From: Candidatus Saccharimonadota bacterium
GTDB taxonomy: Bacteria; Patescibacteriota; Saccharimonadia; Saccharimonadales; HK-STAS-PATE-42
NCBI GenBank assembly: GCA_036826375.1
Contig: DAISWL010000002.1
Span: forward strand, 37,157 to 101,156
DNA: 64,000 nt
Direction of reading: 5' to 3'
The notes beneath the pieces are model-generated. The model searched no databases. It was not told the DNA's origin and saw only the letters and a program-made list of their open reading frames with translations. Both the position numbers and the translations under genes were made by a program. The stretch's first letter is position 1; the number at the start of each line of letters is the position of its first letter. Shown in pieces: positions 1 to 64,000 of this stretch.

Positions 1-227
1 AGCTTCAATGTTTTTAGCAGATATGTTTAGTTTTTGTTCAATTAAGCTTAAGAAGTTGGCTAGTGAATTGGAGAAATCCGATTCAGAAATTTTCTGGATA
101 GGCTGGCTATTGATGGTTAATCCAAAATTGCCAGTACCGCCAGTTTCATAATAAGCATTTAGTAAGTTTTTTTTGCCAGAAAAAAGAGAGTATTCATAAC
201 TACTACTGCCAGGGTTGATTGCTAACG

Positions 228-2582
228 TTAAAAATTCCATCGCCAATTTTCAATCTCCGGCATATCAATTCCATTTTGCTCGATGTAGTTTTTATGTTCA
301 AGAAGTCTCTTTTGCATATCAACTTTTAGCACCTGGCCAGCATCGCCTAATTCTAAACGGTCAACAACATCTATAACAAGATTAAAACGATCCATCTTAT
401 TCATAACGGTCATATCAAAAGCAGTAGTAATAGTTCCCTCTTCTATATAGCCTCTAACGTGAAGCTTTTTATTGGCCCTTTTATAGGTTAAGCGATGTAT
501 CAACCAAGGGTAACCATGGAAGGCGAAAACTACAAGTTTATCTTTTGTGAACAATTCATCAAACTCTAAACTACTTAAACCGTGCGGATGATCGGCTCCA
601 TCTTCTAGCATCATTAAATCTACTACATTAACGTAGCGAATCTTAAGTTTAGGCAAACGATCACGCAAAATGGAAACAGCAGCTAAAGTTTCTAGGGTTG
701 GTACATCGCCAGCACTTGCAATAACTACATCTGGGTCGCCGTCGTCATCGTTGGATGCCCACTCCCAACGGCTGATTCCTCTTGAACAATGTTCAATGGC
801 CTGCTCCATAGTCAGCCACTGCCTACTATCGTGTTTATCGCAGATAACTAGATTAATGTAATTTCGTGACTGCAGAATATGATCCATAACTGAGAGCAAA
901 GTGTTGGCATCGGGCGGTAAATATATTCTGGTTGTTTCAGCTTTTTTATTAATTAAGTGATCGATAAACCCGGGATCTTGATGAGTGAAACCGTTATGAT
1001 CTTGTCGCCATACGTGCGAAGTTAATAGATAGTTAAGCGATGCAATTGGATCTCGCCAACTAATCTCAGAAGACATTTTGATCCATTTAGCATGTTGATT
1101 TAACATTGAATCAACAATTCGGATAAACGCCTCGTAACTATGAAATAAACCGTGCCTTCCAGTTAGTAGATATCCTTCCAACCAGCCTTGGCACTGATGC
1201 TCACTCAGCATTGAATCGTGTACCATCCCTTGTGGAGCTAGAAACTCATCAGTTTTTTCTGTATCGGCATCCCATTGACGGTTAGTTGCTTCAAAAACGG
1301 CATCCAGTTTATTGGATACAGTTTCATCAGGCCCGAAAATTCTGAAATTAGATTGCTCATGATTAAGCTTAATAATATCTCGCAAGAAAGTTCCGGTTAC
1401 GGCAGTGTTGCTGGCCATTACACCACCGGGGGAGGATAATTTTAGTTCGTAATCACGAAAATCTGGCATGTGCAGTTCTCGGAGTAAGCTCCCGCCGTTA
1501 GCGTGCTTATTTGCTCCCATGCGTTTGTTGCCGTTCGGCGACATCTCTTGTAATTCGGGGATTAGTTGCCCATTTTTATCAAACAATTCATTAGGCCGAT
1601 AACTTTTGAGCCACTTTTCTAACTTGGCTACATTTTCAGGATGAGATTCATCTACCGGCAAAGGAACTTGATGCGAGCGGAAGTTGCCCTCTATTTTATG
1701 CCCGTCAACAACTTTGGGGCCCGTCCAGCCCTTAGGAGTTCTTAAGATGATCATCGGCCACTTAGGTCTGGTTGTATCGTTTTTAGATCGAGCATATTGT
1801 TGAATTTTGGCAATCTTATCCATGGCGTAATCTAATTTTTTAGACATTAAACGATGCATAGTCATTGGATCATCACCTTCAACAAAGATTGGCTCATAGC
1901 CATATCCTTCGAAAAGTTTTTGTAACTCATCGTGATCAATTCGAGCCAGAATTGTAGGGTTGCTAATTTTATATCCATTAAGATGTAAAATCGGCAAAAC
2001 TACTCCGTCGGTTATGGGATTAAGCATTTTATTAGAATGCCAAGCCGTAGCTAGTGGCCCAGTTTCCGCTTCGCCATCGCCAACAACACAGGCAACTATT
2101 AAATCGGGGTTATCAAAAACCGCACCAAAAGCATGTGAAAGCGAATAGCCTAGTTCACCGCCTTCATGTATAGATCCTGGAATATGCGGAGAAACATGGC
2201 TAGGTAGCCCGCCCGGGAAAGAAAAAGTTTTAAACAGCTTACCCATGCCTATTTCATCATAAGTAATTTTAGGGTAATGATCTGTAAAAGTACCCTCTAA
2301 ATATGTATTACCAACTAACGCCGGACCTCCGTGACCAGGGCCAGAAATATAAAGTACGTCTACATCTCGCTCTATGATAACCCTGTTTAAATGCGCATAA
2401 ATAAAGTTCTGCCCCGGAGTTGTTCCCCAGTGACCAAGTAAATTATTTTTTATATCACTAAGCTTAAGCGGACGTCGAAGCAAAGGATTATCTCGCAAAT
2501 ATATTTGCCCTACTGATAGATAATTTGCCGCTCTCCAGTAAGCATTAAGTTTAGCTAGATATTCATCGCTAGTTGTATTCAT
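228..2582 (-). CDS. xfp: xylulose-5-phosphate/fructose-6-phosphate phosphoketolase
   Basis: 784-aa ORF; full-length similarity to phosphoketolases recalled from memory (TPP-binding GDGE region, conserved N-terminus [22 protein letters not shown]). TAA stop at 228-230. Confidence 0.88.
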
Positions 2583-2900
2583 ATTACTCCCCTTTATGTC
2601 TATATATTAGCATAACCGCTACTTAAACTTAATGAAAGAAACGATAGCTACGGAAAATTGGAAGGCGGGAAAAATAATCCCAAACTTAAAAATATATTAG
2701 GATACCAAAAACAATTACTTTAAGATAAAGTAATGAATACAGCTTTAAATACCACAAATATAAATTCATGATTAAACGTTTATGTGTTTTTGTTTTAGGC
2801 GGTCAGTCACGATTACCTGTTAACTTAAGCTTAGCACAGAATAAGCGGTTTGAATAGTCTTGAAAATTATGCTATTATATCTTTTTAAGATTGAATTTTT

Positions 2901-3386
2901 ATGGAATTATCTGATTTAAAAAACCATGATCTGAGGTCTAGCCTTTATTGGGCTTTAGCTGGCGGTAAGTTAAGGCAAGCTCTAGGATGCCTACCCACCG
3001 AAGGAGTAAATAAAAGATATCCCGTTTCTGATAGTGGGCAAGGTTCAGTTGCTAACACTCTTATTATCGGAGCCATTAGCCCTGAAAACATAACACCAGA
3101 GAAAGGCGAATTGAGCTTAACTACACTAACCTCTGGTATTTCTGTTGTACGATTATCATTCGCCCAACCGGTTAATAAAATTGAATTACGAGATTTAACC
3201 ATATCGGGGAGGCCTAAAACCTACACGCCAGAAAGCCCTATTACAGGCTTAGCTTTTGGTTATACCAATTGGCGAACAGGCTTGTTTGGTATTGATCCGG
3301 AAAATAATATATCTGAAGCTTTTGATAGAACCCTAACTGGGGCTTTTGCCTCGCTGGCGTTATCTAGGGCTATGGGGCTCAGATAG
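2901..3386 (+). CDS. hypothetical protein (161 aa), uncertain
   Basis: 161-codon stop-free ORF in an AT-rich region, improbable by chance. Extended -10-like TGcTATTAT at 2861-2869 upstream. No recognisable domain, and an 85-aa ORF overlaps on the other strand, so it could be non-coding. Confidence 0.3.
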   Translation: MELSDLKNHDLRSSLYWALAGGKLRQALGCLPTEGVNKRYPVSDSGQGSVANTLIIGAISPENITPEKGELSLTTLTSGISVVRLSFAQPVNKIELRDLTISGRPKTYTPESPITGLAFGYTNWRTGLFGIDPENNISEAFDRTLTGAFASLALSRAMGLR

Positions 3387-3518
3387 ATAGTAAACTTAAG
3401 CCTCGATAGTAGCTTCTGTTACACGCCTATTATTTAATGGGGCGTACCCGAGCATAAACCCTGATTCTTGAACTATAATTTCACAGTTTAAATTCGCCTT
3501 AAGCTTAGCAGATGCTAC

Positions 3519-3555
3519 ATCTTCAAAACCGGCGGGGAATTGAAGATGTAGTATC
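3519..3555. terminator. perfect 12-bp inverted repeat hairpin (CTACATCTTCAA...TTGAAGATGTAG) between the hypothetical ORF and the fusA 3' end
   Basis: Seen directly in the sequence. No clear U-tract on either side, so role as a terminator is tentative. Confidence 0.3.
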
Positions 3556-3573
3556 ATGAACAACTGGACCTCT

Positions 3574-5646
3574 TTAGCCTTTTTTGCTAGCAACGGCCTC
3601 AGCAACGTGAGCAGGAGTTTCTTCGTAGTGGCTAAGTTCCATGGTTGAACTAGCTCGGCCCTGGCTCATGCTTCTAAGATCGGTAGTGTAGCCAAACATT
3701 TCTGCTAGTGGTACGTAGCCGATAATTACTTTTACGCCAGGTCTATCTTCCATTTCGTCAATTCTACCACGACGAGAGTTTAAATCACCGATGACGTCGC
3801 CCATGAAATCTTCAGGAGTAACCACTTCTACTTTCATGATAGGTTCTAGTAGGATCGGCTGAGCTTTTTTAGCTCCATCTCTGAATGCCATGCTTCCAGC
3901 AATTTTAAAGGCCATTTCATTTGAATCCACATCATGGTAACTTCCATCGTAAAGTTCTGCTTTGACGTCTACAACTGGGAATCCGGCTACAACACCGTTG
4001 TTCATAGCTTCTTCGACACCATGTTTCACAGCTGGGATGTATTCACTTGGTACGACACCACCTTTAATTGAGTTTACAAACTCGAAACCGGATCCAGCTT
4101 CAAGAGCTGAAAGTCGTAGCCAAACATCTCCATATTGACCACGTCCACCTGATTGCTTAATGTATTTACCTTGGATCTCAGTACTACCCTTGATAGTTTC
4201 GCGGTAAGCAACTTGGGGTTGGCCAACGTTAGCCTCAACGCTAAATTCGCGTTTCATTCTATCTACGATGATGTCTAGATGTAGCTCTCCCATTCCGGAG
4301 ATGATTGTTTGACCGGTTTCATGATCTACTCTTACCCTGAATGTAGGATCTTCTTCTGCTAGGCGCTGCAAAGCAATAGACATTTTCTCTTGATCTTGCT
4401 TAGTTTTAGGTTCAATAGCGATTGAAACTGGAGGGTCTGGGAAATCTATACTTTCCAAGATGATCGGATTAGCCTGATCACAAAGAGTATTACCAGTTGT
4501 AGTATTCTTTAAACCAACCATTGCAGCAATGTCTCCAGCACTAACCTCTTGTACTTCTTCGCGTGAGTTTGCGTGCATCCTTAAGATGCGACCAACTCTT
4601 TCTTTATCTCCAGTAGAACTGTTGTAGATGTAGCTACCAGCCGTAACCTTACCGCTATAAACGCGGAAAAATGCCAGCTTACCAACAAAAGGATCGGTTG
4701 CTATTTTAAAGGCGAGTGCGGAAAATGGCTCGCTTTCACTAGGCTTTCTTTCGACTTCATCATCAGTTTTTGGATGAGTACCCCAGTTAGAGCCTCTATC
4801 GATTGGCGAAGGTAAGTAGGCAACCATTAAATCTAATAATTTTTCTACAATCACGCCACGGCCATCTCCACCGGAAACTAAGAAGAAATCACCTTTTAGA
4901 ACTTGCGCTCTGAGGCCTGCTATTAACTCTTCATTACTAATGGCTTCTTCGCCTTTTTCTAAGAACTTCTCAAGCAACTCATCGCTACTCTCAACTGCGG
5001 CCTCAACTAATAGAGAGCGGTATCGAGTAGCCTTCTCTTGCATATCTTCCGGGATATTTCCCTCTATCAACTCTTTGTCGGTGAAATCTTTATAGCTATA
5101 TGCTTTCATTGTTATAAGATCAATAACACCGTTGATGCTTTGTTCGAATCCGATTGGCAAGTGAACCGGGAAAGCTCTCTTGGTTAAACGCTTATGAATG
5201 CTTTCTAGAGATTTGTAGAAATCACCACCGGTTTGGTTAATTTTATTAATAAAGCAAATACGTGGAACTTTATATTTATCAGCTTGACGCCAAACGGTTT
5301 CACTCTGAGATTCCACGCCCATTTTTCCATCGAAAACAGTAACGGCACCATCAAGCACACGAAGTGAGCGCTCAACCTCAACGGTAAAATCAATATGTCC
5401 AGGAGTATCAATAATGTTAATTTGATGACCACCCCAAAAACAAGTAGTGGCGGCTGAGGTAATCGTGATGCCACGCTCTCTTTCTTGAGCCATCCAATCC
5501 ATAGTGGCTTCGCCATCATGAACGGCTCCAATTTTATGTTTAACACCGGTGCGGTATAAAATACCTTCTGTTGTGGTAGTTTTACCAGCGTCAATATGAG
5601 CAATGATTCCAACATTGCGTAGTTTAGTTAAATCTGCGTTCGCCAC
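3574..5646 (-). CDS. fusA: translation elongation factor G
   Basis: 690 aa; N-terminal G domain [20 protein letters not shown]; EF-G-like throughout. Confidence 0.95.
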
Positions 5647-5799
5647 TACTGTTTCCTCCTGTTTTGATTAATTTATTTCAATTTTTATAGATTATTATAG
5701 TTTCGTTTGATCTTAAATCTATTGATTGAGTATGTATAGGCGCTTCTACGTTGCTTAAGCTTAATCTCGAGATAGTTTACTGAATAATATGCGATGCGC

Positions 5800-6279
5800 T
5801 TAGCTTCTAGCGAAATGAGCGAAAGCTCGGTTGGCTTCTGCCATTTTATGAACGTCTTCCTTCTTTTTCACAGCTGCTCCCGAATTATTATAAGCGTCTA
5901 CAATTTCGGTGCTTAATCTTCTAGAAAAAGGCATACCTTTTTTACTTCTAACCGCAGCGATAAACCACATTAAGCCTAAGTGAGTTCTTCTGTGGCCCTG
6001 TACGGGAAAAGGAACTTGGTAATTAGCTCCTCCTACGCGACGGCCCTTAACTTCAAACTCTGGCCATACGTTCTTTAAAGCGCCTTCAAGTGCCTCTAAT
6101 GGATTTTCAAGCTCTAGCTTTTTAGCGGCTTCTTCCATCGCTTGGTAGATTCTTTTTTCGGCAGCAGTTTTCTTGCCATCGAGCATAGATTTATTTATTA
6201 ATCTTTGCACTAAAACGGAGTTGTAAACTCTATCGGGATTAGGAATTCTTTGTAGGGATTTAGTTTTTTTCCTCGGCAT
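5800..6279 (-). CDS. rpsG: 30S ribosomal protein S7
   Basis: 159 aa, begins [16 protein letters not shown], typical S7; stop TAA at 5800-5802. Confidence 0.95.
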   Translation of the reverse strand: MPRKKTKSLQRIPNPDRVYNSVLVQRLINKSMLDGKKTAAEKRIYQAMEEAAKKLELENPLEALEGALKNVWPEFEVKGRRVGGANYQVPFPVQGHRRTHLGLMWFIAAVRSKKGMPFSRRLSTEIVDAYNNSGAAVKKKEDVHKMAEANRAFAHFARS

Positions 6280-6692
6280 TACTTGCTCTCCTTTTTAACA
6301 CCATATTTAGAACGGCTAGTTTTTCTGTCTTTAACACCCTGAAGATCTAGATTTCCACGAACAATATGGTATTTTACACCAGGAAGATCGGGGACTCTAC
6401 CACCACGAACTAAAACCGCGGCATGCTCTTGTAGATTATGACCTTCCCCGGGGATGTAAGCCCATATCTCATGGCCATTAGTTAGGCGAACACGAGCAAC
6501 TTTACGCAAGGCTGAGTTAGGTTTTTTAGGGGTTTTAGTTGTAACCTTAACGCACACACCTCTTTTAAAAGGCGAAGGTTTAATGTAAGATTTATTCTTC
6601 AAAGAATCTACCACTAAGCGTAAAGCTTGGGATTTGTATTTTTTAGCCGCAGTTTTTCTGGGCTTTCTGACCAACTGGTTAATTGTCGGCAT
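6279..6692 (-). CDS. rpsL: 30S ribosomal protein S12
   Basis: 137 aa, begins [13 protein letters not shown]; TAA stop overlaps the rpsG ATG (TAATG). Confidence 0.95.
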
Positions 6693-6864
6693 TAACTATT
6701 TCTCCTTATATTTTAGATATCCATTAAGTTTAAAACAGCTGTTTCTTTTCAAGATTTAAGCCGTTCTAATCGAAACAGTTTAGATAGTAACTCAGCAATT
6801 TCACTAAAGCCAAACTGTTTCAACATTTAATTCACGAAACTCTTTGATCTTAATATTAACCTAT

Positions 6865-9432
6865 TTAGACAATTACTTCAAGTTCTTCCTGACTGGGGCT
6901 CTTTTTCTCATTCTCTACACCGGTTCCTACTGGTATCTTTCTACCTATAATCACGTTTTCTTTTAGACCGTAGAGTTTATCTACCCTGCCACTTGTCGCA
7001 GCCCCAATGAGTACTCTATTGGTATCCTGGAAGCTGGCAGCAGAAAGGAAGCTATCACTAGCAGTAGAAACTTTAGCGATACCTAGAAGCAATTGAGTAT
7101 ATTGAATTGGTTTTTTACCTTCAGATATAAGCCTTATATTTTCCTCGATAACTGTAGCTTTAGATACGATGTCACCCGTAACTAGCAGGCTGTCGCCGCT
7201 TTCATCTATTTGAACTCTACTGAACATTTGGCGAACTATTATTTCTACGTGCTTATCGGCAATATCTACACCTTGAGCCGCATACATAGCTAACATCTCG
7301 TTAATAATATAGCGTTGCGTAGCCTCGACCCCCTTAAATTTCATTAAATCATGCAAATTCAGAGAACCAGAGGTTAATCTATCTCCGGAGGCTATTTTAT
7401 CACCTTCGTTAACTACTAGTTGCTTAAACTTAGGGACCTTATATTTCAAAGATGTACTATGCATAGATGTCAAAATCAGCTTTTTAGATTCTGTATTTAT
7501 ACTCAACTTAGCGGCGAATGGAGCTACAATCGGGTTTGTTCCATCTTTCTTGGCCGCAATAGTATCTCCAGATATAACGTCACTTCCTTCGGTGATGTAA
7601 ATAATCCTATCTTCTATATTAAATTCTTCAACTCTTGCCCCATCAGGAGTTACGGTTACGGTAAACTCGCCTTCACCCTCTAATACAGAGACTATGCCGC
7701 CAACTTCAGTAACAATAGCTTGGCCCTTAGGGTTTCTAGCTTCAAGAAGCTCCTCGATACGTGGCAAACCTTGAGTCACATCATCTTCGATAGCCGAGCC
7801 CGCCTTATGCTTAGTATTTAATGTAAGTTGGGTACCGTATTCACCTATGGATTGAGCAGCTATAACCCCTACTGGCTGATTTGGCTTAACAAGCTGACCT
7901 GTGGCTAGATCCACACCATAAGATTTAGTGGAAACTCCCCTTAGATTAGAGCAAGTTAGAACGCTCATGATTCTGGCTTCACTAAGATCACTAGATTCAA
8001 TAGCCGCTGCCGCCTCTTTAGAGATTAGGCTATTCTTACTAACTAGAACTTCATTATTAACTATAATATCTTGAGCGGAATATCTACCTTGCAAGCGCTC
8101 ACCAAAACCACGATTTATAGATTCTGACTCTTCTCTAGTTATAATGTAGCCATGATCTTCCGTGTCTCTATCCACAGTGAAAATATCTTGAGCCACGTCA
8201 ACCATTTTCCTAGTCAAGTAGCCCGCATCAGCTGTCTTAAGCGCGGTATCAATAAGACCCTTACGAGATGCTCTAGTATCTATGTAATACTCAATTGGGG
8301 ATAATCCCTTTTTATAATTACTTCTTATTGGTAGTTCGATTTCCCTACCCAGAGCATCCACCACGACTCCCTTCATACCACTAACATTTTTAAACTGACC
8401 GACGCTACCTCTTGCTCCGGAGACCACAGCGATAGCCATGCTGGAATCTGTTTGGTTAAATTGTTCTTTAAATCTGTCTAGAACTTCCGTGTCTACATCT
8501 CTCCAGGCATTTATGGTTAGCCGTCTGCGCTCGCTATCAGTGATTAGACCATCTTCATAATCAGAGGTTATGGTCTCTACTTGAGATTCACCCTGCGCCA
8601 GCATCTCTGAAAGGCCATTAACGTCAGCGAAATCATCTATCCCAGCAGAAAGACCAGCTATGGTTGCATATTTGAAGCCAAGATCCTTAAGCTTATCAGC
8701 AACTTCAGCGGTTGTGTCGACTCCATACTTATCGAATATTTTAGACATAACTTTGCTAAGCAATTTGTTGGTCATAGGTTCGTTTTGATAGAGAAAATCT
8801 TCAGGTAGAACTTCATTAAAAAGTAATCTTCCGTATGTGGTAACAACTCTATTACCCTTAATATTAAGATCTATGTTTGACTGAAGTTTAATCAGACCAT
8901 TCTCGTAGGCATACTCTACCTCGTTAGCGCTACTAAATCTAATAGATTTATCATTTTCGGTGCCGTGTTTTTGATAAGTTAAGTAGTAGCACCCTAAAAC
9001 TATATCTTGAGTAATGTGTAAAATTGGGGATCCATCAGCAGGTTTTAACAAGTTCTTATTGGCAGCCATAATTGTTCTTGCCTCATGTTGAGATTCTTCG
9101 GAAAGAGGTAAATGAACGGCCATCTGGTCGCCATCGAAATCCGCATTAAAGCCTTGGCACACCAAAGGATGTAGCATTATAGCCTTGCCGCTAACTAATA
9201 CTGGCTTGAAAGCCTGGACAGATAGGCGGTGGAGAGTTGGAGCACGATTTAAAAGCACGTATTTTTCCTGAATAGAATCTTCCAAGGCGTCCCATATAAC
9301 GTCTTCACCGGATTCAATCATTCTAGATGCAGTTCTGATGTTATGTGCATAGTCACGTTGGATCAACCACCCCATGACGTAAGGTTTAAATAGCTCCATA
9401 GCCATAGTTTTTGGTATGCCACACTGATCCAT
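6865..9432 (-). CDS. rpoC: DNA-directed RNA polymerase beta-prime subunit, C-terminal segment (from the residue equivalent to E. coli ~L352 to the end)
   Basis: 855 aa, begins MDQCGIPKTMAMELFKPYV and contains the catalytic NADFDGDQMAVH. Colinear with E. coli beta-prime [18 protein letters not shown] onward. Confidence 0.9.
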   Translation of the reverse strand: MDQCGIPKTMAMELFKPYVMGWLIQRDYAHNIRTASRMIESGEDVIWDALEDSIQEKYVLLNRAPTLHRLSVQAFKPVLVSGKAIMLHPLVCQGFNADFDGDQMAVHLPLSEESQHEARTIMAANKNLLKPADGSPILHITQDIVLGCYYLTYQKHGTENDKSIRFSSANEVEYAYENGLIKLQSNIDLNIKGNRVVTTYGRLLFNEVLPEDFLYQNEPMTNKLLSKVMSKIFDKYGVDTTAEVADKLKDLGFKYATIAGLSAGIDDFADVNGLSEMLAQGESQVETITSDYEDGLITDSERRRLTINAWRDVDTEVLDRFKEQFNQTDSSMAIAVVSGARGSVGQFKNVSGMKGVVVDALGREIELPIRSNYKKGLSPIEYYIDTRASRKGLIDTALKTADAGYLTRKMVDVAQDIFTVDRDTEDHGYIITREESESINRGFGERLQGRYSAQDIIVNNEVLVSKNSLISKEAAAAIESSDLSEARIMSVLTCSNLRGVSTKSYGVDLATGQLVKPNQPVGVIAAQSIGEYGTQLTLNTKHKAGSAIEDDVTQGLPRIEELLEARNPKGQAIVTEVGGIVSVLEGEGEFTVTVTPDGARVEEFNIEDRIIYITEGSDVISGDTIAAKKDGTNPIVAPFAAKLSINTESKKLILTSMHSTSLKYKVPKFKQLVVNEGDKIASGDRLTSGSLNLHDLMKFKGVEATQRYIINEMLAMYAAQGVDIADKHVEIIVRQMFSRVQIDESGDSLLVTGDIVSKATVIEENIRLISEGKKPIQYTQLLLGIAKVSTASDSFLSAASFQDTNRVLIGAATSGRVDKLYGLKENVIIGRKIPVGTGVENEKKSPSQEELEVIV

Positions 9433-9438
9433 ACTTAG

Positions 9439-10701
9439 TTAGGGCCCGGATACAATTACGGATCGTCCCGAGTAATCTACACGCTTACCTAGAAGATTCT
9501 GGCGGAAACGACCCTGCTTGCCCTTTAAACTATCACTCAATGATTTAAGTTTACGTCTACCACCGGTTGAAGTTACTGGGCGACCATTTCTAGCTGCAGA
9601 ATTATCAATCAAAGCATCTACTGCCTCTTGGAGCATTCTGCGCTCATTCCTTTGGATTACCTCTGGAGCATTCAGATTAATAAGCTTCTTCAAACGGTTA
9701 TTGCGATTAATGACTCTCCTGTAGAGATCGTTAATATCACTAGTGGCGAACCTGCCGCCAGTTAGTTGAACCATTGGCCTTAGATCGGGAGGAATTACGG
9801 GTAGAGCTGTTGTACACATTGAAGATGGTTCTATCCCTGCCTGATACATACCTTCTAGTACCTTCAAACGCTTCATTATTTTTTTACGCCTTGCACCTTT
9901 GGCATCTTCAACTTCTTTATTTAGCTCAGCTGTAATATCCCTTAAATCGGTTTGGTCTAGTATAGTTTTCAAAGCCTCGCCGCCCATGCCAACGGTAATA
10001 ATATCAGCATAAGCATCAGTTAGATCACGATAGTCGGTCTCAGAGATCAAAGCGTACTTATTTAGGGATTCTAGCTTAGCCTTATTCATTAAGTAATCTT
10101 CCGTGAGCCCGTCTAACTCTTTACTACGCTCAGAAGCAAGCGCCTTAACGTCTACACCCTCTTCAGCCATTAGCTCTTCATACTTGTGATTAAGTTTAGC
10201 TTTATCCGCCTCAATAGTATTTTCTAATTCATCTAGCAAACTCTGCTTAGCCTCCTCGTCTACGTTCAATATTACATAGGAAGCAAAGTAAACAATTTTT
10301 TCTAGAGATTTTACAGTCATACCGGTAATCAAGCTTATGGCGCTAGGAAGCCCCTTTAAAAACCATATATGCGCAACTGGGGCCGCTAATAGAATATGAC
10401 CCATTCTTTCACGTCTAACTATAGAGCGAGTTACGAGTTCTCCGTTCTTATCTACTGCCATTTCTCTAGAGCGTATGCCCTTGAATTTAGCATCATTAGG
10501 ATTTATGTCTTTGACTGGTCCGAAGATTCTTTCACAAAATAGGCCGTCTTTCTCTGGTTTTTGCGTTCTATAGTTGATCGTCTCTGCTTTGGTGACTTCG
10601 CCGTGAGACCAGTTAAGTACATCCTCCATGGATGCTACCAAAAGCCTAATAGCTTCAAAATCTAAGTTTTTTTCATGGGCATTTCTAATATTAAAACTCA
10701 T
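9439..10701 (-). CDS. rpoC: DNA-directed RNA polymerase beta-prime subunit, N-terminal segment (ends ...GRSVIVSGP then TAA)
   Basis: 420 aa; ends [20 protein letters not shown], matching E. coli ...[14 protein letters not shown](Y). Same reading frame as the downstream segment, separated only by TAA-CTA-AGT before ATG. Confidence 0.9.
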
Positions 10702-10703
10702 AA

Positions 10704-13700
10704 TTATACCTCCTCTCCTTCGTTGCTCAAGCTTAAATCATCAGAACCTTGTTCGCTCTCTTCGTAAGATAATGGCTCTTCATCGTCAACATCATCACTG
10801 GATACAGTAGCTCCAGATAGCTGAGCGTTATCGCTAGGAACAGCTACCAGCATTTCTTCGGGCATATGCTCTGCTTCATCCTCTATATTATCCTCTAAGG
10901 ATCCCTCTGCGTCGGCTTCGCCACCACTACTGATTAAGTCTACCCTCAATCCTAAACCTTGCAATTCTTTTACTAGTACGTTGAAAGATTCTGGCACTTT
11001 GGGGCCTACTATCTTCTCACCTTTAATTATAGATTCGTAGGCCTTACTTCTACCGTAAACATCATCAGATTTAATGGTTAGCATTTCTTGTAGAGTGCTC
11101 GCGGCGCCATATGCCTCAAGAGCCCACACTTCCATTTCTCCAAACCTCTGCCCTCCATTTTGAGCCTTACCGCCAAGAGGCTGCTGAGTTACCATTGCAT
11201 ATGGACCTATTGAACGAGAATGGATTTTATCGTTAACCATATGATGAAGCTTCATCATATGCATAACACCCACTGCTATACGCTCTTTAAACTTGTCCCC
11301 GGTGCGACCATCATATAATTCGGCCTTCCCATCCCTATCAAAACCGGCTTTTTCCAATTCATCTTTAACGGATTCTATCGATACCCCATCGAAAGCGGGA
11401 GTAGCCACTTTATATCCCAATGCTCTAGCAGCCATACCTAAATGAAGCTCAAATAGCTGACCAATATTCATACGGCTAGGGACTCCAAGTGGGTTCAAAA
11501 CCATATCAACAGGAGTACCATCCTCCATGAAGGGCATATCCTCTTCTGGTAATATTTTGGCTACCACGCCTTTATTACCATAACGACCAGCCATTTTGTC
11601 ACCAGGCTGAATCTTACGCATCTGAGCAACAAAAACCTGAACCTGCATCAGTACTCCAGATTTAAGATCGGCCCCATTCTCACGTGTGAATACTTTTACT
11701 CCAACTACTTTGCCGCGCTTACCGTTGGGCATTCTTTCGCTGGTATCTCTAACATCTTTCGCCTTTTCACCGAATATAGCCCTCAGTAACTTCTCTTCAG
11801 AACTAAGTTCTTGTTCACCCTTGGGGGTAATTTTACCGACTAGGATATCTCCAGGCTCAACTTCGGCGCCGACTCTAACTATGCCACTTTCATCTAGGTT
11901 GGCCAGAACTTCTTCGCTAACATTTGGGATATCCCTAGTTACAACCTCGGGGCCCAATTTAGTTTCACGTATTTCAGTAATAAAGTCTGATATATAAACT
12001 GAGGTTAATTCGTCGTCTTTCACTAAACGTTGGGATATGATGATTGAATCTTCAAAATTATACCCGCCCCAAGGCATGAAGGCCACCAGCATATCTTTTC
12101 CTAAAGCTAACTCGCCATCCTTGATACTCATGCCTTCTGCCAAAATATCGCCTTTTTTGACCTTATCGCCTGATTTAACTACTACTTTTTGGTTGATAGA
12201 ACTGTTCGAGTTGGTTCTCACAAAATGCTCTAAAATATATATCTTAGTACCATCTTTATACTTAACATGAACCTCGTTAGCGTCGGCCTTCTTAATTTCA
12301 CCATCGGCATCCGCCGTGATAACTTGGCCCGTGTTATTAGCTATAAGCTCTTCCATGCCGGTGCCAATTATGGCCGGTTCAGGCTTAATTAAAGGAACAG
12401 CTTGCTTCTGCATGTTTGCGCCCATTAAACAGCGGTTGACTAGGTTCTTCTCTATGAAAGGGATTAGGGCTGCAGTAGATCCTACGATCTGTGATTGAGC
12501 GGCATCCATATAGTCAATTTCGTCAGCGTCTACTTCTGCCGGATGAGCAAACTTTCTAGCAGTCACTCTCTCACCGGTGAATGCGCCACTATCGTTAAGT
12601 TTATTACCAGCGCTGGCGATAATAAACTCTTTTTCTTGATCCGCATTAAGATAAACTACTTCATCGGTAACTTTACCTTTTTTGACTTTAAAATAAGGGG
12701 TTTCAATAAAGCCGTATTCATTAATCTTGGCATACGTTGCTAAGTTTAATACTAAACCAATATTCGGACCTTCTGGAGTTTCTGTCATACATATTCTACC
12801 GTAGTGAGTAGGATGCACATCGCGAACCTCGAAGCCGGCTCTTTCGCGAGTTAGGCCTCCTGGTCCCATAGAGTTCAAACGACGCTTATGGGCAAGCTCA
12901 CTCAAAGGGTTAGTCTGCTCCATAAACTGAGAAAGCTGAGATGTAGTAAAGAATTCACGCACACTAGCCACTATTGGCCTAGCGTTAACTAGTTGAGCGG
13001 CTGTTACGGTTTGGATGTCCGAAAGGCTCATTCTATCTTTGATATTTCGCTCAATTCTAAGCATACCGATTCTGAACTGACGCTGAACCAACTCTCCAAC
13101 TAATTTAACCCTTCTTGATGAGAGTGAATCTATGTCGTCACCGGGTTCCTGCGTATTATTAAGTCTAATTACTTCCTTGATAATTTCAACGAGATCTTCA
13201 ACTTTTAAGATTCTGTTTTCAACTGTATTAGTAATATCTAAGTTTAAGCGGCTGTTGATCTTATATCTACCAACACGAGAGAGATCGAACCTTTTAAAAT
13301 TAAAGAAGGTAGATTCTATTAAGCTTCTAGCATTATCGACTGTTGCCAAATCGCCAGGTCTTAATTTTCTATAAACTTCTATTAAAGCCTCACTAACCCC
13401 TCCGGCTGGGTCTTTTTCAAGTGTTGTATCTATGAATTTTATGCCTCCGTCGTCAATTTCTTTAAAAGCTTTTTTAATATCGCTTTTATTCATGCCGAAT
13501 GATTGCAAAAGAGTTGTTACTGGCAGTTTACGACGTCTATCTATCTTAACACTTAAAACCCCGTTCTCTGCAGTTTCTATTTCTATCCAAGCACCTCTGG
13601 CTGGTGCTAGTTTAGCGGAATAAACGAACTTAGATCCAGCAAGTTCACGACCAAAAGTTACGCCAGGGCTCCTAATCAATTGACTAACCACTACTCGCTC

Positions 13701-14078
13701 GGCTCCGTTGATTACAAAAGTTCCTCTTTCGGTCATCCATGGGTAATTGCCCATGAACAATTCTTGCTCTTTAACTTCTCCAGTTACCTTATTGATTAGC
13801 TCGACATTCGCGTAAAGAGGGGCGTCGAAAGTAGTGTTATTTTCCCTAGCCTCTTTTTCGCTAATTTTTGGTTCGCCAAAATAATAAGATTTAAAAGATA
13901 TATCAAGCTTTGCACCGGTATAATCTGAAATAGGGTTAACTTCGGCGAATATCTCAGAAAGACCTTCTCCGACAAATTCACGCCAACTCCGCAGCTGGTG
14001 CTCGATTAAATCTGGAACCTCTATATCATTAACCGATGTGAAGTATTTTCTTTGTGTAGAAATTTTAGCTTTAGCCAT
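10704..14078 (-). CDS. rpoB: DNA-directed RNA polymerase beta subunit
   Basis: 1124 aa with typical RpoB blocks (GNKGVV, NMQRQAVP-like regions) and an acidic C-terminal tail. Confidence 0.95.
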
Positions 14079-14599
14079 TGATTCTAAACTAGCCCCTTTC
14101 CTTTTTAAAGCAATTTACTCAAAAAATGTTAGCCAACAGGTCAAACTTTAGCGACTAACCTGTTTATTACACTTTGCATATATTAAGTTAATTACTATAT
14201 GTTACCTAAAATACAATCAGCTGTTTTGTATTTTAGTGAACTTATTATTATTTAATTGAAATCAACTAAGCTTTAAAAGTTGAATCATCAGGGCTTCTTT
14301 CCCAACTATCAAACTTAACCCTTGAGCTTATTTTGAGCTCTAATCTTAAGCTTAATTTAGAGAACCACGCGCTTGAATTGAACCTGCTTACACGATTTAA
14401 ATTCATTATGACCGAATACGATCCATAATGTCAACACCTAAAAGCTTAAACTCGTTTATTATACTGGTTGGTTGTTTAGAATTAATCAATATTCAAGATT
14501 ATCTTTGCTCAATCACTATTTACTTAACCCCCATGTTAATCACCACTCTTATAGTTTAAAACGGGTAGCTGATCTACATGCCTTAGAATAAACTAAGAG

Positions 14600-17500
14600 C
14601 TACTTTATTACTATGTTCACTTCTCCAACAACTAAACTTAAGGCCTTGGATAAACTATCATCAGCTTCTACTCTTTGGGGCAAGAGAATAGCTGTTTGAT
14701 CTGGCTTTTCGCCAAACACTAAAATCACCTGCGATTTAGTTTGCTTAGGTGGGTTAGCCAACACTAAACGATGAATCTCACGCAAAACCTGCTCGTCACT
14801 AGCCTTAAGTTTAAGGTAATATTTAGTGATTTTAGCTGTTTTAGATTCTTCTTTAGATTCTTCACTCATCTCGGGTTTGGCATCTTTATTTTTTGGTTCT
14901 GATTTAGAATCTTCATCTGATTGAACATTAGCGTGAGGTTTATTATCCAGTTTCACCGGCTGACTTTTGAGCCAATCTTCATTAATGTGTTTGATTTCAT
15001 CAGCCATAATTTTTACTTCTTCTAGGCCGTTGCCTTCTCTATCCTTGGTAGATATCTTACCCTTAATCATCACTATGGCATCTTGAACTATTAAGTTTGA
15101 GAATGCTTCGTATGTCTTAGGGAAGATAATGGCTTCCATTTGTTTGATTTTATCTTCAATTTTCACAAAAGCCATTTTAGAACCGTTTTTAGTAGTGATT
15201 ATGCGAGCTCCCGCCACAATACCCACAACTTTTGCTTCCTTGCCATCCATATCTTTTGTAATTTGATAGATTGGCGTTGCTATTGAAGATATGTGGGCCA
15301 GAACACTATCCAGGGGATGGGAAGAGAGGTATATTCCCAGAAGTTCACGCTCCCATCTTAATTTTTCTTTTTGATTAGCCTCAACCGGAGCTTTAGTTAA
15401 GCTTAAATCAGTAGGCGTGGTGGAGTTGGCATCCCCGCCAAACAATAGAGATTGGCTGGAGTTTGATTCTTTATTAATGCGTGAGCATAAAGCCAGAATT
15501 GTATCTAAATTATGCAAAATATCTTCTCTGGGGGCAAAATGATCAAATGCTCCAGATTTGATTAAAGCCTCCCAAACCTTTTTATTTAGGTTTTTAAGAT
15601 GTGCTGTCCGCTCAATAAAATCATTTAAAGATTCAAAACTTCCATCTTCGGTGCGAACTTTAACAATTTCCTCGGCGATTCCATGCCCAACATTTTTAAT
15701 AGCCATTAGCCCAAAACGGATTTTATCTTCACCCGGAACTATGGCAAACTCGGAAAAAGATTCATTAATATCCGGTGGAGCTACCTCTATGTTAATAGAT
15801 CTACAATCGCTAATATCTCCAGCTAATCTTTCATTATCGTCATAGTTACTTGTCATTAAGGCGGCCATGAAAGCATCTGGATAATGTGCCTTAAGATACG
15901 CTGTCCAGTAGGCAATCAAACCGTAGCATGCCGCGTGAGCTTTATTGAAACAGTAATCAGCGAAGGGAACAAGTTTGTTTTCCCAGAAATCTTCAGCAAA
16001 TTTAGGCTTAACTCCGCTAACCTTAACCATGCCATCTACAAATTCAGGCTGGATTTTATCCATTAAATCACGCTTTTTTTTACCGACAGCTTTTCTGAGA
16101 GTATCGGCCTGACCACCAGTAAATCCGCACATATCTTTACTAATTTGCATAAATTGCTCTTGATAGATCATCACCCCGTAAGTTTGCTCTAGCGAATTTT
16201 TGAATCCGGGATGATCGTAAGTGATTTCTTTTTTACCGTGTTTTCTGGCGATGAAATCATCTATAAATTGCATCGGACCGGGGCGATAAAGAGCCACCAT
16301 GGCCACGATGTCATCTAGAACTGTTGGTTTAAGCTCTTTTAAATAACGGCGCATCCCGGCAGATTCCAATTGAAATACCCCAGTAGTTTCACCACGCTGC
16401 AACAAACCGAAAGCTTCTGAGTCATCGTCCTTAAGCTTAGATAAATCTATGTTTTCACCGTAAACTTTTTTAATAATACGCATAGCGTTGTTTATGATAG
16501 TCAAGTTAGCCAGGCCCAAGAAATCCATTTTTAAAAGACCCAATTCTTCAATAGGCCCCATCGGATATTGAGTTGCCACGCTACCTTTAGGCGATATCTC
16601 GAGTGGAGCGAACTTAACTAAATCATCTGGGGCAATAACTACCCCCGCAGCGTGCATGCCATGGCTGCGGATTGTTCCCTCAAGCTTAATTGCTAAATCA
16701 ATAATTTTTTTAGATTGCTGATTGTTTTTGTACTCATTAGAAAAATCGACATCTTCAACAATACTTTTACTGAGTGGAATGTGCCTGCCCTGAATTGGCG
16801 GCGGAATCATCTTCGCTAACTTATCGGCTTCAGCATAAGGCACATCCAAGGCTCTAGCTACATCGCGTACTGCAGCACGAGCCGCCATGGTCCCGAACGT
16901 TGCAATATTGGCTACTCTCTCTTTGCCATATTTTCTAACACAATATTGAATAACTTCGTCACGGCGAGAATCTTGAATGTCTATATCAATATCGGGCATA
17001 CTGATTCTATCTGGATTTAAAAATCTTTCAAATAAGAGATCGAATTTTAGAGGATCAATCTCTGTAATATTCAAGCTATAGGCAATTATTGAACCAGCCG
17101 CGCTTCCCCTGCCCGGCCCAAATATAATTCCTTGATTTTTACCCCACGCTATAAAATCCCAAATGATTAAAAAATAACCGTTGAATCCCATACTGTCGAT
17201 AACACTCAGCTCATATTCTGCTCTTTTAACGATGTCCTCACTAAGCTTAAGCTTGGCTTGATCGGGTGTTAAGGCCTCAACTTCTTGCTCGCTGATAGAT
17301 AAACCTGAATATCTTTTAACTAAACCCTGATAAGTTAAGCGAACTAGCATACTTCGCTCAGTTTCGCCTTCTGGAACCGGGAATTCGGGGATGAGAATCC
17401 CGCCAAGTTCTATTGATACATCGCAACGTTCGGCTATTTTTTTAGTATTAGCCAAAGCTTCTGGCAATTCAGATTGCCACCGCTCGAAGATATCTTCAGG

Positions 17501-18310
17501 CTCAGCTAAACTTAAATCGAAATCTTGCAAACTGAAGCGTTTTTCATCGGTTACTTTAGAAAGAGTTTGAACGCATAAAAGAATTTCATGGGCTTCAGCA
17601 TCCTCACTGTTGAGATAGTGGCTATCAGATGTAAGCACCAAAGGGATGTCAACATCTTTACTAAGCTTAATCAACTGCTTATTAAGCTTAATCTGCTCAT
17701 CCCACGCTTTATGATGATTGGGATGACCATGATCTTGAACTTCTAAATAATATCTATCGCCAAAAACTGATTTATACCACAAAGCTACATCTTTGGCTTT
17801 TTTGTATTGATCTTGGCGCAGCAGATCTCCAACCTCGCCACCGATACAGCCTGAAAGAATTATTAGGCCTTCATTATACTTTTGTAATAAATCGTGATCT
17901 ATCCTGGGTTTGTAATAATAACCATCAATGTTGGCGATAGAGCTCAGGCGCATTAAGTTTAAGTAGCCAGTATTGTTCATCGCCAGAATAATTAAGTGGT
18001 AACGGCCTCTATCCAATTGAGGATCTTTATCGGTATGTTTACGATTGGCCACGTAAGCTTCCATCCCGATAATAGGTTTGATGCCAGCCTCTTTGGCTTT
18101 TTTGTAAAATTCTATTGAACCACTCAGAGTTCCATGATCAGTAACAGCTACAGCGCTCATTCCCCTAAGCTTAACCTTTTCAACCACTTGCGGAACTTTC
18201 TGTAAGCCATCTAATAAACTATGGTGAGTATGCACATGAAGATGCACAAAATCACTAGGCTTAAGGCTCAAATCTGGAGCATTTTTAGTTTTATTTTTTG
18301 CCTCACTCAT
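14600..18310 (-). CDS. dnaE: DNA polymerase III alpha subunit
   Basis: 1236 aa; N-terminal PHP domain (HLHVHTHHSLLDG), polymerase core, OB fold and a lysine/glutamate-rich C-terminal tail. Confidence 0.93.
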   Translation of the reverse strand: MSEAKNKTKNAPDLSLKPSDFVHLHVHTHHSLLDGLQKVPQVVEKVKLRGMSAVAVTDHGTLSGSIEFYKKAKEAGIKPIIGMEAYVANRKHTDKDPQLDRGRYHLIILAMNNTGYLNLMRLSSIANIDGYYYKPRIDHDLLQKYNEGLIILSGCIGGEVGDLLRQDQYKKAKDVALWYKSVFGDRYYLEVQDHGHPNHHKAWDEQIKLNKQLIKLSKDVDIPLVLTSDSHYLNSEDAEAHEILLCVQTLSKVTDEKRFSLQDFDLSLAEPEDIFERWQSELPEALANTKKIAERCDVSIELGGILIPEFPVPEGETERSMLVRLTYQGLVKRYSGLSISEQEVEALTPDQAKLKLSEDIVKRAEYELSVIDSMGFNGYFLIIWDFIAWGKNQGIIFGPGRGSAAGSIIAYSLNITEIDPLKFDLLFERFLNPDRISMPDIDIDIQDSRRDEVIQYCVRKYGKERVANIATFGTMAARAAVRDVARALDVPYAEADKLAKMIPPPIQGRHIPLSKSIVEDVDFSNEYKNNQQSKKIIDLAIKLEGTIRSHGMHAAGVVIAPDDLVKFAPLEISPKGSVATQYPMGPIEELGLLKMDFLGLANLTIINNAMRIIKKVYGENIDLSKLKDDDSEAFGLLQRGETTGVFQLESAGMRRYLKELKPTVLDDIVAMVALYRPGPMQFIDDFIARKHGKKEITYDHPGFKNSLEQTYGVMIYQEQFMQISKDMCGFTGGQADTLRKAVGKKKRDLMDKIQPEFVDGMVKVSGVKPKFAEDFWENKLVPFADYCFNKAHAACYGLIAYWTAYLKAHYPDAFMAALMTSNYDDNERLAGDISDCRSINIEVAPPDINESFSEFAIVPGEDKIRFGLMAIKNVGHGIAEEIVKVRTEDGSFESLNDFIERTAHLKNLNKKVWEALIKSGAFDHFAPREDILHNLDTILALCSRINKESNSSQSLLFGGDANSTTPTDLSLTKAPVEANQKEKLRWERELLGIYLSSHPLDSVLAHISSIATPIYQITKDMDGKEAKVVGIVAGARIITTKNGSKMAFVKIEDKIKQMEAIIFPKTYEAFSNLIVQDAIVMIKGKISTKDREGNGLEEVKIMADEIKHINEDWLKSQPVKLDNKPHANVQSDEDSKSEPKNKDAKPEMSEESKEESKTAKITKYYLKLKASDEQVLREIHRLVLANPPKQTKSQVILVFGEKPDQTAILLPQRVEADDSLSKALSLVVGEVNIVIK

Positions 18311-18411
18311 TAATACTTAGTATAAATGATCGAGATGATGCTGTCATCTTGATATTCTACTTTAACAGTTAAGAAAATAATACTTATATTAAAACTGCCT
18401 CAAAACTTAAA

Positions 18412-19152
18412 TTATCCTACTTGCCCGTATCTAATTATATTATCCGGAAAAGTTCTTACGGATATCTGATCTATTAAAATATTTTCTGGTTGATTAATAA
18501 CTTCGATCACAATTTCAGCAACATCATTTTTGTTCATCATCCAAGGAGCCTTACCGTAATCATGCCCGGCTCTGTTAAACAAATCTGTATCCATTCCTCC
18601 GGGATGTACCAGGCTAACCTTAATATTGTCATCAACCACTTCTGGTTGCAGAGTTTTAGCAAAGCCCGTTAAGCCGAATTTACTTGCGGAATAGAAGCTG
18701 TTCCCCGGATTGAAATCTAGGCCGGCGACAGAATTTATAAAAACTATGTGTCCTTTTTTATTTAACTTAAGCTTAGGCAAAATTGCAGAAACTAGTTGCA
18801 TATGCCCAGTGAGGTTTGTTCTGATGACATCTTCTATTTTTTTAAAATCTTCTTGTTCGGTATCGCCTTCAAGCCATATTCCAGCATTAGAAATTAATAC
18901 TATATCTTGATCGTTAAGTTTAATAATCTCAGACGAAAACTGTTCTATAGATTCGTTATCAGTTAAATCTAGTTGGCGTATTTCAACCTTTGCGCCGAGT
19001 TGATCTCTGAGGCTTTGGAGTTTAGTTAAATCACGACCAGTTAATATCAGTTTGCTGGCACGATCATTAAGCTTAACGGCCATGGCTTCACCGAGCCCGC
19101 TAGTTGCCCCAATAATTATCACTGTTTTGTTTTTTAGAAAATCTTGTTGCAT
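18412..19152 (-). CDS. short-chain dehydrogenase/reductase (SDR) family oxidoreductase
   Basis: 246 aa; N-terminal TGxxxGxG-like Rossmann motif (IIGATSGLGEA); YxxxK catalytic pair in the form YSASK. Confidence 0.8.
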   Translation of the reverse strand: MQQDFLKNKTVIIIGATSGLGEAMAVKLNDRASKLILTGRDLTKLQSLRDQLGAKVEIRQLDLTDNESIEQFSSEIIKLNDQDIVLISNAGIWLEGDTEQEDFKKIEDVIRTNLTGHMQLVSAILPKLKLNKKGHIVFINSVAGLDFNPGNSFYSASKFGLTGFAKTLQPEVVDDNIKVSLVHPGGMDTDLFNRAGHDYGKAPWMMNKNDVAEIVIEVINQPENILIDQISVRTFPDNIIRYGQVG

Positions 19153-19163
19153 GTTGCCTCCCT

Positions 19164-20186
19164 TTAAAACTGCCTTAAAAACTTAAGTTTAGCGCTGAAG
19201 AAGTGGCGGATATCTTCAATGCCGTACTTCATCATAATTAGGCGTTCGATGCCACATCCGAAGGCGAAGCCTTGGTAGGTTTTAGAATCTATCCCTGCCA
19301 TCTCTAGAACATTCGGATGGATCATCCCACAACCGAGAAGTTCAATCCAGCCAGATTGCGAACAAACGCTGCAGCCTTTTTTATCACAAAAGGGGCAACT
19401 GAGCGCAAACTCAAAGCTGGGTTCGGTGAACGGGAAGTAGAACGGGTTAACCCTAGTTTCAACCTCTTTTCCGTAATAACTGCTGAGAAAAGTTTTTAGG
19501 GTAGCAATTAAGTTTCCAACATTGATGTTTTTATCTACATAAATTCCTTCAATTTGGTGGAAGGTGTGTTCGTGGCGGGCATCTAAATCCTCATTCCTAA
19601 AAACTCTATCCGGGACAACTGCGGCGATCGGTCGGCCTTCTTCTAAATCATTTTTTCTTAAACTTAAGATGCGGCTCTGCATGGTGCTGGTATGCGCCGG
19701 AGCAATCAGACCCTCTTCGGTAATAAAAGTGTCGTAATCATCACGAGCGGGGTGATCTTCGGGAAAATTAAGGCTAGTGAACATGTGCCATCCGTCATCT
19801 ATTTGACGTGATTCAAATGCTTCAAAACCCATTCCATAAAAGATGTTGATCAGCTTATCAATTTCTTGATTGATTGGGTGGATGGATCCTCCCGTTGCCG
19901 GGAATAGCTCTGGAGCCTTGGCATTAACTCCGAAAGGCGCGCTAACATCAAAAGGCTTTTCCAAATTCTTCTGATCGGTTGGAGATTCAGCGATTAGCTC
20001 CTCAAGTTCTAACTTAAGCTTATTCACTTCGGCGCCAAAAGATGCTCGCTCTTCGGCCGCAAGCTTAGGTATCTGCGCGTAGAGCGCTTTCATCTCATTA
20101 GATTTCAAAATCGAAGCCTTCTCGGAGGTAGGCAAAGAATTAAGTTTAGCAATTAAGCTTTCTTTAGTTTGGTTTACTAAATCCAT
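19164..20186 (-). CDS. pheS: phenylalanine--tRNA ligase alpha subunit
   Basis: 340 aa; class II aaRS motifs; C-terminal GFAFGCGIERLIMMKYGIEDIR typical of PheS. Confidence 0.9.
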   Translation of the reverse strand: MDLVNQTKESLIAKLNSLPTSEKASILKSNEMKALYAQIPKLAAEERASFGAEVNKLKLELEELIAESPTDQKNLEKPFDVSAPFGVNAKAPELFPATGGSIHPINQEIDKLINIFYGMGFEAFESRQIDDGWHMFTSLNFPEDHPARDDYDTFITEEGLIAPAHTSTMQSRILSLRKNDLEEGRPIAAVVPDRVFRNEDLDARHEHTFHQIEGIYVDKNINVGNLIATLKTFLSSYYGKEVETRVNPFYFPFTEPSFEFALSCPFCDKKGCSVCSQSGWIELLGCGMIHPNVLEMAGIDSKTYQGFAFGCGIERLIMMKYGIEDIRHFFSAKLKFLRQF

Positions 20187-20206
20187 ACATTTATATTATA
20201 AGCGAT

Positions 20207-20938
20207 TTAGCTAAAAAATTCTTCGATTTTTTTAGTGTATAAGTTCAGAGCTAAAACCTGGGCTTGATGCCCCGGAAGGTTAGTATATTCAAATTGAACA
20301 TCGGCACCAGTTAAATCTGTTAAGCCAAACCATTCCTGGGTATGTTTTTTTTGAATTAACTTATCGTTATTGCTATTAACAATTTTTAAAGATTTCCCAC
20401 TAAGCTTAATATTTGGCAAAGTTTTAGCCTCCAAATTTGACCACGTTTCTACGGCGTTCTCAACTTGTTGCTTGGTGAAATCTTTTATTTTCATTAGTTT
20501 TTGAAAGTCAGTATCCTCATAAACGTGAGTTATTAGGCCTCCCGTTGCGCTGAAAAAGTACTTATCTACATATTCAAAATTTGGGATGTTGAAATATGAA
20601 AAGTAACTGCCTAAACTGGTTCCTACTACGAAATTTTTATTCTTCAGCCTGCCAAACTTGGCTTTAATATAGCTTATTAAGCCTTTTGGTTTTATCTGAT
20701 TAAGCTTAATGTATTGCCCAACTTGTTTGATTCCTTCTTCAAGATTTTCCGGAGCACCGTAACTCAAGCATTCATCTTTTGGCTGGATGTAATGAACTCT
20801 GTATTCTTGAGAAAGTTTTTTGAGTATCGGCTTAAAAAACATTTCTTTGCCAGTAAATGGGCCAACAAAAAAGATGTTCCCCCGCGCGTGGTTATTAGCA
20901 GGCTCAATTACTTTTACTGTGTATAATTTTTGATCCAT
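20207..20938 (-). CDS. hypothetical protein, possible alpha/beta-hydrolase fold (GTSLG nucleophile-elbow-like)
   Basis: 243-aa ORF; the GxSxG-like pentapeptide VVGTSLGS is the only recognisable motif. Confidence 0.4.
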   Translation of the reverse strand: MDQKLYTVKVIEPANNHARGNIFFVGPFTGKEMFFKPILKKLSQEYRVHYIQPKDECLSYGAPENLEEGIKQVGQYIKLNQIKPKGLISYIKAKFGRLKNKNFVVGTSLGSYFSYFNIPNFEYVDKYFFSATGGLITHVYEDTDFQKLMKIKDFTKQQVENAVETWSNLEAKTLPNIKLSGKSLKIVNSNNDKLIQKKHTQEWFGLTDLTGADVQFEYTNLPGHQAQVLALNLYTKKIEEFFS

Positions 20939-20968
20939 TAGCAGTATCTAGTTTAACACGAAAAGAAA

Positions 20969-21133
20969 TTAAGCCGAACTTAAATGCCACCACTCACAAT
21001 CTTTACAAAAATAAACCTTAAGTTTAACACCGTGCCGATGCTCGGCATAAACTTTGGCGCCCTCGGCCTCAACCCGATTTTTAAACTTAAGCTTATCATC
21101 ACACTTCTTAGGTTTATCGGTTTCTGGTTCCAT
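20969..21133 (-). CDS. small hypothetical protein with CxxC-like cysteines (~54 aa from ATG at 21131-21133)
   Basis: The ORF track gives a TTG-extended 60-aa version. The ATG-initiated form MEPETDKPKKCDD...FCKDCEWWHLSSA has two Cys pairs. No SD seen. Confidence 0.25.
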   Translation of the reverse strand: MEPETDKPKKCDDKLKFKNRVEAEGAKVYAEHRHGVKLKVYFCKDCEWWHLSSA

Positions 21134-21170
21134 ACTATATACAATATACAAAATACTATATACTATTGAT

Positions 21171-21665
21171 ATGCCTAATTTTAGTTTCGATTGCGTAAGC
21201 GATTACGATAAAAGTGAAATAATTAATGTTTTCGATCAAGCCAAAAGGGAGATTGCATCTCGTTACGATTTTAAAGGCTCTAGCGCCAATATTGAATGGC
21301 TGGGTGATAAGGATGGAATTAAAATCACTGGCGATAACAACTTTCATATAGATTCAATTTTAGATATTTTAAGGAAGAAGCTAGCTGTTAGAGGGCAATC
21401 TCAAAAAATTTTAGATTGCAGCCAAGATGAAATAACTAGCAATATGAAAGTTACAAAAGATGTTAAGTTTAAGAAGGGCATTTCTAGTGAAGAGGCTAAA
21501 AAACTCAGCAAGTTAATTCGTGATAATATGCCTAAACTTAAACCCCAAATTCAAGGAGATGAACTCCGTGTAACTGGAGCCAAAAAAGATGAACTCCAAG
21601 CTGCAATAGAGTTGCTGAAATCTCAGGAATTAGATTACGACTTACAGTTTATTAATTTTCGATAA
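21171..21665 (+). CDS. yajQ: YajQ family (UPF0234) nucleotide-binding protein
   Basis: The track ORF 21054-21665 begins upstream, but the conserved YajQ N-terminus MPNFSFDCVSDYDKSEIINVFDQAKREIASRYDFKGS starts at ATG 21171. Expected length ~164 aa. Confidence 0.75.
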   Translation: MPNFSFDCVSDYDKSEIINVFDQAKREIASRYDFKGSSANIEWLGDKDGIKITGDNNFHIDSILDILRKKLAVRGQSQKILDCSQDEITSNMKVTKDVKFKKGISSEEAKKLSKLIRDNMPKLKPQIQGDELRVTGAKKDELQAAIELLKSQELDYDLQFINFR

Positions 21666-21705
21666 GCTTAAGGTTTTAAACTGAAATCTCCGTTATAATG
21701 TAATT

Positions 21706-23748
21706 ATGTTAAGTCTAGGTTCCGATATTACCGAAGTAAGTGGCGTTGGAGCGGGCATCCAGCTTAAGCTTAATCGTTTAGGCATATTTAAAGTTAGGGA
21801 TCTAATCAACCATTTGCCTTTTCGTTTTGAAGATTACAGTAAGCTAACAAAAATCGGGGAGCTGGGATCTGGCCAACAAACTATAAAAGCGAAAATTAAA
21901 ACTGTTTCTGCTCGTCGTGCTAAAACTAGAGGTACCCACATCACAGAAGTTGTTGTTGAAGATGCCACCGGATCGGTTAAAATAGTTTGGTTCAACCAGC
22001 CTTGGCGCGTAAAAAGTTTAAAATCTGGGCCAGAATATTTTTTTAGTGGTGATTTCGGGTTCCACTACAGTTATCCATCGATGATGAATCCTAGCGTTGA
22101 GTTGGTCAGTGATTTCAATACTAATACTGCTAGAATCTTACCGATATACCGACAAACCAAGGGTTTAAATTCAAAAATGATCAGAAAATTTCATGGCGAG
22201 ATTAAGCATCTTTATGCTGAAATTGAAGACGATTTGCCCCTAGAAGTGATTAAGCTTAATAACTTATTAAACTTAAGCCAAGCTATTGAAAAATTGCACT
22301 GGCCACAAAGTTCTGAAGATATTAAAATCGCCGAGCTAAGATTCAGTTTTGAAGAGTTGTTCGAGTTGATGATGGCATCTTATTTAAATAAACAAGAAAA
22401 TTTGAAGCTAAAAGCGCCTAAACTTAAGTTTGATTTAGAGCTCACTAAAAAGATGCTCGCCGAGCTACCTTTTGAATTAACAGATGATCAGAAAAAAGCT
22501 AGTTGGGCGGTGATGCAAAATCAGCAACAAACTGAACCGATGAACCGCCTAGTTCAAGGTGATGTAGGTAGCGGTAAAACTATCGTGGCGCTACTTTCCG
22601 CACTACAATGTTTGAATAGTGGCTATCAGTGCGCGGTGATTGCCCCAACCGAAATTTTAGCATCTCAGCATTTTAAGTTTTTTGAATCGGAGCTAGAAAA
22701 ATTTAAATTTAAAGCCTTAAGCTTAACATCTTCAACCCAAAAAGCTGAGCGTGAACAAATATCTAAAATTATTGAATCAGACCAGCCGGTTTGTATAGTG
22801 GGAACTCATGCTCTGATCCAGAAAAATGTTAAGTTTAGCAAATTAGGTTTAATTGTTATTGATGAGCAACATCGATTTGGAGTTCGCCAACGTCAAGCTA
22901 TGCAAAAAAATCATCAAGCGGATTTCTCCCCGCACGTACTAAGCTTAAGTGCTACACCGATTCCGAGAAGTATGATGTTAACCGTTTACGGGGAACTAGA
23001 TGTTTCTATAATCGAACAAATGCCACTAGGGCGAAAACCAGTTAAAACCGAGATTTTACCATCTAGTGGCAGAATTGAACTTTATAAAAAATTGGAGCCT
23101 GAAATCAAAGCTGGCAATCAAATGTTTGTTATTTGCCCTAGAATTGAAGCGGATGATGAAGCCGACGATGAACCGAGGAGCGTTGAAACGCAGATGGAAA
23201 ATCTACAGAAGAGTAGTTTAGCTAAATTCAGAATTGAAGCCGTTCACGGTAAAATGAAACCGGCAGAAAAAGAGGAAATCATCCTTAAGTTTAGTCGCGG
23301 AGAAATAGACATTCTAGTAGCCACTACGGTGGTTGAAGTTGGAGTCGACATCTCAAATGCAAACTTGATGATTATTGAATCTGCTGAAAATTTTGGGTTA
23401 GCTCAGCTACATCAACTAAGAGGTCGCATTGGGCGAAATCAAGATCAAGCCTACTGCTACGGTATATCCTCCACCGATGGCGCAATGCCAACTCGACTCC
23501 GCTATTTCGCTAGAGAAAACAGTGGATTCAAACTTGCAGAATACGATCTTAAACTTAGAGGCCCGGGCAGGATGTTCAGCGAAATGCAAAGTGGCAATTT
23601 CAGCTTTAAGTTTACTGACCCATCTGATTTGAAAACTATCAATAAGGTCAGAGATTCTATCAAACTAATAGAATCTGAAAAAATTAAACTTAATCAAAAA
23701 CTGCTGGCTAAGATTAATGATTTACGTCGAGTGAGCATCTTGAATTAA
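21706..23748 (+). CDS. recG: ATP-dependent DNA helicase RecG
   Basis: 680 aa; wedge/OB N-terminus, helicase motifs GDVGSGKT and DEQHRFGV, and a TRG-like region. Confidence 0.9.
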   Translation: MLSLGSDITEVSGVGAGIQLKLNRLGIFKVRDLINHLPFRFEDYSKLTKIGELGSGQQTIKAKIKTVSARRAKTRGTHITEVVVEDATGSVKIVWFNQPWRVKSLKSGPEYFFSGDFGFHYSYPSMMNPSVELVSDFNTNTARILPIYRQTKGLNSKMIRKFHGEIKHLYAEIEDDLPLEVIKLNNLLNLSQAIEKLHWPQSSEDIKIAELRFSFEELFELMMASYLNKQENLKLKAPKLKFDLELTKKMLAELPFELTDDQKKASWAVMQNQQQTEPMNRLVQGDVGSGKTIVALLSALQCLNSGYQCAVIAPTEILASQHFKFFESELEKFKFKALSLTSSTQKAEREQISKIIESDQPVCIVGTHALIQKNVKFSKLGLIVIDEQHRFGVRQRQAMQKNHQADFSPHVLSLSATPIPRSMMLTVYGELDVSIIEQMPLGRKPVKTEILPSSGRIELYKKLEPEIKAGNQMFVICPRIEADDEADDEPRSVETQMENLQKSSLAKFRIEAVHGKMKPAEKEEIILKFSRGEIDILVATTVVEVGVDISNANLMIIESAENFGLAQLHQLRGRIGRNQDQAYCYGISSTDGAMPTRLRYFARENSGFKLAEYDLKLRGPGRMFSEMQSGNFSFKFTDPSDLKTINKVRDSIKLIESEKIKLNQKLLAKINDLRRVSILN

Positions 23749-23774
23749 AATATTGTATAATGATTAACAGGTGT

Positions 23775-23864
23775 GCGGTGGTGGCGGAATTGGTAGACGC
23801 GCTAGCTTGAGGGGCTAGTGTCCGATTTTAGGACGTGGAGGTTCAAGTCCTCTTCACCGCACCA
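23775..23864 (+). tRNA. tRNA-Leu (anticodon GAG), class II with long variable arm, CCA encoded
   Basis: Near-identical architecture to E. coli tRNA-Leu. 7-bp acceptor GCGGTGG/TCACCGC, anticodon arm CTAGC-TTGAGGG-GCTAG, T-arm GGAGGTTCAAGTCCTCT. Confidence 0.9.
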
Positions 23865-23877
23865 AAAGAACTTAGAT

Positions 23878-24396
23878 ATGTTTACGATGATAACTAAGCA
23901 CCATAATTACGACACTGGCTATATTAGCCTTGTGAATTTAGAGTTGGGGGATCTCCCAAAGACAATTAAGTTTAAAGGTAATAATTTGTTATTAAAGAAT
24001 GAGTTTCATATTTCGATAATGGCTATAAAAAATCTAGCTCCAATGCTAAATTCTAATAACTTAGAGCTTGCTAGCGAACAACTCAAACAAGATTTTATTA
24101 ACTTTGCAGCATCTCATGATTTAATAAACTTCAGACCTACTGGTCATTTTAGAATCGTAACCCGTGATGACCGAATCTCAATTATCGCTATGGTGCAATT
24201 ACGAAATATTGATAAGTTATACAGCTATCTAAGAGCAAAATACGATGTAGATTTTCCTACCCAGCCTACCCACATAACTATGTATACTCTTCAGCCTGAA
24301 GCTGGAATAGGGATTTTATCTGAGGAAGAGCTTGAAAGAGACAGTATCAATGCGGATATACCGGAACTTAATGGGCTAAGGATTGTGAGTAGTTAA
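23878..24396 (+). CDS. 2H phosphoesterase superfamily protein (LigT/ThpR-like 2',3'-cyclic phosphodiesterase)
   Basis: Track ORF trimmed because its start lies inside the tRNA. 172 aa from ATG 23878; two H-x-S/T-x motifs in hydrophobic context (FHISIM at His44, THITMY at His132), spaced ~88 aa as in LigT. Confidence 0.5.
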   Translation: MFTMITKHHNYDTGYISLVNLELGDLPKTIKFKGNNLLLKNEFHISIMAIKNLAPMLNSNNLELASEQLKQDFINFAASHDLINFRPTGHFRIVTRDDRISIIAMVQLRNIDKLYSYLRAKYDVDFPTQPTHITMYTLQPEAGIGILSEEELERDSINADIPELNGLRIVSS

Positions 24397-24397
24397 T

Positions 24398-25015
24398 ATG
24401 GCTAAAGAAATTGAAGTAAAATTTTTAAATATTGATCACGAAGAGATGCGTGCTAAGCTTAAGGCACTGGGCGCTAAGCTTAAATCTCCAAAAACACTTT
24501 ATAAAAGAATTAATCTAGATTTTAAAGATAATTCACTCCATAAACTGGGTAGCTGGGTTAGGTTGAGAGATGAGGGAGATAAAATCACCCTTACACATAA
24601 AATTCACAGTAAAGATCAAAAAGATCAATTAAAAATTGAAGAATTTGAAATCACCGTTAATAGCTTCGATCATGCAGTTAGTTTTTTGGAATCTATCAAT
24701 ATGAAAGTTAAAACCTACCAAGAAAATTACAGAGAAAACTGGAGCCTAAAAACCCAATCTGGTTTGGTAGAAGTGGCGCTAGATCAATGGCCTCACGTTA
24801 GGCCTCATATTGAAATAGAGTTGGAATCTGGGGATGAAAAATCTCTGGAAGAAGCCTGCCAAATGTTAAACTTAAATTTCACTCAAGCCATTAATGATGA
24901 CATCTGCCCGGTATACATGGCTGAGTATGACATATCTGAAAGATCTCAACTGTACGATTTAGAAGGTGGCTTCAGGTTCAATTCGCCGATTAAGCTTAAC
25001 AGGAAATTAACCTAA
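24398..25015 (+). CDS. CYTH-domain protein (triphosphate tunnel metalloenzyme; CyaB/ThTPase-like)
   Basis: 205 aa; N-terminal EIEVKF (ExExK) and C-terminal HIEIELESGDE (ExExE) signature motifs. Starts 2 nt after the upstream gene. Confidence 0.65.
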   Translation: MAKEIEVKFLNIDHEEMRAKLKALGAKLKSPKTLYKRINLDFKDNSLHKLGSWVRLRDEGDKITLTHKIHSKDQKDQLKIEEFEITVNSFDHAVSFLESINMKVKTYQENYRENWSLKTQSGLVEVALDQWPHVRPHIEIELESGDEKSLEEACQMLNLNFTQAINDDICPVYMAEYDISERSQLYDLEGGFRFNSPIKLNRKLT

Positions 25016-25165
25016 ATGACGACAAAAGCTCAAAATATTTATCGCTCAGATGATACAATTCATAATTATCGAAGTTACTACAAAAAGGCTAAGCCATCTG
25101 AAAATTACGGGAAACAGCTTCTCTTATGATTTTTGGGATATGAAAAAAGTTCAAAAGCATTTGGT
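25016..25165 (+). pseudogene. 5' remnant of a second copy of the HIT-family gene found intact at 29391-29822 (internal ~70-nt deletion, premature stop)
   Basis: Direct sequence comparison. 25016-25060 and 25128-25164 are near-identical to 29391-29435 and 29572-29607. Translation MTTKAQNIYRSDDTIHNYRSYYKKAKPSENYGKQLLL* versus MITKAQNIYRSDDNISNYQNYRKKVKPSEN... Confidence 0.55.
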
Positions 25166-25217
25166 ATTGGAAGTTAGAAATTGCTTATAGTTCTCTTAAT
25201 AATGCTATAATCAAAAA

Positions 25218-25308
25218 GTCTAAACAAGCAGCTAAAACTAGCATAAAGAGCCCTTTTAGGGCACTCACTAAGGTTTTAGTTCTTTAACTAGGGCTGTTTG
25301 TTTAGACG
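25218..25308. repeat. nested inverted-repeat element (outer 15-bp arms GTCTAAACAAGCAGC / GCTGTTTGTTTAGAC; inner CTAAAAC...GTTTTAG and GCCC-TTTTA-GGGC hairpins)
   Basis: Seen directly. Sits between the HIT-gene remnant and the first cargo gene of the insertion. Confidence 0.4.
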
Positions 25309-25384
25309 CAAATAAGTGGGTGTCCTTTTTAGTTACAGATACCTACTAAACACTAAACAATTAAACAAATGGAGGTATCTATTT

Positions 25385-26080
25385 ATGGATGCAAACTCAA
25401 ATAAAGCCCCTCAGCAAGGCAATAACACATTAGCAATACTATCTTTAGTATTTAGCTTTCTATTTGCCCCAATGGGCTTAATTTTAGGAATTATTGCCCT
25501 AGCAAAGAAACAAAGTAAAGGCTTGGCAATATCAGGTATAGTAATATCATCACTGGGCTTACTATTCTTCATATCAATTATAGGCGCTGGATCCAAGGCA
25601 GTTAACGACGTTAGCAAGGAGATTAATGATGGCGCTAGTAGTTCTTCTTCAAAGTCATCAAGTAAAAACCAAGCCCCTGCTGGTAAGGTTGGTGAACCGG
25701 TTAGGGACGGTAAGTTCGAGTTTACAGTTTTATCCCAAGAATGTGGCATAACCAAAGTAGGTAATGAATACCTTAACAAAACAGCCCAGGGTCAATACTG
25801 TAAAGTTAATATCAAAGTTAAGAACATAGGGGACAAACCTCAATCCTTATTTTCAAGCAGCCAAAAGCTATTTAGCTCAGACAACAAAGAATTCTCAACC
25901 GACGATTCAGCTATGATTTACGATAGCTCAAACAGCCAGAGTGTTTGGCTAAATGAAATTAATCCAGGTAATGAAGTTACGGGAAACCTAATATTCGATA
26001 TACCAAATGGAGTAACTCCTTCTTCAGTAAAACTTTTTGACTCTGCATTTAGCGGAGGCGTGAGTGTTGGGTTGAACTAG
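25385..26080 (+). CDS. membrane-anchored DUF4190/DUF4352-like protein
   Basis: Start moved to ATG 25385 (GGAGG 10 nt upstream). Hydrophobic DUF4190-like N-terminus (LAILSLVFSFLFAPMGLILGIIALAKK), Ser-rich linker, then a DUF4352-like beta domain (GKFEFTV...YCKVNIKVKNIG...FDIPNGV). Confidence 0.55.
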   Translation: MDANSNKAPQQGNNTLAILSLVFSFLFAPMGLILGIIALAKKQSKGLAISGIVISSLGLLFFISIIGAGSKAVNDVSKEINDGASSSSSKSSSKNQAPAGKVGEPVRDGKFEFTVLSQECGITKVGNEYLNKTAQGQYCKVNIKVKNIGDKPQSLFSSSQKLFSSDNKEFSTDDSAMIYDSSNSQSVWLNEINPGNEVTGNLIFDIPNGVTPSSVKLFDSAFSGGVSVGLN

Positions 26081-26215
26081 GAAAATATATTTTCAGATTT
26101 GCCCTTATAAACACTGGGGGGTTAATGTGCCTCGACTTATAATATAGACGGCTTAGTATTGAGTTCAAGTTGAATAGCTATCTGATAATAAATGTTGTAA
26201 AAAGTAATATTAATG

Positions 26216-26248
26216 TTGACTTTTTATATTTTTAAGTTATGATAATAT
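26216..26248 (+). promoter_or_regulatory. candidate sigma70-type promoter (TTGACT, ~17-19 bp spacer, TGATAATAT)
   Basis: Seen directly, upstream of the high-GC ORF and the methyltransferase gene. The exact -10 placement is ambiguous. Confidence 0.3.
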
Positions 26249-26291
26249 AAGTACACCTCACTTCAGGGGTGTCGTACCGAAAGGAACAGAA

Positions 26292-26507
26292 ATGAGAGTT
26301 GAATCAGACGGAAGCGTGACACTCTGCCATGTCGACCAGAACTGCTGCTGGACGTTGGGCTACAAAGACGGCGTCGTCAGGGTTTCCGACGAACACGGGA
26401 ACACCATCCTGGGGACCCCAGCTGAGTTCGGCTCCTTCCTCGCGGAAGCGGCAGGGGCAGCCAACCATCTCGGGATCCCCGAGATGGCAACTGCCGCCTC
26501 CTCCTGA
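26292..26507 (+). CDS. small high-GC ORF, DUF397-like (actinobacterial-type)
   Basis: 71 aa. Residues ~30-65 (VVRVSDEHGNTILGTPAEFGSFLAEAAGA) resemble the DUF397 core (V.VRDSK.P.GP.L.FT..EW.AFLAG) recalled from Streptomyces proteins. Codons are GC3-rich, unlike all neighbours. Confidence 0.35.
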   Translation: MRVESDGSVTLCHVDQNCCWTLGYKDGVVRVSDEHGNTILGTPAEFGSFLAEAAGAANHLGIPEMATAASS

Positions 26508-26679
26508 GTCGGCGCGGGTTCGTTGGGGGTGGTGTAGCTAGTCTGCACCGCCCCTAACGGCGAATTTTATACTTTCTGTACTGAGAGAAATGAGTTGTAG
26601 CTTGATAGGCTCCTTATTTCTCTCAATCGTTTTGAATTTATTAAATCTTATTAATTAAAGAGATGAGATCTATCGGATT

Positions 26680-27282
26680 ATGCATTTGCATGAAGTAGCC
26701 AGGGCAAGCGATGCTGTAGAGCTAAATACAGCTTTGGCCACCCCAGATACAGATTCTGACTTAGGGCTATACCTCAGACTATTAGGTGTAGATGCTGGTG
26801 AATTAGGGAGCCCAATACTAGATTTAGGCTCAAGTAAAACCCTTACATTTGCTACTGAAATGGCTAAATTGGGTAAGAGGGTTATATCACTAAGCCCAAA
26901 ATATATAATAGATAGTGAAAGACCCAGATTACCCCTAACACACAAGGGATTAACTGAACCTCTCGGGTTCTGCTTAGCGGCCTTGGCTCAAGAGTTACCG
27001 TTCAGGGATGGCTGTTTTGAAACAGTTGTGGCTGTGGGCTCTATACCTATGTACCTGCCCCGCAAAGCATATAAGGGCACACTAGAAGAAGTTATTAGAG
27101 TCACAAAACCACGAGGCAGCGCTTTCATTGGACCTATTTATGAGTTCTCGGAATCTAACTTTTCAGAAAGACTGTTTTTTGAAGCAATTAAAGGCGTTAA
27201 AGGCGCTGATATATCAATAGTAGATATGAAATCTCAAGGAGGAACTTCCTACAAGATCTTGAGGGTGAATAAATTCCAATAA
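26680..27282 (+). CDS. class I SAM-dependent methyltransferase
   Basis: 200 aa; motif I ILDLGSS, motif II-like KRVISLSP, post-I acidic loop, RVTKPRGSAFIG resembling the RVLKPGG block of Methyltransf_11/25-type enzymes. Confidence 0.6.
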   Translation: MHLHEVARASDAVELNTALATPDTDSDLGLYLRLLGVDAGELGSPILDLGSSKTLTFATEMAKLGKRVISLSPKYIIDSERPRLPLTHKGLTEPLGFCLAALAQELPFRDGCFETVVAVGSIPMYLPRKAYKGTLEEVIRVTKPRGSAFIGPIYEFSESNFSERLFFEAIKGVKGADISIVDMKSQGGTSYKILRVNKFQ

Positions 27283-27318
27283 TCAGCAGAAGATTAAACT
27301 CTTGCTACACTAAGAACT

Positions 27319-28983
27319 CTAGAGTTGGATAGTTTTGTTGGCGCCAAAAGCTTCTACAAAATCTCTATCGTGACTAATTAGTATAACAGCTCCTTTATAT
27401 CCTTTTAGAGCTTCTTGTAGGCCATCTATAGCCTGTATATCTAAATTATTAGTAGGTTCATCTAAGACTAGCAAATTAGCCTTATTAGCAACGGCCGCTG
27501 CTAATAAAATTCTCATTCTCTCGCCGCCACTAAGTGAACTAACTGGCTGACCCTTGATCTCATTAGGACTTAGCCCGAATCTAGCCATTAAACTATTAGC
27601 CTCTTGGGTGTCTACATCTGGAGCAATATTAATCAGGTTACGCATAGCGTCTTCAGACGGACTAGGCAATGATTGCTGCTGATCTATATAAACAACTCTC
27701 GCACTAGCAGATAGTCTTACATCACCAGACACGGCCAAGCCTTCAGGAATAGTTGTAAGGGGTAGCATTCCTTTTAGTAAGCTGGTTTTGCCAGAGCCGT
27801 TGGAGCCAGCTATTAACATTCTATCGCCTGGAGCTAGGTGAAAACCAAATGGTCCTATATCTAGACTGCTTTCCATTGTGGACGCAGCAGCTCTTCTGAC
27901 CTTAAGCTCGTTAGCTTCTAAAATGCTAGTTCCTAATTCTGCGCTGGGAATATCGAAGTCTAGCTTGGGCAGCTCCGCCAATGTCAGTCTTGGTTTGCGC
28001 GCTCTCATCTGTTCCAATCTGGAATCTAGAGCCCTTATCTTGGCTGATGAGCTGGTACCTGCTCTCTCTGCTTTAAAGTTGTGAGCAGATTTGTCGTTAT
28101 CACGTGGGCCTCTCCTCGATCTAGCTGCCGAACTAGATTGACGACTTCTCAACTGTCTGGTAGATTTCTCTAGCCTAGAGATTTTCCTTTCATGTTCCAC
28201 CAATTCATCTTCCTCCAATCTTAAATCTCTATCCCTTAAACTCAGGTATTCTTCATAGCTAGTATTGTAGTGCCTAATACCTCCTGAGTTAGCAGATACC
28301 TCCAGAATACTGGTTGCTACATTTCTCAGAAATCTTCTATCATGGGTAGCGACCAAGAAAGCCTTACTACCACTGGATGCAGCAGACCTAACATAATCCT
28401 CTAGAAGTTCAGCTCCTACTGAATCTAAATTATTTGTAGGCTCATCCAACAATACAATGTCGTATACATTTGCAAATATTGTAGATAGTACGATTCTCGA
28501 TACCTGCCCCCCAGATAGTCGTCTCATTGGCCTATCGATAGTTATATCAGACATGCCCATATCAGATAAAAACCTTAAAACATTTGCCTGCATGACTGCG
28601 GAATCGAACCTAGCTAACCTTTCTGCCGTGTCACATAGTGCTTGAAGATTCTCAGCAGTTTGAAATCTGGTATATGCATCACTGGCTCTATCGTATTCTA
28701 ATTCAGCCAGTTCAACTCCACTGACCCTATTGATATATTCCCCCACGGTAAGGGTGGTACTGACGTTCTGAGGGACGTTACCAATATCAACATGCCCTGT
28801 AGTAGATACTCTACCTGATGAGGGCTCCAGCGAACCTCCTATTAAATTAAGCAAAGTCGTCTTACCTGAGCCGTTTGGGCCTACAAGCCCCGCAACATCA
28901 CCTCTGTTTATGGAAAAACTAACGTCTTCAAGGACGAGTCGACCACGGTCAGTTTCATAACTTATATCATCAACTTTCAACAT
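27319..28983 (-). CDS. ABC-F family ATPase with two ABC domains, no TMD and a long Arg/Lys-rich inter-domain linker (ARE-type/ribosome-associated)
   Basis: 554 aa; Walker A GPNGSGKTT and GSNGSGKTS, signatures LSGGQVSR and LSGGERMR, and a ~100-aa linker rich in R/K/S. Confidence 0.85.
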   Translation of the reverse strand: MLKVDDISYETDRGRLVLEDVSFSINRGDVAGLVGPNGSGKTTLLNLIGGSLEPSSGRVSTTGHVDIGNVPQNVSTTLTVGEYINRVSGVELAELEYDRASDAYTRFQTAENLQALCDTAERLARFDSAVMQANVLRFLSDMGMSDITIDRPMRRLSGGQVSRIVLSTIFANVYDIVLLDEPTNNLDSVGAELLEDYVRSAASSGSKAFLVATHDRRFLRNVATSILEVSANSGGIRHYNTSYEEYLSLRDRDLRLEEDELVEHERKISRLEKSTRQLRSRQSSSAARSRRGPRDNDKSAHNFKAERAGTSSSAKIRALDSRLEQMRARKPRLTLAELPKLDFDIPSAELGTSILEANELKVRRAAASTMESSLDIGPFGFHLAPGDRMLIAGSNGSGKTSLLKGMLPLTTIPEGLAVSGDVRLSASARVVYIDQQQSLPSPSEDAMRNLINIAPDVDTQEANSLMARFGLSPNEIKGQPVSSLSGGERMRILLAAAVANKANLLVLDEPTNNLDIQAIDGLQEALKGYKGAVILISHDRDFVEAFGANKTIQL

Positions 28984-29110
28984 ACTTTATAATAATAGTA
29001 ACATATTCTCCGATTTGTTCAAGTCGAACGTATTAACTCGCAACCTTTGCATCATAAATCTTAGTTTAGAATCTTAATTTCTAGAGAACACCTCGTCTTA
29101 GACAAAACCG

Positions 29111-29230
29111 CTAGGTTCTAAGGCTAGCGGTGTAAGCCGCTGGACTCATACGTAATGCATTGTGAATACGCTGGTTGCAGTAGTAATAAATATCCTTAGC
29201 AATTGTTTCGTGGGTTAGCTCGCTGCTGTG
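29111..29230 (-). pseudogene. C-terminal remnant (~40 aa) of a DDE transposase (rve integrase-type, IS3-family-like tail)
   Basis: Minus-strand translation ...ETIAKDIYYYCNQRIHNALRMSPAAYTASLRT* matches the conserved IS3/rve C-terminal pattern Y.FYN..R.HS.LGY.SP..Y recalled from memory. No upstream catalytic part is present. Confidence 0.45.
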
Positions 29231-29376
29231 GCGCAGCCCGAAATCTACAATTAAAAGCATCGAGCATCTTCATTTTCACTTGATAAAAACCGAGGATGCT
29301 AAACTTAATATTCTGGTAGAATATTCAGATTAGAACCAACCTCTGGCCTCTAACCTGCTATAATTAAGCTTAATAG
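29229..29376 (+). pseudogene. 3' remnant of the HIT-family gene plus ~45 nt of its downstream region, duplicated immediately upstream of the intact copy
   Basis: ~93% identical to 29719-29866, including ...IEHLHFHLIKTEDAKLNILVEYSD and the downstream TATAAT-containing spacer. It abuts the transposase remnant. Confidence 0.55.
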
Positions 29377-29390
29377 GAGGCCAACTTAGA

Positions 29391-29822
29391 ATGATAACAA
29401 AAGCTCAAAATATTTATCGCTCAGATGATAACATTAGTAATTATCAGAATTATCGTAAAAAAGTTAAGCCATCTGAAAATTGTGTTTTTTGTTCTGATGA
29501 AAAGCCGAGTTTTAATCCTCGAAGCTTAAACTTAAGGCATCTTAGAATTATAGAAAATAGCTTTCCGTACGATTTTTGGGATATGAAAAAAGTTCAAAAG
29601 CATTTGATGATCATCCCACTCAACCACATAGATTGCGTATCCAAACTTAATTCTAACGAGCAAAAAGAGCTAAACTTAGTTATGGCCCATTTTTCTGATG
29701 CTGGCTATGATATTTTTGTTCGCAGCCCGCAATCTACAATTAAAAGTATCGAGCATCTTCATTTTCACTTGATAAAAACCGAGGATGCTAAACTTAATAT
29801 TCTGGTAGAATATTCAGATTAA
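29391..29822 (+). CDS. HIT (histidine triad) family hydrolase
   Basis: 143 aa; C-terminal HLHFHLI matches the H-phi-H-phi-H-phi-phi triad; N-terminal CVFC; AGGAGG 7 nt upstream of the ATG. Confidence 0.6.
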   Translation: MITKAQNIYRSDDNISNYQNYRKKVKPSENCVFCSDEKPSFNPRSLNLRHLRIIENSFPYDFWDMKKVQKHLMIIPLNHIDCVSKLNSNEQKELNLVMAHFSDAGYDIFVRSPQSTIKSIEHLHFHLIKTEDAKLNILVEYSD

Positions 29823-29855
29823 AACCAATCTCCAACCTGGTATAATTAAGTTTAG

Positions 29856-30467
29856 ATGAAGATTGATTTCAAAAAACAGTTAACTTGCTATAAGGCTTCC
29901 CGAAAACTAGAGATCATCGAGGTGCCAAAATTACAATATTTAATGATAGATGGGTTTGGTGATCCTAACGCATCTAAAATGTATCAAGATGCACTCCATA
30001 CTCTGTACCCGGTTGCTTATAAACTTAAGTTTATTTCAAAAAATTTAAATAAAGATTTTGTAGTGATGCCGCTGGAAGGTCTGTGGTGGGCGGATCAGAT
30101 GGATAGTTTTACATCGGCCAGAGATAAAAGCCAGTGGCACTGGACGATGATGATTATGCAACCGAGCCATATAACTCCGGAAATGTTAAAAGATGCTAAG
30201 CTTAAGTTGGCTCAGCAAAAAGATGCTCCGCCGCTACTGGATGATATAAGGCTTGAATATCTGAATGAAGCTACGTCGGTTCAAGTTTTGCACGTTGGTT
30301 CTTATGATGATGAAGCAGATATTTTAGCCAAGATGCATCATGAATTTATCCCAGAAAATAAGCTTAAGATGGTTGGTAAACATCACGAAATCTATTTGAG
30401 CGATCCCAGAAAAATCAGCCCCGAAAAATTAAAAACAATTTTGCGCCAGCCGGTAGAGAATCTATAA
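29856..30467 (+). CDS. GyrI-like small-molecule-binding domain protein
   Basis: 203 aa; the C-terminal HHEIYLSDPRKISPEKLKTILRQP block resembles the GyrI-like/effector-binding domain family, from memory. Confidence 0.4.
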   Translation: MKIDFKKQLTCYKASRKLEIIEVPKLQYLMIDGFGDPNASKMYQDALHTLYPVAYKLKFISKNLNKDFVVMPLEGLWWADQMDSFTSARDKSQWHWTMMIMQPSHITPEMLKDAKLKLAQQKDAPPLLDDIRLEYLNEATSVQVLHVGSYDDEADILAKMHHEFIPENKLKMVGKHHEIYLSDPRKISPEKLKTILRQPVENL

Positions 30468-30527
30468 AGTTCTAGACATCTTCACTAAATTTAATTTATT
30501 TGCTACAATTAAGTTTAGTGGTTTAAT

Positions 30528-30604
30528 GGGTGGCTAGCTCAGTTGGCTAGAGCATCTCGTTTACACCGAGAGGGTCGGGGGTTCGAGTCCCTCGCCACCC
30601 ACCA
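30528..30604 (+). tRNA. tRNA-Val (anticodon TAC), CCA encoded
   Basis: Cloverleaf: acceptor GGGTGGC/GCCACCC, D-arm TAGCTCAGTTGGCTAGAGC, anticodon loop TTTACAC, T-arm GGGGGTTCGAGTCCCTC. Confidence 0.9.
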
Positions 30605-30636
30605 TTAACACTTATATTTTTTAAAAAATCATGAGC

Positions 30637-30712
30637 GGCTCTTTAGCTCAGTTGGTAGAGCAGAGGCCTGAAGAGCCTTGTGTCCCCAGTTCGAGTCTGG
30701 GAGGAGCCACCA
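30637..30712 (+). tRNA. tRNA-Phe (anticodon GAA), CCA encoded
   Basis: Acceptor GGCTCTT/AGGAGCC (one G-U pair), D-arm TAGCTCAGTTGGTAGAGC, anticodon loop CTGAAGA, T-arm CCCAGTTCGAGTCTGGG. Confidence 0.9.
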
Positions 30713-31013
30713 CAAAACGTTATTTTATACTTAAGCTTAGTGAATATCCGCTAAGCTTTTTTGTTTATAAAAGATTTCCCATTGGCGAGAACTGGATTAG
30801 CGAGCCGATAGAGCGAGCGCAGTCGGCGGAATGAATAAGCGCGCAGCAACCGGAACGAAGTGAAGATTGCGAGCACTTATGGATGGAGGAGGCGAAGCCG
30901 ATGTCTGGGAGGAGCCACCACGAAACGTTATTTTATACTTAAGCTTAGTGAATATCCGCTAAGCTTTTTTGTTTATAAAAGATTTTCCATTGGCGAGAAC
31001 TGGATTAGCGAGC
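30695..31013 (+). repeat. tandem direct duplication (~111-nt unit, ~98% identical, period 208 nt) of the tRNA-Phe 3' end (19 nt) plus the downstream terminator region, with a 97-nt GC-richer unique spacer
   Basis: Copy 1 at 30695-30805 and copy 2 at 30903-31013 differ at 2 positions. Spacer 30806-30902 is ~55% GC. Track ORFs 30631-30834 and 30860-31132 are artefacts of this repeat. Confidence 0.7.
30733..30764 (+). terminator. rho-independent terminator after tRNA-Phe (stem AAGCTTAG/CTAAGCTT, 10-nt loop, TTTTTT)
   Basis: Seen directly. The stem is built from the iterated AAGCTT palindrome. A second copy lies at ~30941-30972 inside the duplicated unit. Confidence 0.6.
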
Positions 31014-31059
31014 GAGTGCTTTTTACAAAGCTCAAGGTAGTATCTACTAGAATTAATAC

Positions 31060-31593
31060 TCAGGCTACTATTATATTACCTGCAGCCAGGCGAGGTCCTC
31101 CACTATGGCCTTTTTCCTCGCTCGGGGTATAAGGATCTTCTTTTAAATGGACCATTATTGAAGTGCCCTCTGGTGAATTTAACAATGATGCCGGACCTGG
31201 GCTAAGACTAAATCTATTGGTAATTGCTTCCATCTGACCATTTCCTTCTTCATCTACAATAATATTAGGCAAATCCCCAGCGTGATAACTATGATTAACA
31301 TCTGGGTTAGTGTTACCATTTGGGCCGGGATCAAAGTGCCCACCAGTACACATAAAGGTATCGGAGGCTTCATCTTCACATGTCATTGCTTTTTCATGGA
31401 TGTGACATGCATGCTTTCCCGGGGCTAGCACAGATGTATCGCCGCTAAGCTTAACACTAACTTTAACGTATTTGTAGCCTTCAATATCGTATTCTATGAA
31501 TTCTGCTCGGCCAGATATCCCCCTTCCTGATATCTCAGCTGCAGCTTGAGCTGTAACTTTACTTTGGTTGGATATTAAATCTACTTGTGCCAT
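31060..31593 (-). CDS. sodC: Cu/Zn superoxide dismutase
   Basis: 177 aa; copper/zinc-ligand blocks HACHIHE, GGHFDP, HAGDLPN; N-terminal region compatible with secretion. Confidence 0.85.
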   Translation of the reverse strand: MAQVDLISNQSKVTAQAAAEISGRGISGRAEFIEYDIEGYKYVKVSVKLSGDTSVLAPGKHACHIHEKAMTCEDEASDTFMCTGGHFDPGPNGNTNPDVNHSYHAGDLPNIIVDEEGNGQMEAITNRFSLSPGPASLLNSPEGTSIMVHLKEDPYTPSEEKGHSGGPRLAAGNIIVA

Positions 31594-31644
31594 TGTTTGG
31601 ACTCTCCCTTAAGTTTAATCTTACTTTAAATAAACACTATAAGC

Positions 31645-33459
31645 CTAGTCATCCTTCTTAATGAGAACTGTGAAGGCCTCGCTGGGTATCTCTACTTTAC
31701 CAAATTTTTTCATTCTGGCCTTACCTGCTTTTTGTTTAGCCCAAAGCTTTTTTTTACGGCTAACGTCTCCTCCGTAAAGATGAGCCGTGACATTTTTCTT
31801 TAGCGCGGAGACATCTTCACGAGCAATAAACTTACCGTTAATAGCCGCCTGTAAGCTGACTTTAAACAGTTGTTTAGGAATTATATCTTTTAATTTCTCA
31901 ACGATTCTACGCCCGATCGCTGGGGCCTCGGTTCTGTGTACTACTAAACTTAAAGCATCTACCATTTCTCCTGCAACGTAAAAATCTAATCTTACTAAAT
32001 TTTCTTCTCGATAGTCTGTTATCTGATAATTGAAACTTCCGTAACCGCTAGTAACAGATTTCAAGCTATCGTAAAAATCTGTTAGCATGTTAGCTAATGG
32101 AGCTTCAAAGCTTATTATTGCCAAGCCCCCTTCGGTATAGCTAAGGCCCTTCTGCAAGCCTCTAGAGGTGGCGATTAAACTTAATGTACCACCGAGATAC
32201 TCTTTAGGAGCAACTATCTCTCCGTTGATCCAGGGTTCTTTAATAGCTACAACCTGATCTGCTGATGGCATGTCGCTAGCAGATTTTATACTAACCTCGG
32301 AACCATCACTAAGTTTAATAATATAATCTGTGCTAGGGTTTGTGACAATAATTTCTAAATTATACTCACGCTCTAGCCTTTCTTTGACTATTTCAAGATG
32401 CAATAAGCCCAAGAATCCGATCCTAAACCCGAATCCTAGCACTGGTGAATTCTCTTGAGAGAATTTAAGCGCACTATCGCTTAAGCTTAACTTCTCTATA
32501 GCATCTTTTAAGTCTTCGTAGTCTTCATTGCTGGCCGGGAAAAACCCAGCGTATACAAATGGTGTAACATCTTTATATCCCCGGAGGGCTTGCCTGGCTG
32601 GTTTAGATTTTAAAGTAACCGTATCCCCGACCTTAGCTTCTGAAGTCGAATGCAGATTGGTTACTATATAGCCGATCTCACCAGAGTTCAAGGAAGGATC
32701 TTTAATCATACCAGGAGAAAGATGCCCAACTTCTAGGGCTACACCGTGCGTAGATTCAGCCATCATTGTTATCTCATCGCTATTCTTAATTTGGCCGTTG
32801 AAGAGGCGGACATAAACTACCACGCCCCTGTAGTCATCATAGTAGCTATCGAAAATTAATGCTGCAGTAGGCTCGTGAATAGAGTTAAGTTCGCCACTTG
32901 GTGGTGGTATCTGACTAACTATTGCGTCGAGCACTGAATCTACCCCCTGACCAGTTTTAGCACTAACCTTAATGATATCCTCTTGTTTGCAGCCAAGTAG
33001 ATCTATAATTTCTGAGCTAACTTTTTCTACGTCTGCAGCGGGCAAATCTATTTTATTCAAAACTGGGATAAGCTTTAAATTCTGCTCAAAAGCTAAATAA
33101 AGATTGGCCAGGGTTTGTGCCTGAACGCCCTGGGTGGCATCAACCACAAGGATAGCCCCCTCACAAGCCTGTAAAGAACGTGAAACTTCGTAGCTAAAAT
33201 CTACATGACCAGGAGTATCTATCAAGTTTAATTGATAGGTGATGTCATTTTTCTGATAAGCCATCCTAACTGGCGCAAGCTTAATAGTAATACCCTTCTC
33301 GCGCTCTAAATCCATCTTATCTAACAATTGTGATTTCATATCGCGCTTATTAACAGTACCTGTTAATTCTAGAAGTCTATCCGCAAGAGTAGACTTACCA
33401 TGGTCTATATGAGCAATTATTGAAAAATTTCTGATTAAGCCTAAATCTGAATTAGCCAC
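31645..33459 (-). CDS. lepA: elongation factor 4 (LepA)
   Basis: 604 aa; begins NFSIIAHIDHGKSTLADRLL; LepA-specific C-terminal domain. Confidence 0.93.
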   Translation of the reverse strand: MANSDLGLIRNFSIIAHIDHGKSTLADRLLELTGTVNKRDMKSQLLDKMDLEREKGITIKLAPVRMAYQKNDITYQLNLIDTPGHVDFSYEVSRSLQACEGAILVVDATQGVQAQTLANLYLAFEQNLKLIPVLNKIDLPAADVEKVSSEIIDLLGCKQEDIIKVSAKTGQGVDSVLDAIVSQIPPPSGELNSIHEPTAALIFDSYYDDYRGVVVYVRLFNGQIKNSDEITMMAESTHGVALEVGHLSPGMIKDPSLNSGEIGYIVTNLHSTSEAKVGDTVTLKSKPARQALRGYKDVTPFVYAGFFPASNEDYEDLKDAIEKLSLSDSALKFSQENSPVLGFGFRIGFLGLLHLEIVKERLEREYNLEIIVTNPSTDYIIKLSDGSEVSIKSASDMPSADQVVAIKEPWINGEIVAPKEYLGGTLSLIATSRGLQKGLSYTEGGLAIISFEAPLANMLTDFYDSLKSVTSGYGSFNYQITDYREENLVRLDFYVAGEMVDALSLVVHRTEAPAIGRRIVEKLKDIIPKQLFKVSLQAAINGKFIAREDVSALKKNVTAHLYGGDVSRKKKLWAKQKAGKARMKKFGKVEIPSEAFTVLIKKDD

Positions 33460-33464
33460 GATAA

Positions 33465-35039
33465 CTACTTTTGACCCACAAATTTAACGAACTTCTCTAC
33501 TACAGGTTTGGCTTCTTTTAAGCCAATTAAATAACTAACGATGATATAGGCTATTATAGATATACTAACGGTAATAATGAACTTGGGCACAATCACCATG
33601 AATCCAGCATCCCCAGATCGTAGGGGCAATATTTTAATCATAAACCAGGTTATGAAAGAGGTAGCGAGCCCAGCTAATAGCATTTTTAAAATCTGGGATA
33701 TCACTTCCTTATCAAATAGCTGGTCGACATGTTTTTTCAAGAACTTCATTAATATCAGAACCTCTACTACACTAGATGATGTTTGAGCTATAGCCAAGCC
33801 TCTTACCCCTAAAGCTGAAGACCGGCCGAGAGTTATAGCCAGCACTATGTTCAAGGCAACAGCAAAGAAAGAAATGTAGAGAGGGGTCATAGTATCCTGC
33901 TTGGCGTAATATATCCTTGTTAGAATCTGGAAAAGAACCTTTGCGCCGATTAAGCCAACTAGTAGCGCCAATATGGAGGCTATCACCGCGTTGCCTTTTG
34001 CGAATAGCAGCCTAACTAAATAACCACGGCCAAAGTATGTAATTATCATTGTCGGGATGATCAACCATATTATAATCTTCACGATATTCTGAACTTCCTT
34101 CTTGAATAAATCTGGACGATTCTGGTTTAAACGTTCGGTCATCCTGGGGAATGCAGCAGTGGATATTGCGGCACCGACTAAATTAACCGGAACTGTCTGC
34201 AGAGTAAAAGCTGTCTGGTAGGCCGTGATCATACCAGGTCCTAATCTTGAAGCCATGTTAGTTTCGACCAATACGTTAAGATAATCTATGCTTTGGTCTA
34301 ATGAGCGTGTGGGAAGAATTTTGAGCACCTTATGGAAAGCTTTGTTTTTAGTATATATCCACGGTGAATAGTTAAACTTAAGACCTATCAGGCCAATAAT
34401 GCTTGTTATCAGTTGAAGAAAAGATCCGATTACCACACCGTAAGCAACCCCCATTATGCCAAATTTTGGAGATAGAAAGATAACTCCGGATATAATACCC
34501 AAACTATAAACCGATGGAGCCATGGCGTAAAAGAAGAACTTACCATGAGCTTGCTGGATGCTCGTAAGAACGCTACTCACCGAAAATAGTATCGGGTTGA
34601 TAGCAATTATACGCATCATACTAACAGCCAAAAAGGTGGCGTGTTCATCTAAGCCCGGAGCCACTATTTTAGATACTAGCGTTTCTGCAAATATAATTAT
34701 AAGTATGCTGGCTACAGTAGTAGATATTGCTAGTATATTGACTAAGCTACTACTTAGCTCCCACGCTGAGTGCCTATTCCCTTTAGCTATTCTTTCGTTG
34801 AAAACTGGTATAAAGCTAACACTAAGAGAACCAGAAACCAGAATGAAGAACATAAAATCCGGGATAGTAAAAGCTGTGCGATAGGCATCTATTTCTGGAC
34901 CTAAACCAAAATTGGCCAAAATAAGCCTTTCCCTGAGTAATCCAAGCATGCTAGAGAAAATGCCTGATGCCGCCAGCATGGCCGCCGCATAACCCACACT
35001 CATGTTCTTATTGAATCTTAAAACTAATTTTTTGATCAT
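33465..35039 (-). CDS. murJ: lipid II flippase MurJ (MviN)
   Basis: 524 aa polytopic; N-terminal LGLLRERLILANFG...DAYRTAFTIPDFMF typical of the MurJ/MOP family. Confidence 0.8.
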   Translation of the reverse strand: MIKKLVLRFNKNMSVGYAAAMLAASGIFSSMLGLLRERLILANFGLGPEIDAYRTAFTIPDFMFFILVSGSLSVSFIPVFNERIAKGNRHSAWELSSSLVNILAISTTVASILIIIFAETLVSKIVAPGLDEHATFLAVSMMRIIAINPILFSVSSVLTSIQQAHGKFFFYAMAPSVYSLGIISGVIFLSPKFGIMGVAYGVVIGSFLQLITSIIGLIGLKFNYSPWIYTKNKAFHKVLKILPTRSLDQSIDYLNVLVETNMASRLGPGMITAYQTAFTLQTVPVNLVGAAISTAAFPRMTERLNQNRPDLFKKEVQNIVKIIIWLIIPTMIITYFGRGYLVRLLFAKGNAVIASILALLVGLIGAKVLFQILTRIYYAKQDTMTPLYISFFAVALNIVLAITLGRSSALGVRGLAIAQTSSSVVEVLILMKFLKKHVDQLFDKEVISQILKMLLAGLATSFITWFMIKILPLRSGDAGFMVIVPKFIITVSISIIAYIIVSYLIGLKEAKPVVEKFVKFVGQK

Positions 35040-35132
35040 TAAGCTTAATTATAACCTATATTCAAGATTTTATGTTAAACTATTAGCCAGTAAGTAGAGA
35101 AATTTAAAAGGGTAATATAAGAAGGATTATTT

Positions 35133-36224
35133 ATGCCATCAGAAAAAAGAGAAATTGTAGATATATCTAATAAATCTATTTTTAGATTATTTTCAGCAGT
35201 ATTAATTTTCATCTTTGGTATCTACTTTTTATATAGTATAAAAAACGTTTTGGTTATGTTAATAATCTCTGGGTTTCTTGCTCTTTCTATATACAGACCA
35301 GTTAAGTTTTTAGCGACTAAGCTCAGGGTGTCTACAACTATCGGGACCATCATAGCTTATAGTCTAGTCGTGGGAATATTAGGGTATTTAATATACGCCA
35401 CTTTCCCATCGCTTATCAAACAACTCTATAGTTTAGTAATCAACGCCCCTAATACAATAGAAACCGCTAGAAATACTAATAGCTTTGCGGCTTTTGCCAT
35501 AAACGCCTTTGATCTGGAACAGAAATCAAATCAGCTTAGTCAATACGCCTCCACCCACTGGCAAGATATCGTGCACGGATTTGCTGGGCAATTTCAAAGT
35601 TTTGTAAGTTTTATATATTCTCTAATAACTATACTTATCATCACCCTTTTGATAGTGGCTGAGGGACCAGAGATGATAGACCGTCTGTGGGATATAGTAG
35701 AAGATGGCAATAATAAAAAGAAATATCAAAAACTATTATATAAAATGTATGGCGTTATAACTGGATACACTAATGGCCAAGTGATACTTACCACGTTAAA
35801 TGCAACTTTCGCATTAATATTTATGATGATAGCCTCTAAAATTGTGGGAGTTAACATCCAATACCCATTAGCCATTTGGGCGCTAGTTTGGATGGCCGGA
35901 TTAATACCATTTGTAGGAGCAACCCTGGGAGCTGCCATCTCAATATTCTTTACCATCTTCTTGAGCTGGAAATTAAGTCTAGCCATAGCCATATATTATG
36001 CAGTTTATCAGCAAATAGAAAATAGTACCCTGCAGCCATGGATACAATCAAAATCCATCAACGCAAGTGCCCTAACGATATTTGTGGCAGCGCTTATAGG
36101 CGCTAGCTTTGGCGGAATAGTGGGTGCTTTTGTTGCTATACCAGTAGCTGGGTGTATGAAAGTAGGTATTGATTTCTACCTCAGAGAAAACTCAAAATCA
36201 ATTAGAATTAAGAAGAATAAATAA
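35133..36224 (+). CDS. AI-2E family (PerM/UPF0118) transporter
   Basis: 363 aa with ~8 predicted TM helices; topology and size fit AI-2E permeases. The family call is from memory of its general pattern. Confidence 0.5.
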   Translation: MPSEKREIVDISNKSIFRLFSAVLIFIFGIYFLYSIKNVLVMLIISGFLALSIYRPVKFLATKLRVSTTIGTIIAYSLVVGILGYLIYATFPSLIKQLYSLVINAPNTIETARNTNSFAAFAINAFDLEQKSNQLSQYASTHWQDIVHGFAGQFQSFVSFIYSLITILIITLLIVAEGPEMIDRLWDIVEDGNNKKKYQKLLYKMYGVITGYTNGQVILTTLNATFALIFMMIASKIVGVNIQYPLAIWALVWMAGLIPFVGATLGAAISIFFTIFLSWKLSLAIAIYYAVYQQIENSTLQPWIQSKSINASALTIFVAALIGASFGGIVGAFVAIPVAGCMKVGIDFYLRENSKSIRIKKNK

Positions 36225-36412
36225 TAAATATAGAGAGCACATTTTAGCTTGCTCCAGATTCTGGCGAGATAGATCCGCGATACAAATAGTTTTATTATAA
36301 GAAGCTATATCCTTAGCTTTAGCTATAGAAATAGGGGCAAGAAACTGTTTAGTTATTAGGATAGCTAGGGCGATAATTAAGCAAGTAATAATTTTCAGCC
36401 TATACCCCTACC

Positions 36413-38083
36413 TTAAATCCCCACCACTTCGCCACCAATTTTGTTGCAGAAAAACTGATCATGGCTAATGTAGAGGATAGCACCGCTAAACTTAATCAGC
36501 TCACTTTCAAGCTCCTCAATACTTGGTAGATCTAGGTGGTTGGTGGGCTCATCTAATATTAAAAGATTAGGTTGATTAGCTAGCATTTCAATAATTTGCA
36601 GCCGGGCTTTTTGACCTCCGCTAAGCTTAATTACTGGTTTATCGTAATCGGAAGTTGGCTCAAACAAATAACGTTTTAAAATAGATTTCACCTGAGGCTC
36701 AGTCAGCGGCTTGCCTAATTGATGATAGATATTTTCTACCGCCTGCCCTAGCTTAAGCTTAAGTACGCTAAGGTCAATCTCTTGTTGGTAATAACCAATC
36801 TTAAGATTAGGGTTAAGTTCTATCAAGCCAGAATAGATGCGGGGGAGGGCATCTTTTTGCCCACTGGAGGCAGATTTGCTTAAACTTAATATCGTTTTGA
36901 TTAAAGTAGATTTCCCCGCTCCGTTTTTACCTTTAATCTGCAGCTTCTCACCAATATTCAGCCTGAAAGAAAGTTCGCTAAATAAAATTTTTTCGCCCCA
37001 ACCTAAGCTTAAATCTAGCACATCTATCAGCGGAGCATTACCTTTAATATCGCTTCCGGCCATATTAAGTTTAATGTTGGTAGCTTTGAATTTCTCGTAA
37101 GCCGGCAACTGAGATTTTTTAAGTAGGGCATCTTTGCTTTCGTTATCTATCCATAGATTTGGTTTTTCTATAGCTTCAAGCTCCTTAAGTTTAAGCCGAG
37201 ATTTCGCCTCCAAGCCTTTGAAACGCTGAATTGTACTTGGGTGACGAGATTTTTCTTTCATCCTTTGATAGCGAATAATGTCATCTTTTGTATTGATGAT
37301 TTGCTTTTGAGTGATTTCAAATTCGCTGGCGGCTCCGGCAGTTTTAAAAGCATTTTGGCGGAGGTAATCTTGATAATTACCTGGGTAGATGAAAGTTTTT
37401 TGATCTTTAATTTCTATAATTTTATTGACCAAACTAAGAACATCCCTATCGTGAGTTACAATGATAATTGTGGCCTTTTCTTGAGCTAGCCAATCGTTGA
37501 ACCAAACTTTACTGGCGTAATCCATATGGTTGGTGGGCTCATCCATTAAGATGATATGAGCCTTGCTGTGCATAATTTTCACAACCTCGACCATCCGTTT
37601 TTGACCGCCACTTAAGTTTAATAGCTTATCTGCACTCATGCTTTCGGTGATGCCGAGGCGTTTTAAATCTTCTATGATTTTGCCTTCCAGTTCATAAAAG
37701 CCTAAGTCTCCAAACTGCTCTAAAGCCTCAGAGTATTGGTGAATTTGGTGATTAGTTGGGTTCTGAAGATGCTCAAACTGCTCAATCTGATTCTTAAGTT
37801 TAGTGTAGCGGGGGATATCCCCCAGTATATAAGTTATGACGATTTTATCCGCCTGATCGCTGTGTTCTTGACGGGTGCTTGCTATGGTGATGTTTTTGGC
37901 TAAGCTTAAATCTCCATCGTAATCTTTATCGCTACCGTTAATAATGTTTAAAAGTGTAGATTTCCCACAGCCGTTACGGCCGATTAAACCTATTTTTTCG
38001 CCTTTATTTAAACTTAAGCTAAGCCCGCCATAAAGTAATTTGGAGCCGAAAGATTTTGAATGGATATCAATGTTAACTAGCAT
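36413..38083 (-). CDS. ABC-F family ATPase (two ABC domains, no TMD; EttA/Uup-like)
   Basis: Walker A GRNGCGKST and GKNGAGKST, signatures LSGGQKRM and LSGGQKARL. Start placed at the internal Met (MLVNIDIH) to avoid overlap with the upstream MFS gene. Confidence 0.85.
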   Translation of the reverse strand: MLVNIDIHSKSFGSKLLYGGLSLSLNKGEKIGLIGRNGCGKSTLLNIINGSDKDYDGDLSLAKNITIASTRQEHSDQADKIVITYILGDIPRYTKLKNQIEQFEHLQNPTNHQIHQYSEALEQFGDLGFYELEGKIIEDLKRLGITESMSADKLLNLSGGQKRMVEVVKIMHSKAHIILMDEPTNHMDYASKVWFNDWLAQEKATIIIVTHDRDVLSLVNKIIEIKDQKTFIYPGNYQDYLRQNAFKTAGAASEFEITQKQIINTKDDIIRYQRMKEKSRHPSTIQRFKGLEAKSRLKLKELEAIEKPNLWIDNESKDALLKKSQLPAYEKFKATNIKLNMAGSDIKGNAPLIDVLDLSLGWGEKILFSELSFRLNIGEKLQIKGKNGAGKSTLIKTILSLSKSASSGQKDALPRIYSGLIELNPNLKIGYYQQEIDLSVLKLKLGQAVENIYHQLGKPLTEPQVKSILKRYLFEPTSDYDKPVIKLSGGQKARLQIIEMLANQPNLLILDEPTNHLDLPSIEELESELIKFSGAILYISHDQFFCNKIGGEVVGI

Positions 38084-39290
38084 GACTGTGCCTTTCTTTT
38101 GCATAGATGTACAAACTTAATATTACCACTGTAATCCCTACAAAAGCAGATACTAGCAAGTAGCCGCTATCACCTAACCTATTCATACTTAAGTTTAGTA
38201 GCGGGTAGGATAGAGCCGCCATAATTCCTCCAACTAATCCAGATAAACTAGCTACCGAAGCTCTTTCCGAGCTGGGTGCTAGATCGTGAAGCTTGGCATC
38301 GTTGATATCATTAGCGTAGCTTTGAGAAAGTAATAATATAAACATAGATACCAGCAGTAAGAACCAATTTGTAGCTATAAAGGCAGCGATAGCAAAACCA
38401 GTAGATGTAATCATCAATACCGGCTGCCACCAGCTAGCCTTAAATTTATCTACTAACCCACCCAAAATGAAATAACCAAGGGTACCGGCTATAGCGGTCA
38501 ACAGACCGATCCATTTTTGATCAATCCCAATTTTAAGGTAAGATAGTGGAGAAAATTCATAAACATAATTAGCATAAACTGAAACCACTAGAGCTGAGAT
38601 TATTATTCTCAAGCCCAGGCTCTTATTCACAATGGTTGATTTAATAGTTTTTAACACATGTTTGTAAGCAGTTAGTTCTTGATCTTTTTTATGGAAAGTA
38701 GGTTCTTTAACTAGAAGAATGACCGCTGTACCCAGAATAGCGGTTGGAACTTCTAGAAAGTAAATTGATCTCGGATTAAGCAAATCTAGTAAATATCCAC
38801 CCAAAGATATAGATATGAATAGGCTTAATCCAAAAAGCCTTTGCAAGAATACATTAACCTTAAGATATTTTCCCTCTTGTTTTATGCTCTTTAAGCTATC
38901 ATAAACCAAGGCCTGCGATGTACCACTATGAAAACTAGAAGCTGCTCCCCATACTACTACGGAAATCAGATAGCTAAAATAACTGTGGCTTAATCCCCCC
39001 AGTAGGCTGGAAATAAGTAAACATCCCGTACTTAGGGCTAAGGTTTTGGTTCTGCTCCATCTATCACTTAAAATACTGCTAGGGAATTCTAGGATTAGAG
39101 TGGTGATCATATATATTAACGGAAAACTGGTAATTTGAGTGGTAGTTAAGTTTAATGTATTTTTTAAGAATATTTTTTCTATTCCATACCACAGTACAAA
39201 GCTTGAACAGAGGGTATAGATGGCAATTGCTCTCAATCTAGGGTCTGAGAGAATTAAGCTTATTTCTTTGTGTTGTTTTAGGTATTTCAT
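38073..39290 (-). CDS. MFS transporter
   Basis: 405 aa, ~12 TM; loop motif SDRWSRTK (G-x-L-a-D-R-x-G-R-K/R-like) between TM2 and TM3. Confidence 0.7.
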   Translation of the reverse strand: MKYLKQHKEISLILSDPRLRAIAIYTLCSSFVLWYGIEKIFLKNTLNLTTTQITSFPLIYMITTLILEFPSSILSDRWSRTKTLALSTGCLLISSLLGGLSHSYFSYLISVVVWGAASSFHSGTSQALVYDSLKSIKQEGKYLKVNVFLQRLFGLSLFISISLGGYLLDLLNPRSIYFLEVPTAILGTAVILLVKEPTFHKKDQELTAYKHVLKTIKSTIVNKSLGLRIIISALVVSVYANYVYEFSPLSYLKIGIDQKWIGLLTAIAGTLGYFILGGLVDKFKASWWQPVLMITSTGFAIAAFIATNWFLLLVSMFILLLSQSYANDINDAKLHDLAPSSERASVASLSGLVGGIMAALSYPLLNLSMNRLGDSGYLLVSAFVGITVVILSLYIYAKERHSHAS

Positions 39291-39315
39291 AATATGTATT
39301 TAATGCTGACTTGGT

Positions 39316-39576
39316 TTATTTATAAAGTTCAGAATGCGTTCCGATCATTTCAAAAATATAGATAGTCTCATTATCTATACGGTAGATAGCTCTGTAATCG
39401 CCGGTTACGCTAAAACTGCTATAATCTTTTAACTCACCGCTTAGCTTATGAGCTCTTAGGAGTGGAGCTCTAGGATTGCTGATAAAAAGCTCCAACCTTA
39501 GCTCAAAAGCACTTTTAACTTTACTTGGAAATTTAGTGAATTGTTTTTTGAACTTTTTACTAAACTTAATCTTCAT
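39316..39576 (-). CDS. relE: type II toxin, RelE/ParE family
   Basis: 86 aa; the pattern LSGELKDYSSFSVTGDYRAIYRIDNETIYIFEMIGTHSELY is characteristic of RelE/ParE toxins. Overlaps the upstream antitoxin gene by 11 nt. Confidence 0.7.
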   Translation of the reverse strand: MKIKFSKKFKKQFTKFPSKVKSAFELRLELFISNPRAPLLRAHKLSGELKDYSSFSVTGDYRAIYRIDNETIYIFEMIGTHSELYK

Positions 39577-39874
39577 TACTATTCAACCAGGCTAATGCAT
39601 CTTCAGTGTTATTAAAAGCTGGAGAATAGTTTTTTTTGTTCTCAGTTTCGTTTAAGGCAGAGAGTAATTCTGTGGCTACGGCAGGATTCAACTCCTCCTC
39701 TGCTCTATCTGGGTTATCCTTAGGCTTAAAGACGATTTTGTTTTCAGCTAATATCTTTTCAAAGGCTTTAGTTGCAACCGTACTAACTGGTAAACCTAGG
39801 CTTTTAGCAAAGGCCTGGAGTTCATCTTTAAGATCTTTATCTATTTTAGTGTTTAAAACTGTTACGTTACTCAT
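39566..39874 (-). CDS. relB: type II antitoxin, RelB/DinJ family (ribbon-helix-helix)
   Basis: 102 aa; N-terminal NTKIDKDLKDELQAFAKSLGLPVSTVATKAFEKIL resembles DinJ/RelB. Immediately precedes and overlaps the toxin gene. Confidence 0.65.
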   Translation of the reverse strand: MSNVTVLNTKIDKDLKDELQAFAKSLGLPVSTVATKAFEKILAENKIVFKPKDNPDRAEEELNPAVATELLSALNETENKKNYSPAFNNTEDALAWLNSNED

Positions 39875-39944
39875 AATAACTATATTATATACAATGGTTA
39901 GATTATTTGCAATAAGTGAACTGTTAGAGTTGTAATAAAAACAT

Positions 39945-41711
39945 CTATATCAACCCATCCTTCTGCTGATTCCATAACTCAGCGAACTTACCGTTAAGCT
40001 TAAGTAATTCTTTTTTAGTGCCGACTTCTACAATTTTACCGCCATCAACAACTACAATTCTATCAACGTTATTAAGGGTTGAAAGTCGGTGGGCCACTGC
40101 AATTACAGTTTTATTGCTCCATAACTTTTCTAAAGATTCTTGGATTTTAGCCTCAGTTCTAGAATCTAGTGCAGAGGTGGCTTCATCTAAAATTAATATA
40201 TCTTTGTTCTGCAAAAAGGCGCGGGCGATGGCAATGCGTTGACGCTGTCCAAGGCTAAGCTTAATCCCACGTTCACCCACTAGAGTACTGTAGCCTTTCT
40301 TAAGCTTAATAATAAATTCGTGGGCATGAGCTTTTTTCGCGGCATCCTCAATCTCACTATTAGACACAAAACCATTAACCGCATAAGCAATATTATATTT
40401 TATAGTTTGCTGAAATAATGATGTATCTTGAGGCACGTAAGAATTTATTAAACTTAATTGATCTTTTTTGACTGGTTTACCATCTATTAGTACTTGCTCA
40501 GGGTCGTAATCATAAAAACCGAGCAACAACTTAACGAGTGTAGATTTCCCTCCGCCGCTTTTGCCAACAATACCAATTTTTTCATTCTTCTTGATTTCAA
40601 GATTTAGGTTTTCAAGAACTAGTTCTTCTGGCCTATCTGGATAAGCGAAGTTGAGATTGTTAAGCTTAAGAGAACTTTGCATTTTAGGTTGCCGGATGGC
40701 ATCATCTTTTTGAAAGTCACTGGCATGCTTGAAGATATTATCTTCTTTAGCCAAGTAATCATACCCATTTTGTAGCTTTGAAAAATTCTTTTTAGCGTTC
40801 GCCATTCTATCAACCAAACCCCAAATAAAATCTGTCAAAGTAATTAGAACTGTGATTGAAAGCACCACTTGGGTAGCATCTATTTGATTGGTTTTAAATA
40901 GCCAATAGCTACTAAATAAAATTGCCGGCCAAGTTATAAACCTAATAACTTTAGAAGCGCTGAACCAATAGCGCATATAAGCATACCATGCTCGCTTAAA
41001 CTTAACTTCAGATTTTAACCTCAACTTCTTATAGGCTTGAGATTCTTTATTTTCGGCTTTAAAAGATTTAATATTAACAAAGTTAGTAACGGCATCTATG
41101 ACGGCTGAGTTGAGATTGTTATCTTGGGTATAGCTAGAATCTATTTTTTCGTCAAGCTTAATGGATTTTAAATATAGTAAAATCATCAGCCAGATCACTG
41201 AAACAACATAAATTAGAGCTTGGATCCAACTAACTTTAAGTGATATTAAAATTACCGCCGGAGTTTGCATGGCGAAACCGATATATCCCCAATGAATACT
41301 GATCCAGATTTGGTTTATATTATCTCTAAATTCATTAATATACTGAGCTATCTTAGATGGTGAGTTAGCTATAAAGTGCGGATATTCTTTCGCTAGAATA
41401 TATTTAAATACGTCTTCTCCTGTAGTATAAAATAAGGGGAACGTATATTTTACCCAGTACATGTCAGCAAGATGCCATAAAATACCATGGGTTACGCCTA
41501 GTAAAAAGAACGCTACAAAATCTATAGCCAAGCCGTCGGTATTTCCACTGAATACACTAGCTGCAATTCTGGCGGGTATTAACGTCATAATAGTTACAGG
41601 CAACATTGCAGCAATTACAAGTATTATTTCTGGTACAAATACTTTTTTGTTGTTTTTAAATAGGTACCATAACGCTTGTTTAGATGCATTAAGTTTAAAT
41701 AGTTTTTTCAT
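39945..41711 (-). CDS. ABC transporter, fused permease/ATPase half-transporter (type I exporter)
   Basis: 588 aa; 6-TM N-terminal domain; Walker A GKSGGGKST; signature LSLGQRQR; Walker B ILILDEATSALD. Confidence 0.85.
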   Translation of the reverse strand: MKKLFKLNASKQALWYLFKNNKKVFVPEIILVIAAMLPVTIMTLIPARIAASVFSGNTDGLAIDFVAFFLLGVTHGILWHLADMYWVKYTFPLFYTTGEDVFKYILAKEYPHFIANSPSKIAQYINEFRDNINQIWISIHWGYIGFAMQTPAVILISLKVSWIQALIYVVSVIWLMILLYLKSIKLDEKIDSSYTQDNNLNSAVIDAVTNFVNIKSFKAENKESQAYKKLRLKSEVKFKRAWYAYMRYWFSASKVIRFITWPAILFSSYWLFKTNQIDATQVVLSITVLITLTDFIWGLVDRMANAKKNFSKLQNGYDYLAKEDNIFKHASDFQKDDAIRQPKMQSSLKLNNLNFAYPDRPEELVLENLNLEIKKNEKIGIVGKSGGGKSTLVKLLLGFYDYDPEQVLIDGKPVKKDQLSLINSYVPQDTSLFQQTIKYNIAYAVNGFVSNSEIEDAAKKAHAHEFIIKLKKGYSTLVGERGIKLSLGQRQRIAIARAFLQNKDILILDEATSALDSRTEAKIQESLEKLWSNKTVIAVAHRLSTLNNVDRIVVVDGGKIVEVGTKKELLKLNGKFAELWNQQKDGLI

Positions 41712-42868
41712 TATACATATCTCTTTCCATTAAGTTTAAATATCAAGAACATTGTAGCGGTTACGCCGAAGCAGGCCATCATTCCAAATTGAACTCCAAA
41801 GTTGCCAACGTAGTTGACTAGTAAACCTAGCGAGGCGCTGAATACGCGGTAAAGCATATCGAAAACACTTAAGGCTGTAGCTTGAATATCTTCAGCCACC
41901 TCTTCTTGAATGTAGGGTTTAACTGTAGCCTGGTTGATTCCCCGGGCAAAACTCGTCATCAAAAAAATTAAGATAGTAAACATACTAATATTTAAACTTA
42001 ATGTCACGTAGGCTAATCCCGCAAACAGAAATGGAGTAGTTTTTTTAAGCTTAGGATTTTTAATTATAAATTGGCCACCAAAAACCGCAGCTACAGAAAT
42101 GAGAGCGAACATTACTCCGTGCCAACCAATGGGAACCCCAGCCTTCAAAAAACTAGGGGTTAAAAGCCAAACTATCACCCAGGTACTAGTAAGCAAGGAT
42201 GCCCCCAAAAGCATCCTCCAAGCTAGTTTTTTATGACCGTGCAAACAATACTTAGTGATTGCGTAAGCATCTTTAATTGGGTGTATTTTAGTAACCCGTT
42301 TTTTGCCGATATTTTTGATGAATAGTGAAAAACTAGCTGCAATAATAAAGATTATCGCTTGAGCTAAAAATGGCCAGCGAATATTATGCGCCCCCATCAA
42401 ACCGCCCACAATGGCTCCCAAGCCCTGAGCTATAAAGGCATACTGAGATAGGCGAGCGTTGATTTTCTTGTAATCTTTACCCAAATTTTCAGCGTGTCCT
42501 TTAATAAGTGCTGAGTCTGCTCCGTTGGTTAAACTTAAGCCTAGGCCAAATAGAATTTCCGCAATTACTGCATGCCAAAAATTACCAGCAAAGAAATATA
42601 TTAAAACTGCTACGCCTAGGAATATATCACCACTAAAGTTACTAGCTTTACGGCTAAATTTATCAGCCATATAGCCAGTAGGAACTTGGGTTAATAACAT
42701 AGTAATTGCAAATACAAACTGAATGAGCCCGATTTGAAATTGGCTCAAACCAATATCGCTAAATAATAGATAGGCCACCGGCATAAAAATTATAAAGCTT
42801 GTTAGCGTAGCTTCAATTGTCAGGAGCCTTAAACTTAAGGCGCTTTCTTTTTTAGTTATCTTCTTCAT
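41711..42868 (-). CDS. MFS transporter
   Basis: 385 aa polytopic; loop motif GYMADKFSRK. Confidence 0.7.
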   Translation of the reverse strand: MKKITKKESALSLRLLTIEATLTSFIIFMPVAYLLFSDIGLSQFQIGLIQFVFAITMLLTQVPTGYMADKFSRKASNFSGDIFLGVAVLIYFFAGNFWHAVIAEILFGLGLSLTNGADSALIKGHAENLGKDYKKINARLSQYAFIAQGLGAIVGGLMGAHNIRWPFLAQAIIFIIAASFSLFIKNIGKKRVTKIHPIKDAYAITKYCLHGHKKLAWRMLLGASLLTSTWVIVWLLTPSFLKAGVPIGWHGVMFALISVAAVFGGQFIIKNPKLKKTTPFLFAGLAYVTLSLNISMFTILIFLMTSFARGINQATVKPYIQEEVAEDIQATALSVFDMLYRVFSASLGLLVNYVGNFGVQFGMMACFGVTATMFLIFKLNGKRYV

Positions 42869-42889
42869 AATTCATCTTCCTTTTAATTC

Positions 42890-44668
42890 TTATACAAACC
42901 CGCCACTCTGATGCTGCCACAAATTAGCGTAACTTCCCTTAAGCTTAATTAACTCGGTGTGAGATCCTTGTTCTTTAATTTTTCCATTTTCTATTACTAT
43001 AATTCTATCCATATGTTTAATTGTTGAAAGCCTGTGGGCTACCACAATAGCGGTTTTATTTTTCATTAATTCCCACAAAGCCTCTTGAATCTTCTTTTCG
43101 CTTTCACTATCTAGCGCGCTAGTGGCCTCATCTAAAATTAAGATGGGAGCGGGCTTTAGCATCGCTCTGGCAATTGCCACACGTTGGCGTTGACCTCCAC
43201 TAAGTTTGGTACCACGCTCACCAACCAGGGTGTTGTAGCCAGATTTAAGCGGAGTTATAAACTCGTGCGCCCTAGCTTTTTTAGCCACCTCTATTATTTC
43301 GGCTTCTGTGGCGCCTGGCTTACCGTAGGCAATATTTTCTTTTAGCGAACGGTGGAATAAAAGTGGTTCTTGTGGTACGTAAGTAATATTTTTTCTTAAA
43401 TCATTTTGGGTGATATTGGCTATATTTTGGCCGTCAATTAAAATCTCTCCGCCATCTACATCCATAAAACGTAGAATAAGCTTAGTAATTGTAGTTTTCC
43501 CTCCGCCGCTTGGGCCCACTAACCCAATTTTTTCTCCAGGCTTAATATCTAAATTAAAGTTGCTGAAAAGCTTTTTAGTGCCGGATGCAGCGTCTCCATA
43601 ACTAAACTTAAGTTTATTAAAGCTGATTCCGCCAGTAGATATATTAGATTTTTCAGGGTGGGGGGGATCTTTTATCTCGGGTTCTAGTTTTATTATTTCG
43701 TACATTGGGGCGATCTCATCTAGGCCATTTTCTACATTCCTAATTATGTTTCCCATTTTCTCTATTAAACTAGTGGTCTGAAGGCCGTAAGATATGACAA
43801 ATACAAAGATGGCAGAACTAACTCGACCACTCTTAACTGCTTGAAAAGATGCTACTGTGGCAAAAGATATAAAAATAGAATTTAGCAGAAACTGTAGGCC
43901 ACCAAACCATATGCCTTGATGCCAGCTTTCAAAAGCCAGTTTATATTTATGTGATACATCCTTCTGGTTAAGCTTAACTTCTATATTATTTGTTGATTCA
44001 GTTTTTACGGTAAAGATATTGGTTATAATATCAGCAACCCTACCGGTGTATTCCGAGCGAGCCATTCTGTATGCAGATCTTTTTCTTCTTCTTTTTGTTG
44101 ATAAAAATAAAGCGAAAATTACAAATATAAATAGATATGATCCTATTAACAACCCTAAGACCCTATCATACAGTATGGAAATTACCAAGATGGATACAAA
44201 CTGAAATAAGAACATTGGCAGCTGTTCAATTAGCATATTCCAAAGATTTTCCAATCCCCCATGAAGGGAAGTGTAGTTACTAGTAATGGATCCGCCAAAT
44301 CTATTTTGAAAGAAAGAATTAGAATGGCTAATTAATCTGCTTATCCAATATTCATTAAACTTAACCAATCTAACAGTAAAATACTTTGAACTTAAATCTA
44401 TGGCAGTAGTTGCTGTGATATTGGTTGCTATGCTCAGTACTATAAATACTACAATTAAATTCATGGCATAGTCGTAACTTTGATTATTAAAATTATCCAT
44501 AACCTTAACGATAATGTAGGGCTGCAAGGCCAGAAATATTGGTTTAGCGACCCCTAGAATAGTGAAAAACCAAACGTAAGGATTTTTGATATTGGCAAAT
44601 TTAGCAAAGTAAGGCCAGAAGCCCCTCATATCATACTTCTTTTTGGTTTGCTGTTTTATAGTACTCAT
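42890..44668 (-). CDS. ABC transporter, fused permease/ATPase half-transporter (type I exporter)
   Basis: 592 aa; Walker A GPSGGGKTT; signature LSGGQRQRVAIARA; Walker B ILILDEATSALD. Confidence 0.85.
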   Translation of the reverse strand: MSTIKQQTKKKYDMRGFWPYFAKFANIKNPYVWFFTILGVAKPIFLALQPYIIVKVMDNFNNQSYDYAMNLIVVFIVLSIATNITATTAIDLSSKYFTVRLVKFNEYWISRLISHSNSFFQNRFGGSITSNYTSLHGGLENLWNMLIEQLPMFLFQFVSILVISILYDRVLGLLIGSYLFIFVIFALFLSTKRRRKRSAYRMARSEYTGRVADIITNIFTVKTESTNNIEVKLNQKDVSHKYKLAFESWHQGIWFGGLQFLLNSIFISFATVASFQAVKSGRVSSAIFVFVISYGLQTTSLIEKMGNIIRNVENGLDEIAPMYEIIKLEPEIKDPPHPEKSNISTGGISFNKLKFSYGDAASGTKKLFSNFNLDIKPGEKIGLVGPSGGGKTTITKLILRFMDVDGGEILIDGQNIANITQNDLRKNITYVPQEPLLFHRSLKENIAYGKPGATEAEIIEVAKKARAHEFITPLKSGYNTLVGERGTKLSGGQRQRVAIARAMLKPAPILILDEATSALDSESEKKIQEALWELMKNKTAIVVAHRLSTIKHMDRIIVIENGKIKEQGSHTELIKLKGSYANLWQHQSGGFV

Positions 44669-44807
44669 AATTTATCTTTCAATTATAACTTAAGCTTAAG
44701 GGCTTTTTAGTTAAGTTAACAACAAAATAATCAGAAGTTCTGTTATGAAACCTCTGATTATCGATTGCTTAAGTTTAGTTATTTAAATTTTTATTAAATC
44801 TTAAAAT

Positions 44808-45134
44808 CTACATTTTTATTTCGGCATCACAGCCGGCAGGTAGGTTTAAGTTCATTAAACTATCAATAGTTTTTGGAGTTGGATTTAAAATATCGATGAT
44901 GCGTTTATGCACTCTCATTTCAAATTGTTCCATTCCTTTTTTGTAAACGTGCGGTGATTTTACTACAGTGTAAGTTGTTTTTCGGGTTGGTAGCGGGATT
45001 GGCCCGTTAACCTGTGCTCCCGAGCGAGTTGCGGTTTCTACAATCTGCTTTGCGCTTAAATCTATAACTTTGTGATCATAAGCCTTAAGCCTAATTCTGA
45101 TTTTTTGTACTGGTTGATTTTTATCGGTTGCCAT
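44808..45134 (-). CDS. rpsJ: 30S ribosomal protein S10
   Basis: 108 aa; [25 protein letters not shown]...GPIPLPT typical of S10. Confidence 0.9.
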
Positions 45135-45261
45135 TCTATCTTCTCCTATCTTTGATTAAGAAGAGCGGTGTAACATCTCTTAGGCTTAAGCCAAAGCGAC
45201 TTTTAGTCACCACATCTAAATTTATTAACTGATTAGATTTTAACAGATTACGCTATCAAAT

Positions 45262-45313
45262 GTCAAAAATAATCCCCGAGTGCATTTTATTAAACACAAT
45301 AACGGGGATTATT
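45262..45313 (-). terminator. candidate rho-independent terminator downstream of tuf (11-bp stem AATAATCCCCG/CGGGGATTATT, long loop, U-run)
   Basis: Seen directly; on the minus-strand transcript the hairpin is followed by UUUUUG. The 24-nt loop is long, so confidence is moderate. Confidence 0.4.
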
Positions 45314-45363
45314 CTTAAGCTAAGTTATTACTTATGTTGAATGTTTAGGAGTAGTATCCTGCT

Positions 45364-46545
45364 TTAGGCAACAATTTTAGTAACAACACCGGCGCCTACG
45401 GTTCTACCGCCTTCACGGATGGCAAAACGCAAGCCTTGATCCATAGCGATAGGTGCTAGCAACTTCACTTTGAAAGTGATAGTATCACCAGGCATAACCA
45501 TTTCTTTATCAGCTGGAAGTTCAACTTCACCGGTTACATCTGTAGTTCTGAAGTAGAACTGAGGTTTGTAGCCCTTGAAGAATGGAGTGTGACGTCCGCC
45601 TTCTTCTTTAGTTAAGATATACACTTCTGCATCAAATTCTGTATGAGGAGTAATTGTTCCTGGTTTTGCTAGAACTTGACCGCGTTCAATTTGCTCTCTT
45701 TCAATACCGCGGAGTAGGATTCCCGCGTTATCACCAGCTTGACCCTTATCAAGAGATTTCTTGAAAGCTTCAATTCCGGTAACAACTGATTTCTGAGTAG
45801 CTCTAACACCAACGATTTCAACTTCATCATTTAAGTTTAGTGTACCTTGTTCGATTCTACCGGTAGCAACCGTTCCACGACCTTTGATTGAAAAGACATC
45901 TTCAATAGGCATTAAGAAAGGCTTATCTAAATCGCGGGTTGGCTCTGGGATGTAATCATCCATAGCTTTAACAAGTTCCATGATTGCATCTTCGTTAGCT
46001 GCATCACCTTCAATAGCTTTAAGAGCTGAACCTTTAATAACGGGGGCTTCTCTATCGAATTCATATTTAGCAAGTAGATCACGAACATCTTCTTCAACTA
46101 GTTCAACTAGTTCAGGATCAGCCATGTCCATCTTGTTTAAGAATACTACTATTTTTGGTACGCCAACTTGCTTAGCAAGTAGAACGTGCTCACGAGTTTG
46201 AGGCATAGGGCCATCAGCAGCTGAAACTACAAGAATAGCTCCATCAACTTGAGCGGCACCGGTGATCATATTCTTAACATAATCAGCGTGTCCTGGCATA
46301 TCTACGTGTGCGTAGTGACGCTTTTCACTTTCATACTCTTGGTGGCTTGTTGCAATAGTAATACCACGAGCTTTTTCTTCTGGTGCATTATCAATCTGAT
46401 CATAGGCGATAGCCTTATTAACGTCTGACGGTAATCTTTTAGCAAGAACCATGGTGATGGCTGCTGTAAGAGTAGTTTTACCGTGGTCAACGTGACCCAT
46501 TGTACCTACATTAACGTGGGGTTTTGTTCGGTCAAAATTTGCCAT
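45364..46545 (-). CDS. tuf: translation elongation factor Tu
   Basis: 393 aa; [28 protein letters not shown]. Confidence 0.95.
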
Positions 46546-46713
46546 TTAAATTTTTCTCCTTTTCACTATCTTTTAAATAGTTAGTTTATTATTTTGACTT
46601 GTTAGCATAAGAACTTCGTACTAATCCATACCAAAATTAATAGTATTTAGCGAATACAGTTCACACACTATGCTAACATTAATTTTAAATGATTTTAAGG
46701 TTAGAGTAAAGTG

Positions 46714-48042
46714 TTATTTTTCTGTAGCCAAGCTAACTAATCTATCAATGGCTTTTTCGGTGGCAATACGCGATATTAATTCCCTCTTCATTCTAGGATC
46801 ATCAAGCTGTGCCAATGCCTCTTGATTACCAATATACTGCTGGCGCATTAAACTTAACCTACTATTAACATCTGAATCGGAAACTTTTATTTGCTCTTTT
46901 TTAGCAACTTCAGATATGATGATGCCGATTCTAACTCGTTTTTCAGCTTCTGGAATAACGTGATTTTTGATCCATTCATCCTTAGTAGTATCCTCTTGCT
47001 CGAGAGATTCTTCTAAAGTGACCCCGCGATACTTTAAGTTTTGCTCACTATCATAAATTATCATTTCTTGCTGATCTTTTACTAAGATTTCAGGCAGATC
47101 AAATTCAGTTTTAGCGATTATCTCTTCTACTATCTCATCTTGTAGATTTTTCTTAAGCTTAATATCTTTTTCAATTTGCATTTGAGATGCTATATCTTTT
47201 TTGAAATCATCAATAGTTTTTATATCCGGGCTAAACTGTTTGAAAAATTCTTCATTAAGCTCGGGCTTAACAGTTTCCTCAACTTTATTAACCTTAACTT
47301 TGAATTTTACTTTTTTGCCGGCTAAGCTTTTTTCGTGATAACTTTTCGGGAAAGTTAAGCTTAGTTCAGTTTCATCGCCAGCTTTAGAGCCAAGCAGACC
47401 CTCTTCGAAACCCGGGATGAATGTATTGCTACCTAAAGATAATGGGTAGTTATCTCCCTTGCCTCCTTTGAATGGTTTGCCCTTGGCATCGAAACCTTCA
47501 AAATCTATCCAAATTCTATCTCCGTTTTCAGATTTTCTCTCCACCGATTTATAACTTGCTGAACGCTGAAGTAAATTATCTATAACGTCTTTAATTTCCT
47601 CATCGGTAACCGGCTCGGGTTTTATGCTCTTCTTAATTTTAGTGTAGTCGTGGAGCTTAATCTCTGGCATGACATCTACACTAGCCTTAAACTTAAGCCC
47701 TGTTTTAAGATCAAAACTTTCAACTTCTATTTTAGGTTGATCTAGAACCTCTATTTTCTTTTCTTTAATAGCTTGCGAGTAGGCATCGGTAATAGCTTGA
47801 TTGAGAACCTCCTGGGCGAGGTTATCTTCGCCAATATTTTTCTTGGCTACTGATTCTGGCACATGGCCTTTTCTGAAGCCTTGAACTTTAAGATTTTTAC
47901 CCAAAGCCTTTATAGCTTTTGCTTCAATCGCTTTGATCTCATCGGGATCTAGACTTAAGCTTAAGGTCAGGTTTGTGGTTGAATTGTTTTTTAATGATAT
48001 TTCCATACTCTTGATTATAGCAGAAAATGGGCTCCCTGACAT
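46714..48042 (-). CDS. tig: trigger factor
   Basis: 442 aa; central FKBP-type PPIase block (DFEGFDAKGKPFKGGKGDNYPLSLGSNTFIPGFEEGLLGSKAGDE) and C-terminal arm domain. The start may instead be the internal Met at ~48003. Confidence 0.85.
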   Translation of the reverse strand: MSGSPFSAIIKSMEISLKNNSTTNLTLSLSLDPDEIKAIEAKAIKALGKNLKVQGFRKGHVPESVAKKNIGEDNLAQEVLNQAITDAYSQAIKEKKIEVLDQPKIEVESFDLKTGLKFKASVDVMPEIKLHDYTKIKKSIKPEPVTDEEIKDVIDNLLQRSASYKSVERKSENGDRIWIDFEGFDAKGKPFKGGKGDNYPLSLGSNTFIPGFEEGLLGSKAGDETELSLTFPKSYHEKSLAGKKVKFKVKVNKVEETVKPELNEEFFKQFSPDIKTIDDFKKDIASQMQIEKDIKLKKNLQDEIVEEIIAKTEFDLPEILVKDQQEMIIYDSEQNLKYRGVTLEESLEQEDTTKDEWIKNHVIPEAEKRVRIGIIISEVAKKEQIKVSDSDVNSRLSLMRQQYIGNQEALAQLDDPRMKRELISRIATEKAIDRLVSLATEK

Positions 48043-48387
48043 CGGCTACTATGAATCAACGTAGAGTAGACATTATAGCTTGCCCAGATTCAAAGTGATA
48101 AAGATTCGGATTATTGATAAACCCGTAAAGAAACTGCTGCCCATTCCGCAAACATAGATTCTGATTGGCTTGAACTTAAGTTTAATATGCTCAGCCAACT
48201 CCACGCCAACACTAAATTGGTTTTGAAAGTTTAAAATATCGTTTCTAAATTTTTGGTTGATCATGCAGCCTCTGTTTAAGCTTAAGTTTAATATTTTCTA
48301 GTATAGCAGATAAAACATAATAAAATGCTTGACAAATCCAGAAAGAGAGAGTATACTTGAAAAAGTAATTTTAAGGAACGGTATAGT

Positions 48388-48981
48388 ATGCATATTCGTA
48401 ATTATGAGCGTCCTGATGGTTGGAGAGTTGGGAGTCCTGAAGTTTTGGTTGCCCCAAATGTCGTGGATCGGTTAGGTGTGCCTATCGTAGATTACGACGG
48501 CTTGCATCAATTTATGACAGATGATTTAGGGGTCCCCTATGGGGATAGTACCACAATTAAACTATTTGGTAGAGTAGAAGACTCTGGTTTTCTTGGGTTT
48601 CACTTACTCTATACTCGCACTGTGCATATCAATGCGCCGGCTTCAGAAAAAAGATTTTGCACATCTGGAGGTGTGATGAGAGTATTAGCCCATGAAGGCA
48701 GGCATCGTTCAGACTCTACTAATAGAAAATTAGTTACAGCCGCAGAGATGGCCGGGGGGTTGGCTTCATACAAACTTGGTTATGATTTCGCAGAGGCTAT
48801 ACCACTTTTATCTCCAGTAGCTATTCTTGTAGGCTTGAAGTCGGGAGGAACATACTATAGGCATATAGCGCCAGAAGAAAAAAGAGCGCGCATACAGGAG
48901 ATGCACCCGTCCACTATGGAACATAGGAATGATATCACCTTTCCGCTCTCACCAAGAACTGGGTTAGATAATATTACATAA
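48388..48981 (+). CDS. hypothetical protein with HExxH motif (possible zincin-like metallopeptidase)
   Basis: 197-aa ORF with slightly elevated GC; LAHEGRHR contains HExxH. No further assignment possible by eye. Confidence 0.4.
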   Translation: MHIRNYERPDGWRVGSPEVLVAPNVVDRLGVPIVDYDGLHQFMTDDLGVPYGDSTTIKLFGRVEDSGFLGFHLLYTRTVHINAPASEKRFCTSGGVMRVLAHEGRHRSDSTNRKLVTAAEMAGGLASYKLGYDFAEAIPLLSPVAILVGLKSGGTYYRHIAPEEKRARIQEMHPSTMEHRNDITFPLSPRTGLDNIT

Positions 48982-48993
48982 TCTTTACAATAG

Positions 48994-49368
48994 TTAGGGA
49001 AGTTTCTTAAACCCTAAACTTAAGGAATTAATACAGTATCTTTGACCAGTTGTTTCTTTGGGGCCATCCGGGAAAACGTGGCCGAGGTGGCCTCCGCAGT
49101 TAGTGCAGATGACCTCTTCACGCACCATTCCGTAAGATTCATCTGTAACTATTTTGGTGGAATCTTTAATTGCCCTATCAAAACTGGGCCAGCCACAGTG
49201 GGAATTAAACTTAGTATCAGAACTAAAAATAGGATTTTTACAATTCGCGCAAACATAGATTCCATCTTCTTGGTAATCTAAATATTTGCCACTGAATGGA
49301 GCTTCTGTAGCTTTGTTAAACAGAACATCTTTTTGTTCTGGGGTAAGGTTTGGGTTTTCTTTTTTCAC
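48994..49368 (-). CDS. msrB: peptide-methionine (R)-S-oxide reductase MsrB
   Basis: 124 aa; two CxxC pairs (CANCKN, CTNCGGHLGHVF) and SelR-domain conservation. Confidence 0.9.
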   Translation of the reverse strand: MKKENPNLTPEQKDVLFNKATEAPFSGKYLDYQEDGIYVCANCKNPIFSSDTKFNSHCGWPSFDRAIKDSTKIVTDESYGMVREEVICTNCGGHLGHVFPDGPKETTGQRYCINSLSLGFKKLP

Positions 49369-49449
49369 AGCTAGCCTCCATTGGGGATTTAAACTTAATG
49401 CTATTATTATAACAGTAAGCTTAACCCTTAAAATGAAAGGACGCCGGTC

Positions 49450-49941
49450 ATGATCAAAAAAGCATATCTAGCAGGAGGCTGTTTCTGGGGGATGGAAGAG
49501 TTGTTTCGTAATCAACCCGGCGTAACTGAAACTGAAGCCGGCTACACTGGTGGCAAAAATGAGAATCCAACTTATCAGAATCACCCTGGGCATGCCGAAG
49601 CCTTAGAGATTAGTTATGACGATAGCAAAACTGATTTTTCGCATCTGCTGGATTTCTTCTTCCGGATTCACGACCCCACCAAGCTTAATCGTCAAGGAAA
49701 TGATGTAGGCGAAGCTTATCGCTCAACCATCTTTTATCAAAATGAAGCTGAACTTAATGAATCTAAAAAGATGATTGAGCTTGTTAATGATTCAGATTTA
49801 TGGGATTCACCAGCTGTGACAACGCTAGAACCGTTCACTAAATTTTGGCCAGCGGAAGGTTATCATCAAGATTATTTACAGAATAACCCAGGCGGCTACA
49901 CTTGCCATTTTGCGAGAAGAAGAGAGAGTTTTTTAAGCTAA
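49450..49941 (+). CDS. msrA: peptide-methionine (S)-S-oxide reductase MsrA
   Basis: 163 aa; active-site GCFWG near the N-terminus. Confidence 0.9.
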   Translation: MIKKAYLAGGCFWGMEELFRNQPGVTETEAGYTGGKNENPTYQNHPGHAEALEISYDDSKTDFSHLLDFFFRIHDPTKLNRQGNDVGEAYRSTIFYQNEAELNESKKMIELVNDSDLWDSPAVTTLEPFTKFWPAEGYHQDYLQNNPGGYTCHFARRRESFLS

Positions 49942-50056
49942 GAGCTAAATTAAATTCACATTTATTGCGTTCCCGGGTGCATCTTTTATGTTATACTAAA
50001 CTTAATATTAAGATGCTTAAGCTTAAGTTATAAAGAGAGCATGGCGATAAATAAAA

Positions 50057-51310
50057 ATGTATAAATCAAATTTAATTAGAGATCTACTAGAGGCAAAAGA
50101 GCCTTATTTCAGCCTTTCGGTGAGAGAGCTCGAACATGTCACGGGCAATCAGTTTGCTTTTAAGGAGCTTAGTGTTTATATCCGACGAGAGTTTGAATCT
50201 AAACTTAAGGAGTTGATGCTTGATGCTAGCGCTACTGATGATGAGATATACCTATCGTTATTGAAGAGAGTTAAAAATGATAACACTCGCCTTGCTAAAA
50301 TATTAGGTATTAATAATCCTAACTCTCCGCTGGAGGTAGAAGATAACGTCCTGCACATAGTTAATAATCTTACCATTAATAAAGAAGCGTGGGTTATTAA
50401 TGAAAATACAGCTAGAAACATGTTACTGGCCATGCCGCCCCAGAAAGCTGCCAACCTTTTAAAATATAAAACGGCCAAAGAGATGGTAGAAAATCATGAT
50501 ATATATGAACTATTCGGCTTAATAAGGTTTTCTGAAGGACCGGAGTGGCTTAACAGATTTAATGCTCAATATTCTAAGTTAGAATTTACAGATTTTGAAC
50601 GACGACAGATCCAGTTCAAACAGTTACCACAAATATTAGCTCCAGCGGCTAAAGATTTTGTCTTAAAAAAGAAGCATAACCTAACCCACTCAAAAGAGAT
50701 GGGCGTAGTTTATTTTTTGCCAGTTGAAGATAATATTCCGGGAGCGTTGCTCAGAATAATGCCCCTCAGCTTTCATTATATTAACGAGATTAGAATGTAT
50801 AGCTCCTACTTTAAACTTAATAAAAAGAAACCGGATTTCGGCAAACGCGTAGTACTAGCGCTCACAGCGGAACCAGAGATACTTAAGCTTAGTGATTTAG
50901 GCCTTAAATGGGGGGTCATCCAACGTTATTTCGGTAAACTTAAGAATGAAGAACACCCCGAAGAATTTCTACCTCATTTACAGCCCGAAGATCTACACTG
51001 GCGCAAGGCTGAAGAAATAATCTACCAATTAGATCCCGAATTCAAATTCTGGCAGGATATGGATTGGATAGCTAGATTAAGCCACGATAATAATCCTCTC
51101 ACTATGAACTTCATGGATGTATCTCTAAGCTTTAGCAATAAACTTAAGTTTAAGGATAGATTATTTTATCATTTTAGAGAAAGTTTATGGGATCAGCTCA
51201 TGATCGGTTTCGTGGGAGAACCTGAAGTTGAAAACTTAATAATAGCTCATCTAGATAATAGCTCGATAAATATATCGAGCCAAAATTTAATAAATAAAAA
51301 GGAGGAATAA
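50057..51310 (+). CDS. hypothetical protein (417 aa), no recognisable domain
   Basis: Long intact ORF, first gene of a tightly spaced same-strand cluster (4-nt gap to the next gene). No motif recognised. Confidence 0.5.
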   Translation: MYKSNLIRDLLEAKEPYFSLSVRELEHVTGNQFAFKELSVYIRREFESKLKELMLDASATDDEIYLSLLKRVKNDNTRLAKILGINNPNSPLEVEDNVLHIVNNLTINKEAWVINENTARNMLLAMPPQKAANLLKYKTAKEMVENHDIYELFGLIRFSEGPEWLNRFNAQYSKLEFTDFERRQIQFKQLPQILAPAAKDFVLKKKHNLTHSKEMGVVYFLPVEDNIPGALLRIMPLSFHYINEIRMYSSYFKLNKKKPDFGKRVVLALTAEPEILKLSDLGLKWGVIQRYFGKLKNEEHPEEFLPHLQPEDLHWRKAEEIIYQLDPEFKFWQDMDWIARLSHDNNPLTMNFMDVSLSFSNKLKFKDRLFYHFRESLWDQLMIGFVGEPEVENLIIAHLDNSSINISSQNLINKKEE

Positions 51311-51314
51311 ATTC

Positions 51315-51896
51315 ATGCAAAAGGGATATACAATTTGCGTCAGTGGAGCTGCCAAGGGGTCTACTATAGATAAAGATTATTTAATAGCTTTTGATATAGG
51401 CAAGAAGATTGCCCAGAAAGGTCACACTATGATCAGTGGGGCGACTTCGGGTCTACCAGATTGGGCCGCGCAAGGAGCTAAAAGCTCAGGGGGCATGAGC
51501 ATAGGAATTAGCCCGGCTGCCAGCCGATTAGAACATATCGAAAAATATCGCCTGCCCACAGAATCGTACGACTTCATTATGTTTAGCGGTATGCACTATA
51601 TGGGCAGGGATACTCTATTGATCCAAAGCTCTGACGCCGTGATATCCATCGGCGGACGTATGGGAACAATTCATGAGTTTGCAACCGCCTTTGAAGCCCA
51701 TAAGCCCGTTGGAGTGGTTATGGAGGGTGGTGGTACCGGAGAGCAGATTGAATCTTTAATGAAGGCGGCCGGAGTCTGCCATAACGGAACCTGCAACGGA
51801 GCACACGACGTCATCTTTGGCTCAGATATCGATAAGTTGATTGATGATCTGGTAAAAATTTTAGATGAGAAATATAAAAATAACCAACCGTCCTAA
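51315..51896 (+). CDS. LOG family / TIGR00725-like Rossmann-fold nucleotide-binding protein (putative nucleotide 5'-monophosphate nucleosidase)
   Basis: 193 aa; GGRMGTIHE matches the LOG PGGxGTxxE motif; N-terminal glycine-rich VSGAAKG/ISGATSG; AGGAGG RBS upstream. Confidence 0.6.
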   Translation: MQKGYTICVSGAAKGSTIDKDYLIAFDIGKKIAQKGHTMISGATSGLPDWAAQGAKSSGGMSIGISPAASRLEHIEKYRLPTESYDFIMFSGMHYMGRDTLLIQSSDAVISIGGRMGTIHEFATAFEAHKPVGVVMEGGGTGEQIESLMKAAGVCHNGTCNGAHDVIFGSDIDKLIDDLVKILDEKYKNNQPS

Positions 51897-51915
51897 GCCC
51901 TAAAGGAGAATAATA

Positions 51916-52908
51916 ATGGCCATAGTAAAACCACGACGTCAAACATCGTTCACCATAATAGGCACGGCCACGCTTGATAGTTTTTTGTTTAGCGAGGCTT
52001 TCAAGCCCAAATGCGATGAGAAGGCTTGTTACGAACATTTAATTTTAGGGAAAAAATATGATCTTGATGAGATGATTCAAGTTACCGGTGGTAACTGCAC
52101 TAATGTTGCCATAACACTGAGTAGATTCGGAATCAACAATGTAGATATCGTATGCGCTCTTGGTGACGATCCCGCCGGCAGAGCGGTGGCATCAGAACTT
52201 ATATCTGAAGGGATTGACGTTAGCCACATAATACGAAATCAGAATTTCACCACTAGCCAGTCCACTATACTGGTGGCCCCGGGAGGAGAACGAACAATAT
52301 TGAATTATCGTGGAACCGACATTAAAACCCTCCAGAATGAACTAGATATAAATAGAATCAACTCTGACTGGATTTATTTAAGTGGCGTTAACAGCCCTAA
52401 AATTATATTAAGCTTAATGTTGCATACTCGTGATAATAATATTAAGCTGGCATTCAACCCTAGCAGTTGGGAAACCGCCAATACTCCACAAATAAAGAGA
52501 TTTCTTGGCAATATCGAAATGCTGTTTTTAAATAAAGAAGAGGCTATGGAGTTTTTCGATACTCATGAAAACAATATTACAAAGCTATTAAGAATCGGAG
52601 CCAAAAAAGGAATTAAGTATTTCATCATCACCGATGGGCCGAATGGGAGTGCTTTAATACACGATAACAAAATTTATCAATGCGGCCTGTATGAAGATGT
52701 AGAAGTTATTGAACGCACCGGTGCTGGAGATGCCTTCGCTAGCGGCTTTTTAAGTGTAGTGGCAACTGGCGGAACAATTGAAGAGGCACTCACTTACGGC
52801 TCAGCTAATTCCACAAACGTGGTTCAATATGTTGGCGGCAAACAAGGGATTTTAAAATCACCAATTAAGCTTAATGAAATGCCGATAAAAATAGAACTGG
52901 TTTCTTGA
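51916..52908 (+). CDS. PfkB-family carbohydrate/nucleoside kinase (ribokinase-like)
   Basis: 330 aa; N-terminal GG motif (TGGNCTNVA), NxxE (LNKEEA) and C-terminal TGAGDAF anion-hole motif. Confidence 0.8.
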   Translation: MAIVKPRRQTSFTIIGTATLDSFLFSEAFKPKCDEKACYEHLILGKKYDLDEMIQVTGGNCTNVAITLSRFGINNVDIVCALGDDPAGRAVASELISEGIDVSHIIRNQNFTTSQSTILVAPGGERTILNYRGTDIKTLQNELDINRINSDWIYLSGVNSPKIILSLMLHTRDNNIKLAFNPSSWETANTPQIKRFLGNIEMLFLNKEEAMEFFDTHENNITKLLRIGAKKGIKYFIITDGPNGSALIHDNKIYQCGLYEDVEVIERTGAGDAFASGFLSVVATGGTIEEALTYGSANSTNVVQYVGGKQGILKSPIKLNEMPIKIELVS

Positions 52909-52939
52909 AAATCTGAGAAAAGGCTATAATGGCTATTAA

Positions 52940-54127
52940 ATGATGGAAGATAATTTAAAAGCCAAAGCTGAGCTAAACTTAAAGCTGTTGATGTGGATAA
53001 AAATCTTAGTTAATACTATATTCTGGCTAGGGCTATGGGTTCTTTACTATTTAAAGTTTACGGACTATGCAGGCATAGGTTTGATTGAAAGCACAGGCTT
53101 TATCTTAGGGCTTATGCTAGAAGTACCAGCAGGTGCATTATCAGATAGGTTTGGTCATAAAAATAACTTGGCTATATTCACGGTTCTAAATTTGGTAGGG
53201 CTGGTCTGCTTTTCTATTGCTAGTAGTGTGCTATCTTTACTATTATCAGTAATAATTTGGCGCGGGGCATATTCTTTTTATTCAGGTAGTTTTGAGGCAC
53301 TTCTTCACGAAAGCCTTATTAAGTTAGAAAAAGGCTCACAATATCAAAAGTTTGTATCCAGAATTCACGGTTTAGCCTTAACCACAATGGCATTTAGTGC
53401 ACTAATCGGTGGGTTGCTTTGGAAATATAATTTTAGATTGATCTTTTGGACGGCTATCCCTTTCGCTATTATAGCGGTTGTGCTTTCCTTTAAACTTACT
53501 AACTTTCAAGAAGAAAATACTAAGGGCGAAAGCCTGATTGCATCTTTAAAAGATGGTTCAAAATACATATTTAAGCCAAACTTAAGAGTAGTACTAATTT
53601 CCCTTTTTGGAGTAATCATTTTGCGAGATCTTTTTGAGCAAATATTCGACGCCTCTTTAAGAGTTTCTGCCGGCATGAGTACTATTCAATTAAGCTTAGT
53701 CAGCTTCACCTCAGTTTTACTGCCGGCTTTAGCAGCGCTTCAATATTCAAAAATGAAGAATACCCATAAAAACGTAGATAGAAACATAAAGGTGTTAAGC
53801 TTAAGTTCGCTGGCTCTTTCTTTACCAGCATTTTTTGTTAATAAAATTATGACCGCCTCATCTGTTACCCTGAGAGCTGTTCCAGGGTTATTGCTCAACA
53901 ACACTAATATTGAAAAAATTAACAAAGAGGTGCCATCCAGGCACCGTTCCACGGCTATATCTAGTTACGCTTTTATTACGGCCCTGCCTTATGCGATTTT
54001 AGCTCTGCCAATTGGTAAGGGTATAGATAAATTCGGAGCCAATAAAGTTGCTTTTGGCTTAACCCTGGTTTCAATAGCAGTTTACTTAAGCTTAACAGTG
54101 GTTTTTAGATTTAAAAGAAAGGGTTAG
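52940..54127 (+). CDS. MFS transporter
   Basis: 395 aa polytopic; loop motif GALSDRFGHKN. Confidence 0.7.
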   Translation: MMEDNLKAKAELNLKLLMWIKILVNTIFWLGLWVLYYLKFTDYAGIGLIESTGFILGLMLEVPAGALSDRFGHKNNLAIFTVLNLVGLVCFSIASSVLSLLLSVIIWRGAYSFYSGSFEALLHESLIKLEKGSQYQKFVSRIHGLALTTMAFSALIGGLLWKYNFRLIFWTAIPFAIIAVVLSFKLTNFQEENTKGESLIASLKDGSKYIFKPNLRVVLISLFGVIILRDLFEQIFDASLRVSAGMSTIQLSLVSFTSVLLPALAALQYSKMKNTHKNVDRNIKVLSLSSLALSLPAFFVNKIMTASSVTLRAVPGLLLNNTNIEKINKEVPSRHRSTAISSYAFITALPYAILALPIGKGIDKFGANKVAFGLTLVSIAVYLSLTVVFRFKRKG

Positions 54128-54206
54128 GCTGGCTGAAAAATCCCAAGGTAATAGTTATTATTCTAATTACAAGATTTTATTGGCTATTGGTTCTGCCTCG
54201 GCAGAG

Positions 54207-55409
54207 TTACTCAGTAACCCTTAGATGAACATCCTTCTTTCTGGTTGATAGATAAAGCAAAATAGAACCAAAAACTAATAGTGCCCAGGCTATAAAAAAG
54301 TACTCCATCTTATTATTAGCGCTGAGGTAACCGATAATTGGAGCTAAAAAAACATACGGAAGCGCCTTAAAAAATGAAGCAACCGATAGCACTGTCGCCC
54401 TCTGTTCCGCCGGTGCCTGATTATTCAGTACTTCGCTTAGAAACGGCTGTAGTGTATGTTCGCCTGCATGTAGAAAAAGAATAACTATATATCCCCACCA
54501 CCCTATGTTTGCAAGTGAAAGCAATAAGCTAGAACCGGCAAGTAGGCCTATTATAGTTAGTACCTTCTTTTCACTTAAGCTATCAGCGTTCTTGTGCATA
54601 TAGCCCAAAAAGCCGGCAGTTATTAAGCTACTCGTCGCTATTACAATAGAACCCGATAATGGACTAAAGTGAAATCTATCTAGCAAAATTAGCCTTAGCA
54701 GCCCATAGCCTGTTGCGTAAAAAAGCCCTTGAACCGTCAATATAAACGGTAGATATAGCCAGAGTTTTGGTAGGCGAAACTGAGCAAAGCCAGTTCTTAT
54801 ATCAAGCAAATAATCTCTAATTTCCGGCATAAAGCCTTTACGTGCTTTCTGAGGCCTGTCATCTTTGACCGTCCAAATCAAAGAGGCGGAAGCTATAAAA
54901 GCAAGGCCATTTAATATCCAAGGAAGCCTGGGTTCAATATTATGTAAAAATCCGCCAGATACTGTCGCTAAGAATGACCCAATAAGTCCGATCTGTGAAG
55001 CGCGAGTTACTAACTTGCGCCAATTAGTAGATTTTTTATCAAATTTTAATCTCTCAAAAAATAAGGCCTCGTCGGCTCCGGATACAAATGATAATCCTAT
55101 CGTCAGTATCGCCTGCCCTATAAAGAATTGAGCGAAACTACTTCCAAAAGCTTGTATTAGTAACCCACATCCGGCTAGTATTTGACCAATTCGAACAATC
55201 TTATCTCGACCAAACTTATCTGCTAAGGCCCCGGAAGGCACTTCTGCTACTAGCCCTATCGCAAACGCCATGCCATCAAGAAATCCTACCTGCTGATCTG
55301 TAATAAATATACGATAAAAGTACAACCAGATAGCACCAACAAACCACATACTTGTGAGTGTCCTATAAATTACATATCGCCTAGAAAGCCTACTCTGTTC
55401 TTTTGTCAT
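54207..55409 (-). CDS. MFS transporter
   Basis: 400 aa polytopic; loop motif GALADKFGRDK. Confidence 0.7.
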   Translation of the reverse strand: MTKEQSRLSRRYVIYRTLTSMWFVGAIWLYFYRIFITDQQVGFLDGMAFAIGLVAEVPSGALADKFGRDKIVRIGQILAGCGLLIQAFGSSFAQFFIGQAILTIGLSFVSGADEALFFERLKFDKKSTNWRKLVTRASQIGLIGSFLATVSGGFLHNIEPRLPWILNGLAFIASASLIWTVKDDRPQKARKGFMPEIRDYLLDIRTGFAQFRLPKLWLYLPFILTVQGLFYATGYGLLRLILLDRFHFSPLSGSIVIATSSLITAGFLGYMHKNADSLSEKKVLTIIGLLAGSSLLLSLANIGWWGYIVILFLHAGEHTLQPFLSEVLNNQAPAEQRATVLSVASFFKALPYVFLAPIIGYLSANNKMEYFFIAWALLVFGSILLYLSTRKKDVHLRVTE

Positions 55410-55576
55410 ATCTAAAGTAATTATACTCTACTTACCCACAATAATATTTTGATTCTTGTATGTTCCATCTCGATTAGTGAAAATAAAGATATGTTTAAAA
55501 GAGCTTAGACCGAGTAGTCGTAAAAATAAAGAAAATCTTTCTAGATCCTATTGCTGAGCTTAATCTAATTTTAGTG

Positions 55577-55605
55577 TTTACAAAACTTAATTTTTCAGTT
55601 AAACT
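55577..55605 (+). promoter_or_regulatory. candidate sigma70 promoter for the infA-rpmJ-rpsM... operon (TTTACA, 17-bp spacer, TAAACT)
   Basis: Seen directly, ~20 nt upstream of infA. Confidence 0.35.
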
Positions 55606-55623
55606 AGTTAGTTAGTAGTATAT

Positions 55624-55842
55624 ATGCCAAAAGTTAAGGATGTAATCCAGTTGAATGGAGTTGTTATTGAGTCGCTTCCAGGCACTCAATTTAAACTTGA
55701 ACTGGAAAATGGTCACTCCATCCAAGCACACATGGCAGGAAAAATGAGAAAAAACTATATCAAGCTTGTACCTGGGGATAAGGTAGTTGTCGAACTTACA
55801 CCTTATGATCTCAGTAAGGGCAGAATAGTTTTTAGAAAATAG
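55624..55842 (+). CDS. infA: translation initiation factor IF-1
   Basis: 72 aa; S1-like fold sequence [58 protein letters not shown]. Confidence 0.9.
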
Positions 55843-55853
55843 GGAGAAGCAGC

Positions 55854-55967
55854 ATGAAGGTAAGGCCAAGTATCAAAAAAATATGCGATAAATGCAAAAT
55901 TATCCGTCGTAAAAAGAGAGCGGCAGTTATTTGCGATAAACCAAAGCACAAACAAAGACAAGGTTAA
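55854..55967 (+). CDS. rpmJ: 50S ribosomal protein L36
   Basis: Below the ORF-track cutoff. Translated by hand: [37 protein letters not shown] (37 aa; C-x2-C...C-x4-H-type zinc ribbon). Confidence 0.85.
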
Positions 55968-56009
55968 TATTTAAATAAAGTTTAATTTAGGAGATCCCGA
56001 GGTAAATTT

Positions 56010-56396
56010 ATGGCAAGAATTTCAGGTGTTAGCATCCCAGAGGACAAACAAGTTCAAGTAAGCTTAACTTATGTTTATGGTATTGGAGGTAAAACTGCTT
56101 TAGATGTTCTCTCTAAGGCGGGAGTAGAGCCTACAGCTAGGGTTAAAGACCTAACTGAGTCTCAACTAACTAAGATTCGTGAGATCGTTGACGGTCAATA
56201 CATAGTTGAAGGCGATCTGCACAGAGTTGTGGCCAATAATATAAAAAGGCTGAAGGACATTGGCAGCTATCGTGGCTTGAGGCATAAAAATAACCTACCC
56301 TCCAGAGGTCAAAGAACTCGAACGAATGCTAGAACCAAACGGGGCAGAAAAGTAGCAGTCGGAGGAACCCAGAAGAAGGCAGCAAGTAAAACTTAA
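56010..56396 (+). CDS. rpsM: 30S ribosomal protein S13
   Basis: 128 aa; MARISGVSIPEDKQVQVSLTYVYGIG. Confidence 0.95.
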   Translation: MARISGVSIPEDKQVQVSLTYVYGIGGKTALDVLSKAGVEPTARVKDLTESQLTKIREIVDGQYIVEGDLHRVVANNIKRLKDIGSYRGLRHKNNLPSRGQRTRTNARTKRGRKVAVGGTQKKAASKT

Positions 56397-56450
56397 AAAA
56401 TAGATTATTAACTTATTATTCTAGAGTAATTTAAAATTAGAGGAGAATAA

Positions 56451-56846
56451 ATGGCAGCAACAACATCAACAAAAAAGAAGAAGAAGGCAAAGCGAAGTGT
56501 TAGCACTGGTCGCATGTGTATTAAAGCAACTTTCAACAATACCATCGTTACCATAACTGATATCACAGGGAACGTGCTAGCAGCATCAAGCTCTGGAGCA
56601 TGTGGCTTTAGGGGGTCAAAGAAAGGTACAGCTTACGCCGCTCAGGTTGCTGCGGAAAAAGCCTTAAACTTAGCTAAAACTGGATATGGGTTAAACGCTG
56701 TTGACGTGTTTGTGAATGGTGTTGGGCAAGGTAGAGATACAGCCATCAGATCTGCTGCCACATCCGACATTCAAGTTAGTTCGATAAATGATACCACTGC
56801 TATCCCCTTTGGCGGATGCAGACCTAAGAAAGCAAAGAAAGGTTAA
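56451..56846 (+). CDS. rpsK: 30S ribosomal protein S11
   Basis: 131 aa; SGACGFRGSKKGTAYAAQVAAE. Confidence 0.95.
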   Translation: MAATTSTKKKKKAKRSVSTGRMCIKATFNNTIVTITDITGNVLAASSSGACGFRGSKKGTAYAAQVAAEKALNLAKTGYGLNAVDVFVNGVGQGRDTAIRSAATSDIQVSSINDTTAIPFGGCRPKKAKKG

Positions 56847-56851
56847 GTTTA

Positions 56852-57469
56852 ATGGCAAGAGATAGAGCACCAATAGGTAAACAAAGTAGAAGAGAAGGAT
56901 ATGCGCTCCACCCTAAGGCGCATAAGATTTTGGCAAAAAGGCCAAATATACCCGGCCAACATGGGCCAAAGAGAAGATCAAAGCCAAGCCAATATTCGAT
57001 TCAGCTTAGAGAAAAACAGAAAATACGTCGTCTTTATGGCCTACTAGAAAAACAGTTCTCTAATCTAGTTAGGGAAGCCGACAGAACTGTCGGCCAAACA
57101 GGAAATACTGTTTTAGAGTATCTTGAAAGAAGAATTGATAATGTAGTCTATCGCTCAGGATTTGCAGCTAGTAGAAGAGCCGCTCGTCAGCTTGTTAGCC
57201 ACGGCCATTTCATACTAAATGGTAGACGGGTTGATATACCTTCTATCAGACTTAAAGCTGGTGATGAAATTACTGTAAGACCCAAGAGTGCTAACAATGC
57301 CTATATGAATAACTTAGAGGATTTAACCGGAGGATTGGGAAAGTCTAATTACAGTTGGTTCAGTGTCGACAGCAAAAAGCAAACCATCAAAATAAATGCC
57401 CTTCCAACCAGAGAAGACGCGGAGCAAGACCTCAACGAACAGTTGGTAGTTGAATACTATTCAAGATAG
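56852..57469 (+). CDS. rpsD: 30S ribosomal protein S4
   Basis: 205 aa; S4 N-terminus and S4 RNA-binding domain (RRIDNVVYRSGFA). Confidence 0.95.
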   Translation: MARDRAPIGKQSRREGYALHPKAHKILAKRPNIPGQHGPKRRSKPSQYSIQLREKQKIRRLYGLLEKQFSNLVREADRTVGQTGNTVLEYLERRIDNVVYRSGFAASRRAARQLVSHGHFILNGRRVDIPSIRLKAGDEITVRPKSANNAYMNNLEDLTGGLGKSNYSWFSVDSKKQTIKINALPTREDAEQDLNEQLVVEYYSR

Positions 57470-57528
57470 TTCGAATAAATAGATTTTTAGAGAAATAAAA
57501 TTCACTTATTAAGAAGGAGAATCGAAAT

Positions 57529-58470
57529 ATGAGCAGTAACAAGGTAATTAATAATCCAACCCTATCATCAGTAATGGATAACTCTAAAAATAGTGCTACC
57601 TTTATCGTAGAGCCGCTTAGAGGCGGGTACGGTATGACACTCGGGAATAGTTTAAGGAGAGTTTTATTATCATCGATCCAGGGTGCCGCCATTGTAGCCT
57701 TTAGAGTTGATGGTGTTGGCCACGAGTTCACTACTATACAAGGAGTAAGGGAAGATGTTGTAGATATAAGCCTTAATGTTAAGCAAATTAGGCTTAAAAC
57801 ATTTACAGAGAAGCCCCAAACCCTAAGATTAAGCAAAAAGGGCGGCGGAGTAGTTACTGCGGGAGACATCGCCAAGAATGCAGATGTCGAGGTTGTCAAT
57901 CCAGAACAAATTGTTGCAATAATCGATGACGCTAAGGCCAGTATAGATATGGAGCTTTTAGTAGAGCCTGGGATTGGTTATCAAACCACCGATGATCGCG
58001 ATAATTCAGATCTACCCGCTGGCTTCATAGCAGTTGATAGTTTGTATAGCCCTGTCACTAGGGTTAGGTACAAGGTTGAATCTACTCGTGTAGGTAGGGA
58101 TACTGATTACGATAAATTAAGTTTAACTATTGATACCGATGGGTCTATTTCTCCACGCGATGCGTTTGAGCAGGCTGCAGCAATTTTAACTAATCAATAC
58201 AAGGCTCTATCAGGGTCAACCGAGGTAGTAACCGTTGATATAACCGCCTCTTCTTCAGCTTCTGATAGCTCGGGCGAAGAAGATGCCCTCTCTCGCCCTA
58301 TCGAAGAATTAGGGTTAACAGCTAGAACTACTAACGCTCTAGTAAATAATGACATTATCACAATTAGTGATTTAGTATCCCTGAGCGAATCCGATTTGAG
58401 AGACCTCAAAGGCTTTGGATCAAAGGCTCTTGATGAAGTTGTAGAAAAATTATCAGAGATGGAGTTTTAA
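57529..58470 (+). CDS. rpoA: DNA-directed RNA polymerase alpha subunit
   Basis: 313 aa; N-terminal dimerisation domain (EPLRGGYGMTLGNSLRRVLLSS) and C-terminal alpha-CTD (LGLTARTTNALVNNDIITISDL). Confidence 0.95.
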   Translation: MSSNKVINNPTLSSVMDNSKNSATFIVEPLRGGYGMTLGNSLRRVLLSSIQGAAIVAFRVDGVGHEFTTIQGVREDVVDISLNVKQIRLKTFTEKPQTLRLSKKGGGVVTAGDIAKNADVEVVNPEQIVAIIDDAKASIDMELLVEPGIGYQTTDDRDNSDLPAGFIAVDSLYSPVTRVRYKVESTRVGRDTDYDKLSLTIDTDGSISPRDAFEQAAAILTNQYKALSGSTEVVTVDITASSSASDSSGEEDALSRPIEELGLTARTTNALVNNDIITISDLVSLSESDLRDLKGFGSKALDEVVEKLSEMEF

Positions 58471-58473
58471 GTT

Positions 58474-58932
58474 ATGCATAGACATGGATACAAGGGAAGA
58501 AAATTAGGGAGAGAAAGAGACCAACGTAGAGCTCTTATAAAAACTCTATCGTCTCAACTTATTGAACATTATTCAATTCGCACAACACTACCGAAGGCTA
58601 AAGAGCTCAGGCCTTATCTAGAGAAACTAATCACTAAGGCAAGGAATGGCAGTTTGGCGAATCGTAGATTAGTTATATCTAAAATATCTACTAAATCTTC
58701 GGCCAACCATCTATTCGATTTTATAGCCCCTAAACTTAAACGTGAGAGCGGTTATTTAAGAATAGAAAAAGATGGATTTAGGCGTGGCGATAATGCTCCA
58801 ATGGCTGTCATAGAATTTGTAGACAAAGAAGAATTCAAAGTAGAGCATAAGGATGCTGATTCTTCAGATACTAAAAAAACTGTAGCTAAAAAGCCAGCTT
58901 CAAAAAAAGATTCCAACAAGGAGGCTAAGTAA
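58474..58932 (+). CDS. rplQ: 50S ribosomal protein L17
   Basis: 152 aa; MHRHGYKGRKLGRERDQRRAL, with a Lys-rich C-terminal extension. Confidence 0.9.
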   Translation: MHRHGYKGRKLGRERDQRRALIKTLSSQLIEHYSIRTTLPKAKELRPYLEKLITKARNGSLANRRLVISKISTKSSANHLFDFIAPKLKRESGYLRIEKDGFRRGDNAPMAVIEFVDKEEFKVEHKDADSSDTKKTVAKKPASKKDSNKEAK

Positions 58933-59369
58933 TGAATAAAACTTATTCCGCTAAACCAACAGATGTCGCCCGCGAGTGGTTGATATTCGATGCAACAGAC
59001 GTGCCTATTGGGCGATTAGCGACAGAAGTGGCTAAAAGCTTAACCGGCAAAAATAAGCCAATGTTTACGGCTCATATTGATTGTGGCGATAATGTTATCA
59101 TTATTAACGCTGAAAAGATTGCCGCAACAGGTAACAAACTAGATGGCAAGAAGTACTACCATTACTCAGGTTTTCCTGGAGGCATAAAAGAGGCTAGCCT
59201 TAAGGATAAGATGGAAAAAGATCCAACCTTCGCAATTTCAAATGCTGTCAAAGGAATGTTGCCTAAGAATAAACTACAGAATGAAAGAATGAAGCGTTTA
59301 AGGGTTTTTGTTGGTGAAAATCATGACCATAGCGCTCAAAAACCAAGAAAGGTAGAGGTTAAAAGATAA
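58932..59369 (+). CDS. rplM: 50S ribosomal protein L13
   Basis: 145 aa; WLIFDATDVPIGRLATEVAKSLTGKNKPMFTAHIDCGDNVIIINAEKI. Confidence 0.9.
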   Translation: MNKTYSAKPTDVAREWLIFDATDVPIGRLATEVAKSLTGKNKPMFTAHIDCGDNVIIINAEKIAATGNKLDGKKYYHYSGFPGGIKEASLKDKMEKDPTFAISNAVKGMLPKNKLQNERMKRLRVFVGENHDHSAQKPRKVEVKR

Positions 59370-59773
59370 TGGCTAAATCAACTGAATATTTCTACGGCTT
59401 AGGTAGAAGGAAATCCGCCACAGCAACTGCTAGAATTTATAATGGCGGCAAAGGCGTTATTACTATTAATAAGAAGCCAGCTGCCGATTATCTTTGCGCT
59501 TCACCTAGCTTAATAAAAGAGATCACTCAGCCTTTTGAGGTTGTCAGCAAAGATGGTCAATTTGACGTTACCATTCTAGTGAAAGGCGGTGGATTAAGCG
59601 GGCAAGTAGATGCAATCAAGCTTGCTATTTCAAAAGCTCTTTCTGAATTAAGTGGTGATTATCGCTCTACTCTTAAAAAAGCAGGCCTTATGAAACGTGA
59701 TCCTCGTGAGAAGGAGCGCCAAAAGCCTGGTCTTAAACGAGCTCGCCGAGCCGAACAGTTTAGTAAGCGTTAG
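59369..59773 (+). CDS. rpsI: 30S ribosomal protein S9
   Basis: 134 aa; C-terminus KKAGLMKRDPREKERQKPGLKRARRAEQFSKR. Confidence 0.9.
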   Translation: MAKSTEYFYGLGRRKSATATARIYNGGKGVITINKKPAADYLCASPSLIKEITQPFEVVSKDGQFDVTILVKGGGLSGQVDAIKLAISKALSELSGDYRSTLKKAGLMKRDPREKERQKPGLKRARRAEQFSKR

Positions 59774-59829
59774 GAAAATAGCTATATAAATCGGGAAGAA
59801 GCAGAAGGAGTGCTGCTGGCCTATTAAGC

Positions 59830-60753
59830 TTAAGGGTTCAGAACATTCTGAGGCTTTCCTTTTATGAAAGCCTCTACGTTATCCATCATCATGTCGTTAC
59901 CGTTCTTTATGCTAGACTGAGCATTGTAAGCAATATGCGGTGTACATAGAATATTATCAATTTTTAGGCATTTTAGATAATCTGCATTACCAGTATCTCC
60001 AACCAATATGTCAGCAAAATCTAAGGCCGCTTTGTAGGTATGGCGAGATTGAACACTTTTTATTAAAGCGTTAAGGTTTAATGTTTGGTTTCTAGAAATT
60101 GATATGAAGGAAGAACCTTTCTTTGTTGAACTAAAAAACTCTTCATTCAGCAAACCTTTAGTATCGGGGTTCTCTGGCAAGGTATTTATTATAAAATCGA
60201 CATCTCCACTTAAGCTTAGTAAGTTATCACCACGCCTAAATACATTAACGCGCATTCCGAGCGCCTCAGAAACTTCAGCAATTCGGCCGCCTATATGTCC
60301 ACCGCCAAGTACTAGAAGATTCTTACCGAGTAGCCCCATATTAACGGGGGGTAAGGCTCCGTCTTTTCTAAATTCTTCTTTGGAATTAAGGAATCTTGTA
60401 AAATCTCTTGATATCTCTAGTAACATCCATATGATCCATTCCGTGACAGATTCTTTGTTTATTCCAGGAGCATTGGAAACGGTAACATTATTATTTTTCA
60501 TTAAATCTAAATCTAGAAATGCTACACTCACAAAGTTTACGGTAACGTAACAATTTTTTAATTCTGGATATGCAACATCCAGCCCTGCGGTGCCGGAACA
60601 AATAATATCCGCCCCTTTAATTATCTCCAGGTAGTCACTTTTAGATTTTGGAAGAGGGTTAAAGAACTTAACATCCCCAAGGGATTCTAGCCTTTCAATC
60701 TGAGCAACTGAAAGATCTTGGCTATTTGTTACAACTATTTTGAACTTTCTCAT
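59830..60753 (-). CDS. D-isomer-specific 2-hydroxyacid dehydrogenase family protein (NAD-binding)
   Basis: 307 aa; NAD-binding GxGxxG in the form VLGGGHIGGRIA; catalytic-domain blocks (TPHIA). Confidence 0.75.
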   Translation of the reverse strand: MRKFKIVVTNSQDLSVAQIERLESLGDVKFFNPLPKSKSDYLEIIKGADIICSGTAGLDVAYPELKNCYVTVNFVSVAFLDLDLMKNNNVTVSNAPGINKESVTEWIIWMLLEISRDFTRFLNSKEEFRKDGALPPVNMGLLGKNLLVLGGGHIGGRIAEVSEALGMRVNVFRRGDNLLSLSGDVDFIINTLPENPDTKGLLNEEFFSSTKKGSSFISISRNQTLNLNALIKSVQSRHTYKAALDFADILVGDTGNADYLKCLKIDNILCTPHIAYNAQSSIKNGNDMMMDNVEAFIKGKPQNVLNP

Positions 60754-60775
60754 TGGTGTATTAATTATAGCAGGG

Positions 60776-61645
60776 CTACTTCAAATCTTTAAGATCTAAT
60801 ACAAAGGTGGCCATCTGAGGTTTATCATTAATATTAAGCTCTACGAATAGCTTATAGATGCCCTCTTTAGGGAATAAGATATTAAACTTAATGTCGCCAG
60901 TATCCTTATCTTTTACAATTTGTTCACTATTTATAAAAGCAAGATCCATACCTCCCTGCCTGAAGGCATAAACTCTAGCAGCCATATCGTTAAGAGACTT
61001 GGCATCTTTGAAAGCCGTCCCTCCTTTATTAAAGCTTAACACTACTGAACGATTTAAACCCTTGCCTTCACGCCAGCCATCAAGATTAATCGTGACCCCA
61101 TCTAAAATTTCGCTTGCTCTCACGTCGCCAAAAGCCTCAACCTTGTAAAGAGCCTTGTTGCCTACTGTAATATCAGTTTTAATTGTTATTTCGTGTTGCT
61201 CAAATAAAGTATTACGCATTTGTTGAGCCTTAAAATTTACAAACATACGATAGTTAGCATCAGCTCCAAAGTTATAGTTTTTAACTATAAATTCACCGGT
61301 AGCGGCATTATACTCGGGCTCTAGAATAGTAAGCTTATTAATATCAGTTCTGAGCAAGAATATATATGCCATCTTGGTATCTTTTTGAACAAATTGTTTT
61401 TGAACCTCACCGGTTTGATTTAAAATACTAAACTTAATATCTTGTGCTACGTTCGGCTCGAAATGATTCGAGCTGAGCTTAAGAGTATACTTTATAGCGT
61501 CTTCAGACTTCGAGGAATTAGATTCGGCCCCGTTGCTTGTAATGGTATTTTTACTGCCCCTGAACAATAGTACCGCTGCCACAGCTAGTAAAATCAAGAT
61601 AAACAATAAGGCAACAAATACCGCAGTTTTCATTCCTTTACTCAT
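60776..61645 (-). CDS. hypothetical membrane-anchored/secreted protein
   Basis: 289 aa with an N-terminal TM/signal anchor (AVFVALLFILILLAVAAVLLF); no recognisable domain. Confidence 0.45.
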   Translation of the reverse strand: MSKGMKTAVFVALLFILILLAVAAVLLFRGSKNTITSNGAESNSSKSEDAIKYTLKLSSNHFEPNVAQDIKFSILNQTGEVQKQFVQKDTKMAYIFLLRTDINKLTILEPEYNAATGEFIVKNYNFGADANYRMFVNFKAQQMRNTLFEQHEITIKTDITVGNKALYKVEAFGDVRASEILDGVTINLDGWREGKGLNRSVVLSFNKGGTAFKDAKSLNDMAARVYAFRQGGMDLAFINSEQIVKDKDTGDIKFNILFPKEGIYKLFVELNINDKPQMATFVLDLKDLK

Positions 61646-61923
61646 ATAACCAACCCCATTGGTAAGAAGTAACTAACAAAAGTTGCCACCACCAGTATTA
61701 AATACTCCATTTTTCTATCAATTTGAAAATGTTCATGTTGGGCAATTATTACTCCTATTAAAAACCCTACCGGCAAACTAACGTGATTTAAGAAGCCGAT
61801 ACTAACCTCAACTAGCCTAATCCAAAAAGTTCCTAAAATGAAGAATAGCAGTATTTTTACTAAATACGTAGTATCCTGTTCGGATGCAGAAGATCTAGTC
61901 TTTTTTGTTTTAGATTTTACCAT
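61642..61923 (-). CDS. small hypothetical membrane protein
   Basis: 93 aa with 2-3 predicted TM segments; overlaps the downstream gene by 4 nt. Confidence 0.35.
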   Translation of the reverse strand: MVKSKTKKTRSSASEQDTTYLVKILLFFILGTFWIRLVEVSIGFLNHVSLPVGFLIGVIIAQHEHFQIDRKMEYLILVVATFVSYFLPMGLVI

Positions 61924-62004
61924 ATCATAAGCAGTATAGCTTAAGTTTAATTAACTGGCAATAGAGATAAATTTATGCTAGAATTAGTTTCAGTATAATA
62001 ATTT

Positions 62005-62079
62005 GGTCCCATCGTCTAGTGGTTAGGACACCAGGTTTTCATCCTGGCAACGGGAGTTCGATTCTCCCTGGGATCACCA
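62005..62079 (+). tRNA. tRNA-Glu (anticodon TTC), CCA encoded
   Basis: Acceptor GGTCCCA/TGGGATC, D-arm TCGTCTAGTGGTTAGGACA, anticodon arm CCAGG-TTTTCAT-CCTGG, T-arm GGGAGTTCGATTCTCCC. Confidence 0.9.
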
Positions 62080-62081
62080 GT

Positions 62082-62106
62082 ATTCTAGCAATAGCTAGAA
62101 TTTTTA
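62082..62106 (+). terminator. rho-independent terminator after tRNA-Glu (stem ATTCTAGC/GCTAGAAT, loop AATA, TTTTT)
   Basis: Seen directly, 2 nt after the tRNA 3' end. Confidence 0.55.
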
Positions 62107-62299
62107 GTTTAAGTGATAGCGATAAAACTAAAAGAGAATCGAACGAAGAGAGTTCGGGCGAAGCTTTCCGCAAGCCAAGCGTCAGAGAGCTTATCTCTCA
62201 TTAATATTATTAAAATTAGAGTAGCACCATATTCCGTGAAGTCTTTTATCTAGCCCCTCGTTTATTATTGATCTTAAATTAATTATAGAATTAAATCGT

Positions 62300-63301
62300 T
62301 TAAGCTTTACTTCGTCCCCTGAGTAATTGTTTAGCTTTAATGACTATGTTGGTAGAATTAAGGCCGTAGCTAAGCTTAAGCTCTTCGTAGGTACCACTTT
62401 GACCGAATTTATCCTCAATACCAATTCTGTGAACAAGAGTAGGCAGATTCTCGGACAAAATCTCACCGACTAAAGACCCCAAGCCTCCGCTAACCTGGTG
62501 TTCCTCTACTGTTATAACTAGCCCAGTTTTAGCGGCGCTCTCTATAATAGTATCCTTATTTATTGGTTTCAAGCTGGGAGCGTGAAGAAGATCAGCTTTG
62601 ATGTTATCCTTTCTTAAACGAATCACTGCTTCTATAGCTTCTACAGTGATAACTCCTGTAGATATTATCGTGATGTCGCTACCTTCGCTAAGCTTAAGTA
62701 CATCTCCTATGACAAATTGTTTATTCTTGGGAGTAAATCCTTCTGTGGCCTCACGGGAAAGTCGTATGTACCCTGGCCGAGGATCTGCTGCCAGGGCTAA
62801 AGCAGCCATCTCTGCTTCGTTTGCATCGCCAGGTGAAAGAACAACCATGTTAGGCAAAGATCTCATCAAGGCTATATCTTCCAGAATTTGATGAGTGGCT
62901 CCATCTGGGCCAACAGATAAGCCGGCATGTGAACCAACTATTTTAACTGGCTGATCATTTAAGCAAATAGTCGTTCTTATTTGTTCCCAGCACCGCCCGG
63001 GGGCAAAGGCTGCGTAGCTACTAACAAAAGGGACCTTGCCCATCGAGGCCATTCCACTACCAACAGTAACCAGATTTTGCTCGGCAACTCCAACTTCTAT
63101 AAACCTCGATGGGAATGCATCTCTAAAAAGATGCATTTGTGTGCTTTCTGTTAGATCCGCGCTTAAGCCTACTACTTTAGTATTTATTTGACCGGCTTTC
63201 AATAAACCCAGACCAAAACCAACTCTGCTCGCTACTTTATCGCTGCTTAGATTTAGTTCAAATAGGGGGTTAGATGGTTTGAAAGATTTAAATTTGATCA
63301 T
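62300..63301 (-). CDS. transketolase, C-terminal (pyrimidine-binding/C-terminal domain) subunit
   Basis: 333 aa; matches the second half of transketolase (FIEVGVAEQNLV..., pyrimidine-binding and C-terminal domains). 4-nt overlap with the upstream subunit gene. Confidence 0.85.
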   Translation of the reverse strand: MIKFKSFKPSNPLFELNLSSDKVASRVGFGLGLLKAGQINTKVVGLSADLTESTQMHLFRDAFPSRFIEVGVAEQNLVTVGSGMASMGKVPFVSSYAAFAPGRCWEQIRTTICLNDQPVKIVGSHAGLSVGPDGATHQILEDIALMRSLPNMVVLSPGDANEAEMAALALAADPRPGYIRLSREATEGFTPKNKQFVIGDVLKLSEGSDITIISTGVITVEAIEAVIRLRKDNIKADLLHAPSLKPINKDTIIESAAKTGLVITVEEHQVSGGLGSLVGEILSENLPTLVHRIGIEDKFGQSGTYEELKLSYGLNSTNIVIKAKQLLRGRSKA

Positions 63302-64000
63302 AAGTGGCCTCCTTCAATTGCTCCATCAAGAGTGCGCAATCGTTTAATAGCATTCTTTTCCTGCTCCTTATTAGGTGCTTTACCGTGCCAAGCGGGATCA
63401 TACTCCATGAAATCTACACCTTTGCCTGGTATAGTGTGAGCTATTATTAAATTAGGTTTAGCAGTCTGACTCCTTGCTAATCTCAAGGCGCCGATAACAG
63501 ATTCTATATTATTGCCATCTGTCTCCTGAACGTACCAGCCGAAAGATTCCCACTTTTCTCGTAGATCCTCCAAGGGCATAACATCTTCGGTGTAGCCGTC
63601 TATTTGGATATTATTTCTATCCACTATACCAACTAAGTTGCCTAACTTATATTTAGAAGCGAACATCGCAGCCTCCCAAATATTACCCTCGTTTAGCTCC
63701 CCGTCTCCCATAGTGCAGTAGATTCTTCGGGTTTTATTGCCGTCAATGAGTAAGCTTAAAGCCATTCCTGCTGCCTGACTTAAGCCTGATCCTAATGGCC
63801 CAGAAGTACTTTCTAGCGCCGGGATTCTCAATCGCTCAGGATGTCCTTGCAGGCTAGACCCAAACTTCCTTAAGCTTAAAAGTAGATGTCTAGGGAAATA
63901 GCCGGCTCTAGCCATTACAGCATAGCGCGCCGGTACGGTGTGCCCGTTAGATTGAACCAGGATGTCCCTCTCTGCCCAAGATGAATCATTAGGATCATGC
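63298..64000 (-). CDS. transketolase, N-terminal (thiamine-diphosphate-binding) subunit, 5' end beyond window
   Basis: GHPE, the TPP-binding GDGELNEGNIWEAAMFA block and GWYV. The reading frame stays open upstream of the track's first Met (...HTVPARYAVMARAGYFP matches the KGHA.PALYA region), so the true start lies past position 64000. Confidence 0.85.
   Translation of the reverse strand, partial: HDPNDSSWAERDILVQSNGHTVPARYAVMARAGYFPRHLLLSLRKFGSSLQGHPERLRIPALESTSGPLGSGLSQAAGMALSLLIDGNKTRRIYCTMGDGELNEGNIWEAAMFASKYKLGNLVGIVDRNNIQIDGYTEDVMPLEDLREKWESFGWYVQETDGNNIESVIGALRLARSQTAKPNLIIAHTIPGKGVDFMEYDPAWHGKAPNKEQEKNAIKRLRTLDGAIEGGHL

What the first reader, a model, noticed from the sequence alone, without database searches (positions are those of the whole stretch)
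50057..54127. Operon of an unknown 417-aa protein, a LOG/TIGR00725-like protein, a PfkB kinase and an MFS permease
Four same-strand genes with 4-32 nt spacers and SD sites: an uncharacterised 417-aa protein; a LOG-family protein (PGGxGTxxE present as GGRMGTIHE), the family of nucleotide 5'-monophosphate phosphoribohydrolases; a ribokinase-like PfkB kinase (GG and TGAGDAF motifs); and an MFS transporter. The simplest reading is a nucleoside/nucleotide salvage or remodelling route: import, N-glycosidic cleavage, phosphorylation of the sugar or nucleoside. The unknown 417-aa protein would then be a new component. LOG/SLOG domains also feature in nucleotide-signalling and conflict systems, so a signalling role is an alternative.
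Basis: partly seen in the sequence, partly recalled or inferred. Interest (0 to 1): 0.6.

Follow-up and report, generated by a model that had tools for sequence, protein, structure and literature searches.

The report
Orphan protein partnered with LOG-like enzyme
In this Saccharibacteria genome, a protein with no sequence-family or solved-structure match sits with a LOG-like nucleotide-cleaving enzyme and a sugar kinase, a trio that in most related genomes ends the sugar-phosphate operon and may feed ribose from scavenged nucleotides into energy metabolism.

Summary
The four ORFs exist exactly as described. Only three of them form a conserved unit.

- **Conservation.** The 417-aa protein (X), the SLOG-cluster-4/TIGR00725-like protein and the PfkB kinase stay together in Saccharibacteria. 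In 80 species genomes, PfkB lies just upstream of X in 71 of 74 assessable loci. A SLOG or LOG gene lies next to, near or fused to X in 69 of 74.
- **Context.** The usual order is (PPase)-GAPDH-RpiB-Rpe-Tkt-FBA-PfkB-X-SLOG. In this lineage the trio has moved and been reordered.
- **MFS.** The permease is a lineage-specific passenger. It is a 175-aa remnant or absent in close relatives.
- **X.** It has no Pfam, NCBIfam or PDB sequence match. Its AlphaFold model is confident (pLDDT 92) but has no Foldseek match in PDB. X usually abuts or overlaps the SLOG gene and is sometimes fused to a canonical LOG.
- **SLOG.** It keeps the LOG catalytic Arg and Glu.
- **Published data.** The orthologous PfkB is predicted to be the missing phosphofructokinase. 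Tn-seq in Southlakia epibionticum shows PfkB behaving like aldolase, SLOG dispensable, and X absent from the locus.

Best reading: X·SLOG releases ribose-5-phosphate from nucleotides, and PfkB is a phosphosugar kinase. X's own role remains unknown. A defence or signalling role is unsupported.

The parts
50057..51310 (+). Gene X: 417-aa orphan protein with no sequence-family match and no Foldseek match to solved or viral structures; likely partner of the LOG-like protein
   Evidence: ORF. No Pfam, NCBIfam, PADLOC or PDB sequence match. 1530 homologues; 927 clusters at 50% identity; 273 species genomes, nearly all titled Saccharibacteria/Saccharimonadales or Patescibacteria among the 80 listed. 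AF2 model pLDDT 92, pTM 0.90. No Foldseek match in PDB or BFVD. Fused to a canonical LOG in 658-673-aa proteins.
51315..51896 (+). SLOG cluster-4 / TIGR00725-like protein (LOG superfamily), candidate nucleoside-5'-monophosphate phosphoribohydrolase
   Evidence: PF18306 at E 6e-33; TIGR00725 at 82 bits, below its cut-off. Closest solved relatives are 1RCU (TM1055), the Moco carrier protein 2IZ5, then LOGs. R98, T118 and E121 (GGRMGTIHE) are conserved in orthologues and align with the LOG catalytic dyad.
51916..52908 (+). PfkB-family kinase, orthologue of the aldolase-adjacent PfkB of other Saccharibacteria (putative phosphosugar 1-kinase / PfkB-type PFK)
   Evidence: PF00294 at E 7e-43. Every NCBIfam equivalog match is far below cut-off; the best are ribokinase (106 bits against 300) and ribose-1-phosphate kinase (93 against 330). 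Shares the subfamily's conserved residues D21, K47, GG58-59/N63, GERT124-127, N206/E209, R267 and GAGD269-272 with the orthologue regions of 84 other loci. Literature prediction and Tn-seq.
52940..54127 (+). MFS permease: lineage-specific neighbour, not part of the conserved module
   Evidence: PF07690 at E 7e-18, with only weak drug/H+ antiporter-like subfamily matches. Present after PfkB only in the window and L003; 175-aa remnant in L092; absent from L001; upstream on the opposite strand in L002; not detected in the 80 species loci.
51296..51317 (+). X stop codon, 4-nt spacer and SLOG start codon, with an AGGAGG Shine-Dalgarno inside the 3' end of X (probable translational coupling)
   Evidence: Sequence. 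In other species the X-to-SLOG spacing is 4 nt or less in 50 of 61 loci and overlapping in 35.
49942..50056 (+). 115-nt AT-rich intergenic region upstream of X (after msrA), the likely promoter region of the unit
   Evidence: Sequence. The consensus scan lists no strong promoter inside this region; its nearest + strand matches (49816-49844, 49875-49902) lie within the msrA coding sequence. The assignment is inferred from the gene layout only.

Best explanation
The real unit is a three-gene module, X-SLOG-PfkB. It is the relocated and reordered tail of the sugar-phosphate operon that most X-carrying Saccharibacteria encode as (PPase)-GAPDH-RpiB-Rpe-TktN-TktC-FBA-PfkB-X-SLOG.

Proposed mechanism, all inferred. 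These bacteria cannot make nucleotides or PRPP, and they lack annotated phosphofructokinase and transaldolase. The LOG-like SLOG protein works as a complex with X. The two genes are usually abutting or overlapping, and in some lineages they are fused. The complex cleaves the N-glycosidic bond of scavenged nucleoside 5'-monophosphates to give free base plus ribose-5-phosphate. RpiB, Rpe and transketolase then convert the pentose phosphate; in this genome a phosphoketolase can do so as well. PfkB is the ATP-dependent 1-kinase for fructose-6-phosphate, and probably for sedoheptulose-7-phosphate. Together with the class II aldolase it would replace both missing enzymes.

X is an obligate accessory subunit of the LOG-type enzyme, with either a substrate-delivering, second catalytic or regulatory role. 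Which of these applies cannot be decided from sequence. The MFS gene is a recent, unstable neighbour.

Shown: gene presence, synteny, fusion, tight spacing and residue conservation. Inferred: every catalytic assignment.
For: Synteny. In 80 species genomes, PfkB lies directly upstream of X in 71 of 74 assessable loci. A SLOG-superfamily gene accompanies X in 69 of 74: 55 adjacent SLOG4, 6 SLOG4 within 3.5 kb, 5 fused canonical LOG and 3 adjacent canonical LOG. The full PPP/glycolysis context also appears in independent metagenome contigs.

X-SLOG link. The spacing is 4 nt or less in 50 of 61 loci and overlapping in 35. The fused proteins carry a TIGR00730-type LOG scoring above its cut-off (118-150 bits against 96). 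LOG-linked X proteins are scattered over an NJ tree of X, which suggests repeated events.

Trio linkage. In the window's lineage the trio stayed together after relocation and reordering, while FBA is no longer beside Tkt.

SLOG active site. The Arg and Glu (and Thr) of the LOG active site are conserved.

Literature. Saccharibacteria lack PRPP synthesis and annotated PFK, and the other Saccharibacteria genomes analysed lack transaldolase (PMC6031116). The TM7x PfkB next to FBA is predicted to be a PFK and is glucose-induced (PMC12815258). In S. epibionticum Tn-seq, PfkB reads fall 815/344/46 in parallel with FBA at 782/124/19 (PMC10633639).

This genome. The window encodes a phosphoketolase and a split transketolase, so pentose phosphate can be used here.
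Against: No biochemical data exist for any of the three proteins.

In S. epibionticum the SLOG gene is dispensable in co-culture (reads 2084/3498/3748, non-essential at all three time points). X is absent from that locus. X is therefore not universal, and SLOG can function without it.

The non-catalytic Moco carrier protein also keeps the Arg and Glu (alignment), so their conservation does not prove hydrolase activity.

The histidines of X are invariant among its closer relatives but only 56-89% conserved across the wider family. Across 248 sequences only D354 is strictly invariant. This weakens the case for a metal-dependent enzyme.

The AF2 model of a natural X-LOG fusion has pTM 0.58, so it gives no confident inter-domain interface.

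PfkB scores best, though far below cut-off, against ribokinase and ribose-1-phosphate kinase models and not against the Pfk-2/1-PFK models.

Five of 74 loci, forming one clade, have X with no SLOG nearby.
Confidence: 0.4

Rival explanations
1. Kinase-then-glycosidase ribose harvest, the first reader's route without the MFS. PfkB is a nucleoside (or ribose) kinase that produces NMP (or R5P). SLOG·X then hydrolyses the NMP to base plus R5P. The logic mirrors pseudouridine kinase followed by pseudouridine-5'-phosphate glycosidase.
For: The best NCBIfam scores for PfkB are ribokinase (106 bits) and ribose-1-phosphate kinase (93 bits), with a nucleoside kinase model at 55 bits. The TM7x orthologue was originally annotated as ribokinase. 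PfkB stayed with X-SLOG and not with Tkt when the operon broke up in the window's lineage, and no FBA lies beside Tkt there.
Against: All of those scores are 3- to 8-fold below the curated cut-offs. In S. epibionticum, disrupting PfkB gives a growth defect that parallels FBA, whereas disrupting SLOG is neutral. This is not expected if the two enzymes act in one linear route. In 71 of 74 species loci PfkB lies directly upstream of X, and in nearly all loci with enough upstream sequence FBA precedes PfkB. Without a PFK-like activity the conserved Tkt-FBA set has no known way to complete glycolysis or the transaldolase-less pentose-phosphate pathway.
Confidence: 0.2
2. Regulatory pair. SLOG4 is a ligand-binding protein, as its relative the Moco carrier protein is. 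With X it senses a nucleotide or sugar-phosphate and tunes PfkB or glycolytic flux, and it has no catalytic activity of its own.
For: SLOG4 is closer to 1RCU and the Moco carrier protein (E 2e-12 and 4e-10) than to proven LOGs (E 8e-5 or weaker, apart from the unnamed 3QUA entry at 2e-7). SLOG is dispensable in Tn-seq. The most conserved positions of X are mainly aromatic or structural, and its histidines vary. Other LOG-family enzymes carry allosteric extra domains, for example PpnN; this last point is my own background knowledge and was not tested.
Against: In about a tenth of the species loci a bona fide TIGR00730-type LOG (above cut-off, with the full PGGxGTxxE motif) replaces SLOG4, and it is fused to X in 5 of 74. 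This argues that the partner's enzymatic chemistry matters. R98, T118 and E121 are conserved.
Confidence: 0.15
3. X is the main enzyme, a novel-fold catalyst for a missing central-metabolism step. Candidates include a transaldolase or SBPase substitute, an NMP phosphorylase producing ribose-1,5-bisphosphate, or a PRPP-independent nucleotide-forming activity. The LOG-type domain would supply or remove its substrate.
For: X has no detectable sequence-family or solved-structure match yet gives a confident, compact model. It contains a strictly invariant Asp (D354) and highly conserved E160, R183, E214, N351 and H307. It sits in an operon that lacks an annotated PFK and transaldolase. The second-best PfkB match is to a ribose-1-phosphate kinase model.
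Against: No positive evidence exists for any particular reaction. X is absent from the S. epibionticum locus although that organism runs the same operon. The histidines of X are not conserved across the family.
Confidence: 0.15
4. Nucleotide-signalling or anti-phage conflict system built on a SLOG sensor domain.
For: SLOG domains occur in Thoeris ThsA and other defence systems (titles and abstracts listed). One marginal PADLOC match exists: PsyrA, E 2e-5, covering 55 residues.
Against: The position is conserved and vertically inherited inside a housekeeping metabolic operon in the great majority of the 80 species genomes examined. No effector, TIR, SIR2 or nuclease partner is present. Base composition is native. 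X, PfkB and MFS have no PADLOC matches.
Confidence: 0.03

Closest known systems
LOG / TIGR00730 nucleoside-5'-monophosphate phosphoribohydrolases (e.g. C. glutamicum CgLOG; E. coli PpnN as a LOG with extra regulatory domains)
   Same: Same superfamily fold signature. The GGxGTxxE-type motif is present as GGRMGTIHE. Arg98 and Glu121 align with catalytic Arg99 and Glu122 of CgLOG, and the phosphate-binding Thr is conserved. In about 10% of related species loci a true TIGR00730 LOG occupies the same position, sometimes fused to X. Like PpnN, the enzyme appears to work with additional non-LOG protein mass (the PpnN comparison is background knowledge).
   Different: The window protein belongs to SLOG cluster 4 (PF18306). 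It scores below the cut-offs of TIGR00725 and TIGR00730, and only 22 bits against PF03641, below its cut-off of 27. The first Pro of the PGGxGTxxE motif is Gly, and the GGGxxG loop reads SGATSGLP. The partner X has no match to any Pfam family, PpnN's flanking domains included. Activity is untested.
TM1055 (PDB 1RCU) and Chlamydomonas Moco carrier protein (PDB 2IZ5): the TIGR00725/MCP-like branch of SLOG
   Same: These are the closest solved sequences, at E 2e-12 and 4e-10. DPAM assigns the S. epibionticum orthologue to the ECOD group 'MCP/YpsA-related', with e1rcuA1 as reference (PMC10633639 Table S2).
   Different: The Moco carrier protein binds a cofactor and is not an enzyme, and TM1055 has no known function. 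Neither is known to have an X-like partner or a sugar-phosphate operon context (background knowledge).
PfkB-type 6-phosphofructokinase proposed for Nanosynbacter lyticus TM7x (TM7x_02415), combined with the PFK+aldolase sedoheptulose-1,7-bisphosphate bypass of transaldolase
   Same: The window's PfkB shares the subfamily's conserved residues with the aldolase-adjacent PfkB of other Saccharibacteria. That gene is predicted to be the missing PFK and is induced by glucose. In Tn-seq it tracks FBA. Transaldolase is generally absent.
   Different: In the window the kinase is no longer next to an aldolase. Sequence scores lean towards the ribokinase/KDG-kinase-like branch, with a GER(T) motif, and not towards E. 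coli Pfk-2/1-PFK. No enzymology exists. The SBP bypass is known from other organisms (background knowledge) and has not been shown in Saccharibacteria.
Pseudouridine kinase (PsuK, PfkB family) plus pseudouridine-5'-phosphate glycosidase (PsuG); AMP nucleosidase (Amn)
   Same: The same pathway logic as the rival reading: phosphorylate, then cleave the glycosidic bond to release ribose-5-phosphate directly. In the best reading, an NMP glycosidase feeds the pentose-phosphate pathway.
   Different: There is no sequence relationship to PsuG or Amn. PsuK matches at only E 0.02. The analogy is mechanistic only.

Membership tests
LOG-type phosphoribohydrolase (PF03641 / TIGR00730) | Score above the family's curated threshold | tested here: not met
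   PF03641 scores 21.7 bits against a cut-off of 27. TIGR00730 scores 42.6 against 96.35. The CtkRMPhLog model scores 32 against 300. The LOG domains fused to X in other species do pass TIGR00730, at 118-150 bits.
LOG-type phosphoribohydrolase (PF03641 / TIGR00730) | PGGxGTxxE motif with catalytic Glu, and catalytic Arg about 23 residues upstream | tested here: met
   The motif is GGRMGTIHE (113-121) with E121, and R98 lies upstream. Among 71 orthologues R98 is conserved in 70 and E121 in 67. The first Pro is replaced by Gly. The reference residues are Arg99 and Glu122 in CgLOG.
LOG-type phosphoribohydrolase (PF03641 / TIGR00730) | Hydrolysis of nucleoside 5'-monophosphates to base plus ribose-5-phosphate | not testable with these tools
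   This needs enzymology. The non-catalytic Moco carrier protein keeps the same Arg and Glu, so sequence alone cannot decide.
SLOG cluster 4 (PF18306) / TIGR00725 | Score above the family's threshold | tested here: met
   PF18306 scores 114 bits against a cut-off of 26.3, so this is met. The narrower TIGR00725 hypothetical-equivalog model scores 82.5 against 106.9, so that is not met.
PfkB carbohydrate/nucleoside kinase family (PF00294) | Family score, GG dipeptide motif, NxxE Mg-binding motif and G-A-G-D catalytic-base motif | tested here: met
   PF00294 scores 147.5 bits against a cut-off of 25.8. G58 (81/85), G59, N63, N206, E209 and G269-A-G-D272 (each 85/85) are conserved across the orthologue regions of 85 loci.
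Ribokinase (TIGR02152 / PRK11142) | Equivalog-level score | tested here: not met
   The scores are 106 bits against a cut-off of 300, and 63 against 341.
PfkB-type 6-phosphofructokinase / 1-PFK hexose-kinase subfamily (TIGR03168, TIGR03828) | Subfamily-level score | tested here: not met
   The scores are 66.6 bits against 216, and 65.5 against 292. The PFK assignment therefore rests on context, literature prediction and Tn-seq, not on family membership.
PfkB-type 6-phosphofructokinase | ATP-dependent phosphorylation of fructose-6-phosphate (and sedoheptulose-7-phosphate) | not testable with these tools
   This needs kinetics on F6P, S7P, ribose, nucleosides and ribose-1-phosphate.
Any described protein family or solved fold, for X | Significant sequence or structure match | tested here: not met
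Anti-phage defence / SLOG conflict systems | Match to known defence proteins, presence of an effector partner, and a variable or island-like context | tested here: not met
   There is only a 55-residue PsyrA match at E 2e-5. No effector domains are present in the module. The genes occupy a fixed position in a metabolic operon across species. GC content is native.

The most novel reading that the evidence does not exclude
X is a new-fold enzyme subunit that, together with a LOG-type domain, forms a previously undescribed two-component entry point from host-derived nucleotides into central carbon metabolism. One version would be phosphorolytic or otherwise energy-conserving cleavage of NMPs, or coupling of NTP/NDP processing to N-glycoside cleavage. 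If so, it would explain how environmental Saccharibacteria use scavenged nucleotides as a fuel.
Probability: 0.2. Interest if true: 0.75.

Novelty: new variant of a known kind. Interest (0 to 1): 0.55.

Why it matters
Saccharibacteria and other Patescibacteria cannot make nucleotides. They have puzzling gaps in glycolysis and the pentose-phosphate pathway, with no annotated PFK or transaldolase. How they turn host-derived material into energy is an open question.

This module places a LOG-type nucleotide-cleaving enzyme and a candidate replacement kinase at the end of the sugar-phosphate operon. That gives a concrete, testable route from nucleotides to ribose-5-phosphate to glycolysis.

It also flags a widespread orphan protein, found in at least 273 species genomes and 927 clusters at 50% identity. 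The protein has a confidently predicted fold with no Foldseek match in PDB and a clear partner, so its characterisation is tractable. Genetic tools and Tn-seq now exist for cultivated Saccharibacteria.

If X proves to be only an accessory or regulatory subunit, the finding is a modest annotation gain. If X is catalytic, it would be a new enzyme family.

Tried and rejected

2. **Sequence matches for X.** The PDB profile search and the per-member Pfam scan gave nothing.

3. **A weak lead, not accepted.** Residues about 20-170 of four X proteins hit the rifamycin phosphotransferase / PEP-synthase-like NCBIfam models at profile positions about 421-557, always in the same register. The best E-values are only 0.003-0.005. 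The PDB sequence search of that region returned no phosphotransferase or PEP-synthase entry, and the whole-model Foldseek list contains none either.

4. **X as a histidine-rich metallo-enzyme.** This was suggested by 7 invariant His among 111 closer relatives. It was weakened when 50%-cluster representatives were added: His conservation drops to 56-89%, and only D354 is strictly invariant.

5. **AF2 model of a natural X-LOG fusion.** I ran it to look for a fixed interface. The pTM was 0.58 from a shallow alignment, so the result is inconclusive.

6. **NUDIX at the head of the operon.** I looked at it as support for nucleotide catabolism, but it was detectable in only 7 of 43 loci, so I did not use it.

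7. **Defence-system reading.** Rejected on the basis.

8. **MFS as the importer of the pathway.** Rejected as a conserved component.

9. **Source-given names for X.** The only names found are 'hypothetical protein'.

10. **Promoter and terminator scan.** Not above chance.

Full report
**Observation.** The spacers are 4, 19 and 31 nt. Clear Shine-Dalgarno sequences precede the second and third genes. ORF2 is a SLOG cluster-4 protein (PF18306, E 6e-33); it scores 82 bits against TIGR00725, below that model's cut-off. ORF3 is a PfkB-family kinase (E 7e-43). ORF4 is an MFS_1 transporter. X matches nothing in Pfam, NCBIfam, PADLOC or the PDB sequence set. GC content is the same as in the flanks. 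The promoter and terminator consensus scan is not above chance, so the single-transcript idea rests on spacing and strand. The flanks are housekeeping genes: tuf and tig upstream on the minus strand, msrB and msrA, then rpsM-rpsK-rpsD-rpoA downstream. The homologues identify the organism as a member of the Saccharibacteria.

**What is conserved.** X has 1530 homologues in the large protein collection. A profile search found 927 clusters at 50% identity, 476 of them with E below 1e-30. Relatives were found in 273 species-representative genomes. Of the 80 listed, nearly all are titled Saccharibacteria, Saccharimonadales or Patescibacteria. I mapped reference proteins onto the 80 retrieved species loci and onto independent metagenome contigs. 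An almost invariant arrangement emerged: (PPase)-GAPDH-RpiB-Rpe-TktN-TktC-class II FBA-PfkB-X-SLOG4-...-UvrB, all on one strand. PfkB lies directly upstream of X in 71 of 74 assessable loci. A SLOG-superfamily gene accompanies X in 69 of 74: 55 adjacent SLOG4, 6 SLOG4 within 3.5 kb, 5 canonical LOG fused to the C-terminus of X, and 3 adjacent canonical LOG. The five exceptions fall together within one 13-member clade of the X tree.

**The window's own lineage.** The window, L001/L002, L003 and L092 share 67-83% X identity and show a derived state. The trio is reordered to X-SLOG-PfkB and sits between msrA and the infA/rpsM operon (in the window, directly before rpsM). The window's split transketolase (62300-63915, minus strand) is followed by unrelated genes and no aldolase. 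The trio therefore stayed linked through at least two rearrangements.

**The MFS gene is not conserved.** It is intact after PfkB in the window and L003. It is a 175-aa remnant in the closest relative, L092. It is absent from L001, lies upstream on the other strand in L002, and was not detected in the 80 species loci.

**X and the LOG-like protein.** Several observations tie them together.
- The X stop and SLOG start are 4 nt or less apart in 50 of 61 loci and overlap in 35, mostly as ATGA or TAATG-type junctions. ORF starts were taken as the first start codon, so a few of these may be over-called.
- Roughly a tenth of the top database hits, and 5 of 74 assessable species loci, are single 658-673-aa proteins consisting of X, a linker and a LOG domain.
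- In these fusions the partner is not SLOG4. It is a canonical TIGR00730/PF03641 LOG with the full PGGFGTxDE motif, scoring above the curated cut-offs.
- LOG-linked X proteins are scattered in at least four places in an unbootstrapped NJ tree of X. This suggests repeated displacement or fusion.

Non-orthologous replacement of SLOG4 by a proven type of phosphoribohydrolase is the best available argument that SLOG4 performs similar chemistry here. Consistent with this, R98, T118 and E121 are conserved in 70, about 65 and 67 of 71 orthologues respectively, and they align with the fused LOG domains. CgLOG uses Arg99 and Glu122 as its catalytic residues and Thr119 plus the glycine loop for the phosphate (PMC4979012). 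One caveat applies. The closest solved relatives are TM1055 (1RCU) and the non-enzymatic Moco carrier protein (2IZ5), and the latter keeps the same Arg and Glu.

Among relatives at 40% identity or more, seven histidines and several acidic residues are invariant, which looked like a metal site. After adding the 50%-cluster representatives (identity down to 21%), the picture changes. Histidine conservation drops to 56-89%. The best-conserved positions are D354 (100%), W164, W285, W332, P128, F180, F261, E160, G216, R183 and P306. An enzymatic role remains possible but is not indicated strongly.

Weak hits in a constant register link X residues about 20-170 to the rifamycin phosphotransferase / PEP-synthase-like models (best E 0.003-0.005). 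Neither the PDB sequence search nor the Foldseek list corroborates them. An AF2 model of a natural fusion gave pTM 0.58, so it says nothing reliable about a domain interface.

**Literature context.** Saccharibacteria lack nucleotide and PRPP synthesis and an annotated 6-phosphofructokinase. Transaldolase is absent from the other Saccharibacteria genomes analysed in that study (PMC6031116). For Nanosynbacter lyticus TM7x, the PfkB gene beside the aldolase (TM7x_02415) was recently proposed to be a PfkB-type phosphofructokinase and is induced by glucose (PMC12815258).

The Tn-seq tables for Southlakia epibionticum show the locus Tkt(0550/0549)-FBA(0548)-PfkB(0547)-'LOG family' SLOG4(0546)-78-aa hypothetical protein(0545). 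That cultivated oral species has SLOG4 but no X at this position (PMC10633639). Normalised reads at T0/T1/T2 are as follows:

| Gene | T0 | T1 | T2 | Calls |
|---|---|---|---|---|
| PfkB (0547) | 815 | 344 | 46 | NE, NE, growth defect |
| FBA (0548) | 782 | 124 | 19 | NE, growth defect, growth defect |
| SLOG4 (0546) | 2084 | 3498 | 3748 | non-essential throughout |

PfkB thus behaves like a glycolytic gene, SLOG4 is dispensable on a host, and X is an accessory that not all lineages keep.

**PfkB sequence.** The window's PfkB shares the subfamily's conserved residues with the orthologue regions of 84 other loci: D21, K47, GG/N63, GERT, NxxE, R267 and GAGD. Its NCBIfam scores are all far below cut-off and lean towards ribokinase, ribose-1-phosphate kinase and KDG-kinase-like models, not towards Pfk-2.

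**Synthesis.** The best-supported model has two parts.
- SLOG4, with X as a tightly coupled partner, releases ribose-5-phosphate from scavenged nucleoside monophosphates.
- PfkB is the phosphosugar 1-kinase that, with class II aldolase, substitutes for the missing PFK and probably for transaldolase through sedoheptulose-1,7-bisphosphate. That bypass is known from other organisms (background knowledge).

In this genome a phosphoketolase (228-2582, minus strand) offers a further outlet for pentose phosphate. Every catalytic step is an inference. Confidence in the whole package is about 0.4.

**Rival explanations.**
- PfkB is a nucleoside or ribose kinase in a kinase-then-glycosidase route (0.2). 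Its co-migration with X-SLOG favours this, and the Tn-seq disfavours it.
- SLOG4/X is a ligand-sensing regulatory pair (0.15).
- X is itself a novel enzyme for a missing step (0.15).
- The module is a conflict or signalling system (0.03). That reading has essentially no support.

**Verdict.** PfkB and SLOG are members of known superfamilies in a partly anticipated role. The new element is the X family and its obligate-looking pairing with LOG-type proteins. I therefore rate this a new variant of a known kind, of moderate interest, and readily testable.

Noticed in passing
window 9439-9441 (minus strand), within rpoC (6865-10701): An in-frame TAA interrupts the beta' subunit gene inside a highly conserved stretch. 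The translation reads ...[29 protein letters not shown]..., with no residues missing. This yields 420-aa and 855-aa ORFs carrying Rpb1 domain 1 and domains 2-5 respectively. It could be a sequencing or assembly error, a genuine split gene with restart at the Met two codons later, or stop-codon read-through.
   Followed up: partly
window 228-2582 (minus strand): [quoted passage not shown] It gives this lineage an aldolase-independent outlet for pentose phosphates.
   Followed up: yes
window 62300-63915 (minus strand) and 59830-62000: A split transketolase (TktN and TktC) is followed by a 93-aa and a 289-aa protein of unknown function (hydrophobic N-termini, no Pfam match for the 289-aa one) and a D-2-hydroxyacid dehydrogenase. 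In other Saccharibacteria the FBA-PfkB-X-SLOG genes follow instead. FBA was not found anywhere in the 64-kb window.
   Followed up: partly
window 48388-48981 (+): A 197-aa ORF between tig and msrB has no Pfam, NCBIfam or PADLOC match. In close relatives this position holds different genes (an HSDR_N_2 protein, or CAP- and Big_9-domain proteins), so it is a variable spot.
   Followed up: partly
window 54207-55409 (minus strand) and 38073-39290 (minus strand): Two further MFS transporters. One converges on the operon's MFS and resembles TetA(P)/Tet(40)-type efflux pumps at sub-threshold scores. The other lies next to ORFs that, judged by comparison with the annotated relative L092, are ABC transporter genes.
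   Followed up: no
L092 12865-13392: In the closest relative (83% X identity) the MFS gene after PfkB is reduced to a 175-aa remnant. This indicates ongoing decay of that gene in the lineage.
   Followed up: partly
L006, L026, L048, L055, L080, L083 (fused); L071, L021, L075 (adjacent): X is fused or adjacent to a canonical TIGR00730-type LOG in place of SLOG4. These loci are scattered in an NJ tree of X, which suggests repeated displacement or fusion, or transfer of the fused gene.
   Followed up: partly
L011, L012, L016, L022, L031: These related loci have X followed directly by UvrB (L011, L012, L016, L022) or by an unrelated membrane-anchored protein (L031), with no SLOG or LOG nearby. In these genomes X either works alone or its partner is encoded elsewhere.
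   Followed up: partly
Southlakia epibionticum SEML1_0545-0550 (PMC10633639 Tables S1/S2): This cultivated oral Saccharibacterium has Tkt-FBA-PfkB-SLOG4 with no X between PfkB and SLOG4. X is therefore not universal in the phylum and may have been lost from the reduced, host-associated lineages.
   Followed up: partly
window 24398-25015 (+) and 29856-30467 (+): A CYTH-domain protein (triphosphate tunnel metalloenzyme family) and a GyrI-like small-molecule-binding protein. Neither was examined further.
   Followed up: no
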